64,000 nucleotides of DNA, from NCBI GenBank assembly GCA_904063045.1, contig CAJFCJ010000022.1, positions 620,001 to 684,000 on the forward strand. Direction: 5' to 3'. The position numbers and the translations under genes are program-made. The stretch comes from Dimorphilus gyrociliatus. Lineage: Eukaryota > Animalia > Annelida. Shown here piece by piece: positions 1 to 64,000 of this stretch. Under the pieces are notes generated by a model, which was not told the origin of the DNA, did no database searches, and was given only the letters and a program-made list of their open reading frames with translations. The number at the start of each line of letters is the position of its first letter. Position 1 is the first letter of the stretch.

Positions 1-320
1 AATAATCGTATAGGCGTCTGTATTACTTGTATTTATATACTTTTTATATTAATATTCAGACACGTTTCTCTATTTAAATAGTGGAATGAGAATGAGAATG
101 AATGTAGAATAATAAATTTTCACTTTTTTAGGTATGATAAAGACTCTCTATACGAATTTATAACGTTAGAAAGGGATAAAAAATGCTTGGACGCGATTTG
201 CTGCACTAATTATCTCGTTATAGTGATAATGGTAATAGATAATAATTGAATAATAATAATAATATCCAACTAATAGATCCATTGAAAATATCAGTACATT
301 TACATATCTCTGTTTTGCAG

Positions 321-1505
321 CTAAACGAAGCGCTAAGTCTGCAATTTTATAGGATAGAAGATATCTTGAATAAAATTGTTACAAAGTCATATAGCAGCAT
401 TGAAATTGCTAAGACTGGTCCACTGGCTATAGACGATAAGAACGATAGGGTTTTTATAGGTAAATATTAATTCTTTGACGCATAACAGGTAAAATAAATT
501 GGATAGTAGAAGAGTAACCGAGTAAATACGTTTTTGTAAATATAAAGTATTACGGCAAAAAGGAATTATTCAACTTTACTTAAAGTAGTTAGTCGAGACA
601 CGCTTAGAGCAAAGAGGTTAGCGGGTATTCTTTCACTTTTGTGTATTTAGTATAGAAAAAACATTTGTTCGATAGTATCTCATGAATATTCTAATAAACA
701 CATTTACTTTGGTTTTATTAGATAAGTGGGCAAGGTTTCTTTTATATCTGATTAATTATTGAATAGAAAGTACACGTGTGCGTGTCTGTTTATGCGTCAA
801 GTTACTCTGATACAATTACTCTACCTCTAATAATTATCCATAGCTGGAACTTTATGGAGCGGCTCGTGGTCTTCTAACGAACGCAATTCGACGTCCAACG
901 AGTGCTTGGAGAGGCTGGTAAGAGTTTATAGGATTGAAACAATGGAGTTGGAAGAAAAGTTTGAAGCAGTTAAAAATAGAATAAAACTGTTAAGAATCGA
1001 TGGCAATCAAATTGCCATTGCAGATAATTTGCACGGTGTTAGAATATTTTGCACAAATTCGTTAAAGTTATTATACGAAATTGAAGTTGATGAAATAAGA
1101 AATATCATTCTTGTAGGAGATTATTTAGCCGTCTTCCATAAATTCGAATCAAACGTTTCATTATGGAATTCGCAGGAAAAAAAGACTATACTTTGTCTTA
1201 ACATACAAGATCAAGTTAAAGAGCTGCTTGACGACGACGATGCCGATATTCTCCTTGATGAGGATACGGAGACGAGCGTTATAAATTTACCGTACGAGGA
1301 TAGCGGTCTATTACTATACGCTACGAGAACTGGTAACGTTTTCGGAATGATTGTTAATAGTAGATATAAATTATTTAGCATATCGAGTCCATTTTCGGAA
1401 GAAGAAGAGAAATATGGATTAAAAACCTTATGTTACATTCACCCTGGTTTGATTGTGCTTGTCTCCAAGAGTTTAGTTGTACTCGATTTTAATCTCCCAA
1501 AATAA
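321..1505 (+). CDS. 3' part of a WD40/beta-propeller-like protein (5' end probably upstream of the window)
   Basis: Exon 321-459 (ttgcag|...ATAG|gtaaat, phase 1) is in phase with terminal exon 844-1505 (tag|CT GGA ACT; GTLWSGSWSS...ERLVRVYRI...VVLDFNLPK*). Beta-strand-rich, with WD-like 'VSLWN' and 'VRIF'. A further exon is likely at ~131-222. Family assignment is inference. Confidence 0.55.
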
Positions 1506-1645
1506 AGACAAAAGATAAAGAACAAATAGTTTTTTTTTATAAATCCTTTACAATTATATCCTTTTCTTATTTGATCTGTTTTGTTTGTTGTTTGTTTTTT
1601 GTTTGTTTGTTTGTTTGTTTGTTTATTTCCTTAATTCATTTTATT

Positions 1646-3612
1646 TTAATACTTTTTTATTGAATCTAACAAATTTTGCACCGCAGATTTCCTATGATTC
1701 TCCCAGTTTATTTCAACTTGTAGGTTTGCTTGTAAACGATCGTTGGAAGGATATGGTCTTATTTGCTCCCTTAAATATCTCTTTATGTGCTCGTCCATGT
1801 GCTTTTGAAAAAAGTGACGCCCTATCATAATTAATTCCGCTCCGTTGCTCACCAAAGTTACAGACACCTTGGGGTCGTCTGTCCTTTGTTCATTTTCCAA
1901 TTCAATATTCTCCAAACCCTATTCGACGCAAATTCAAAACATTTGTTTTAACCTTTGTTCACTATTAGTTATTAAAGAATACTAACAAAGGCGTCTCCTG
2001 GTCTGAGTTTTTTCAATTGAACAACTACTGTTGCGTCATCGTCGGCTCGTTCAAGGGGAACCCATATCATGTTACTTGGTATTTTTTCATCGAATTCCGA
2101 AACGAATTTATAATGTTTACCAGAACTCATTCCAATTTTAGTATGCCCCGATCTACTTCCGCCTGGTCGATTTTGTGAAAATTTACTATTAGACATTCCA
2201 GGTTGAGTAGAGTTGGAACTTAGGTTTATATCAGGCGCCGTATCAGGTCTGACTTTAAAATTTGAGGAAAAACTCCCTTCCCTAGAGGTTTCACTTTCGT
2301 CAAGCTTATTTAAGAATACATCAATATTGCATAATTTTGACTTTCTAGCAGTATTACAAGTTTTACTGGAGGACAGTCTACTATCAATTCTTGGACCTGT
2401 TAGAAATAATAATACATTATTGCGCAATTGGAATTTTCCTTTAAGATTTTCTTTTTTCGTTTCCCAAGTTTTCACTTGTAGAAAGGAAAGAGAAAGTAAA
2501 ACACAACGATTCTGTTGATAATATCTTTTTCCAATATATCAACAAGACAACAACAAAATACAATCAGCATCGCCTTTAATTATAAATCAAGTAGGAAAGA
2601 AAAAAGGCTTGATTTAAAGGAGATAAAGGAGAGAATGAAGAGGAGTATGCAATGAAAAATTCCTGCAACAGCGGGACGTAAACAACATAAAACATTCACA
2701 TATTTTACCAATCATTTTCGGCTCTATTACTTTATGCAAATGAATTAATAATTAATAAATTAGTTAACATATATTGCTATGGTAATAAATTATTTAAATA
2801 GATAGTTTTATGAATAGAAAGATATAGAGAATGAGAATTTATATTACGTTGTTCTGCAATGCCCAAGCGAGGAAGGAAAAGTTGACTACTTGACGGCGGA
2901 ATTTGTTTAACAATTTTTGGCTTTGCCGCCATTAAATTTTTCATTACAACGCAATTTCCCTACAAAATAGAAAAGGTTATATTTTAAGAAATGGCGTCGA
3001 TTATTTATGTTTCATACAGATTTCACTAAGATAACAAATTCATTCTTTAAACTGTCGGGAACCACTACTGTTCCTCTTTTAAAATAATGAAAAATGCACT
3101 CTTTAGGATGCTCCATCATTAGATGAATTGGCCATGTTTTCATCCACGATATAGTTCTGCAGAATTTTAAATGCTCCGGTTCGTTATCGTCTTTTGATGA
3201 GTAAAATATATCTAAGAAATCATCTCGTGCTATAACTAATAAATTCATTTTAGAGACGCTTTCGATGCTAGCAGTTCTTTTTGAATGATGAAGTAGAGCA
3301 ACTTCGCCAAAACTCTGACCTCTAACTAAACGCCCAACAGTCTCGTTCTCGTATCCGTACGGGCCCAACTTTTTCTTAGTCACAGCAGCAACCCCTGAGA
3401 GGATAAAATAAAAATTCTCTGCCGAATGACCCTCCTTTAAGATGAGACGTTTAGGCGTCACTCTGTTCAAATAGTGAAAATAATTTGTTTCATACAGACA
3501 TTCAGACAACTGAAAGATATAAACAGAAAGAAACATAGATGTATAGATGGATAGATAGAGAGAAAAAAGAATGAGAATAGTGATAGATTTTTGCAGGAGT
3601 AAGCTTATTTGA

Positions 3613-3648
<36 letters not shown>

Positions 3649-4736
3649 ATTCTCAGCTTGTTCTCAATAGTTAATCTCTTTAAACTATAAGAAGACAATC
3701 TTATTGTATTGAGTAGCACAATTCATAGATTAATATTATGAAAACTACAGTTTATTACTACTGTTATTAAGTGTATAACAACATTCAATAGTTAATTTTT
3801 TTATGGGTTTTCTACTTACTCCATAAACCAGGCTACCCTTGCTAGACGTTCTTGTAAATGCAAAGGATAATCCGAATAGGCGTCTAGCCTTTGTAAACCG
3901 TGTAATATTCTTTGAATCATTTCAGGTGTTCTAGCGTTAGATATTAAAGTGAGAGCGTATTTAACGTCGTATGGTAATGAGATCTCTTTTTTAGCTTGAA
4001 AATATTTAGGATCAAACTCAAGCTTATTCTCTTCCATAGATTTATAAGTAGTCTGCTCTTCCAGCTCATTGGCAAGATCGTAAAAAGTTCGAACCTGCCT
4101 TTCTAATTTTCTCTTGAACCTATACAAAAAAAAACATTGTTCTTTTCTCTCTTCTCTTCAACAGTTGATAATTTATTGAAAGATATTCCTTTGTTTAAAA
4201 GGAAAGTATCTTTAAAAGGTCTTAAAGCCTCTCCTTAATATATACATAATATATTACATTATTGAATAGCTAGCTTAAGCAGTTAATAAAAGTTTGGGAG
4301 TGACTTTTCCTTCTCCTTCAAACTTCATATTCATTAATTTACAACGGTACTTACAAGAAAAGTAATACTCTACTTACTGCATGATTATCTGCATCCACGT
4401 GTGACATATTATCACTCTCCTAGCAGTTTTATATATGAAGGTAAACGCCTATGTTATTTTAATAAAGGATAATTAATTAGTTTACAGTTATCCGAGAAGG
4501 GAACGTAAATTGTTATTATTTACCTGATCCTGATCGGCGAATAATCCGACGTATTGACTCTCTACTTCATTCCTTGGAGGATTCGCCTGCTTTGATATAT
4601 TATGGTAAAAAGAACTTTTGGCGGCTGCTGGTCTAGTATTATTTTTTGGAGTTCTAGGTACATCTTCAACAGTTGGAGTAAATAGCCTCGATCCTGGGCG
4701 AGATATTGGTGTACGAGAAGCACTCCGGTATTCCAT
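1646..4736 (-). CDS. CNBD2: Cyclic nucleotide-binding domain-containing protein 2-like, multi-exon
   Basis: ORF pieces 4488-4736, 3816-4127, 3012-3536, ~2847-2958, 1972-2475 and 1646-1915 join at GT-AG sites. CNBD motifs: 'ENFYFILSG...GQSFGEVALLHHSKRTASI' and a second split domain 'LRPGDAF|GLE...LVSNGAELIMI...YPS'. Confidence 0.8.
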
Positions 4737-5453
4737 GGTCTTTCAACGCTTACTGTTTACATATTTCGCTCTGCGTTACTACGGATTAGGATCAATAGAA
4801 TCTTCGACTGTAGCTGGATTAATCTCTCGTAATATCTATTCACTTTATGATTGTTTAATAAATGTTCAGTGCGTTCAACCCACAAGCGCGATGAAGATTT
4901 AAGAATAAAGACTACAAGTGCGAAAAGGTTTATTATTATCAATACAGTATGTATATTAATTTTAGATTAATATCTAATAATTGATAATCTACATAATCTA
5001 GCGGACATTTTATTCTATTCTTTATTCATATTCTTGCTATAGTTTTACCGAGACTGTATGTCTCTGTTTGTCTGTATCTCTTTCTCTCTCTCTCTCTCGC
5101 TGTATAAATTTATACTATATATTATATTCCTTCCTAATAAGAGAGCGCGGCAAACTAGAGAGGAAAGGGGAATCGGCAATCATGATTGGCCTAAGGTCTT
5201 TTCTCTCTCTGAGAACAAACTGGTCTTCGGGAAAAGAGAATAAAAACAGAATATAGAGAGACGCCTTTGGAGTTTATAGGATGAAAAAATTAGAGTAAAC
5301 AACTTTCATTCTAATAATTTTTTAATATTTATCGATCACCTCGAATATTAGGCATTTTCAATACACTTTTCAAAGAACGCCACCTACGGGCCTAACGAAA
5401 CACTCTGGTTCCTATTGAAAGAATGTGAATCTATTTTTTTTGTACACGGAAAT

Positions 5454-6687
5454 ATGTCAAAGATTGACTGTACCGCAACAATTATAAAATTATTGTTATT
5501 CTTCTCTAACGTCTTCTTTTGGATTGTAGGAATTCTGGTAATTGGATTTGGTATTTGGGTCATTCAGCAAGAAAGCGAACTTTTGGGTGACAATGCTGAT
5601 ACAGAAGTGTATAAAATTGTTTATTCAGTAACAATTGTGATAATATTGGTCGGGGTGATTGTTTTCATAGTTGCTTTCGTTGGATGTATTGGTACGATAA
5701 GAGAGAATATAACTATATTAAACGTCTTCATCGGTCTTCTTATTGCCGAAGTTGTTGTTGAATTAAGTCTGATTGTTGTAGGATTTTCTCTATATGAAAC
5801 AATTAAGGATGAAGTGATTGATAGTTTAAAAGATACCTTGGTATATTATCTAGATTCGCCGTCAATAAGAGATTTAATTGATACATTTCAACAAGCAGTA
5901 AGTAATACAATTCGCTTTTCTATTCTTCTATCAATAAGACACAATTAAATTGAAACAACCTACGCATAGGGAAATTCAATACTCATACTTGAATAAATTC
6001 AAGTTTCGGCTAAGATCCTAACGGCAATCTGTTAGTCTTTTTTCTCTCTATTTAAGAAATATACTATGTATATTTAGTTCAAAGGTATTATTCAAAAAAT
6101 TTTGGGATAGGTCTTTAAAATATAGATTTAATCACTTTTTTTCGGCCTATAAATCAACTTTATGCTATTTTTTAAATTTTATTTAATAATAGCCTAGACA
6201 TAATCGTAAAATCTTCCTAAAATACAATTCTCTACCAGTCTCCTTTTATGATCTAAGTGTTGTTCCCTTTTTATTTTTTCTATAGTTTCTATGCTGCGGT
6301 GTTTCAACAAAAGGCTATAAGGACTGGAAAGTCAACGAATACTACGGCTGTAAAGAAAATAATCCATTCTACCTGGCTTGTAGTGTACCGTGGACATGTT
6401 GTATTGGAGCTAAAGATGACCAAGAAACCATGATAAATAGAATGTGCGGAAAAGGAGTTCTTGAAGATAAGTCAGAGAATATTGGAGCTATTTACACAGA
6501 AGGTTGCATTGATGCCGTTCATAATAAATTAAAATCAAATCTCTCAATTGTTCTTGGCATGGTTACTGGAGTTTTCTTTCTGCAGATAATTGGAATATTT
6601 TTAGCATTCCTGCTCAGAGTAACTATCAAGAGTAATCAATCTGAAATCAATCGACCAACGAATAATTCTGAAGAAGACAATGAATAA
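5454..6687 (+). CDS. Tetraspanin, TspanC8 subfamily (TSPAN33/5/15-like), 2 exons: 5454-5897, 6286-6687
   Basis: Four TM helices. The large extracellular loop has CCG and 8 Cys (FLCCG...YKDW..NEYYGC...ACSVPWTCC...MCG...EGC). Canonical donor gtaagt and acceptor tatag, phase 0. Confidence 0.9.
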
Positions 6688-7142
6688 AACTAACTGAAAT
6701 GTTTTTTAAGGTGCTTATTACGCGGAAGAGAAGAGACTATTGATAAAAAAATTTTCTCACTACTTCTCTTTTAATTCTCCTTGTTCTTTCGTACGAATGA
6801 GTAATTAGAAATAAAGATAGTAATTGGAGGAAATTTCTCCAAATCATTCACTTCAAATATACCTTACAGTTTCAACTAAGATTTAATCAAGAAAGGCAGC
6901 GTTCTCTTCGTCTACTAAACATATTTGATAACGAATGTTTTGTTTTGAATAGTCAATAAATGAGCTATTTTCCCATTCAAATTCAATTTTTAAAAAGACT
7001 TATCTTTAATCAAAGAAAAGAGAAATAATACAAAACAATAAAACAATATAATTTCTAATTCGTCGTAATTTAAAAGAAATATTTAAAAAGAAAGTTGTTA
7101 AAAACGATAAAATGAAGGTTAGAATGTTTCCAGTTTCTTTCC

Positions 7143-9766
7143 CTATCTTCCGTTTACGCGTAATGATGATGGTGAACCTGGTAAAATCGGAGACACTGGA
7201 GGGGAATTCTGACCATTTTCACCTTTCACCTAATTAAATAAAAACAGCAACGTTTTAATTCACCATTATTCTCTTCTTTGACTATTTGCTTTGGTACTAC
7301 GAAGTATACACTCGCTAGATGTCACTACTCGTCTCACAAAATGAAATACAAAATACAGTACATACCTCGATATAGCCTTGAAGTAAGCCATCTAATTTAA
7401 GTTTCGCCTCCAAATGCTTTCTATTTAGTTCTTCTAATTGTTTTTGAATGTATTCATGAGAGGCGTCAACTTCGTCGGGTATGATTGCAACACTTTCTAT
7501 ACTTTTATCGCCATCCAAGTGAGATGTTGAAGAAATAGTTGTTTTTAATTGATCATACGAATCCATTAAATCTGTATAAATTATACAGTAGAAATGTTCA
7601 AATATAAAGTGATTTCGGCTCTATTCAGCAATAAACGTAGAACTATACACAGAATGTGCATTATTATTATTATTGCTGTTATTGTTTTGTTGTTGTAAGA
7701 CTTGCCTAAAGGATTTCCACGTTGAATATTCTATTAAAGAAAAACAAATCAATGAAAGAGTTCACTAGAAAGAGATTTCTTTATAGTTAATTATTTTTAC
7801 CTGGCTTTCAATCATTCTCCTATTACGTTCTGAGTGAATTGCTTCCTCTTCTCTTTCCTCTTCTCTTCTTTCCAGTGTTTTCATTTCTCTGACGTTTTCT
7901 TCTCCCTTTTCGCTGTAGCCCCCTCTTTCCGAGCTATGTTCAGAGTTCTTTTCGGGAGTAAAGCATTACGATTATTCAAATTTTTACAGTAAAACCAACA
8001 ACTACCTTTGTTTGAAAAGTTTTTAACGCTATCTTAACTCTATTCTCGTTGGCGACCATATCCTTTTTTAAAGGGTATAAACACATTGAAAAATAATTAT
8101 GTAAGTAACAATTGTAACTTGTTAAAAGTTATAGTTAAAAATAATAAACCAACAGCTGCTAAAACATTAACTAAACAATTTAGACGTTCAACTTTGCTCT
8201 CCAATTCCTCCCTTTTCAATGCCTCAACGGCGGCCCGTTTTTCACTTTCTCTGGCGCATTGAGCTAATTTCGTTACGGCATCAACGAGCATTAAAATTTC
8301 CTCTTTAGAATTCTTATGACATTCACAAGTACACGAAGCGTTCTCGGCCGTCTCTTTGATCTTTAGCCGAAAAGTGTTACATTGCAATAATACGAGAAAA
8401 ATAACAAAGGAAAATTTTAATACCTCCTCTCTAGTATCCTCTCTTCCCTCGCTCTTAACAGAACTTTCAACAACGGCTGTATCATTAACAGTATTGATTA
8501 ACGTTGATCTGTTTAGACTGGAGAAGCTCGTCTCCCAATCTTCACCTGCAATTAACAGTAAAGAATAGAAGCAAAAGAAGATGTTTATTCGATTAGTACA
8601 TAGAAATTTCTTGTCAAAATACTAACTGGCCATATCAGCTTTCGCTCGATTTTCATTTAATATATGTTTATATTGTTCCAAATCATTGCTTACATTATCT
8701 ATGTTAATATAAAATTACATACAAATATATACAACTGTTTTATTACTTCTTTTATTCTATTTACCATTCAATCTATCCAAAGAGTTCTTACTCATTATTG
8801 AATCGCTAAGAGCGTCTAATTTTGATAATTCTACTACTTCCGTTCCATCTGGTAAGAGAGACCTAAAATTTATAAAGAAGATTAATTAATAAATTTCTAT
8901 TTGGTGTTAAGCGTTTAAAAGACTGTTCAAAATATAAAGTTGTTTAAAAGTATTATACAGTATTCTGAATCTATTCAACTTACTGGTCATTTTTTAAAAT
9001 CCGTTTAGGCGCAACTGTAACGCTTGGTATACCAAAAAATTTCTAGCAAAAGAGAGACATTTCAGACTATTTTATAGAGATTTCAATACAATTAATTCCA
9101 AAAGTAAAATTACCTTTGGATCATCTCCGAACATGTCTTTAACAACCGCCAAAGTCTTATCACACTCGGCCAAGGTTTCGGAAAGCTGCAATCAAATGAT
9201 TGAAAATATCAAGATACCAAATATCTTTATACTGGATATAAATTTATAACCGTATGGCTTACCTGACTGTTATCCAAGTATACTTTATGTATTGCTGATT
9301 TCTTTGATTTATCTTGTTCTTTTTTCGAATTTTTCTGTTCATTTACTATTTTTTTTCGAGAAAAAGAAAAGGACAAAAAGACTTTTTTACTATATTCATT
9401 AATTGATTTTAATAATCCTTCTTACATTCTCTTAATCTTAGTGATAAAAGATCAAATTTTGCGGATTCTGCGTTCTTTGATTTATGAGACTCTTTTCGAC
9501 GAATCTAAACATAAATTTCAAATATGTTAGCTTAAAAACTAGCAGATTAATTAACTAATTAATTAATTAAAGGAATATTTACAATATCATCTGTACTGGC
9601 TTTGTAGACGTTCAAATCGTTAATTGTTGACTGTATCGTTGGTTTGTAATAGTAAAAAATATATTATTAACAGAAATTTGAAGTTATAATCAACACTTAC
9701 ATCCCACTCGGGTTTTAACTTCTTTTTCGATTTTGGCTTTAATTTTGTCTTTCTTTGGACAAACAT
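7143..9766 (-). CDS. SPICE1: Spindle and centriole-associated protein 1-like, many short exons
   Basis: Spliced N-terminus MFVQRKTKLKPKSKKKLKPEWD|STINDLNVYKASTDDI|IRRKESHKSKN...|LSETLAECDKTLAVVKDMFGDDPK|KFFGIPSVTVAP matches the SPICE1 pattern ([32 protein letters not shown]...GFPNVTVAP). Coiled-coil exons follow, ending ...SLRVNGR*. Middle exons at 7.8-8.1 kb are uncertain. Confidence 0.8.
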
Positions 9767-12147
9767 TCTCTACTAAAGACAGAACAGGTTTGATCACGTC
9801 CAAGGTAAAAAATATATCTATTTATTTATATATGTTCAATAGACGAAACAGTGATTATTGCGATATATAATTAATTTATAATACTATCGAATTGTTTAAA
9901 TATATAATTTCCAGAGAAATCTCTCGTTTTTAACAAGTTAAGAACTAACGTTATTTGAAAATTTGACTATTGGAATAAAGGAACTAAACGAATTTGCTTT
10001 TTGTTTCTTTACCTAATATTATTCCCGCATTTTATAGTGTCCATAAGATTTCTATAAAAAATGATAAAGACTACCGGTAGATGGCGTTATATATAGAGAA
10101 TACATATGGATATATAGTTGTTTGGTACTAGGCGCTATCGATAGGTGGCTGAAAGGTAAAGTGTGTAAAAGGCGTGTAATTGACCAATCGTGCTGTAACA
10201 GTTAACATAAAGTATTAAGAGTTGAAAAAGTATTAATCTTTGAGGCGGAAATTGACACTAAAAACGTGTCTAAAGAGAAAGTTAATCATTTGTTAAAACA
10301 CGGCAAATCGTTAATAAGACGATAGAAAACCTTTTTATTACGTAATTGTAATGTTTATTATTTTATTTACTCCAAAAGATTTTAAAGGCCTAAGGAGCAG
10401 GAATGTTGTTTAGTGAGAAGAGCGAGTGGGTAGGCTAGGCGGAGGAAAAAACGCCTTTTAAAAAGTTACCAAAAGAAATGAAGTGGAAGTTGGAGAGAGA
10501 GAGACAAGTAGACAGTGACAGTGACAGACATACAGAGATAGAGACAGACACACACAGAGAAAGAAAGATATAAACTAAACTACTAGCAGTTATGCAGAGA
10601 CCTTTTAAAAAATATTAAAATCTATTTGTCTTGTGGATGAGAAGGGCATTTGCTAAGAATTCAAAAGGAAGGATAAGAAGGGAGTTCTAAGGAAGAAAAG
10701 TATTAGAGTAACAAGTTGCTTAAATATCGGTAATTCTTTCAGCTGATACTCGAGTGTTGTACGAAGATAGATAGAGTATGCTTTATATATTAAATATTGC
10801 AATTATCTTCAAAGAGTCTGCGGCTAAGTAAAGCAATACGGAATTGCAAATTCAATTCATTTTAAAGTAATCTCATATCATTTTTATTTTATATAGACAA
10901 GACATAAAAACTAATCCATGAAACAAACAATCACCAAAGAGAAACGGTTGGGACGTCAATGATCAAACATAATATTCATCTTATGGAAAAATGATTGCCT
11001 GACAAAGAACATCCTGTTTGTAGCGAGACCGTTTGATTGTTTGTCACCGCTTTCCTTCTGACGCAGCTGAAATCTTCCTATAACCTAATGCAGTTATGTA
11101 ATAGGCGTGAAAGAACGTTTATGCTTAGATATTTCGCACGTTCGGTGTTATGCAACGATAGAAAACAATCGAATTAGGTAATTATTTAATTTCATTGCAG
11201 GCGTTACGCGTCTCTTCATTCAACTAAGAATCGTCTATTATGAGGGAAATAAGGAGGAAGACGGTAATTTCAGGTTGTAACTATCGCTAGGCGACTTACT
11301 TAGGTGTTTTAGGAATGTCGTGTAGAGTTCTCTCTATCTCTCCCTCCGTCTCTTTCTATCCATCTCTCAACACCGTCTTTTTTGTCTCGGATAAAAGATT
11401 TGAAATTGTCACCTGAACAGCTAATTCCTTTGCTATTTTCTCTCTTTCAAATCAGAAAAAAATGACGCCATATTGTGAAATTCGTGCCGGTCTAAAAAAT
11501 ATGGTACAGGTGGGAGAGATGTAACCTTTACCACTGATAAACTAATCGGTAATCAAGGTCAGATTGGTCAAGGATCTATCATTTTTGTTCCCCTGGGTCA
11601 TTTTAAGGTTGTAAGTAGTTATAGAAAGTTTAAACAGCATCTATTAGTGAAATATTGCCTTAAGAAGTATTTTTATTAGACCTAGGTCTTTCTTCTGTAT
11701 TTTGGCGTCAATAAAATTAGCATGAGGTCTAAATATTGCCAATTTCTGTCCGATAGTTTATCTGGGGTGGACTGACCAAGGAGCAAGGGGGGCAATTTCC
11801 ACCTGGGTATTAACCCCCAGGGCTTTTTAACCGGTTCTTTTTTCCGTAATAGGAAAGGAAAAAAAAATCTTTGTGAACTATTTTAACGACGCAATAACTT
11901 TTTATTTCCTTTGCATACAATTAATCCTTAATTACTTTTTTCTTTTTTAGAATAAACCTTATTTTCCCTCTCTCTCTCTCTCTCTCTCTTCTCTTCTCTT
12001 GTTCCCTCTCTTTCCCTCTCACCTCCCACGCTTCTCCCTCTTTTTTCTCTCCTCTATCGTCACCTTCTTTTCTTTCATCCACTCTCTTCTATACATACAC
12101 CATGCACACAAAACAACATGCATACACTGTTTTTATCTTTTGCTGTA

Positions 12148-12262
12148 ATCACGTGACACCATTAAACAACTTTTAGACATCACTCAAAACGCCCGCAACA
12201 AAAAAAACCGAACACATCTAGTCACGTGATGACGTCACAGGTGACGTAACATCGCGCACGTG
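12148..12262. promoter_or_regulatory. Dense E-box/CRE cluster (putative enhancer or promoter)
   Basis: ATCACGTGAC 12148-12157, GTCACGTGAT 12221-12230, TGACGTCA 12230-12237, TGACGTAA 12242-12249, CACGTG 12257-12262. Confidence 0.55.
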
Positions 12263-14429
12263 TTGCTATACTTTGAAGTAGAGAAGAACGAAGAGGATTA
12301 GGCGTTATCGACGCTTCTGTACGAGCGTTACATCATAGCGACGTTTTGTTTTCGGAATGAATTCAGACTGATGACGACGTTCAAAGATTAGATGGACAGT
12401 CACGCCGAGAGAGCGGGCGCAGCTGTATTTAGAATTTATTCCTATTTTTTTTTGTTTTATTATCTTTTTCTCTTCTCTTTTCAATTCTTAATCCTTGGAC
12501 AAACGGAGTAAGGCGAGGGAGGGAGGGAGGGAAGGAGAGAAGAGAGAGAGAGAGAGAGAAAAAAAAAGGGGCTAGCGAAGCAGGTGTTGGGTGGGTAGAT
12601 TTTTATTGAGGATAGCCGCCCTCCTTTTTTATTTTTTATTTATGGAAGAGGCGGCTATTTTAGGCGTATTGACGATGAAAAGAAAAGTCTCTCCTGTAAT
12701 TAAACGGCGAAAAACGTCTACCATAGAATTATTTATTGAGTGCCGAAGCGCAAGTGTCGAACGTGTGAAAATGGCCTTAAAGTCGATAAACTTTTATTTT
12801 TTTATACTCTCTTTTTCTTTCTCTTTTTGGGTCAGACCATTCACCTTGACACTTAATAAATCGTTTTAATCCTCAATTAGACGCTAACACCGTCTGTCAA
12901 AGTGTCTAGATAAAATCCTACTTCAAGTTTTAACAACAAATAAAGCTTTATTTCACCTAATTTATTTTTGAGCCAATTAAGTAAAATTTTGTGTCGAAGA
13001 GAAGAAAATTCAGCTGCGGTACGGAAAGATAAAAAAAAAACAGCACGTGGGGTCTCAAGCCGTAAAAGACAGTGTGCTAAAAAAGAGGCACTTGGTTACG
13101 TAATACTCAAGTGTCGTAATGTGGTGACAAGAAGAAGGTACACCCCAGTCTCGGCCGACCGTTCATCACAGAACATTCATAATTACATTATGCATTTAAT
13201 TAAAAACTCGAGAAAGCTCTCTCCTAGAAGTGATACTTGTAATAATATAAAAGTAACAGATGTATGTTCTTTGATGACGTCATAGACTGGTTAATCTATG
13301 CTAATGTTAACGAAGGAAATTATTATCGATATTATCTTTTTATCGATCGGAAAAGATATTTCACGTTTGGTTTGTTTCGCTAATTGAGGTATCTTTTATT
13401 GGAACAAGTGAATTTTTGATGTTTTCATAAAATCAACATCGAAGGACTTATTTACATAAATTAACGCACGACATAAAACGTTTATGGCTGCTTATAGGGG
13501 TAATATAGCGTCTGTCGCATACCGGCATATTAATACGGGCTTTTCAAAATATTACTTTTCATCTCTTTAGCGTATACGTCATAGAGGCTTGTTATCACTA
13601 TAAATTATCAACAATTTATTTATAATTCCCTCAGCCATATGGTAAAAGGAAAGACGTTTCCCGACTTGTAATTATAACACTTAATTCATTCAACTTTATT
13701 AACCATTTTTTGATTACTATATGCTGGTGATTCTTTCAATCATTCAAGAGTACAATATTCGCTTTAACAATTTCCCTCTCACCTCTCCCTCTCCCTCTCT
13801 CTCTCTCTCCCCCTGGTCCCTCCCTCCCTCAGTGATAATTGAACAGTTATTCAACAATTTTCTTTTATCCTTCTTTATTGATGTTTTATTTTTAATATAT
13901 TGAAATTGAAAATAAACAAAATAAACTAAAAGACGAAATATATTTTAATCCTATATATGTAACTTGATAAAAGACCAGGAAATCGCATGCTGAGATTTCA
14001 CCCCATCGACCACTTCCTAATTTCACTAAGTGCCCCTATTACAGAACACCACCCACCACATATCATACTCTATACGGCAGAGGCGTCTATTACAAAGCCC
14101 CGCCATTTAACGCCGTGAAGCACGTGCCTCTGGAACGTCAGCTCTCGAATAACCGGCTGGAAAAAAAGAGGGTAACCGTCACGAGGGATTTGCGGCAGAT
14201 AGGCGTCTAATTGCCGTCTCTTTTCACTCGTCATGTCACGCGCTAATCGGCGTCGACGCCGTGGCCGCCAGCGTTTTTCGGACGCAAAATAGAGGCGGTG
14301 AAAAAAGGTGATGCTTCTGTGGAAAACTTCAAAAAAAAAAACACTGATGAGATTTTTATAGATAAAATCTAGGAAAATATTGTATGTTAAAGGGAAGGAA
14401 CAAGGTATAATTAGCTTAATTTGTTTTCA

Positions 14430-14635
14430 TTTGATTCTTTCTCTTTTCCTCTTTCATTTTTTCCAATGTCAGATGAAAAGGATGATATATCTTTTTTTCT
14501 TTTCTTTTTCTTTTTCTTTTCCTTCTTCTTCTTCTTCTTTTTCCTTTAGTCTTCTTTCTCCTTCTCCTTCTCCTTCTCCTTCTCCTTCTCCTTCTTCTAA
14601 CTTTTCTCTTTCTCCTTCTTTTCCAACCACTTTGT
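14430..14635. repeat. Polypyrimidine/polypurine low-complexity tract with (CTT)n and (TCTCCT)n
   Basis: Directly visible. It explains the spurious poly-R and poly-SP ORFs. Confidence 0.9.
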
Positions 14636-17600
14636 CCTAGTCCGATTTGCTTCTCTACAAGAGGTCCTCCTAATTCGCCGAGTATTTTATCCCAGTATAC
14701 CACGAAATCTCCTTAGAAAAGTGTAGCATTTCCTTAATCTGGAGATATTAGACGGCGAAAATCAACTGGAATACTTCAAAGTTTCCCGCGAAGAGATATT
14801 ATCTATAAAAAAAAAAGAGAAAAAAAATGACACGATCTTGGATTAATTTAGCGAAAGAATTAATCTGTCCAGGTGTTTTCCGGATGCCGCGATAACGAGA
14901 TTGAACGCTGGCCAACCGGACCGAAACGACTCGATAAACATAAACGCGTGTTGAAGGTCGTATATTTAGCCGTAAAGGGGCTTTGAATGAGAATGAACGG
15001 TAGATGAAGAGGAGTCGACAGGTGTGCACTGAATGACCTGTTTTCTATATGCATTACGTACATCAAAAAAGGTTTTTGTATCGGAAAATGTGCATACAGT
15101 AAATCAAACACATAGTCAATTCCCTTTTAGATTTATTACAAGCAAAAATCCCGCCCAATTTTTCATATTCTAAATGCAAACAAACTTAAAGACGCCTCCC
15201 TTTCATACAAAGTAAACAACGAAGCGCTAAGTATGAGGGTGCTTATACATACAGCAGAGGGAAAGATTTAGAGAGGAAATTGCGTCAAAGCATTTCTTAA
15301 CTAGCCATATGTTGACCGTATAAATCTTTCATTAAATTTACCCCTTTCCCTTTTTATCCTCAACTCATTTTGCTTTATTTTACTGATTTATAGCCTTAAA
15401 TTTTTATTAAGTAAGTTTTACCATAAGAATCTGTTTTCTTTTTATCCCAATATCCTTTTCTTCTTCGTTGTCGTCGTCTTTTCTCCTTTTTCTCATTCTT
15501 TCCGTTTCTTTGGCTTTTTTCTCTCTCTCTCTCTTTCTCCCTTTACGTTTGTTTCGAGTGCACTACAAAACTTAACACTTAACCCGATAATTGAAAGACA
15601 TGGGGGAAATGCTTTGATTTCTTATTAGGATTTTTTCCCATGTGCCTTGGAAGATAAGGAAGAAAAGCAAGGCGAACATGAAAAAAAACAAATAACCTCT
15701 TCAAAATTTTTTTCTTAATTATCTATCCAGATAAAGATGGGAAAAAAGTTTTCCTCTTACGCTCGTCTACCCGAATTAAGCAGCTTAAAGTAGCTTGTCA
15801 CTTCCGCTTTACCATTTTTTCTCACCTTTTTTCCAAAGATTTTTGAGGTTGAGTTAACTTCGGATAACTCTGAACGAGGATAAACGCGATATGCCGTAAA
15901 ATCGGTCAAATATCCGAACATAAAGACAATGTGTTACAATATTTATTCGTTTTTTTGATTCCTGGCAGGGGCTCTGCCATTCCCTTTTAATGTTACAATC
16001 CCATGGAATTCCTCGCTGTTGGACAATGGTCAACGTATAAATATATTATAAATACTAATTAAAGGACGGTATTTAACCGTCTAAATAGAGAATGTTCATC
16101 CGGTGGAAACGCGTGTGCGAAATAATCAGCGATTATTACGTGTATTATCCCAAATTCAAGTGATATACGATACTACTATTTACCTTCGATCTTTCGCGCC
16201 TTTACGAGTTTTTTAAGTAGTTTTCACTTATCTTCTCTCTTGTTTTCCTTTTAAAAGAGAATCATTGATAATCTCTTATCCGACAAAATAAATTGCTGCA
16301 GTAAAAAAAGTGACCTTGTCCTAATGAAGCGTGTGACATTATACGTCTTGAAATGTCAAGTAAAAAATGCACACATAAAGTATTACTGCACGTGCGTTCG
16401 AACATCTCCCTGTGTAATCCATATTTCAACGTTCTAATCAACTTATCATGTTCCATTTTTAAAAGTAACAAATCTATAAAAAGTTCTTAATTTAAGGGAA
16501 ATCTTGCGAATGGATGCCTTTTTTCCCTCTCTTTAATAAAGAATTCAAGTAATAAAAATACCTTTATATGTAAGAAAAGTTTGTTTGAAGGTGAAAAATG
16601 ATACGATTAAATTGAACACTTTAATTAATGGAAAAAGCAGGGATCGCTTTCAGAAGACAAATTTGTCTTCCTTTTTCACCTTTGTCAATGAACAATTAAG
16701 AGTACATAGAACTCGATTCAATGCATTAGAAGCGTTGAATGAATAGAATGTCAAATTGACCGGTCACGCAGTTATTCGAGAGTTGCATGACGCTCTCCAG
16801 GCACGTGCCAGACGGAGTTAAATGGCAACAATGAAATAAAAGCTTGTTAATCATTTGTCATTTTTTCGTAAGTTTGTTTAAAAAAAATTTCTCTTAACCA
16901 CTCTCATTTTCCTACAAATTAATTAGGCAAACAAGCGACGAAAGAGAAAAAAGAGACGCCGAAAGAAAGGTATAAACTTAGAAGGGAAGAGAAGGATGTG
17001 GGAACGGGGGAAGAGAAAGACTTGTATTTGTTCTTTTCCTCCTTTTTTATCCCTACTTATCAGGGATGCGTTTCTCAGCATGCAGGTACTTAACCTCGTT
17101 CCCCAAAGGAAAAACAATAGCCCTACTTGCCCTATTGGCTCTTTTCTTGCTATTTAGCAGGGTATAAGAGGTAGAGTCAACAATTAAATGCAACCTGCAT
17201 TACACCGAATATGTACAAAGTATTAAGAATAAGAGTAGAAGGGTACTTCTATCAGTCCTTAATCAGATACATGGGTTTCTCGTGTAACTTTTTTGGGCAA
17301 ACAACTTAAAAACCTGTATATTTTCAAAACAAATAACACGTTTTATTCGTACCAGGTCCATTTTGCATAGTGTTTACTGTCTCTCTCCAACTTTTCTTTT
17401 TTCTTTGTCATGTGACGTTAGTTTCTATCGGATTATGTCAAAAGTGTTGAAATACAGCTCGATGTACTGTTGATATATGTTTAAATAATTGCGGGGCTCC
17501 CATTTCGAACGTAACATCTATAAAAGTTGGAATTACCACTAATTTTTCTCTCTTTGAACTATGTGAATGATATGTAAATATCAAAGAGGATAAAGACAAT

Positions 17601-17907
17601 TTCCCATTTTAGACAAAATTACGCAATCAAACGTTTACTCTTTTTCCTCTTTCAATCACATAAAAAAAATAAGTAAATTTATTTCTTTGACACTTTTGCG
17701 CTTGTTACATTCAAGATTATTATCGTAAAACTCAAGCATCACTTCAGCATTGCAAAGAGGCTTTCCTGTTGAAAATTGACAGGTTTCGTCTTCATAAAAA
17801 GTTTAAGTTTATCCTTCCGTTTTCCGTTCTAAACATAAATAAGTGTCGTATCTCTCATCTTCTCTCCTCCTCCTTTCTCTTCTCTGCCTCCGTGTTGCCC
17901 ATCCCCT

Positions 17908-17938
<31 letters not shown>

Positions 17939-18610
17939 TTACGGAAGCATCTTGATAATGAGCACTTTTTAAGAGCCATTTCCGACTTAAGAGACTTTGT
18001 TGATTACTCGAACGATAACTTTATTTCTGTAATACATTTCACATTCAAAACTATCTAAAGTCTATTATGTAATTTTTTTATTGTCTATAGCAATTTAACA
18101 GGTCTATTAAACTCTCACAGAAAGGAGAACGCCGCGAAAAACTCGCCCAAAGCTATATCGAACGATCTATAAAACTGTTACGTAAGGCATTTCAGCATGA
18201 GCAGCTGAAAGCAATGGTGTCTAGACATAGAAAACTATACAGACACGTCTATTTAACGCAATAGAGCGTTGCTAAACACCTGGGTTCAGCGATAGCTCCG
18301 CCCAACAGTGAAATTTCCGAGAAAGTCGGTGATTGGATAATAATCCAACGAATCAAATACGAGCTCGAGTTGACAAAGCGGAAAAGTGGTGTTGTCTGGA
18401 GTTTTAGAGACTAGTTGATGTTTTTACCGTGTCAAGGGCCGTTCCGTTAAGGATGATGTTGAATTTCAGGGACTCTCCCGATCTTATAACCGAGGATTCT
18501 ATACAATACGAAAGGTTTGTTGTCAAAATTTATAACATTATTGGTAGGAAAGAAAAGCCATTTTTATAAGAAAGTGTACAACTTACGTGTGTGTAAAAAT
18601 TTTAGTATAT

Positions 18611-18615
<5 letters not shown>

Positions 18616-18663
<48 letters not shown>
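18616..18663. repeat. (TA)n microsatellite
   Basis: About 24 uninterrupted TA units. Confidence 0.95.
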
Positions 18664-18671
<8 letters not shown>

Positions 18672-21600
18672 TAGGCATATTAAGGTAGACTTAACAAGTT
18701 TGGCTGTATTCAAAACACGAACAACCATATCAAATAGCTTATTTTTATTTAATTGCTAAATCTGATAGCGGAAAGTTGAATAGCAATAAATTTATTGGAT
18801 TGCCAAAGTATAACGGTAGGAAGGCCCGTAAGCAATTAACATGCACTGCTATTACTCTCTTGAGTAATTCGGGGTTATATAATCATAACTATTGGTTTCT
18901 ACGCCTTCGGCAATGGCCTACAGTGATGGCAATTACCCTTTTCAATGGCAGTAACAATCTTGTGAAAAAGAAACGGTCAGCTAGAAGATAAAATATTTGT
19001 CTTGTGTGTAATTGCCATAGTTTACGAGCTCTATAATTATTCTCATGAATATTTGATCAATCTGTATAGTATTTTCATATATTAATATTAAAGTAAATTT
19101 CGGTGAATGTTAGGAATGGTAAATTAGTAGTTGAGAAAAAAACTAGGTGGGGAAGCTTCCCCCCTTCCGTTTGATTGTCGTGCAAACTCGTAAATCTATA
19201 AAAGAGTACGAGAGGGAGGGCGGTAAGAGAAAGAGAGGAGAAGAAATAGCTATAGTCGCAACATTATCAAAGAGAGAGAGAGAGAGAGAGAGGACAAGAA
19301 AAGAATAAATTTAATAGTATAATTATATATATAATTAAGTCGTCTAAACGTTAAACATGATCTAAAAGTAATATATTTCTTTTATGTGCGAAATTTAAGA
19401 AAGACCATTTGTGATATTATATGTTAAGCGCCATTAGAATGTGATTTAAAGCCAATATATTCTCACGTAACTACATAAAAACGTCAAGACTTGTAAATAT
19501 TAACAATCCTAATTACTATTGATAAGCTTGGTGTTTTTATTTTTTTTCCCTCCATCTCCCACTTGTATTATTTATTTAAACATCTGAGGTTGTTTGTCAC
19601 GCTCCTATATCGTTTTACTAACATAAACTTAGCCCTCAAATATTTTGATCGGGCAGATAACTTATGCGTCTAGGAGAATTTCTTGCGCCGTTTAAATATG
19701 CGATGGATTGAATGTACACCCTTCGTTTACAAATTGTTTACATATTTCTCCTATATCCAATACCCTACTCGATTTTCGCTCATTAAACAACAGAATTTTC
19801 TATTAGCCTCATATTTTATTAATTATTCGTACAAGTACGCTAAAGTGCTGTATATAATGTTTTGTGGCGCCTATCCTCCTCTTAGATATTATTATGCGCA
19901 TGTTTCACGCTACTAATCGATCATCACCCTTTGAAGAGGCAAAAAAATTTCAGCCTCATTAATTTTCGGTCATGCTGGTCTGATCACCCGCATTCTCTTT
20001 TCAATATGAGCAAAGTTAACGAAAGAGAGAAAAAGTTAAATGACCAGGGGCCCTTTAAAAATCAATCAGTCTAATTATCTTTCATAAATAAATCTTGCCC
20101 CTACTTAAAGAAACCAACCAATCATAATCTTTGGTTTCATTGATTTCTCTTTTCCGGCCCGCTCTCGCCTTATATTTTTAAACGTTTATGGAATGTTCGC
20201 CTTGTCGTCATTCATTAACTTAAAACATACAAAATATGCGGCCCCGACTAATGACGCTCGAAAATGTTTGTTGCTTTTTCCCTTTGATTTACGACTCGTG
20301 TTGAATATATCAACAACATTTTTACTGTTAGCTTCATCATCTATAACTCGCTTATAATGACTTTTAACAATTGTCAAATAGCTTTGATAAACACTGTCCG
20401 GGAGGGAGGGGGAGGAGGAGGAGTAGAGAGGAGTAGATAAAGAAGGAAGAAAATGTTCATTTATCAAGTAATTTAACCCGCTAATAAAAAAAGACCCCGC
20501 TAATAATTACAGAATAGAGTTTGACAATAATCGTCTAGTTCTAAAGGGAATTTTCAAGCATTAATCCTCTAAAATTATTGCTATACATTTCAAGTGTCAA
20601 CGGGCGTCTAGAGCGTTATTAGTCATTTATTATATTACGGAAAAAATTATCATAATAACAAAGAATAGTAAGGGCCCGAATAAAGAAAGGAGAAGACAAG
20701 AAACGCTAGAAGTGATAGGAAAAGAAGAATAAAAAGAGAGGAATGCGTGTTAAAGAAAGAAAAAAAACGAGAAAAAAAAGGGGGAACCTTCTGTTATCGG
20801 ATACTTTGATAAAAAGTGATATAGTCTTTCTCGCAACTGTTGTTTGCAACTTATCGCTTGGTTACAACTGTTTATGGAAAAGAGTGAAAAGAGCGAAAAG
20901 CCCCTTTAAATTGTCATTTAATACTTTTTGTACAAGTGTAATGGCGAGTGAAAAACTATCGTTGAAAGTTTATTTTCAATTTTCCGGTTTAAGTTTTCCA
21001 CTATGTGTCAAGTTTGTCATAGCCGACGAGGTTTTGTCGTTAAAAAAACAGGTAAGACATTTAGAGTTTGTTTTTTGAAATAACACGATAAACGCGTGCC
21101 CCGTCCGTCGACGCTGGCGTCTATTATAGCTGTCAGATGTTAATAATGAAAAAGTCAGGTGAAAAGGGGCGTTAGTTGAATTTTTAAAGAAATTGAATAT
21201 CAAGTTGTTCATACTAAATGTAATATTTGTTCGTTGTTTAAATGTTGTCTAAAATGTATGCGACACTTTACGGCCGATTAGACGCGAACAGTAAACAATT
21301 GTGAAAAATATAAGAAGATATAAAACAGACACGCACTGTCGGATATCTAGTTACGACATATCACATGTTATCACCTAATTTATTAACTATTCTCCCTATT
21401 ATATCAGTTACTAGTAGTAGTCGTTCCTAACGTGTTTTCATTACAGTCTGCCAAACTGTTAAGTAAGCCTATAAATTTTGAAATAATTGACGAAAAGGTT
21501 ATACGGTTAAAGGTAATTTAATAATAATGAATTTTTCAGCATTGAATGCAAAATTGGTAGAAGATTAGCCAAAATTGGTGACGCGCTTGACGAAAAGTAC

Positions 21601-24000
21601 AAGAAACGCCATAAGAAAAAAGACGATATGGGAGGGGCGTCGAATAAATTAAATAAATCTAAGGAAACTAATGAAAAAAGGTAAAACGAAGCGTTTAAAC
21701 AAAACTCTAACTAATTTCTCTCTTTTTTCAGCCTCTTATCTCAATCATTACCACTGACGGTAAGCTTTTCATGTATAAAAAGGGTCGGATTCGTAAAGGA
21801 ATTAATTAATTCCCGAATGTACTTTTTGAACAATCTTCAACAAAGCCGTACTTTATCAAACGAAATTTCGCCGCGGCTAATGAAAGCGTGTCAGTCTGAC
21901 ATCACGTGACTTAGGTAGGGGCGGAGTTAGAGTTGCATAATAAATTTTCTAGACACGGGGAGTTAAGGGAGATATTTTGAAGGGAACGATATGACTCATA
22001 TGAGGGTGTTTTTTGTCTTTCGCTTGATTTGTGTTTCCTTCTGGGATACATGCGGGTCTCTTTTTCAAGAGTAATGTTGCTTTCTTTGTTTGTCTTTGAC
22101 TGGGCGTATAACCAACCATTACGAATTTGTTTGACTCGTTCACATGTCTCCAATTTTGAGACACGCATACAATAACTCTTATTTTCTCTCTCCCTCTCCC
22201 TCCCTATCGTTCCATACCTTACGGTCTTGACTCTTTTTGCGACAGATATCTTCATATTCTATTCATATAGTCTATTATAGTTAACGTAATATGAAACTCT
22301 CAGATGTCCGTGTTTTGCCGGATTTATTTATAGCTTTGTGGGAAGAATGCCATTAGGGGAGTGTAATATTAGTTTATCTTCGATTTTTTCATGTAAGGAA
22401 TCGACTACGAGTAAGTTTATACGATTACAAAGAACTCTGTCCAAGGTACGCACGAACATAATATTGCAGAATATGTAGTTCATACGATCCTAAAGAAACT
22501 GCGCACCTGACCTTTCAATATTTTTATATTATGATCAATTTGTTATCTCAGCTGTTTGTAATGTGAGAAAAATGTTCAAGTAAACAATGAAAAAAGGTAA
22601 AAGAACAACTAAAAACCTTTTAACTTGAATATTTAAATAAAAAAGAAAAAGATGAAAAAACAAATCAGCTCATCCTTCAAATAGAATTTTACATATTGAA
22701 CTGCAATCTCATTTGCATATTTCACGCTTTTGTATTTAACAAAGTGGGAAAAAGATAGAGAGAGATGAAGAATAAAAAAAATTCCTTTTATTTCTCGTCA
22801 TCACCTTCCCCTCCCACTCCTCCCCCTCCCACCCCACCTACCATCCCTTCGCCCCATCTCTTACATCATTCGGTACAATTCTCTACTGATGAGGATAAGC
22901 GAGTGTGGGGTTAAATTAATCCTTTGATGTTACAAGAGTTAACTCAATTGTGTAAAAAATCACTAGGGGGTGCTATTGACCAAAATTCTTCTTTGTTATT
23001 TTACATAATGTGGGGAAATGTGGGCTAATTGATTTTTCCAATCTTAATACTTAATGTATAACAAGCAATATACTTGCCCACCCAAAGTATTAAAATAAGT
23101 GTATATATTAAAAATTCTTCATTGTTGATTAAGCAAACACAGACTTTCTCTTAATTCTTTTTAACTTCTTTGAAGTTTGTGTAGTTTTTTTGCAGTTTTT
23201 GCAGTTGATTTGTTGTGTTAGCTGTTTTTTTTGTTGGTTAAAGTCAATAGTAATGTGAGGAAAAAAAATAAAAGGAAAAAATTTTTGCAGTTGTGCAAAG
23301 AGAATACAAAAAGGGAAAGAGAGAGAGAGAGAGAGAGAGAGAAAGATAGATAAACAATCTTCAGGTGACCAGCCTTCTTTATCCCTTCTTAGGAGGGCAG
23401 AGAGATAGATAGATTGTTTGAAAGATAGGTGAACTAAAAGCATACGTGAGAAGGATAAAGAGAGAAAGTAGTAAAAGTAAACATAAAAATAACGAGGAAG
23501 ACGGAAAAAGGAAGAGAAAGGATAATTAATTGTTATATGGGTTAATTAAACAAGTTATACCCATCTAATAGAACCAATCAAAGAGTAATTTTGACGCTAA
23601 CAATTGGTAGTTTACGGTCATTTTCACCCTTTCTGTATCAGATACAAGAAAATTCGTGACCCGAAAAACATACAAACTATTGCCGCTAATAATAGACATC
23701 AGTGTGCCCGAGAAAAAATTTGTCACGATAAACGAGGCGGAAAACACCGCTTGTCAAGCGCGTAAAAATTCGATCGATCGTATAATTAAGTTTCTTTTAG
23801 CGGAAAAGGGAAAAATCGACACAAAAAATGTCTCCTTTGAACTTTTGAAAAGGACGCCGCGGCGTAAATAAAGTAACGCCGAACAGATTGAGTGACGCCT
23901 TAATCGGAAGCTGCCGTTTCCGGCCGTCTCTTTTTGATATGGTGAAAATATCGAAGAAACCCTGCACCTGTTGTCCATTCGGTCGAGAAATGCAAGTTGC

Positions 24001-25460
24001 TCACTTTTGCATATTACGTAATGGGCGACGCTCCATTAGGCTGTTCATAATAGACGCTTTCCCGACTAATTGGAAATTTTGTAATGGACGAGACGTACGT
24101 ACGTCGTTATCTATATCAGCGAGATCGTTTATGTAGTTGGAGTATCGTGACATCTCTTGACGACGCCTGAAATTGAACGCTCGAACGATTTCAGTGAATA
24201 TTCTATTAAAATATCGTTGACCAGAACGAGTAGATGAATTAGAGTATATAGGCTATCAAACAGAGGGGCCGTGAAGAAAAAAAAAACCTGCCCGTTCTCA
24301 TCATTTGGTTGAGAGGTTTCCTCTTTTTTTTATTAAAGAAAACACGTTAAGGATGAAAAAAAGATTGTTTAAAAAGAAAAATGTAAATCTGGATGGGTTA
24401 ATTACTTTTTAACGCTTCAACTGTCGAGAGCGTCGCCGCTGGCTATAAATTTATTTTTTCTTTTTTAATCATACACATATGTTAATGTTACAAGCCGTCA
24501 GCTATTGGACGGTGAAAATTTAACGGTGGTTCATACAACATTTCGTAATTGTTATTCACCCGAAACGGAAACCAAATCGTGTGGAAAAAAGATTAAAAAG
24601 ACCTCCCTTTTCTTTTTCCTTCTCTTTTTTCCCTCCACCTCTTTTACTGACTTTGATTGAAGTCTTACGCATAATTTTTTACCTTGAATCATTTGACTGA
24701 AATTATAGAGGCTATCAGTAGCGGTCTTTGATCTTTTCGTCAATCAGTTCTTGTTAATCTTGATGAAACTGACGTAAATTACTAGGAGAACGGTATAGCT
24801 AAGATGAGAAAAGAACAAACTCTTTAATTTTTTATCTTTAAGATTCAGATTCTATCTTTATTAATTAAACTAAAAGATTAAAACTTTTTTCTTGTATTTT
24901 CTTTTACAGGAGACGTTTCTCTTCGTTCTTCTCGTCGAAATGTTCCTTAAAGGGTTCTAAAATGGTTTAGTTGATTGACTGATTTCACCTTGACCATATA
25001 CTCTTTTCTAACTGGAATTGTTTTACACTTTTTTACTTTGTTAAAGATTGCTTTTGAAAATGCCTACAACCATTTTCAAATTGCTATTAAACAATTTATT
25101 CGTTTGTCATTATCATCAACATCAACATCATCATCATCATCATCAGTTCATCTCACTCTTTTTCTTCTTCTTCCTCTCCTTCTTCTACTGACGATATACT
25201 AGCCAGTATTTCAACAAGATCTCTTTTTTATACTATATTTTAGTCTTTAGTATACATTTATATATTTTTATGATTTTTCTTAAAATCTCGTGTTGCTACC
25301 TACCTAACTTACACAAAATTTCGTTTTGTTCGAATAGATGTTTAGATTTCTCTTTCTCTTTTTCTTCCTTTTTCTGCTTTCTTTCTCTTTCTTATTATTT
25401 CCTATACTTCTTCATAACGAAGTAAATGGATAACAATAAGAGATAGATAGATGGATTGAT

Positions 25461-25491
<31 letters not shown>

Positions 25492-25866
25492 TTGCTGTTC
25501 AATTAGTGAGAGAAATAACCTTTCTTTATTTTTTTAACCAGTTTTTATTTTTCAATACTATTATCATTTTTAAATTATTATAAAATTATAATACATTAAA
25601 TAACAACTGTTACAGATTGTATTGTATACTTTGTATATTCTTTTTATGACCTTTATTAATCTTCTCCCTCCTTCCCCTCCTCCTCTTCATGAGCTATACT
25701 GTCATTTTCTCTTCTTTTTTTTTATTCTTTCCTCTTTTTTATCGACTCTACGAGCTATTCATCATTTTATCAATGGAACATAAAAAAAAGTGAAATACCT
25801 TAGGTATTGAAGACCACCTGTCATCCAACTACATTCTCGGTACTCGCCCATCAAAACTTCTCCCAT
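24001..25866 (-). CDS. Candidate 77-aa two-exon microprotein (25866-25799, 24166-24001)
   Basis: ATG with an in-frame TGA just upstream; donor CCTAAG|gtattt (phase 2); acceptor tttcag|G. Product MGEVLMGEYRECSWMTGGLQYLRRRQEMSRYSNYINDLADIDNDVRTSRPLQNFQLVGKASIMNSLMERRPLRNMQK. No family recognised. Confidence 0.45.
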
Positions 25867-26065
25867 TCACACACATTACAGACGTAGACATAGACACACA
25901 AACACGTAAAATGTAACAATTATTTAATTCTTAGCTAAAGATAATTATCGCTTCAATTATTTACAAAAGAAAATTCACTTTTCGTAAAGAATATTTCCTT
26001 TCTTTCTGCATTCTCTGCAACGTGGAAAAACGTTTTCAGGATATAAAATCCCTTCTATAAACAAG

Positions 26066-26461
26066 TTGCAAATTTAACAAATCCGATTTTCTCCATTTGA
26101 AAAATGGTCAACTAGTTGACCTTTTACTTAAAATACGAGGATTACCGGACAATGACACGTACATTACGACTAAAAGTTTGCTGAAAGACATTAGACGATT
26201 ATTAGATTATCGTGATACCTTTGTTTGCAAAATGGATAGAGTTTTTAATGGAAAAGCTATTATTCCCATAGAAAAATTACTTAAGGTAAACTCTTTTATT
26301 AAAAAGAAAACAACAAAAAAACTCTTCTGTCGTATTAATTAACCTAAAAGGGTAACGCCACTCCACAGATGCTTAAAAACGGAAGATTTAAGCCGTTTAA
26401 GTTTTCGGACCAAATAAGTCTCAACAACTCGGATTGTTTAGCGTTACTAAAAGCAAACAGA
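26066..26461 (+). CDS. Candidate two-exon coding fragment of unknown function
   Basis: Open frame 26066-26286 ends AAG|gtaaac. After a short intron (~83 nt), ccacag|ATGCTTAAAAAC continues in phase 0 (…IPIEKLLK|MLKNGRFKPFKFSDQ…). Start and end unresolved. Confidence 0.3.
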
Positions 26462-26486
26462 TATACACATATGTACACAATCATAA

Positions 26487-26517
<31 letters not shown>

Positions 26518-27649
26518 CACGCACTCTCTCTCTTATATTCTATTATTAGCCTCTGAGACTACTTTTGCATTTACATGTCCGCCGAAATGCGTCTTATCCG
26601 CACAACTCAGCTTTTAGAGTTGCGTAACGACAGAGAGGCGAGAAGACAGACAGAAAGATAGAGAAAATAGAAACTTTTATTCTGTTGGCCACAGATGCCG
26701 CCACTAGACGACAGATAAACAACTGTATATGAAAGTTTCTTTTTGAGTTGCTACTAAGGGTTTATGATTTCGAATTGGATGGTTTAAATTAGAAAGCGTT
26801 GGGTATAATTAATAGACAGGTAACAGTAAACGTATCGGTACAAGCAGATAATTGATGGGAGGACGAGCGTTGATTTCGTAGGTATCGAAAGATGGCTTAG
26901 TTAGATAAGACGAGCAATAACAATTAAATAGATGTTATCAATTACGGATGAAATGAACCAAATAAAAGGCGAATGTGTTACATTTACTTTTAAATTAATA
27001 GCGAATACGTCCAAACGTATTCAATCAGGCGTCGAATCGCGAGAGTAACAACTCGGGGTGAGCCCCCAAGGGAAGAGGAATAATAAGAGTAAGAAAGAGA
27101 AGATAAGGAAATATTTTTAGTAGTAATAGCAGTAATAGTCGTAATAATAAAAGCAAATTGAAATTGAGAGAATTCATCAACTGTTTCTTTATACAGAAGA
27201 TAATAGATTTAAATTTAATAATTTATTCTATAGTAATAATTAAATGGATAATTTATCACATAGTCTGCATGAACATATAGAATAGTGAATATATGAATAA
27301 ATATATTCATATTCATAACTATCTATACATAAAAAAAATGTTTGCTGGTTTTAAACTTTCCTTTTGCCTTTTATTGTAAACAGAAAAAGACAAAAGTCTT
27401 TGCATTTTTAGCTGCATTTCTTTTTTGGAAATTATTTGCTTACGTATATGAATGTATGTATGTCTGTTTGTAGGTAGGTATGTTGGATTGTATGCATTCA
27501 TTTATAAATTATATCTATTCTTTGTATGAACGTATCCATGCTTGGTTTGGAATATGTTGAGAAAACGACGACATTTGGTAAATAAACTAAGGATAAAAGT
27601 GAAAATAGCATCGTCATAAAAATTTTCATAGAAAGGCTTCATGATAAGA

Positions 27650-30600
27650 TTAAAATATATCTGGACAATTAGTCCAATCCCTCTTCCAGTAACTCTGATC
27701 AAAAATCCATTCATTCTGTCCGGTGGCAGGATGTTTATCAAGTTTAAACCATCTGAAAGGAATAGCATATATTAATATTTACGATATATATGTAATTAGT
27801 CTAAAACTAGATGATTTAACAGAGAGATCATAATAGAACGAATAAAAACATCAACAGTCTAGTATCGAGTGTAGAAATATAGACGAATATAACTATTCGA
27901 TGCTCTTATGCGGGGTGGAAATCTAAATAAGGGAATAGATCGTTTATTACTTGTTTTCAAGTAGGTGGATATGAAAATAAAGAAGAAGAAGAAAACAAGT
28001 AGAACAAACAAACACATTGGTGACAAAGAGAAAATTCAAAATATGATGATTGAATGTGCAATCACAATTTCTTTCTCTATCTTTCTTTCTCTCATTCTAT
28101 TCTACATAATTTATTCGTTTACTAATTGTTTAAAGGCTTAATTAACTAGTATCTTCTCACTCTTTATTACCTTTCTCCTCTTATTTTACTAAAAAAATGT
28201 TTATAGATATCCTTAATAGTTTTCTTATAAAAGGTATTAAGTATATGTATACTCATATATAATCATATGTATGTATACAAACTATTCAAGTTAGTAAAAA
28301 GTAATAAATTACCGTTGACACCAGTCGTTCTTATCTTTTTTTCTATGTCTTCTCGACTCTCTCTGCTTCTCTTCGACTCTGTGCTTTTCTTCGCCAGCGC
28401 CATCTATCGGATAAATTCGATTATTATAATCAAAACAAAATGAAATACTCTTATATTTTTTATGTTGACACATAAAAAGTGTTATTTTTTGCATTTTTTT
28501 AACGCTTAACATAGTTAATTAGCCAATTAATAGGTTAATTAGTCAACTAAAGTTAATACTAACCAACATCTCCCTCTTCCAATTTCCTAATATCTGGCCT
28601 TAGTCTGGAGTCAGTAGGCGGCAAAGATTTAAAACCTTCTCCCATTTCATTAAGAGTAATAGCAAAATTTGAAAAATTGTAATACTGCAATAAAGAGAGA
28701 AAAATAAAAAAATGAGTATAAGAATAGCAAGTCGAGTTAATTCGATTCGATTAGTAAATAGAAGAGTGCATTCTCCCACCTTTAGAGATATATTGACTTT
28801 TTGTACGCACTCTTTTAAAACACTACTTAAAAAAAACAATATTGTCTAATAAGCATATTTCTCACTTCCAAATAATTAATTCTATCAATTTCCCTGAACG
28901 TCATTTAATTAAAAATAAGAAAGAAAGAAGAATATTTGTTTACTTCATGACTTTGATCAGATCTTTTGTTCGCCGACCATAGAAGACGTTGATTTGGTAG
29001 TTGATTTTGCAAGGCGTCTTCATACTTAATATTATCCATCTGTAGTCGATAAAATAAACACATTTTTTAATGTTTTCGTTAAACCGAATAAAAGACATTG
29101 ATGACTCTGAACGAAAGATAGATAAACAACTTAAGTTTATCTTCTTTGCTCACTGTCCATCATTCGTATTTCTATTAGAATGATTAATGTCAACTGCCTA
29201 AAACAGGGACGACTCTTCAACAATCGAAATTAATTACAAGTTGAAATTTTCACTTGAAAAGACAACGAAAAGGAAGAATTATAGAAATAATATAGTTTAA
29301 ACGGATTAATTGATTGATTAATTAATCAATTCGTTAACCTCGTTGATTCATTGACCGATTAATTTGTTAAATACGTAAAATTTCCTTCTATTAAAAAGGA
29401 AATTTGATAATTATCTTCGTTCGCCGATATACAATATGATAAAGGACTTTCTTATAAATTCTGAATATGGTCAACGTGTATTTCTTATTAGTTCTAATAC
29501 GGCTGTTATCTTGATCATTCGAGATAGCGAAAACTTGGTTAGTCTTATTGAAGCTATTAGAAAATAGGTACAAGAACTACTGGAAATATACAGTTAATTA
29601 CGATAGTGACCTCCTATATCTTATAACATCTTTTTCAATTGAAGGGTTAGAGAGTTGTCTGCCTATGATATTAATATTTAATCATATTCTAAAAATATAT
29701 AGTATACTCTAGAAATAGTTGTTATTGCAATCTATACTTTTAAGGTCACAACTAGCAAAAATACTCTTATAAATCTAATTTCTTGTTTGTGTTTTACTTA
29801 CATTTGCAGTGACATCATAACTATATAGGTTATCTATCCATCGTCCGATGAAATATTTCATCTTTTCTTTATCTTCACTCAGAACGTATCCATCAACCTC
29901 GTGTTGTCTGTGGCTCCTCCAACCGCAAGAGTGAAAATTCAGAATAGTCTCCCATCCCGTTTGGATACATTTTATATCCATTTTACCGTAGTGTTCAATC
30001 CACATTTTTCCAATGATTATGTTATGAATAGAACAGACGACATTGCTCCAAGTGTATGTTTCGTTCCATTTTTTCAAGTGAAGAATTACATTCCCCTTTG
30101 GAGTAATTTCCACACTCTTTCCCCAAAATTTCATTTTTGGGTGAATAGAACCGCAAAACGAGTAATTTTCGGATTCGGCGTGAAACGCAGATACAGGGGG
30201 ATGATGGGAAACTTGCTCGGCAGTGAGGCGAACACCAGGTCTAACTAACTCGTAGGTTTCTCCTAATAGAGGATTGAACGGTTTTGCTAAACGTTCGTGA
30301 TTAGACGATAGGGCAGAAACGGCAAATGCGGCCACATACTGTAATAATAAGCATTCAAATAAAAAATAGGGTCTATAAGGCGAATTATAATAAAAAGAAA
30401 TTTAATACAATATTGTCCTTGGCACATGTGTTTCGCCTTTAAAAGGGTTTGAACTTGATCCTATTTAAAGAACGAGTTCAAAATTGTGTAAAGTGAGTGA
30501 TAAGATAAATGCTAAGCAGATCGGTTTTTACAGCAGGAAAAATTAGTCATGAGAGATCAGAAACAATTTTCTTTCCACTAATAAAACATTCGTATTTGCA

Positions 30601-32620
30601 AATTTTGTTAAATTCTAATAGTTTACCTTCCGTCAATTCTTTCGCTTCTACAATCATACATTTGCGCAATGTTCTTCTATTCATCCGTCCGCCCTTCCAC
30701 CCTCCATCCCCCCTCCCCCCTCCCCCTGCATTTATAATATATATTTTCTTATTCATTCTCACTATCTATTTACCTGCTAATCTAAAAACTATACTTATTC
30801 TATCTATTAATAATTATCTCTTCCTCTTCTTTCGTATATCTCTCAAACATTTACTCATTCGCTCCTTTTAACACTTACACTCGTGAGTTCTTTTTACAGT
30901 CTCGCCACAAAATCAATACAATCTAATGATTATGAGTATTATAAAAGTCTAATTTATATCGATTATAATTCCTGGTAAGTCCATGTAACGCTGTTGTATA
31001 TACACCTAGGAGAAGACAACTACAAAGGGAAGAGAAGAAAGACTTAACCTCCATTCTACTGGTTGGATCGGGACTTTCATTAGCTTTGGTTAAAAGATCC
31101 GAATATTCCATATATTCAGTTATTCGCTGCAAGAAACTCAGAGGTTCATTAAAGACGATTGGCATCGTAATTTTGGACAATTCTTTTCCAATGCATTGCT
31201 TTAGTATACTCCAAACGCTGAATTCGCTTCTGGAGAACATTTTCACTGGAAGTCGGGTTCTATAGAAAGAGAAACAAACAATTATATATTGAATATGAAT
31301 AAATAGGAAATAGAGAAGAGAAGAAAATTGAATATTTGTTCAACAAGCATTGTTTTATGAGAGAGAGCTTTATAAAATTGAAAGAGAAATTATCATAGTT
31401 ATTTCAACATATGTTTCTATCTGACTAGAATAACATTTGTATCGCCTTTTTTTTTCTCTCTCTTTGTAAATTTATACAATAATAAAAAAAATCCGTACAA
31501 CAGATGACATGAAAAAGTCGAAAATATAAATAAAAAGCAGAACTTTCATTCTAATTCATAATCAATCAAATGTTATTTTCTCTCTCTTTGGTATTAAAAA
31601 GGATAAAAGAAAAACTAAATGAAACAGAAGGTATTGAAATGTGCATTTATAGGGAATGCTTCCTCTGCCGATCTTTTACGCAATTAAAATATGGTTCAAC
31701 AACTTTATTTGTAAAGAGGAATATATACAACTCGCTAAACGATGAGGTGTTTTAGAGAGAGAGAGAGAGAGAGAGAGGAGGCGGGGGTGGGGAGAAAGGA
31801 AGGGGGCATAGCAAAAAAGGCAAAAAAAAAAATTGTTAAAAAACTTTATCATAAAAATCACGTGACGATAATTTAATCATAATATTTTTGACTCCAAAAG
31901 TCAAGGATTCGTTAATAATTTAGAAAAGAAAGAAAGAATTCGTTTAAATAAATAATTATACTTGAATAATTACTTATTTAACGATATTTTAATGTATAAA
32001 TGAATAATAATTATGTTCTAATATTAGAGAAGAATAGATTAGATATATTGAAATTGGCGTAAACATAAAAATTGCCCCTTTTTCAATCCATCAATCTCAA
32101 GCTTGTGCTTTTAAAAGCATACTGTATATAATTGATTGTATTAATTTTCAATATCCATCGTCTCCCATTACCCCGTTTTCTCTGATTCCGTCAGCTTAAT
32201 TGTCATTAGTAGTGTGCGATAATTGCGTTATAAAATATATTTTGTTGTTTTTCTACTTAAAAAAAACAACGACGTCTAATTTGTTAAGAAAACAAGATAG
32301 TATGTTGTAATAGAGTTTTTGCTATAAAGCCATTTAGTCTGTTAACTGTGTTGTTTTTGACATTCCTATTAAAAGGATATTCATTTATAGATGTATATAA
32401 GTTAATTGAAAAGGTCAATGTCGAAATAATACATTGTACTAATGATTTACGGTTGATTAAACAATAATTTCAGTGCTCACCTGTGGCTATTATATCCTGC
32501 CTTTGGCAAACTACTATTTCTTGAGTGCTGTCGAGAATGATTTCCTTTTTTGGGAGACGCTTCGCATTCGTAGAATTCATCTTCGTCCGAATCGATGGAT
32601 TTCTTTTCTTGGGTACTCAT
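27650..32620 (-). CDS. OSBPL2: Oxysterol-binding protein-related protein, ORP1/ORP2 type, short form (FFAT-like motif + ORD)
   Basis: First coding exon [22 protein letters not shown]...SHR joins in phase to [33 protein letters not shown]. Fingerprints [12 protein letters not shown] and EQVSHHPP; [13 protein letters not shown]; EEKQR. Last exon WFKLDKHP...[13 protein letters not shown] ends at 27650. Confidence 0.93.
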
Positions 32621-33069
32621 ATTCCTGCCTGAAATATTTTGTTCAAAAAATAGGATTTTAATTGAATTTTCTCCAGCAGATAAACAATAACAAATGAAGT
32701 AATTCCCTCAATTCAGCCTATCATATCCCGTTTGTTCACAGATAAGGTTATCTGATAATGTTAGTTGTTTTATGAGGATACGTTCACCTTTCGGCGTTAT
32801 TAAAAAATACTTTCATTTTTAATTTATTAGCTGCTTTTCTCTTTTTTCTTTACATTTCTATTTATTGATAATCTTTCAGGGAAAACTTTATTTATATATG
32901 TAAATCGATCGTTTTCTTTTGCGTTTCCCTATTATTAAATTCTAGTCGAATTTAATGCTCTGCTTATAAATATAGTAGAAGTTTACTGAGAAAATGATAA
33001 GATAGAAACACAGAGAGAAAGAGAAAGAAAGAGAGGGAATCAAGAGGCAGATAGAGAAAATATACTTAC

Positions 33070-33190
<121 letters not shown>

Positions 33191-33988
33191 GATTTGAGAA
33201 CTCACTTTAAATATTTTCCTTCTCCAGAGTTCGCCAATCGATAACAGTCTCAAAAATCTGATTTTGATAAGCAACTTGTACTAGTTAAAATCAAAACGGA
33301 CAACGAGTAGCTCTTCTCCCGTACTTTGTACAGTTAATTAGTGGCCTATCTACGACAAATATTTCGCCATATTTATCTCCGTTAGGGATTGAATCGTAAA
33401 CGATATATACACTAGGCCTAAAAGTTCACCTTGGCGGGAAATTTAATTTAGTGATGCAATTTATCCCTCTTAACTAAACAAAAGATAATTGAATAAAATA
33501 CATTTAATAGAATAAGTCTGTTTTTGCGTTCGTAATAAATTAATATACTAATATATTTTCGTTTAGAGAAAATACAGAAAGAAGCTTGGTAAAAGAAAAA
33601 GAAAAAGAGAACAGTATGCTACGTTGGAAAGATGAATAGCGCCATCTATTATACAAAACGTTTATTTTATATGTAAATTTATATACCTGTGTGAATAAAT
33701 AAATAAATAAATAAATAAATATATATATATATATACACGTATATACTTATACAGCTATATATACGTAGATTAAAACATCTACGAATACAGATTGTACATA
33801 TCCTTTGATTCCAACTGAACTATGAGAATTAAGAAGTTGTTATGAATGTACCTGCGGAAGATATATACATATATAAACAAGTCTTACTATATCCTTCACT
33901 AACAGTAATTTACAACCGCCTTTGTACTTAGAAATATATATATTAAAAAAATAAACGGAAAATTACGAGGGCGATAATAAGAAGAAAT

Positions 33989-34373
33989 ATGGATGAAACA
34001 GGGAAACTAGATTTGAATGGTGATTTAATGATAGGAATACATATATTATTCTTTTCATCTGCCGTTTGTATAAATAAAGTATGTTGATAAATTAGATTAA
34101 TGTAATAAGAATAATTAAGATTAATTTAAAAGATATATATATATATATATATATACTGTATACGTTTCTACTCCACAGTACGTTCTTGCTGACTTGAAAT
34201 TTCAATATCCAACAATATTCCAGGGGTAAATAGGGTTATTTTACATTTTATATTATATAATACACCTAGATAAAAATACACGCAAGTTTAGCATATTAGA
34301 TTATTATAACCAGAAACAATCTGATTAGTCACGGGAGCGTTTGTGATAAAGCACGACATATTTTATATATATA

Positions 34374-34410
<37 letters not shown>

Positions 34411-34523
34411 CAGTGTATATATACATATTATTATTAAATAGTTCATAGATATACTGTATATAAAGTTACTTTTAAATAACAATCCCATTCCTTTACTTGT
34501 TTACATAGATATAAGCATGCATA

Positions 34524-34555
<32 letters not shown>

Positions 34556-35320
34556 AAATTGATGATATTTTGTTATAGGTGGCAAAATGCTTTTGGCCTA
34601 TTGGCACTGCTCATCTTTAAACAAATGAGATGTATAGATTTGAGAATACCTTCTAGTAATGAAATAGCTAAACAACTGCCATGTATGATTTCCTACGCTA
34701 TCGGAGCTTATTCGGGGTCGGTTACTCTTTCTAAATTGCCAGTTCCTATCCTACTCAGTGGAATAAATATTTTACAAACAGTTGATGCAATTAAACTACT
34801 AATCAGCGATAAATATATTCCATTCTGGAAATATACCGCTTTAATGATGGCATTAGTGTCTTTTATAGGGGGACTCTTACTGTTTAAACCGGAAAAGAGT
34901 GCTATTGTGTGGCTTATCATCTTCCTAATCTCAATGGGCTTTTACTCATTTTTTTCTAAAAGTAACGAATCTATAGCCAACAATGATAAAATGTTGGTAA
35001 ATTACATTTATACAGTTCTTATGATGGCTCCCTGTAGTATTCTCTTAGGGGACTTGAACACAGTTCCAAATTTTCAGTGGTTAAATTCTTATTTATTTTT
35101 TGCATTATGTTTTATAAGCGGCATTTTGGGTTTTGGCAGTTTATTAACACTTAATATCATTAAAGAAAATGTGGAGAATAGTCATATTATCACTCCTGTG
35201 GAAAATGCTCTATGCGCCGCAATTTCTTTACTCTTTTTTCAATTCCAGCTGACTGAGAGACCAATTTTATTTGTGTTTTGTTTAATAGTTAACTATCTGT
35301 CATCAATATTTGCCTCTTAA
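33989..35320 (+). CDS. TMEM241: TMEM241/SLC35D4-like nucleotide-sugar transporter (33989-34078, 34179-34225, 34579-35320)
   Basis: Spliced 'VCINK|YVLADLKFQYPTIFQG|WQNAFG' matches TMEM241 'LTNKYVLSVLKFTYPTLFQGWQT'. 'LVNYIYTVLM...LGDL' and 'SGILGF' are also conserved. Phases are consistent. Confidence 0.88.
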
Positions 35321-36168
35321 TAAAGCTAGTACATTAATTTGTCGTGTTGATACATTGATTCATACACTACTGACGCAACAAGAGCAAACTAGGTCAAGTG
35401 TTATTAAATGCTTTACTATATTATTTCTGATGTACATTTGTCTCGTCCTTTTTCTATTAATCTTCATTTTATCTCTCTCTCTCTCTAGGTTCTACTGATC
35501 TCTTAGTACCCATAGTCTTACGCCTATGGTTTCTGCAAGTTTTAAAATACATTCTCACATAAAAAAGTGACTGTCGTCCTTAAGAAAAGATTAATTCTTT
35601 ATTTTTAGGGCAAGGCCATCGTTCTCTATCGTGTCTGCTATTATTCAATTCTATTGACAATTCAAAAATTCGTGATCATATAATACTTTAATCATATGGT
35701 AAATGGAATCAATATACCTTAACTTTTAATAACGAAACACTGTCTGTAAGAGTATTTATACAATTCAACAGTTTACTAATTGGTGTTCAGCTATGAATAT
35801 AGATGTAACTAGCGTAGACTTTTATAGGAAAAAGTCAAAGCAATAGTCTCTATGGCATAGTTTATAACATTTTTTTCTTTGTTTTTATTATTTTTATCAT
35901 TGTACAGACAAAATATTTTACATACAGTATTACATTAATATTATATATATATATATATATGCATGTTTGTATGTTATGCATATATTCATAAATATTAACG
36001 CATATATACAAATACAAACACATATCTATTTACATATAATATTAGTAAATAGTTGTTTTCGTACGGGCACGTAAAAGCACAACATTTGACTTGGAGGGGA
36101 ACAGTTGTAAATAAGAGATTTTTAATTTGTTGCTTTTTAAAATACTATCTGAAAAAGGATTGATTGAC

Positions 36169-39100
36169 TTAAAATACTGCAATTTTATCTCTTGGCGTGT
36201 TGCAGAGGTCGTCATCGAGAGTAAGCAAAACCTATAAGAAGTAAAGAAAATCAGTACTCTCCTAAAAGCTCCCCTTAATAATTCTACGATTTATACAGTA
36301 TATATACAGTATAGCTGAGTAGTTATTATATATACGATGTGTGCCATTAACCTACCATAAAAGAGAAAAATAAGCTCATTGAACTGAAAAAATGCCAGAT
36401 GTCGTGTGAATCGTAAAAGTTAAATAAAATACATTTATCGTTATATCTTCTGGAGAGAGATGGAGTTGTCTGTTTGAATAGTTGAAAATATTCTATAGGG
36501 TTAAAATTCTATTCCATTTTCTCATTAACTTACATGCCAATCCGTTAGGTTTGTTAAAAAGAATTTAAATGAAAACGCCCAAAGGATCGACGCTATAATT
36601 GTAAATATTAAAGGTAGCGGTCTAATTCTTTCTTTCGAACGTAACTGAAATAGAAGAAAGTAGTAAATATTCATTTTTCCTTAAATTCTATACAAACTTT
36701 CATAATAATGTAAAATGCAAAGTACAATAGAAGATTTATTATAAATATGGCCAAAAGCCATAGAGCAAATGCAGCTGGTTCCATAATCATTCCATAGATG
36801 GCACTTGATTATATTAAAAGTTTGTTATTAATCTTTATCAAGTATTTATATTTGGGTATTTGTAAACCCTTATTGTTTTTTTTCAATTAAAACTTACAGG
36901 CCTATATTAATGGAATTCACCAAAGACAGAAGAATAAATCTATCCAAGTAGGTTGGTCTTGAACAGGTCAAAATATCTGTTCTGAAGAGGAAATACAAGC
37001 GTTTGAAGACGCTCAAATCTGAATAACAAAGCGACGGTTGTTTGATTAATAATTTCATGGACGACGTCTTTGAATAGTACAAACCTAGTTTCCAGCGTCC
37101 CATATAATAAATATGAACGCTAAACATAAAAACGACAAAAATATGAACAAAAGATACAATTATCCAGAATGCTTTAGTGCTCCTAACGACGCCAACAACG
37201 GAAAGGAAGATGACGCAAGCCAGAATAAAATAAGCCGTATGGGAATGAGCATTAATATCCGGATGACGAATCTGATAAATTTTCAGCATAAGAAGCCAAG
37301 CAATCATGTACATGAAAGCAGTATCTAAAGGATAAGAACAAGGAAAGAAAATTAAAAAGAGACAGGCGTTTCTTTTTTGTTTTAAGAATTTAACAAACCA
37401 AATTGAAAGTTGTTATAACTCGGGCAAACGTGATAGCAACCGCTTAATATTCCTTCCATTATAAGAGCATATCCCATAGCGTAAAATAAACCAAAATGTT
37501 GTGGAATACCATATTTCTTAAATTGGAAAAATACAAAAGAATGTTCATTATGTTAGTTTGCATTTATAGCATTAGATATACTGTTTATTAGTATATATAT
37601 ACACTTTATATAGTAAATATCCTACAATAGACGCTTGTTCTTAGGTTAAACCTTGATTACTGAAAAGCTCTTGGCGCTTACAGCAACTTTTTTTTTTTTA
37701 ACCTAATCTCACGTTTCGTGGGAGTTCATACCCTGCCAAGCTGTTAATATGGTCCATTCTAGTTTATATTAGAATATTTACAATGTATACTAGCCATATT
37801 CAATAGCGATATCTTCAAAATATATGCTAACTTTTCTAAAACAATTATATAGCTAATATATTTGTGACACATGAGGAATAATTGATTTACTTTGGCTAAA
37901 CAGTCGTCAAAGTTCAAACACCTCGGCGATTTCTACTGTATTACTCTATTGGGATTTGCAAAATGGCGAGTAATATTAATTCCCGTTAAACATACATGCA
38001 GTATGCATATCCTGTATACTTGTATAAACAATATACTAATATATATTCCTTACCATTTCTAGCGACGGATTAAAAATAACTGTCTGTCTGTAAATCATCT
38101 CCCTGGTGAAAAGGTAAATATTAACAGAGTTAATGTTTTTAAAAGAATAGACATCAAGATTATTTTACCTCCTGAATACCAATATAAGGAAAAGTACTCC
38201 CAACATGACGTAGCCGATATTACTATAAAATGAATAAAAGTTTACTAAGTTGTTTGTCTTGTTTGTCTTGTATCTTTTATGTAGATATAATTCACCTGAA
38301 GACGTTATTAAAAGCTGTTAATTGGCCAAGAGGCATTGCGCAATAAAAGTTGTAATAGCAGAGATCTTCGTTGCCAGTTTTATTGAGAACTTTTTGATAA
38401 GTAAATACTAATTGAATAACTGGAAGGCAGTAAAATACGCTTATAGTCAACAAGTTCCATAGGTAAAGTCGGTATTTCTTTGACAATCTTTTCGAATTTT
38501 TACGTGACAAATCCGATACGTGTAAAACTGTCTGTTTATTGAATAGAGGAAAGTTTGAATTACAAATAATTTATATATATATATATATATATACAGTATA
38601 TATGTCTAATGTGATTTATGAATGAAAAAATTTGAATGACAGTCCTACATAACAGCAACTTCTATATTTCTGCATATCAATATGAGAAAATATAGACGTT
38701 AATGTTCATTATTACTATTATTTTGAATAATAATAATAGTAATAAATAAATGAATGAATGAATGAATGAATAAAGCAATTCGTGCATATTGTTTTAAAAT
38801 TATAGTAAAATCTACACTACTTTACAACAATTACGAAGCTATGTGAATGACAATGCACTATCAATCCGTTCAAAATCTAACGCTATATTCTAATTCAGTA
38901 CACAAGGATACGGGGACAGATAATGAATATTAATATATATATATATATATATAAATTAATATATATATGCATTTATATGCACATTTCTATAAAAAATTGA
39001 CTAAGAATGAACTTTAATCTATGCATTTTTGATGATAAAAGTATCAAGTCCCTTATTTTATAATTAAAAAAATAAAGAAAAATAAGGACTTTGAAATCAC

Positions 39101-42100
39101 GTGATGATAAGAAAATAACATATGAGATAATTATTAAGTAATTTAGTTTTTTACTCTTTGGGCGGACTGCTCCTTTTTTTTTTATTATTTTTAATGGATT
39201 ACACCAATTTTTGTATCTTTAACTTTAAGCCATAAAGATAAGGAGAAGAAAAAGAAAAAAAATTAAAAAAAAAAGAAATTAGATAAGATTTTTAAACATT
39301 CTAATAATAACTATAATAATACAGTATATAGTTATGTATACATATAAATACATATATATATATACAGTATATATATATTTATACTGTATATCTATACTGT
39401 ATATATACTAATATATAGATAAAACAGGGTTCTTTAAACGACAATGAAAAGTAAATAAAGTTAAAACAAAGTTTATTAACTGATTTGTTCACCTGAGAGT
39501 CGCCTAATTCGTCCTTGATAACAATGCAAACATTTTTAAATATTGTTCTAAATATGATTTATAAGCAAAAGCTAAAACTATCCTTTTTTTGTTTAATAAT
39601 TCTATAAATACCTTTGAGCGGAAAACGTTCTTGTCGCTCTCCGCATCGTTTAACGTATCAAAATCGTCTTCGTTTAAGGATGAATCCGATGATTGACGTC
39701 GAATTACGTGTGGGATACCAGTTGATTGTGGTGCATCTTTTCATAATTTCAAATTTGATTGAGTTGGATGAATAGCAAAATTTTATTATTTAATTATACC
39801 GGTTGTTGCTCCATATCCGTCCATTTGTCCCTCAGAAGCAACAATTGGAGATCTCATTCCATCTATAAAGTTATACGAATAGAGTATTTAATAATGACGA
39901 AACTTGTAAACTTGTTCACCGTTAACCAAAATAATCAAAAAATAAGGAATGAAACTAAACCATTCCGCCAGCAGAACAAAGAAGGAACAATGGCCTATTG
40001 CATAAGAGAAGCTAGAAGACGCTATTTGATATTCTATCATTCTATAACTATGATAAATATATACAACTGTATAGCTTAAAATGAAAAGAAGAATAACTAT
40101 TATTAAAGTTATATTGCGCTATGATTAATTAGAATCCCATCACCAAAAATGTAATAACAACCTTTCTATAGTTTGTTGTAATTTCTTTTTGGAATAAAAT
40201 TAATTTTAGAATAACAGCAAATTTAAGAAAGAATAAAGGTAATTTATTCCGCTTTATCGCTTTTTTGTCTTTTGGCGAGAGAGAGAGCGAGAGAGAGAGA
40301 GAGAGCAAAAAAAAAAGAAAGAGGCCTATTTACTCTTCCTTTACTTAAATTTATATTTTGCCGTTTGACAATTTTACCTAGAAGACTTTCATTTTCACTG
40401 TCGTCTGCAAATATGCATCTTTTAATTATCGTATGAATATTCATAGGATAATAATTATGCAAAAAATACATTAGCGTCTGCTAAAATTATCCTATCCTTT
40501 ATTATAAGAACTTTACATAGAGTATTTAATAGAAAAGTTTAAAGATGAACTTACCATTTCTTTCAGTAACGAGAGGCTGAGAGACGTTCTTCTTAAATCT
40601 ATTCCAAGTCAATCTAATTAATTATAAGTCGACAATACAATTAAGGAAATAGTGTACATACGTAAAATAACAAATGCAACATATGACCATGGCAACGATG
40701 TAAAAGAGCAGAAACCAGGCTATAGCGAACAGTATAGGTTCCCAATATTTGCTTTCTTCAAAAGATATAACAAGTTAAATTACTTAGTTAAAAGGAAAAA
40801 GAGAAGAAGATAAAGGGAGAGAATTAATGAGAGGCATGCGGAATATGGGCTGCATATAATACTTAAATATATAATTAGATGTGTAAGAAAAAAAGAATTG
40901 ATTTACTTGGTAGAGCACTCTTGACCGTAAAACTGATGAATTTCTTCGTATTATTACCAGGATGTTTTTCGACAGCTTTCGTACAATCAGACTTTGTAAG
41001 ACTTGCTACAAAAACCAAGAAGAAACCTCCGGGAAATGCCTTTTTCTGTAGGAATTTTTCGTTATTTTTTTTTTAATTCAGAATAAATCAAGTTTATTTA
41101 GGTGACAAGAAACAGAAAAAGTAGTATATTCGTATTGCTTACGGCTATAGTCATTCCAGCTTTATTCTGTACTGTTTGATAGATGCCTGTATATTCGATA
41201 TTTCTCGTTAAATCAAAGACCGGGCACTATAGGATTCAGTGATAAAGGATACGTTAATAATACTTCCGAAGGTAATTAAAGCTTCAATACATATACAATA
41301 AACAAGAGCTGAATCGTCTACCTTTCTATCCTGAACGGATACGTGCATACAGAGATCGTCCGGACTTTCTATTGTTATAAGAACACTATCCTCTTTACCA
41401 AATGAATACATGAAATATTCGGGAGTGGATGGAGATATAGTTGTATTCATCATTTGTCCTTTCCTTATCACGAGCAGAAGAAGAAGCAGAAGAGGAAAGA
41501 GGAAGAGTACATGAAACAACGAAATAGAGAATGGTTGCACCTCCATTACAATTAAACAAACAAATATACCAACTTTATTTCGAAATCTTTAACTTTCTCC
41601 AATTTAATATCAAAGTTCCTTGATGCATTGTAAGTTGATACATCAACGTACAGGGATTGGGTTTGTCCTTTACGGAATTTCGCCTGAAGGGGACAAAGCG
41701 TTCTTGAAACACTAACATATAAATAGTTTCCATTTGAACTATTGTTGGCGCTTTGAAAGAGTAATGGAATCTGCCAGGAGAGAACGCCTGAAATAGACAA
41801 AATAAGATTAAGACTAAACGAATGTATGTGTATTAACATTTTATAAATTGGAATAATCAACATTATTGTCAAGTGGCGTCGTCGCTTACCAGAGCGCCGT
41901 TGCGTCAAATGTAAATAATAAATGAAAAATAATTAGCTTAGAATGTCCTTTACATAGAAAATATATATATAGATATTCAGTTTACAGCATATATTCTTCT
42001 ATATAATTTATACATTATACATTTCAATATGGAGATATATTAATATACTGTATATAGGGCTATTCATTCAAATTACCTGTTTGCCTTCGAACAATGAATA

Positions 42101-42616
42101 GTGTAGGGTAAGGTAGACTGGAATCGTTTGAGGTAGTTGTTATTCGGAATACTTGAGTCTAAAGTAATTATTGTTCTTGTTATAGTGAAAGTAAGAACAT
42201 ACAGCATCGATAAATATACATGTTGTATACATATGCATTTCCCCAGCTCTTTTAATTATAAACTCTACTTTTGATACGTATCAGCGATTGAAATTCACTT
42301 AGAATTAATTGCATATGTCTTTATACACATACACAGATACTCTTACCTTTTGCGGTGTTTCTGTATACGTATAGATGTAGGTGTAAGAGACATCGCCGTT
42401 TACTAGTCCAGTCTCTTTCTTTCCTATTGTCAGGTTCTTGTAGTTAATCAACGACTTTAATCCAGCTGCATTCTTCAACCTCTTTGCGATATTCACCAAC
42501 TTATTGTTCCTGTTCACATCTTCTATAAAGGATGAACTTTGCTTCCAATCGTCACGTGATCCATATGCTAGGCAATTCAAGGCGATTATGGCAACAAAAG
42601 ATATGGTTTTCAGCAT
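36169..42616 (-). CDS. SIDT1: SID-1 transmembrane family member (SIDT1/2, CHUP-1-like), ~20 exons
   Basis: Signal peptide from 42616. Motifs: [23 protein letters not shown]...[26 protein letters not shown]...[23 protein letters not shown]-terminus [20 protein letters not shown]. Confidence 0.93.
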
Positions 42617-43023
42617 TCTGCACCAGATTTAAGAGAATAGACAATCAAATTATTGTTTCAATGTTGATTCCTAAGACAAGATGGTTGGGAAGGGGCGTAA
42701 AACGATAGCTTATCCATTCGATAATTCATGCAGACGAGACAGGAAGTAGACTGCTAACCACCAATAGATGGCGTTGACGTCTACTATTGGGCAATGACAA
42801 AACTGTGCAGCCGGAGTAAAAGTCTTTACATGGTTAGAATAGATAGAAGACAAATCGCGTATGGTGTAATGTATAGAATAAATATTTGATATATTCGAGA
42901 ACGTAGAGCTGTCGAGAAACTTTTAAAGATTCTACTATTAGTCTATAGAAGAAGAAGCAGGAGAAGAGGAGGATGTTATCGAGAAAACATTACTAAATAA
43001 TTGAGTTAACGTAATAAAGATCT

Positions 43024-44635
43024 TTATTGAACAGTATAACACGGACACCACTCTTGTTTAATCTGTTCACTTTCACAAGTTCTATCACTTGGAATGGCCT
43101 TGAATAGAGAAATTCCTCTTCCGTTAATATCGGTTTTACCCATACTATCACCAATCTGAGAAATATGTCGAAAAGTTTCATAAATATCGAATCCATTTAT
43201 TAAATAATTCTCATTTATCTTGAAATTTTCATAAAAATTTCGATGTTCATCCCTGAATTTTTTAGGAAGTGCAATACCCAGAAACGGCTGAATCTCTTCG
43301 TAGTTTTTGTCCTTAAGGAATATATGATTCCGTGCAGCCGCATCTCCCACATCAGACATAATGAACACAATTGTACTTCGAAGGCTATTTCTGTTCAATA
43401 GCTTCAAAGTGGATAATAATTCTATATCGGAATTTTTTAACTGTTGCATAGAATCTGTTGTTAAAGAGTTCATGTGAAAGAATCTGCGGAGAAACGGAAA
43501 ATCAAAATACAAACTATCCAACTCAACTCAAAGTAAAGTAAAAACTAACGAAAATGTAGGCACATCCTCGTAGACGTTGTATACATCCGTCAATAGTTTA
43601 TATAACCTCTTAGTTTCGAATAATTTCGATTCCAAACAGGCTTTTTCGTCCGATAGAAGACCGTCAGTGTTAAAGTCGAAATAATGATCGGCAGTTTTTC
43701 CGTATTCTAAGAAAGGTTTTTATAGAAAAAAAAAAACAATTAAAAAAAATATATCATCTTTTTTTTTGACAAGTGGAACAAACTAGAGAATTTCAAAACT
43801 TTATCCAACTCAACTGTACTGTGCTTTGCGAACAATGTGACGTAACCAGCTGTCTTAATAGACTCCCAAATATATTCTCCAGTGAAATTAGCATGTTTTG
43901 GTATTTCCTTCATTTGTGTATTGGCGAGTAGTGTGAGGAAAGCCTTTAAACGAATATCATTTTAAACATTTGTCCATGTAATAGATACAATTGGTACTTT
44001 ACCGATGTTTGCGTTCCTTCAGACACGGAATATCCTTTCATAAATCGTCCTTTCATATTCTTAATAAAATATCCATAGGAATTAGGAAAGTTTCTAACAA
44101 AACTCGCAAGTGAAAGACCGTGCAAAGATAAAGCAAGAATATTATATTTCTTCTGGGAGTTTGGATGTTTTTTTAATAATCTAGCTAATTTAGCATCATC
44201 CCTAATTGGATAGCCAAAAATTCCTACATACTTCTCACCTCTAACCCAACATTTAGCTACATTTAAATCATGTAGTAATTTATAACTAACATCCTCTTCG
44301 TTAAAGTTAACTTTAGCTTCCTCAACTTTCTCCTCTTCAGTATTCATTATAGGATTAAATGAACAATCGAATTTAATGTGTTTGTATAGGATATTGCTAA
44401 CGGCATAAGCCCGTCCATTTTTCATGAAGAGCCAATCAGGATTCTGACACGTATACTCTTTAATTTCTTTCGGACCAACTGAGGATGAAATAGTAGTTTG
44501 TAATCGACAAACAGGTCTTGTTAATCGTCTTTTTGTCAGTTCGATCTGGTCTCTCATCATAAATAATAGTACGAATAGCACAAGAATAATAATAAAGGAT
44601 ATATTGCCGTATCGTCTTCTCAATCTTAGTAGCAT
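43024..44635 (-). CDS. DUF229-family type II membrane protein (alkaline-phosphatase-like superfamily), about 4 exons
   Basis: N-terminal TM anchor, 'GRFMKGYSV', 'TIVFIMSDVG...EEIQPFLGIALP', and C-terminal 'GISLFKAIPSDRTC...WCPC', typical of DUF229. Confidence 0.75.
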
Positions 44636-45198
44636 TTTTTGCAGTTTAAATTTTTCTATCTAACAATAAATAAGGAACCAACTAAGGAGAAAAATCATCC
44701 ATTATATAATATTTAAATACAAGTAAGCGATAAATTCTTTTTTCCAGCCTTCTTTGGTATTCAATTTTCCAAAGTATAGTGTTCAAGAGAGCTCTGTTCG
44801 AACACCAAAAATCAGTATGAAACTTTTGTCAATACTCTCGCAGGCCAGAGTACATTTAACAATTCAGCTGAACTCAATTCTACTTCTATAGCCCCCTTAG
44901 CCCCTTTTGCTCACTCCAAAAGTTTATTTTAGCTTTATCTTAGTTTCAAAGAAACCTTGAACTTTCTCTTCATACATCTGCACATTCATTCATTCATTCA
45001 TTCATTCACTCATTTATTCAGTTTCTCTGCTATTCTGTCTTTTCATTATTTCTTTTTTATTTTATTGATAATAAATAAAGGGAAAATATAAAATGCGTTT
45101 TAAAATTAATGCATAATGTGTATATTTTCAATATTATCTTCGCTTTTATCTTCCTATTCTCTTCCCTCTCATTTTATCAATTTTGTTCTCAATTTCTT

Positions 45199-45705
45199 TT
45201 ACGGTCTTGTTAACCAGGGATCGAATACTTTATAGTCGGCAGGTGGCGTTCTCATAGTACCATTCGCTCCATCTACGTAAGCGTATCTTGCCCAGTAGAG
45301 ATGCTCCGGTTCTCTTAGAGGTTTCGCTGGCGTATTCATTGGATCTATATTAGTCGAAGAATAAATCAAATGCATTTGCCTATGGGGAGGATCTCTTCCA
45401 GATAATGGAACGTTTGGAGGAGGCAAATGGGACCAACAAGGGGTTTGCCTATGTAAATTTCCGGCTCGTTCGCTTTTTCTAATTGTGGTGGCGGTAAAGT
45501 CAGATTCTAATAAACAGGGCATGTGTTGTTCTTGATAGTTTCCTGTACCGATTCTTTCGTTCTTTTCCCCACGTCCCCATCTGCCAATACCGTGCGGATG
45601 GACTCGGGGAGTGAACCAATCGTCTGCTTCCGATAAGACACGGCCAGATCGAAGTGGGGCAACATACGTACTCTTTTCCACTTCATCTTTTAGCTTGGCG
45701 GCCAT
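45199..45705 (-). CDS. Intronless 168-aa Pro/Arg-rich uncharacterised protein
   Basis: ATCATGGCC start. The 507-nt frame is GC-richer than its flanks and has a CTCF/YY1-like motif 45 bp upstream. No family recognised. Confidence 0.75.
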   Translation of the reverse strand: MAAKLKDEVEKSTYVAPLRSGRVLSEADDWFTPRVHPHGIGRWGRGEKNERIGTGNYQEQHMPCLLESDFTATTIRKSERAGNLHRQTPCWSHLPPPNVPLSGRDPPHRQMHLIYSSTNIDPMNTPAKPLREPEHLYWARYAYVDGANGTMRTPPADYKVFDPWLTRP

Positions 45706-47557
45706 GATCCGATACAATTTGTTATGGTTGTTACTAAGGGAAAAAATACGGCGCCATCTGTTTACTAACAATCACTTAATCAGTCCTGTAAATCAATTTG
45801 TATCACGTATCCGGATTAGTGCGGAAGTCAGAAGGGAAAGATATGAAGTTTTCAACAGAAAACGCATAAAGAATCCTTGTAAACTAGAAGAAAAAGCAAG
45901 AGATTATACAGTTTCACAATAAATGGAGTATGAAAGGGAATGTCAGAATACATATATACAGTATATATATATATGGTAGTGTGTGTGTGTGAAAGAGAGG
46001 AGGAAAGAGACTTTTTTCATTTTATAAGATAATTTAAACTCTCCAGTGAGAGAGATCTTTTGATAAAAAAAGAAATATAAATAACATTCTCTTTCTTTCT
46101 TTCTATTGCTATTGAATATATAAGTATTAAATAAAACATTGCTTTTATTATTTAAAAGAAACTAGTATTTTCAAAAAAACCTACAAAGAGTTGAGTTAAA
46201 ATGAAACTAAAAACTGTTGATATTCTTTATAAAATATGAATTTAAGAATCACAATCTACTCTTTAGAAATTCTCAAAGGATTACGATTTCTTACTTGTTC
46301 ACTGGCGTAACTGTTAGGCAAATTGAAAGAGTTACCTTAGGCAAAGGATAAAAAGTGAAGCTTGTACTTTCTTCAGAGGAATTTTTTTTATCTGTTTTGA
46401 TATTTACTTGTCCCCTGCACCCACTGATTCTTCTCTTAAATGCAACCTATAAGACAAAGTTATCAGCGTCAAGTGCTTGTTATAGTAATATACACTCTGT
46501 TTATTGTAAAACTGTAACTTGTAACAGTACTCCACAGAAAAGACGAAGGGATATAATATGTATATTTCGTATAATTAATGATAGTGAATATTCATAGGAT
46601 GATAAAAAATGAGTCATTTCATTTGTACTTTTAATTTGTTCAAGGTTAAATATGCTTCAAAGAGCCAATAGAAAAACCAACTGGGACTATATCTTAACAA
46701 AGATCTGTACTTTTCCCGTTTAGTTTACAATTTTAACATTAAAGTTAAAAGATTTGGTTTGCAATTAAAAAGATATCCACTTTTAGAAGAGTATCTTCTG
46801 TAATTATCACCTTTTTCTTCATTCCCCCCCCCCCTCCCCCAGCAAAGGCCAAATATTTCAAGTTACAAGATATTTTAATTTCCGTTCCTTGCTCCTTTCT
46901 GCTTTCTCTGTCCATAATAATTTATTCAAAGTCAAAAGTCGGGACAGAGAGATATAGATAGATAGAAAGAAAAGAAATGATAGATAGAGAGAGAATGTGA
47001 AGGATATTAAATTAAGAGAAGCTCGCTAAATACTAATCAAAGTCTTGATTTTTTTTTGGACTTTTGCTTTATTAAACTGAAATGAATTATTAATCTCTCT
47101 CTCTCTCTCTCTCTGTCTCTCTTCGGCTCTTTCTTTCCATTCAATTTTACACTATACTCGTTCTTTTTGTCTCCATCTTCCAAGAGCCTAAAAGGAGAAC
47201 GCTAAATGCTTTATGTTTCTCTTTTCTCCTACTTTCATAATTGCTTATAATATGCTATCAGCTTAAAAGCTTATTAAAGGGCAGTTAATTATTTTACCAA
47301 TAAGAAGAATTAAAAAAGAAAAAAAGTGTGGCGCCATCTTTATTTAGTGACATGATTTTCTCATGAAAGCAATAATGAAAAAGTATAATTTGTTTAGTCA
47401 TTGAAAATAAGCAGTTATCTTTTTTTAGTTATTAAAGAACTGCAGTTATAAGCCTATTTAAATTTGGTTATATTTTGGCGAACTTTAAGAAATAACTGGT
47501 GGCTGGAAGAAACGTAATTTTCTAAATATGTTCAAAAGCACATGCTCATTCTCATTC

Positions 47558-47620
47558 TTTATCATTTAGATAATTAAAAAGAATATATAAGTAAAAGATT
47601 TTCATAAAGTTTACTTCAGT
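47558..47620 (+). promoter_or_regulatory. GATA + TATA + Inr core promoter of the carboxypeptidase
   Basis: TTATCA/AGATAA at ~47558-47575, TATATAA at 47584-47590, TCAGT initiator at 47616-47620, ATG at 47660. Confidence 0.45.
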
Positions 47621-47659
47621 CAGATTCTTGTTGCAGCTCCAATAAACAACAGCAAAAGA

Positions 47660-49564
47660 ATGAGGTTTCTAGTATTGTGTGCTCTATTTGGTTTGGCTGC
47701 AGCTGCCACTACAAAATACGATGGGTAAAGAGATTAAATGATTCAAATATAACCCAAAACATTTTTCGTATAATGCTATATAATGAAAATGCAGTCAACT
47801 CCATACTGTATACCGATGTTTTTGTTTTTCCTTTCTATAGTTTCAAAGTCTTAAGAGCATATCCAACAACTCATAAGCAATTAATTAAATTACAAAGATG
47901 GGAGCGTTTGGATGAAAGGGTAAATTACTATATTAAATCAATTTTATAGTATTTTATCTATTTAACGATGATCTCATATGATTTTCTTAGTTGGATTTCT
48001 GGACCAGTCCCGTAAGAATTGGCAGTCAAGTCGACATTATGGTCAGCAAATCGCTTGTTAGAACCATCAGCTATAAATTGAAAAAGTCGAAAATTCCATT
48101 TATAATTGCTGTTGACGATGTTCAAAAGTGAGTTCAAACACCGAATTTCTTTATGGATAATAAAAAAAAATAGGATAAGATAAGAAGAAGAAAAGAGTTT
48201 TGATATTTTTCGTATTGTTGATTCTAATTGTTTCTTTTGCAGATTAATTGATGAAAATGGAGGCAATTCGAAAACCGATTCTTCAAGAGTAGACTTTAAT
48301 GAATACAATAGATTTGACGCGGTATGCCCTTACCATCTTTTCTCTCTTTGCGTCTTTTCTTCAACGTTAGCATTTTCTCTTTCATTCTTTTTTCTTTTTT
48401 GTTAGATTAACACTTTTCTCCAAAATACTGCTAACTCATGCAATAATTGCGAGCTACTTGACATTGGAACAAGTTATGAAGGTCGTGAAATGAAAGTCAT
48501 TAAAATTGGAGCCGGAACTAATAAACCCGGTCTCTTCTTCGAATGCGGCATCCACGCCAGAGAATGGATCTCTCCTGCCGTTTGTATCAACGTCATTAAC
48601 AAGGTATAAAAGTACAGCAATTTTTTCAGCTAAACATTATAGCTGTTAAATTCTATCGATTTGTATCAATTGCAGTTGGCTACCGAATACGACAGTAACA
48701 GCCAAGTAAAGGAAATGTTAGATAGATACGACTGGTTCTTTTCTCCCGTTAGCAACCCTGATGGATACGAATACACCCACACCGATGTAAATATTTTATA
48801 TACAGATTTCGCATATTGACTTGATTAATATCGAGTAAAAGCAAAATTAAAATGTAACTAAACACAAACTCTATGAAATTCTATCCCATACAGACGAGAC
48901 TTTGGAGAAAAACCAGAAGCGAAAATTCTGGCAGTAGTTGCAGAGGAGTCGATCCAAACAGAAATTGGGGATATAGATGGGGAGGTAGGAACGTTAGATT
49001 TATTGTTGAAATGTTTAAGCCTTCATTTATCAACCCTTTCCTCCTATTCTTGTTTATCTTTCCTGTATATTTTTCACTACAGAATCTGGTTCTAGTACGA
49101 ATCCCTGCTCTGATATTTTTATGGGTCCAAGCGCTTTTAGTGAAAAGGAAACTGCCAATATTAGAGATTTTGTTTTACAAAGAGCCAGCAGAATAAGAAT
49201 GTACATGTCCGTACACAGTTTTGGTCAATATTTCCTTATTCCATGGAGCTATGCTACCGAATACCCGGAAGATTTCGATGATTTACAAGAAGCTGGTGAC
49301 GTTGGAGCCAACGCCCTCCGTGAAGTCCACGGAGTGACCTACACAGTTGGTCACTCTGCAGTTTTATTGGGAGCAACTGCCGGATCTTCTGACGATTGGG
49401 CCAAGGGAGGAGCTAACATCAAGTTTGCCTACACGTTGGAGTTGAGAGATAGAGGCTTTTACGGTTTTCTTTTACCAAAAGACCAAATTCAGCCAACTTT
49501 CGAAGAAGTATGGGCTGCTTTGTACGCTATGCATAATCACTTTAATACAAATTGGCCAATGTAA
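47660..49564 (+). CDS. Secreted M14A metallocarboxypeptidase zymogen, CPB-like specificity residue, 8 exons
   Basis: Signal peptide MRFLVLCALFGLAAA and prodomain (LDFW...VDIMV). Motifs: GIHAREW (H69/E72), NPDGYEY, WRKTR, DPNRNW, SVHSF (H196), GSSDDW (D255), YTLELRD (E270). Confidence 0.95.
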
Positions 49565-52000
49565 ACTAGAATCAATTTAATAATAATAAATATGTTTTAT
49601 TTAATCAAATCACAAATAGATGATTGTTTAATAGATTAATTAATTAAATTAACGGAATTATTATGTTATTGAAAGATTCTTTGACTCAGAAAAAGAGAGA
49701 GAGAGAGAGGAAGAGAGGGAGAGATATGGAATGATATATATATATATCATATACAGACACATGAAAGATTACTGTTTTAATAATACTTTATTTTTTCCTG
49801 ACGCACTGTCCGTTGTTATGGCGATTAAAATATCTAAAAAAAAAGAAAAAGGAAAAGCAGTTTACGTGGTTTGCTAACTATAAATAATTTGCGAATAAGT
49901 CTGTCCTCTAATCTCCATTATTCTAAATATACATTACGTATTATTAATTGTTCATACAAAAATTCTGTTGTATAGTTAGGCTAAGGCTGTGCTGCGCATT
50001 TACGCTCTTCTTCTTCGAGTACGTTGTTGATGCTATATTTATAAAAATGGAAAAATTTAGTTAGGCGACGTATGGAATAACGATGAAAAGGAATTGGCAT
50101 TAGCTAGAAAAGATGAATCAAACTACTTTAAAATATCTTTATGCGTGGAAGAAGATTAAAATATAAAAATATATCTTTATTAATATTGGCGATGATCTGT
50201 AAAAGCAGCTTCCTTAAATGAATGACTTCAAAACTCCCTTTAGGTGGCGCATAACTAGCGCAAAGTCAACGTCAGCAATTCCCGTTGATTATTAAGGTGT
50301 GTATTAATGGAAGAGGGTCATACAAAAAATCTCCTATGTTATATTAATTGGAAAGATCATTTGCATTGATTGGGAAAAGTTTACGAAAATGTTCTTTTAA
50401 CAATTTTGAACTTGTCTGTTGAAAAGACTCGATCCGAATCAAAGTTGATAGGATTTTTCTCAGGTAAGAAACAAATTAAATTAAATCATTTTCTCTTCTT
50501 TTCCTCTCCTTGTTTTTTTTTCTTTCTTCATTAAAAATTAAAAGTTTGCAAAAAGAGAAATTCCAAGTATATCACGTTTCTTTCAATGATACAGATATCT
50601 TTTTTAGAAATAGGATACTTTCTCTACTGGAAAACGTTTAGATTTAAGCATCTAGTTAGTTTAGATCGTACGGATAAAGCATAATGCAGTCTATTGTGTA
50701 ACAACTTTATATTTAGACTATTTATGTATATCTCTATGTTGATGTGTATATAATATAAAGTACATCTTTACTGTGTAAGTTTCTACAAAGTGTGTAGCGA
50801 AGACTTTATGCAAATATCTTGAATGTACGACAGAGTTCCAAGATGAAAAACTATTCCTCCACCTCGCTTTTACTCTATCCTTCTTCCTTCTCCCCTCCAT
50901 CCTCTCTTTCACTTTAATTATCTATTAGTTGCATTCTAAGGTAGCTGTAGAATAATTTAAAACCAAATTACTCTATTTATATTTTCCTTCCCTATTATAT
51001 CGACCGAAGAAGAGTGACATATTGATGTATCAGAAATGAAGAGGAATATATACTATATATATACAGTATGCTGTATATGTACAAAAACTGTAGATATTTT
51101 GAACTCAATCAATAGGAGAGTACTGGAAAATATGCTTTTCCTTTTTTCCGTTTTTATTACCCTTTTCTTAATTAGAATTTTGTCACAATGGTCTGAAGAA
51201 TTGGATAAATAAGACTTTTAATAAAAAATTGAAAGGAAAAAGTTTCTTTTTGGGAAAAAGATGCATCTTTTCTTTTTGTTTTTTCCTCAATTCCTATTAA
51301 TTTAGGTAGCTATTTAATAATTTATAATGTAGAATCAATGCAATGCTTACTTTCTTTACTTGTCTTTTTTATTGCAAAGATGGCTTGATGATAATAGAGA
51401 AATACTTTAACAAATAGACGCTTGATGATTGTTTAGAGGGGAATAATATTAATATTATTAATACATACATCCATAGAGGCGAAGAAAGGGAAAGGTGAGG
51501 GATAAGGTTTCTAGGTTCGCCTTTGCAATGTTCTTCAGGTAAATCGTGAAAATCACTAACCGTTTACCCTTCAAGACTCTTAGATGACGTTTGAAGTATA
51601 TAAAAACAAATAGAGGGTGTCTAAGTAGATATTATGATTCCATATACTCAGCGAATGAAGTGAATAAAGTTTTCAATATAGTCAAAATATTGCGCTGAAA
51701 TATTAATTTGCATAATTTATTCAAATTAAAAACTCGATCAAGAAAACAAATGTAATTCCCATTTTACGCTTAATGGCCTAATCAAAAAAACGGTAATCTT
51801 CATTTGTTTTCCAACCGTCTCCCCTTACTGTCTTGTCGATTATCTAATGGCAGTCGAAGCGCCTATTAGACGCCTTTTTTAAACGTTTTCCATAAAGTAT
51901 ATTTGTAAGTGGATTAGATAGTAAGGAAAGAATCCTTTCAGGCGAGATTTTATTGTTTTCATTATATAGATTTATTTACAGAAATATTCTTGGAGCAGTA

Positions 52001-52604
52001 ATGGAAAAGGAGAAGACCTTTGGTAGAGTGGTTAGAACAATACAGGTAATAAAATACTCTAGAATTCTATCCTATTGTTTTCGTTTTATCCTTAATCATC
52101 TTCGTATTCACTACTACCAGTACTATCTTTAAGATCACTTTATAACTGGATAATTTTACCGTATTTTGCACTTAAAAAATATGAGCTGAAGCGCCATCTC
52201 TAGTTTGGAGGTGGAGGATAGGAGGGAGATGGAGTCTAGTAAGGGAGATAGGGAGTGACTGGAAGCGTTTGGCTTAAACTTTTTTTTTCTTTCTTCACTT
52301 TATGTTTGTTTTAGAAAGAGTAGTTTTAGAAAAAGTCTTTTGATAAGAAAGGATAATTGTAAGGTGAAGAGTTACCCGGCTATTTAAAAATAAATGATGC
52401 TATAAAAACAATATTATGATTGAAATAATTTTCAACACCAAGAAAACTTGAGTATTTCTTACTAATTTTCGGATTATAGTTTTAAATTTCAAAGAAACTA
52501 TGATAGGCAGGAATAAAAGTAGATAAAATATTTTCATCTGTCCAGAAAGGAACGGGATTAATAAGGACTAGCTTTAAGAAAGAGATGAAGGAAGAAAGTG
52601 AGAA

Positions 52605-52636
<32 letters not shown>

Positions 52637-55600
52637 GGACAGAGAGAGAATGAAAACGTAAAAGTTTGAAATAATAAGAAAACTTAAAATTATAAATGTA
52701 TGAATCTATTTGCATTTGTCTGTGTTATTTTTATATAAGTTATATAAGAGTTTTAGCATATTGATTAAATTATAACGTCATCACCAGAAGCTGTGCATGT
52801 GACATTCCGTAACTAAAGCATCCGACACACACAGACACAAACACACACATGCGTTTATATATTAATTGTTTTATTTATTTTTAATATATGCAAAAGGTAG
52901 ATATTGTTGATAATTCAGTTATTTAACTCTCGTTACCAAGACGACTAATAGCTAGCCAACACTCTCTTTATACATGCATTATACATGGTAATGAAGCTAT
53001 ATGGCTCTATATATGTACACGGCATGTCAGAGCTAGTCTTTCATGACGTCTAGCGCCACCGAGCACCTGCTATTTCGTAACCATGGAAACTCTCATTTCG
53101 CACTGTCTTCTCGGCTTTTCTATCGACCTGCTTTCCATACACCTTGACAAACATGTTATGATAAATTAGGGAGGAGTAGCCTTTAAACCAGTGTATTTTT
53201 TTTGATAACTTGGCCACCAATTACAAAGTCAAAGGATAAAGAGAAAAAATATACTTAAATGTCTTCCGTTTTTCGGAAAATTCAGGTTTGTTTTTTAGTG
53301 TATCTTTAGTAAAACAAGGAAAGAAAAAAGCCAAAATCTTCGCTTCTCTTTTTCCTATTCAATCGAAGATGAGTGTATACTTTCTAATGAGCATATTCCA
53401 TTTTCTCTTCGTTGCTTGTTGTTTAACTTTTTTCAATGTAAGATGTTTATAAATATAGTTGATATATTTTATTTATTATTTGGTTTATAATCTCAATCTC
53501 TTCTTGACTTTTTCTTCCCTCTCCATCCGCCTCTCCATCTCCCATTCCTCTATCATAGCCTATGATTTCATTATCCCATTAAATTGTTAACTTTTATATC
53601 TTCTATATCAAACAAAAGTTGAAATGAGGAGTGAGAGAGAGAGAGAGAGAGAGAGTCCGTGAGAATGAGAGATAAAGAGAAGAAATAAAGACAAGTAGGG
53701 AAATAGGAGGAGTATATTGAAAAAAAATTGTGTTGACTGTTTGATTTCGATAAGAACTCGGTTGTTCGCTTCTTATTACAACTAGGAAAAAGGTGAAACC
53801 TTATTAAAACCTATTCGAATTAATTCTTTACCTTCTTTTTCTCTTCTTTCTCCATTTTCCCCAGCTGCTCATTTCTCCATTTCCTCGAAAGAGTCAAATT
53901 AGATGAATGGTAGGATAAAATAATCTACAATTCGCCGTCCTGAATAGTTGATTTATGTAGTATTAATATACTTTCACTTGTATTTCTCTCTTTTTGCTCA
54001 TCTTTTAGTTTGTTAATTATGATCTATTCTTTGTCTATGTAGTTGCATAGAGCGAAAAAACCTAATTATGATAATCCCTTTGAAGAATAATAAACAAGTC
54101 TTCGATTTGTTTGAAAAGTAATTAGCCTTCGATCTAAAAATACTAATCAAATGATCTAGTTTAATTTAGCGATTGATAAACTCTTTTAAAGAGATTAGAA
54201 GATAGTTATGAATGAATGAATGAATGAATGAACGAAACAGAATGAAAAAGAAGAGAGGAAAGAAAGATTTAAAAATTCTATGTTTTTAAAATATGATTTA
54301 AGAGTAATTATTTTATCTCCAACCTCTTCTCTTTTTTCCTAATAGCTCATTAGATCATGGGCTTCGAACCGACTACAATCGGGAGAGGTCGTTCAACAGG
54401 ATTCTTTCCTGGAAAGATTTGCTATGGGTGGAGCCGTCGCTACGGAAAGTGGGTCGGAGGCTGGTGGCGGGGGGTCAGGCAAGAAAAAACCTGGCATATT
54501 TAGTTTAAGGTAAGATAAAAGAAAGTAAAAACCAAAAAGACAAACAAGTACTTGATGAAAAAATCAAAAAGATGTATAAACAAGTACGATGATTGACTTA
54601 AATGTCGATCATAGGTTGTTTTTTTTATACATAACTGTACAATTTATATTTAGACGCTTAGTCATCTTTTTTGTCAAAGTCGTTTTATAAAGAGACTCTC
54701 TTTTGAAATGAAACTATACGAAAAAGTACTAACTGAGTAACAAATGAAAGACCGACATCTAAAGCTCGGCTACCGATTGCAAAAGGTTGATCAACTAATA
54801 CATTAAGACAATAACCTGTCCTTGAACTTGATTTGATAATTATTTAAGGGGATTGTATGGAATTATCAATCAATATTTCATAACGGTTAACACGGTTAAT
54901 AAACATACATACTTGAAAATGTTTTACACTCGTACGTCGTATTTTTGTGTCTATATAATGCAATGACTTGTGAATAATCAGACGCTAATTAATTAGCGTA
55001 TGTAAAGCTTCTCTATAATGATATTAGGGAAAATATATATTTATAAGAGTCCAATATATTCTGGTACCTTAATTATTTTACGTAGAGGGTCACCAAGTAT
55101 TTTTCTTATATCCTTCTACAATCCTATATTTCATCTTTATAATTACTATTACTTTTCATTCTCTTTAGTTTTGTTTACTTATTTATTAAGTTGGCCATCT
55201 ATCTAACTGTACATCATTAAGAAAAGTTGTTTTGTTTACACTTCCTTTTTCCTCTAGTATAATGACTTGGAGTTTAACATTTTCAATTAGCATATGAAAA
55301 AAAGCAATAACGCCTCTAATAGCCAATATACAGTATATTATTATAATAAATACTTCCATAAAAAACGACTGACTCGGTTGCGATCCTTCTCCTTATTATT
55401 AGTATTGATTTAATTGCTTCCATTCACGCGTCCATCCTTCCTTACGTACATCCGCGCGTATATACAGTATATATATATATATATATATATATTCTCTATA
55501 TATATTTTCCCTAATAGCTGTTTAATAGAGAATCGATTTGTTTTCTTCCTTTTTTCTTCCCTTTTTCTATTCTGTTTTGTTTTTTTATATATCGATATGC

Positions 55601-56061
55601 TACAAGTTATTTTTTAGTCTTTTTTCTATTCTTTCCCTTTTCTTTCTTTCTTTCTTTCTTTCTTTCTCTTTTTTCTCTCTTCGTCAATTTTTTCTTTACA
55701 ATCAAATATTAATGTCACCTATCCTAATCAGGTACTGGAAATGTTGGGTAATGGATCCTTCTTCAACGGCCTATTATCGTTGGTTGGCCGTCATTTCAAT
55801 TGCCGTCCTCTACAATCTCATCATGATCGTCGCCCGTTCAGTCTTTTGGAAACTACAACAGCAATTTAGATACATCTGGCTGGGTTTAGACTATATCTGT
55901 GATACGATTTATCTTATCGATATGTTCGTACAATTTCGAACTGGTAAGTTAGCATTTAACTTTTTTCTACATTTCTCTTTTGTTTGAATTCCACTTTTTG
56001 AAATGAATTTCAATAATTTCGAAACTCTTCTCTCTTTCCTCTTTCTTCTACTTCTTCCTCT

Positions 56062-56108
<47 letters not shown>

Positions 56109-56580
56109 CTTCTTTTTAAAGCTATTTCTATGTTCTTCTTTGATCTATTGCATATTCACACAATTAAACCATATATTGTTTTGCTTTATTAGTCTCTTTT
56201 CTTTTCTTTTTTGCATATTCTGTATATACATATTTTTTTTTTCATTTCATATGTGCGCATGCGCAATGGCGTCAGTTTTGTGGTCTATTGCACATAATAG
56301 GCATAGTTAATTGATAGAAATTAGCGCAGCGACAATTTACTCTCTTTTTTTTCAGGGTTATCAAACAGTCTTTACGCTATTTAGCACTTAATGACATTGA
56401 TTATTTATTTATTTAGATAATAGAATCAATTCTCTCCATCTTTTTTCTCTTTAGTTCTTTCTCATTTCCTTTTTTTTCTTTTGTTTATAGACTGCTTGTT
56501 TAATTTAAATAATAACAATACAAGGAGGATATAGAAAAGAAAATGGAAATTTCAATACTTTTTATTTGCCTGTCTGTCTG

Positions 56581-56611
<31 letters not shown>

Positions 56612-58445
56612 TTAAGAGTAAATATGAATAAAATAACAATCTAGGCACAGAAAAAATATGTTTCTTTATTAATTAAGAAACAGAAAGAGAAAGAAAGTGA
56701 CATCATCTTGTACATATGATATAAATGATAAAGAAATAAGCTATAGTACTCGATTGAATTAGTGCAAAATGCGTAAAAATCGAATGTTAAGGACGAGAAA
56801 GAATTAAAAGAAAACAAAAGTTTGACAAACAGTGTTTTCTCTACCTATATTTTTTAAGTTACATAGATTATACAGTAAAAATTCTCTATTGCAGTTTGAT
56901 GTAATCTATATATGTTTCTGAGTACCGATCTTCGTTGTAAACAAGTAAAACCACCACCAACCCCAATTTGATGAGTACAACCCTCCAATGTTGGCTATTT
57001 AGTTAATAAAACTTTGTTTTTAAAGGTATAATTTTAAAATAGGTTACTTGGAACATGGCCTGCTGGTTGACGACAACCGCAAACTGGCTAAGCGCTATGC
57101 GAAAACTTTGCAGTTCAAAATTGATATCTTTTCCATTCTACCGACCGATCTCCTATATTTGGCAATAAAAGACTTAGACGCTGCCTACTTACGTTTTAAT
57201 AGGATTTTCAAGTTTTACAGACTAGTTGATTTTTTCGATAGAACAGAAACGAGGACAAACTATCCAAATGTTTTTCGAATATCTAAGCTTATTCTATATA
57301 TTCTTATCATCATTCACTGGAATTCATGCATCTATTTCCAAATATCAGCTTTGATAGGCTTCGGCACGGACGACTGGGTTTATTATAATATTAATGAAAC
57401 TCTTTACCCCGAGAATGCCACGCTTAGCCGAATGTATATCTATTCTTTCTATTGGTCGACGCTCACACTCACAACTATAGGAGAGACGCCACGTCCAGAG
57501 AAGGATGTCGAATACGTTTTTGTCGTCTTCGACTTCCTTATCGGCGTTTTAATATTTGCTACAATCGTAGGTGACGTCGGCAGCATGATTTCGAATATGA
57601 ACGCTGCAAAATCAGATTTTCAACAAAGAATGGACGGCGTTAAAATGTACATGAAACTAAGGAAGGTAGGGGAAGATCTAGAGACTAGAGTTATCAAGTG
57701 GTTCGATTACGTTTGGAATAATAAAGAGTCTTTTGACGAAGAGGAGATTCTATCTAAACTACCAGAGAAATTACGAGCAGAAATAGCTATAAACGTTCAT
57801 TTAGACGCTCTGAAAAGAGTAGCAATCTTCCAAGATTGCGAGCCAGGCCTTTTAGTTCAATTGGTATTAAAATTAAAATTATCCATCTTCAGTCCAGGCG
57901 ATTACGTTTGCAGAAAAGGTGATATTGGTAAAGAGATGTATATAGTTAAGAAAGGTCAATTAAACGTAGTAGGCGACGACGGACAAACAATTTACGCCGG
58001 CCTAGGAGACGGATCGGTTTTTGGAGAAGTTTCCATTCTAAATATTCCTGGCAACAAAACGGGAAATCGACGGACGGCTAACGTCAGGAGTCTAGGATAT
58101 TCCGATTTGTTCGTCCTCTCCAAAGACGATCTGTGGGACGCTTTACAAGAGTATCCCGACGCCAAGGACAAGTTAATCGAAAGAGGTAAAGATATCCTGC
58201 AAAAGGACGAGCTGTACGATCCCGAAGCGGCTAAATTAGAAGAAGTAGCTAAGGAGTCTTTAGATCACAGGTTAGAGAGGATAGACGTCAATCTTGACGG
58301 TTTAACAACGCGTTTCGCGAGATTACTCGCCGAGTTCTCTTCTCAACAATCAAAAACAAAGCAAAGATTGAGTAAAATGGAAAAGGAGCTGGACGATATG
58401 AGAAAATCAGTTGTTCCAAGCGACGAGCATCTCAGTTTGAAATAG
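52001..58445 (+). CDS. CNGA: CNGA-type cyclic nucleotide-gated channel, isoform A (52001-52045, 54346-54509, 55732-55943, 57043-58445)
   Basis: FGRVVRTIQ|LIRSWA...DSFLERF...|[10 protein letters not shown] (S1-S2)...FRTG|YLEHG. Pore [26 protein letters not shown]-terminal coiled coil. All phases are consistent. Confidence 0.9.
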
Positions 58446-59236
58446 CGTGCATAAAAGTAACAAACAGACAAATGAGAACAAAATCACTTTTTATTATCCA
58501 TATTTAATTAACTAATTAATTAATTAATAAGTTTAATTAGTTAATTAGAAACAAAACGAAAGAAGGAAGTTACAAAGTTAACTTGTATATTTATTTATTT
58601 ATCAATTTTCTAAGTTTTTTAGTTTGTATTTAACTTAAATCATTTACTTTACATACTGTATTTATATGAAAAACTCCAGAAGAACAATACTTTATGGCAT
58701 CCATGTTAGTGCCTCTATTCAAACAATCTTGTACAACAGCGTTCAAAGTTGTAACTATACGTTTACTTATATAATATTATATAAAAGAGTATATTGTAGA
58801 TAAATTTCTCTGTTTATCTTTCTCCCTTCTCCTCTTCCCCACTCCCTCCTAATCCTAAGAAAAGCCAATGGTATATATATATATATATATATACCTTATA
58901 TATGAATATCGTAAAAAAAATAGAGAAATATTATCACTAAATTCGAAAAATGGTATGAAATTTTCTCGAAAGAAGAGAATACTTGAATTAAAGAGATTAT
59001 ACAACGAAATGAACAAACGTTTTAAATGTGTGCGCATATGCTATAAATAGTTCTAGTTTATCAATCTTTATATTTTGCGCAGTTTTGCGGTGTTTCTCTT
59101 TCATTTTTACTCTTTAAAACTCTCATTTTCGTGCATTAAAATCACCTGAGATCTATCTATTAGCCTCTTAAGTGAAGTCTGCGCTGAGCGTATTAAATTT
59201 GAACGCTTTGACATTTTTTACCGCAAAATTTTCCAG

Positions 59237-60878
59237 TTTATTTGGAACAAGGTCTTCAAGTTCGAGACTCGAAAAAACTCGCAAAAAAATATATATCGGC
59301 CTTAAGGTTCAAGTTTGACGTCATATCTCTTCTACCGACCGATATTCTCTATGTATTCCTTGGTATCAATTTCCCTGAAATTCGCGCCAATAGACTTCTG
59401 CGTTTATCGAGGATGCTGGAATTTTTCGACAGAACAGAAACTAGAACAAATTATCCCAATACTTTTAGAATAACTAACCTTATTCTTTACACCCTCATCA
59501 TTATCCACTGGAATGCTTGCTTCTTCTTTCAAGTGTCGGCTTGGATTGGTTTCGGATCCGACGACTGGGTTTACTTCAGTATCAACGAAACACTCTACCC
59601 CGACAACGCCAGTCTCAGCCGAATGTATATCTACTCATTCTACTGGTCGACTCTCACGTTAACAACGATTGGAGAAACGCCCCGACCGGAGCGGGACGTC
59701 GAATACGTCTTTGTAGTTTTAGAGTTTCTAATCGGCGTTCTAATCTTTGCTACAATCGTCGGTAACGTCGGTAGCATGATTTCGAATATGAACGCCTCAA
59801 AAGCGGAATTTCAGCAGAGAATGGACGGAGTTAAACAATATATGGAGTTTCGACGGGTTAGCAAAGACCTGGAAAGCAGAGTAATAAAATGGTTTGATTA
59901 TCTATGGACGGAGAAACAGTCCGTAGACGAACAGCAAATTCTTGCCGCTCTTCCAGAAAAACTCAGAGCTGAAATAGCTATGCACGTCCACTTGGATACG
60001 CTTAAGAGGGTTGCAATATTTCAAGATTGCGAACCCGGATTACTCGTCGAACTCGTTCTCAAATTGAAACTATCCGTCTTTAGTCCTGGTGACTACATTT
60101 GCAGAAAAGGGGATATTGGGAAGGAAATGTATATCGTTAAAAGAGGCAAGTTAAGCGTTGTTGGTGACGACGGAAAAACTGTATTTGTAACGCTTAGCGA
60201 CGGATCAGTCTTCGGAGAAATATCAATTCTAAATATTGCCGGCAATAAAACTGGCAATAGAAGAACAGCCAATGTTAGATCTATAGGCTATTCAGATTTA
60301 TTTGTCTTATCTAAAGACGATCTATGGGATGCCTTAACCGAATATCCCGAAGGGAAAAAGGTTCTAATGGAGAGGGGAAAGCAAATCCTCATGAAAGTAA
60401 GCTATTGTTCATTGTTCACGTTCTTTCTCTTCCTCCTATCTTGATTTGTTTCTATAAATTCATATTTCTCCAAGGATAATCTTATTGACGAAGAGGCTGC
60501 TAGAAAGGCTGAACAAGAGCAGGAATCAGTCGATCTCAAGGTTGATAGAATTCTAACGGATCTTGATAATTTACAAGTAAGCTACTTCCTTTCCCCTTTC
60601 CCTGATCTTCTAATGCGTTTGTTTGTTTATTCCTTATTATCTTTTCAACAAAACAGACCCGATTCGCTCGTCTTATGGCCGAATTCCAATCGACTCAGTC
60701 GAAACTCAAACAACGAGTAACAAAATTAGAAAAGAAACACGAAAATGATGGCCAATCAAACTTGAGTACTTTATTAAGGGATGTTGATAATGCGATGGCT
60801 GACGATTTAAAAGATAGCCAACCGAGAACGTCGAGATCAAAGTCCGTTTCGCTAAACATCGAAAATCAAAGGAATTAG
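59237..60878 (+). CDS. CNGA: Second CNGA S3-to-C-terminus block, isoform B (59237-60396, 60475-60576, 60657-60878); no N-terminal exons of its own
   Basis: Phase-1 acceptor ttccag|TT TAT TTG GAA CAA GGT is homologous to the 57043 acceptor. Intact pore and CNBD. In-frame stop just upstream, and no S1-S2 sequence in 58446-59236. Confidence 0.88.
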
Positions 60879-61204
60879 AAATGTTGAGAATTTCTTCCGT
60901 TAAAGCTCAAACATCCTTAGTTCTATTCTTTATATATACATATTTATATAGAGTATATTCTTATTAATGACAGAGGAGGAACAAAATGCTTACAATGAAA
61001 TTAAGAAAAACAAAGAATTATTCTTTATTTCGAACATTTTTTCTGAACGAAATCAATGATAAACAACTTAAAATATAATCATTCTATTTCATTAACATAT
61101 ACAATAGTGTATATATTCAATGAATATACTAAAAGTATATACGATTACTTATAGCTTGTCACTACCTCCATATCTACTACTTTACAGTATACACCTTAGC
61201 TCTC

Positions 61205-63520
61205 TCAGTAAGGGCGAATTGAACACCTATAGCCGCATTTTAACAGATTGGATAATTGTAACATTATCAATTCACTCTCTTCATCATAGGCCTTGTTGCA
61301 ATCTTCCGAGTCGTCGTTATTTGAATGAATATATAATTCTCTTCCATAGACTCTAGTCCAGTCTACTTTAAATGAAAGGGGATTAAACCCCACCCACTCT
61401 GTGTATCTATACTTTGCGGTTCTTACGCTATAACCCATTATCCTAATATACCTTAACTTTGGCTGATCGCTATCAAATCTCGGATAAATGGACGGACGAG
61501 GGTATTGACTGAAAGCGGCAATTTTATTCATTGTCTGCCTCTTCAACAAGCTTAATCCTTCCGTGCAGACTTTTTCAAAGTGACCTTCACGACAGCGCCT
61601 TAACGGCTCAAGGCCAACCACGTCAACAAGCGTTGGAAAAACGTCAACTAGTTCGACGAGTTCGTTTGAAACTCTTTTAGGAGTGTACGTCAATCGATTG
61701 GGTGTTTTGAGGGCATCGACGAAATTGAACTTGAACGAACCTTCACTAGGAAGATGAAGGAGAAGAGGAACTCTAGTAGAAACTTCGAAGTTGCTGAATT
61801 TTGACCACTCTCCGTGCTCTCCCAGAGACCATCCTTCGGAAGAAAACTATTATATTTACAATCGCAACTCATCGTAATAAGATAAAGGTTGAAGGAAGAG
61901 AGGTGACAAGAGGGAAAATAGACAATTACCATGATCGCTCATAAAAAGAATAACAGTATTTTCAGCAAATCCATTCTCTGTAAGAGCGGAGAGAACCCGA
62001 CCCACTTGACTATCCATGTAGGACGTAGAAGCAAAATAGCTTTGTCTAATTTTTTGCTGTTGAAAAATGTTATAATAAAAATAAAGGATTTCCCAAAGAT
62101 GAGTATCGTGACAATAAAGCCTTTTTTAATTTATATATCGTAATGAAAGAAAGGGGGAGGAGAGTATTGCGGTTGTAGGAGAGAAGAATAGGAGAGAAAA
62201 GAAAAAAAGAATAGATTGATCGACAATCTGTTCGTAGTCAAAATGATATGACCTAGTTAGGATAAAAGTCTTCATCTATCATCACCGCCAGTATTTCTAT
62301 GACTGCAATAGAGTTAAAGAATGATTGCAAATCATTTTTTACCCTGTAATTTAAAGGTATCTCTTCGAAAGGAAATGTTAAATTTAACTGCTGTATATCG
62401 TCTCTTAATCTTAGATCGTTCCACGGATTCCACGCCGGTAGGGGTAATTTCTCGGGTTTGGTTGCATCCTTTAACTTTGGGATTCGGTAGAATGGATATA
62501 AATCTTTATAGAGTAGAATTATCAATCGTAACTATTTCTATAATATGCTATTAGAATATAATTACCAAGATACTCCTTTGGAAATTTTAATGGAATGTGC
62601 GGTTTATGGAATCCTACAGCCATAAAAAATGGCTTTTCCTTTTTATAATTATTTAAAAACCTAACAGAGTAATCGGCAATTTCAATGTCAGGTAGAGATT
62701 TTCCAGGTTGACTTTCCACGTCAACTGGGCATACGATATTCATCCGTTTCCCCCATTTCGTCGGGCAAACCTTTGACATTCTATACTTTAAAGTCGGCGG
62801 ATGATAAGGTTTTTCCGACCAGCTATAAGGGCAATCGTCTGAATGGTTGCTAACAATTCCTACAAGAAAAGGAAGAGAAAGTCTATTATATAATAATTTC
62901 GATAATAATACTGATAATAATAGTAATAGTAATAGTAGCAGTAAGTAGGATAAAATTACCGCATTTTCAAGGTAGAAAGAGAGTAATAATATACCTGGAT
63001 GGAAAATCTTGCCAATTGACAAAGTGTGATAGCCTTTTTCTTTGAAATACTGAGGTAAAGTGGTAAAATTACCGGCAGCTCTTCTCCAATACGAATGAAC
63101 ATCATAGAGTTTGATGGAATCCGGTCTTCTTCCCGTTAGAAAGGATGTTCTGCTCGGTCCACAAAGGGCTTGCTACAAAGAGTTTAATTGAACGTGATGT
63201 TGTGCAGGAATTGGGATACGAAAACGGACAAACTTGAGCATAAGTTCTATTGTATAATGTTGATTGTGACGCTAATTGGTCAATATTAGGCGTGTTCATA
63301 TATGATGTATTAAAGGCCCCCAAAGCTGGTCTCAGATCATCTATAATGATCATAAGAACATTTTCTCGAGGATTCCCCCATCCTAATGAAATAAACGACG
63401 CAGGGTAAAATAGTAATGACGGCGTCTGATAAATATTACACTATATGAAATTATACCTGAGACTATAAGTACAAGTAACTGATAGAGGGTGAATATCCAC
63501 CCTTTTTCCAGTTTTTTCAT
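61205..63520 (-). CDS. IDS: Iduronate 2-sulfatase
   Basis: Signal-peptide exon [21 protein letters not shown] (from 63520) joins [19 protein letters not shown]. Active site [18 protein letters not shown]; GKIFHPG; [12 protein letters not shown]; [12 protein letters not shown]; FSQYPRP; MGYSVRT. Confidence 0.95.
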
Positions 63521-64000
63521 CCCTCAGCAATAAAGAACAAACGAAAATAAGAGAGTCTACAGAAATGCAACTGTATAATTTAATAAGTATTTCTTTGCTG
63601 CAAGAAAACTCTATCTCTCTTTTTTGTTTTAAATAAATCCTTTCTCCGCCCTTTTTTTTACTCTTTAAATGTAATAAACAAACCAAATATGTATCGAATC
63701 GATTTCTCACCGACGACAGTGGCGCCCTCTAAATTGAAATCTCGTAAACAATTGCTGTTGGATTGGAAAAGAAACTTGATATGTTTTCCCGCCTTTGTTT
63801 AAAGTTTTTCTTTCTTAATTTTGCACCTAAATGATTTTTGGAAGAAAGGAAGGAAGGAAGGAAGAGAGAGAGAGAGTGAGAGGGGAAATATACGCTATAA
63901 AACTATTATACTAGTCCGAATTTTCTTTTCCCAAGTCGAACAAGTTGACTTTTTAGGCCTATTTATATAATTTATAAAAATATTTTCCTTATATAAAAAT

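Follow-up and report, generated by a model that had tools for sequence, protein, structure and literature searches.

Diversity among CNG channels is thought to stem from separate alpha and beta genes. In the tiny marine annelid Dimorphilus gyrociliatus, the forward strand of the window (the whole 64-kb stretch of DNA that was analysed, 100% identical to contig CAJFCJ010000022.1) holds one exon encoding S1-S2 of such a channel, followed by two blocks that each run from S3 to the C-terminus, raising the question of whether one gene supplies two channel subunits. In the published annotation the locus appears as two separate, truncated gene models; for Capitella, the gene table obtained for the locus has no entry over block B, and Lamellibrachia is represented by a 182-aa fragment model. 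We consider it quite probable that the locus is one CNGA-type gene with alternative last exons, in which a shared 5' part is spliced to either block A or block B, the two blocks having arisen by an early-annelid duplication.

The shared 5' part and the two terminal blocks

The exon for S1-S2 (55732 to 55943) covers positions 3-56 of the Pfam Ion_trans profile (PF00520) and ends in FRT + G|gtaagt, a phase-1 donor that serves both blocks. The coordinates given for this exon by an earlier, sequence-only reading of the locus hold, as do all of those for two homologous downstream blocks with phase-1 acceptors at 57043 and 59237 and with stops of their own at 58445 and 60878. Upstream lies a shared N-terminal exon (54346 to 54509; LIRSWAS...KKKPGIFSL + AG, donor gtaaga at 54510), which carries a motif conserved in the CNGA proteins of Owenia, Lingula, Physella, Tubulanus and Lamellibrachia, and whose 3' end (...AACCTGGCATATTTAGTTTA) is joined to 55732 in contigs from two runs, X2 and X1. 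A candidate first coding exon (52001 to 52045, donor gtaatt) is proposed from homology, its 10-residue motif being that of the Tubulanus, Owenia and Physella CNGA N-termini, where it stands directly upstream of the motif of the next exon; additional 5' exons are possible.

Block A (57043 to 58445) is a single open reading frame encoding S3-S6, the pore, the C-linker, the CNBD and the CLZ domain. Its acceptor AG occupies 57041-57042, nucleotide 57043 completes a glycine codon (G|GT TAC TTG, read as GYLE), and the stop codon lies at 58443-58445. In the case of block B, the acceptor AG is at 59235-59236 (G|TT TAT TTG, read as VYLE), the stop codon is at 60876-60878, and the coding sequence is interrupted by two short introns (60397-60474 and 60577-60656) whose borders are taken from spliced contigs. 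The first exon of B (59237 to 60396), placed by its X2 junction and by Pfam, encodes S3-S6, the pore, the C-linker and the CNBD; the second (60475 to 60576), placed by joints in X2 and X1, encodes the post-CNBD linker and the start of the coiled coil; and the third (60657 to 60878), which is spliced in X2, encodes the end of the CLZ, the C-terminal tail and the stop. From an internal methionine onwards, block B is 100% identical to the annotated product DgyrCDS12995, whose C-terminus is identical to exon 3.

Neither block is a complete channel without the shared exon, since A and B each match Ion_trans positions 60-239 (84 and 85 bits) and lack positions 1-59, which the shared exon supplies. 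Each block has a cNMP_binding domain (PF00027; 65 bits in A, 63 bits in B) with the phosphate-binding cassette GNRRTANV, and each carries the pore signature T-I-G-E-T-P with its pore glutamate. The CLZ profile (PF16526) is matched at 64.5 bits in A and, over profile positions 45-71, at 36.6 bits in exon 3 of B. The best named matches are CNGA3-like proteins at 65-73% identity, and the locus is predicted to encode CNGA-type subunits, with which domains, pore, CNBD, CLZ and placement in the tree all fit.

The two blocks share 75% protein identity over 387 aa, and synonymous sites between them are saturated (pS 0.79). The sequence-only reading had spoken of two pore and ligand-binding modules, a description that stands as far as there are two blocks from S3 to the C-terminus; 'two pore modules' overstates the difference, because A and B do not differ in the pore filter, in the cGMP-contacting threonine of the phosphate-binding cassette or in the residue hand-aligned to D604 of bovine CNGA1. 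Judging from the identity of these key residues, the functional divergence between A and B is probably modest.

Splicing of one donor to two acceptors

Run X2 comes from the same species, its contigs matching the window at no less than 99%, and is taken to be derived from cDNA or RNA, the library type being read off its spliced contigs. Both junctions proposed by the sequence-only reading are found in X2 at similar depth and with GT..AG borders, namely 55943>57043 into block A (k-mer depth 53.9) and 55943>59237 into block B (63.3), so that the A:B splice ratio at this donor is roughly 1:1 in whole animals. The unspliced donor has a depth of 29.5 and the contig of the shared S1-S2 exon one of 220. 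Block B is transcribed and both of its introns are removed, as the joint 60396>60475 is present at depth 195 in X2 and 6.9 in the RNA run X1, and the joint 60576>60657 is present in X2. Four joints were found, and none of those listed leads from A into B. This junction evidence consists of assembled contigs and not of single molecules spanning cap to poly(A), and the shorter sides of the junction contigs measure 27 and 29 nt. Such lengths fit unitigs of 31-letter words (30 minus ambiguous bases), if the contigs were so built, and for this reason we read the contigs as chains of read-derived words that overlap across each junction and not as a mis-join.

These observations suggest that transcription from one upstream promoter would yield the shared 5' part, comprising at least exons 54346-54509 and 55732-55943, after which the single donor at 55943 could take either of two paths. 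Pairing with the proximal acceptor at 57043 would give isoform A, of about 607 aa, ending at the stop at 58445, whereas pairing with the distal acceptor at 59237 would skip all of A and, with two more short introns removed, would give isoform B, of about 634 aa. Each block terminates the reading frame, and the choice between A and B is therefore exclusive by construction. This choice is presumably regulated by cell type, and the A and B subunits may differ in gating or assembly.

As the two-gene annotation implies, the spacer could instead hold a separate promoter that accounts for most expression of block B, the junction from S1-S2 to B being a minor by-product. Here, annotation of B as a separate gene (DgyrCDS12995) is joined by an X1 contig whose start lies 26 nt ahead of the B acceptor, by a contig depth for B (195) that exceeds the junction depth (63), and by GC-rich motifs together with TATAAATA at 59031-59052 in the spacer. 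There may be an additional internal start for B. However, an RNA initiated in the spacer meets no in-frame ATG before MLEFFDRTE, inside B, as the sequence-only reading had anticipated in stating that the spacer has none, and its product, missing everything from S1 to mid-S4, could not form a channel. The B junction is also as deep as that of A, the phase-1 acceptor is kept in every species, and the long retention of B at a dN/dS of 0.02 with no S1-S2 of its own is only sensible with a shared exon. In tblastn searches with four S1-S2 queries at E values up to 10, no second S1-S2-like sequence was found elsewhere in the window, the A-B spacer included, and none was found in the A-B spacers of five tandem loci of other annelids (L001, L003, L004, L005 and L007). 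With one S1-S2 exon per locus at six loci, B has no separate upstream S1-S2 exon in Dimorphilus or at five other loci, and expression chiefly from a promoter of its own is unlikely.

The spacer itself (58446 to 59236, 791 bp) would have two roles, providing A with a 3' UTR and presumably a poly(A) region, and forming the end of the intron removed for B. Its last 57 nt are conserved in the close relative (L001), and a poly(A) site for A is expected to lie within it. A reading of the locus that keeps the splice choice and dispenses with a polyadenylation switch is that all RNAs reach a poly(A) site after B, such that the mRNA for A would consist of S1-S2, A, the spacer and B as a long 3' UTR, possibly sensitive to NMD. 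The intron and the spacer are covered in X2 (depth 23-77), pointing to abundant unspliced or read-through RNA, and one contig runs unbroken over 57042-59265 at a depth of 135 that is similar to that of A itself, but this depth averages the entire contig and would hide a drop after A, and pre-mRNA for the B isoform must span the spacer in any event. Likewise, the spacer (58446-59236) has no canonical AATAAA, only ATTAAA at 58987, 59135 and 59192, whereas the close relative has AATAAA about 45 nt past the stop of A. The spacers of two further loci (L003 and L005) exceed 5 kb, and that of L005 contains a reverse-transcriptase insertion, which is unlikely in a UTR. Termination of all RNAs after B thus seems rather doubtful.

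The intron between S1-S2 and A contains a conserved element (56250 to 56400) with a TGCGCATGCGCA palindrome and a TAAT-rich core. The element is 76% identical to positions 911-1093 of L002, from the close relative, at a coding dS of about 1.6 and with the rest of the intron unalignable; its predicted hairpin has a z of -2.3, and it could be part of the splice switch. No Rfam match was returned over 54000-61500 (E <= 1), and a search for docking/selector pairing of the first intron with the spacer found only 6-7 nt TGCGCA/AGCGCAG motifs in common.

Age and retention of the tandem layout

The order S1-S2, A, B recurs in the close relative (L001/L002), at L003/L004, at L005 and in Capitella teleta (L007), bearing out the synteny expected in related species. 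In Lamellibrachia the layout has decayed and the B copy is degenerate, and Lingula and Owenia have a single block at the same phase-1 acceptor. This acceptor precedes the (G/V)YLEQG codon in every copy, whether of type A, of type B or from the outgroups Lingula and Owenia with their one block. The tree separates the copies into an A clade (support 100/100) and a B clade (95/86), each with a copy from every genome that has the tandem layout, indicating that the duplication of the last exon is old within annelids. Owenia, Lingula and the molluscs fall outside both clades, and A and B nest among spiralian CNGA sequences. The large last exon, acceptor included, would thus have been duplicated in tandem early in annelids, after Owenia branched off, and B would have kept ancestral states while A diverged; at four type-specific residues, B has the outgroup state at all four. 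Several annelid lineages have retained the layout over what are probably hundreds of millions of years.

Partial tandem duplicates are common, and the decayed Lamellibrachia copy illustrates the fate of one, which raises the matter of whether one of the two blocks, B or A, is an incomplete copy without function, or whether the layout comes from an assembly that lost a second 5' half. Against this, both reading frames are intact and under strong purifying selection, as had been proposed from their intactness, with a dN/dS relative to L001 of 0.025 for A and 0.021 for B at a dS of about 1.6. Both blocks are kept in Dimorphilus, its relative, Capitella and two other lineages, and both are spliced into RNA. 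An assembly collapse is ruled out by the recurrence of this layout in other annelids whose genomes were assembled independently, and it is highly improbable that either block is a dead or artefactual copy.

In Platynereis dumerilii, CNGA-alpha and CNGA-beta are both expressed in the ciliary photoreceptor region and are described as two genes, with no shared 5' exons or tandem layout reported (Tosches et al. 2014, PMC4182423). The CNGA-alpha cDNA (P0028) has the S2 tail MFVQFRT joined to a B-type block and falls within the B clade. This 7-residue tail is the sole independent hint of an S2-to-B junction. With Platynereis CNGA-alpha as the query, no named annelid protein of the B type was recovered at full length, and a search with S1-S2 of Lamellibrachia yielded no further annelid protein. 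By extension, CNGA-beta would be of the A type and would come from the same locus as CNGA-alpha. More tentatively, and with odds that we put on the low side, the two could be isoforms of one transcription unit and the arrangement an annelid-wide device for making two subunits from one gene, where the splice ratio at the donor would set the A/B composition of heteromers or give different sensory cell types different channels.

If one CNGA-type gene with alternative last exons is accepted for Dimorphilus, two alpha-type subunits rest on one promoter and one S1-S2 exon, and their relative abundance is as a consequence set by RNA processing. Counts of annelid CNGA paralogues then need re-reading. 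The same holds for the expression data on the Platynereis pair CNGA-alpha and CNGA-beta, two markers that figure in the debate over how ciliary photoreceptors evolved. Such a gene is also a natural experiment, in which S1-S2 is held constant and everything from S3 to the C-terminus is exchanged.

Comparison with known systems

The products resemble metazoan CNGA proteins, including vertebrate CNGA1-3, Drosophila CNGA and the 'CNGA3-like' proteins of Lingula, Owenia and molluscs, in having S1-S6, a TIGETP filter with the pore glutamate, a C-linker, a CNBD whose phosphate-binding cassette reads GNRRTA, and a CLZ. The Lingula and Owenia genes likewise have the whole part from S3 to the C-terminus in a single large last exon, preceded by the same phase-1 intron. 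Unlike the genes of these species, which have one last exon each and whose paralogues are separate, the Dimorphilus gene has its last exon tandemly doubled behind a common 5' half. Alternative last exons are already known as a kind; what is new is their use in a CNG channel, and literature searches found no paper describing the arrangement, in line with the earlier statement that none was known.

Several systems share parts of this design. In the Drosophila genes PGRP-LC, pipe, lola and mod(mdg4), one promoter and common N-terminal exons serve tandemly duplicated 3' modules that are chosen exclusively; these genes belong to different protein families and have several to many variants, none encodes an ion channel, and mod(mdg4) operates by trans-splicing. 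Among channels, para, cacophony, RDL and nAChR subunits use mutually exclusive, tandem-duplicated small internal cassettes with constant exons on both sides, and the Dimorphilus blocks are similar in their tandem duplication, common phase and exclusive use, but differ in lying at the 3' end of the gene, where each brings its own stop codon and presumably a 3' UTR. Drosophila Shaker, of the voltage-gated-like channel superfamily, has a common core followed by alternative 3' exons for S6, a part of the pore domain, and for the C-terminus. Whereas Shaker exchanges only S6 and the tail, the Dimorphilus CNG gene exchanges about 80% of the protein, and its alternatives are full duplicates of the last exon.

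Organization of the CNGA locus

A CNGA-type channel is encoded in pieces on the + strand of the window, in the layout claimed by the sequence-only reading, namely one S1-S2 exon, a donor after an extra G, and two full downstream blocks. The protein of the shared S1-S2 exon (55732-55943, + strand) ends in DMFVQFRT and is followed by one extra G before gtaagt. The split codon is completed by both block A (57043-58445, + strand), a single exon of 467 codons, and block B (59237-60396, 60475-60576 and 60657-60878, + strand), with three exons, in each case directly after an AG acceptor. Both blocks carry the complete set of S3-S6, pore, C-linker, CNBD with GNRRTANV, and CLZ coiled coil, and the 13-residue pore stretch reads the same in each. 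Coverage of the Pfam Ion_trans domain is at positions 3-56 for the shared exon and at positions 60-239 for A and B each.

Over its last 14,588 bases the window matches contig CAJFCJ010000022.1 (GCA_904063045.1) with 100% identity. The GenBank annotation of D. gyrociliatus divides the locus into two adjacent genes, both with internal Met starts. The first, a 531-aa model (55751-58445), starts at a Met inside the S1-S2 exon and runs through A, and the second, the 435-aa model DgyrCDS12995 (59413-60878), lacks S1-S3 and is 100% identical to block B from its internal Met. A convergent gene (61205-63353, - strand), annotated with the Pfam Sulfatase domain, has its end ~330 nt away from the stop of the CNG gene. 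At 3216-3458 (- strand), the CNBD region of Lingula CNGA finds a weak tblastn match (28% identity), which may be part of another gene with a cyclic-nucleotide-binding domain.

Transcript contigs and the shared 5' part

Assembled contigs from two sequencing runs, X2 and X1, were compared with window positions 55450-61400. X2, a run on the same organism with no recorded library type, has spliced contigs, nine of ten agreeing with the window to 99% or better. Both junctions proposed by the sequence-only reading are present in X2 contigs with GT..AG borders, 55943>57043 at a k-mer depth of 53.9 and 55943>59237 at 63.3, with 195 for each of the block B joints 60396>60475 and 60576>60657 and 29.5 for an unspliced contig past donor 55943; these depths are means over whole contigs, and the junctions are known from assembled contigs, not from end-to-end single molecules. 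The shorter side of the junction contigs is 27 or 29 nt, which matches unitigs built from 31-letter words, and words from reads are thus taken to cross each junction. No A-to-B joint is among those listed for the run contigs over this interval. The second run, X1, is a marine metatranscriptome; its fragments resemble the S1-S2 exon, A and B at 95-99%, and the first B intron is spliced out in them. The intron and the A-B spacer (58446-59236) are also covered by contigs, one of which spans 57042-59265. X2 contigs also depart from the window at 56248 and return at 56666, neither of which is a splice site; the unmatched stretches of 191 and 255 letters probably reflect a second haplotype or an intron indel. 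X2 contig 12 spans the 3' ends of both the CNG and sulfatase genes.

Contigs from both runs extend 5' of 55732 into letters unique in the window (54488-54504), thereby defining a shared N-terminal exon (54346-54509, + strand) that is in neither annotated model. An 11-residue motif of this exon is kept in the CNGA of Owenia, Lingula, Physella, Tubulanus and Lamellibrachia. Homology points to a candidate further exon (52001-52045, + strand) of 15 residues followed by gtaatt; if coding starts here, products of ~607 aa for A and ~634 aa for B would be predicted. With full-length CNGA queries, the window and each related locus give a single S1-S2 exon. Relaxed searches of the window and five A-B spacers found no second 5' half, consistent with the earlier claim that no S1-S2 sequence lies between the blocks.

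Age and divergence of the two blocks

The synteny check suggested by the sequence-only reading recovers the S1S2-A-B order in a close relative (L001/L002), where A is 92% identical in protein and 83% in coding DNA, and in three further cases. These are an ENA assembly (L003/L004; S1S2 4848-5063, A 10014-11458, B 16959-20714 with introns), another (L005; S1S2 ~4187-4396, A 10001-11431, B 16763-18615), and Capitella teleta (L007; S1S2 9989-10210, A 11328-12727, and an intact 562-codon B from 13208, after a spacer of ~480 bp). Lingula (L006) and Owenia (L009) have a single block at the same phase-1 acceptor. In Lamellibrachia satsuma (L008), A is intact and B is a decayed copy without S3 to filter. 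This remnant (L008:15429-18452) starts after the pore filter, carries S6 substitutions and is annotated as a 182-aa gene, and it looks like a lineage-specific loss of the B isoform. The Capitella CNG model CAPTEDRAFT_146497 stops at A, and the annotation table for the locus has no gene called over B (L007:13208-14896). The L005 spacer carries an inserted reverse-transcriptase (RVT_1) ORF (L005:12428-13315) and thus tolerates large insertions.

In a careful maximum-likelihood tree, Dimorphilus, its relative, L003, L005 and Capitella are each represented in both the A clade (17 rows, support 100/100) and the B clade (10 rows, 95/86), indicating that the duplication is older than the split of those lineages. 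Platynereis CNGA-alpha is of the B type; Owenia, Lingula and molluscs fall outside both clades. A and B share 75% protein identity, and their synonymous sites are saturated (pS 0.79). Selection on both blocks, as suggested from the sequence, is borne out by dN/dS values against the close relative of 0.025 (A) and 0.021 (B), at a dS of ~1.6.

Only four block positions, 57, 206, 273 and 289, distinguish all A copies (K, L, Q, V) from all B copies (R, F, E, I), and by our reading one lies in S4, one in the C-linker and two in the CNBD. B carries the outgroup state at all four and has the shorter stem branch (0.042 versus 0.16 for A), which argues that A is derived and B the more conservative of the two. 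A and B agree in the pore filter, the PBC Thr and the Asp hand-aligned to bovine CNGA1 D604, making ion selectivity a less likely site of functional difference. Any such difference would more likely concern gating, ligand sensitivity, trafficking, or assembly, given that the CLZ and tails differ.

Putative control of acceptor choice and known systems

The best-supported explanation for the locus is alternative last exons derived by tandem duplication of a large ancestral last exon, with donor 55943 then picking either the proximal (A) or the distal (B) acceptor. The A acceptor has an A-rich tract upstream, with ~26 nt before it conserved with the relative, whereas the pyrimidine tract is better at the B acceptor, with ~57 nt so conserved. 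The latter stretch includes a small GC hairpin, TGCGCTGAGCGTA. The spacer contains no AATAAA, and ATTAAA occurs there at 58987, 59135 and 59192; in the close relative, AATAAA lies 45 nt beyond the A stop. GC-rich motifs (TGCGCA, GCGCAGT..TGCGGT) stand amid AT-rich spacer sequence in the window (59031-59100, 59180-59236) and the relative (L001:3913-3935, 4146-4205). Together with the conserved stretch, they may help to control splicing or polyadenylation.

In the intron between S1S2 and A, an element of ~150 nt (56250-56400) is 76% identical to L002:911-1093, the remaining intron being unalignable. It contains a perfect palindrome, TGCGCATGCGCA, resembling an NRF1 site, along with several TAAT cores, and is predicted to form a hairpin (z = -2.3). 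No Rfam family matches it; it could act as an enhancer or a splicing regulator, or encode a small RNA.

In Platynereis, CNGA-alpha and CNGA-beta were treated as two genes, both expressed in the extended ciliary-photoreceptor region (Tosches et al. 2014, PMC4182423). In that study's forward primer for CNGA-beta, ...TTGCAG precedes GGTACTTGGAGCAA. This primer resembles an acceptor plus block start, a hint, not proof, that the clone began in an unspliced intron. Such a layout goes unmentioned in a survey of CNG genes across metazoans (Lagman et al. 2022, PMC9803222), and our literature search, which included that survey, found no description of this CNG arrangement, in keeping with the sequence-only reading. 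That reading of a single gene splicing to two blocks is supported, with solid genomic and phylogenetic evidence and transcript evidence that is good but not final. The literature search found no precedent for a CNG channel at this scale, ~80% of the protein; alternative last exons and tandem exon duplication are themselves well-known classes of mechanism.
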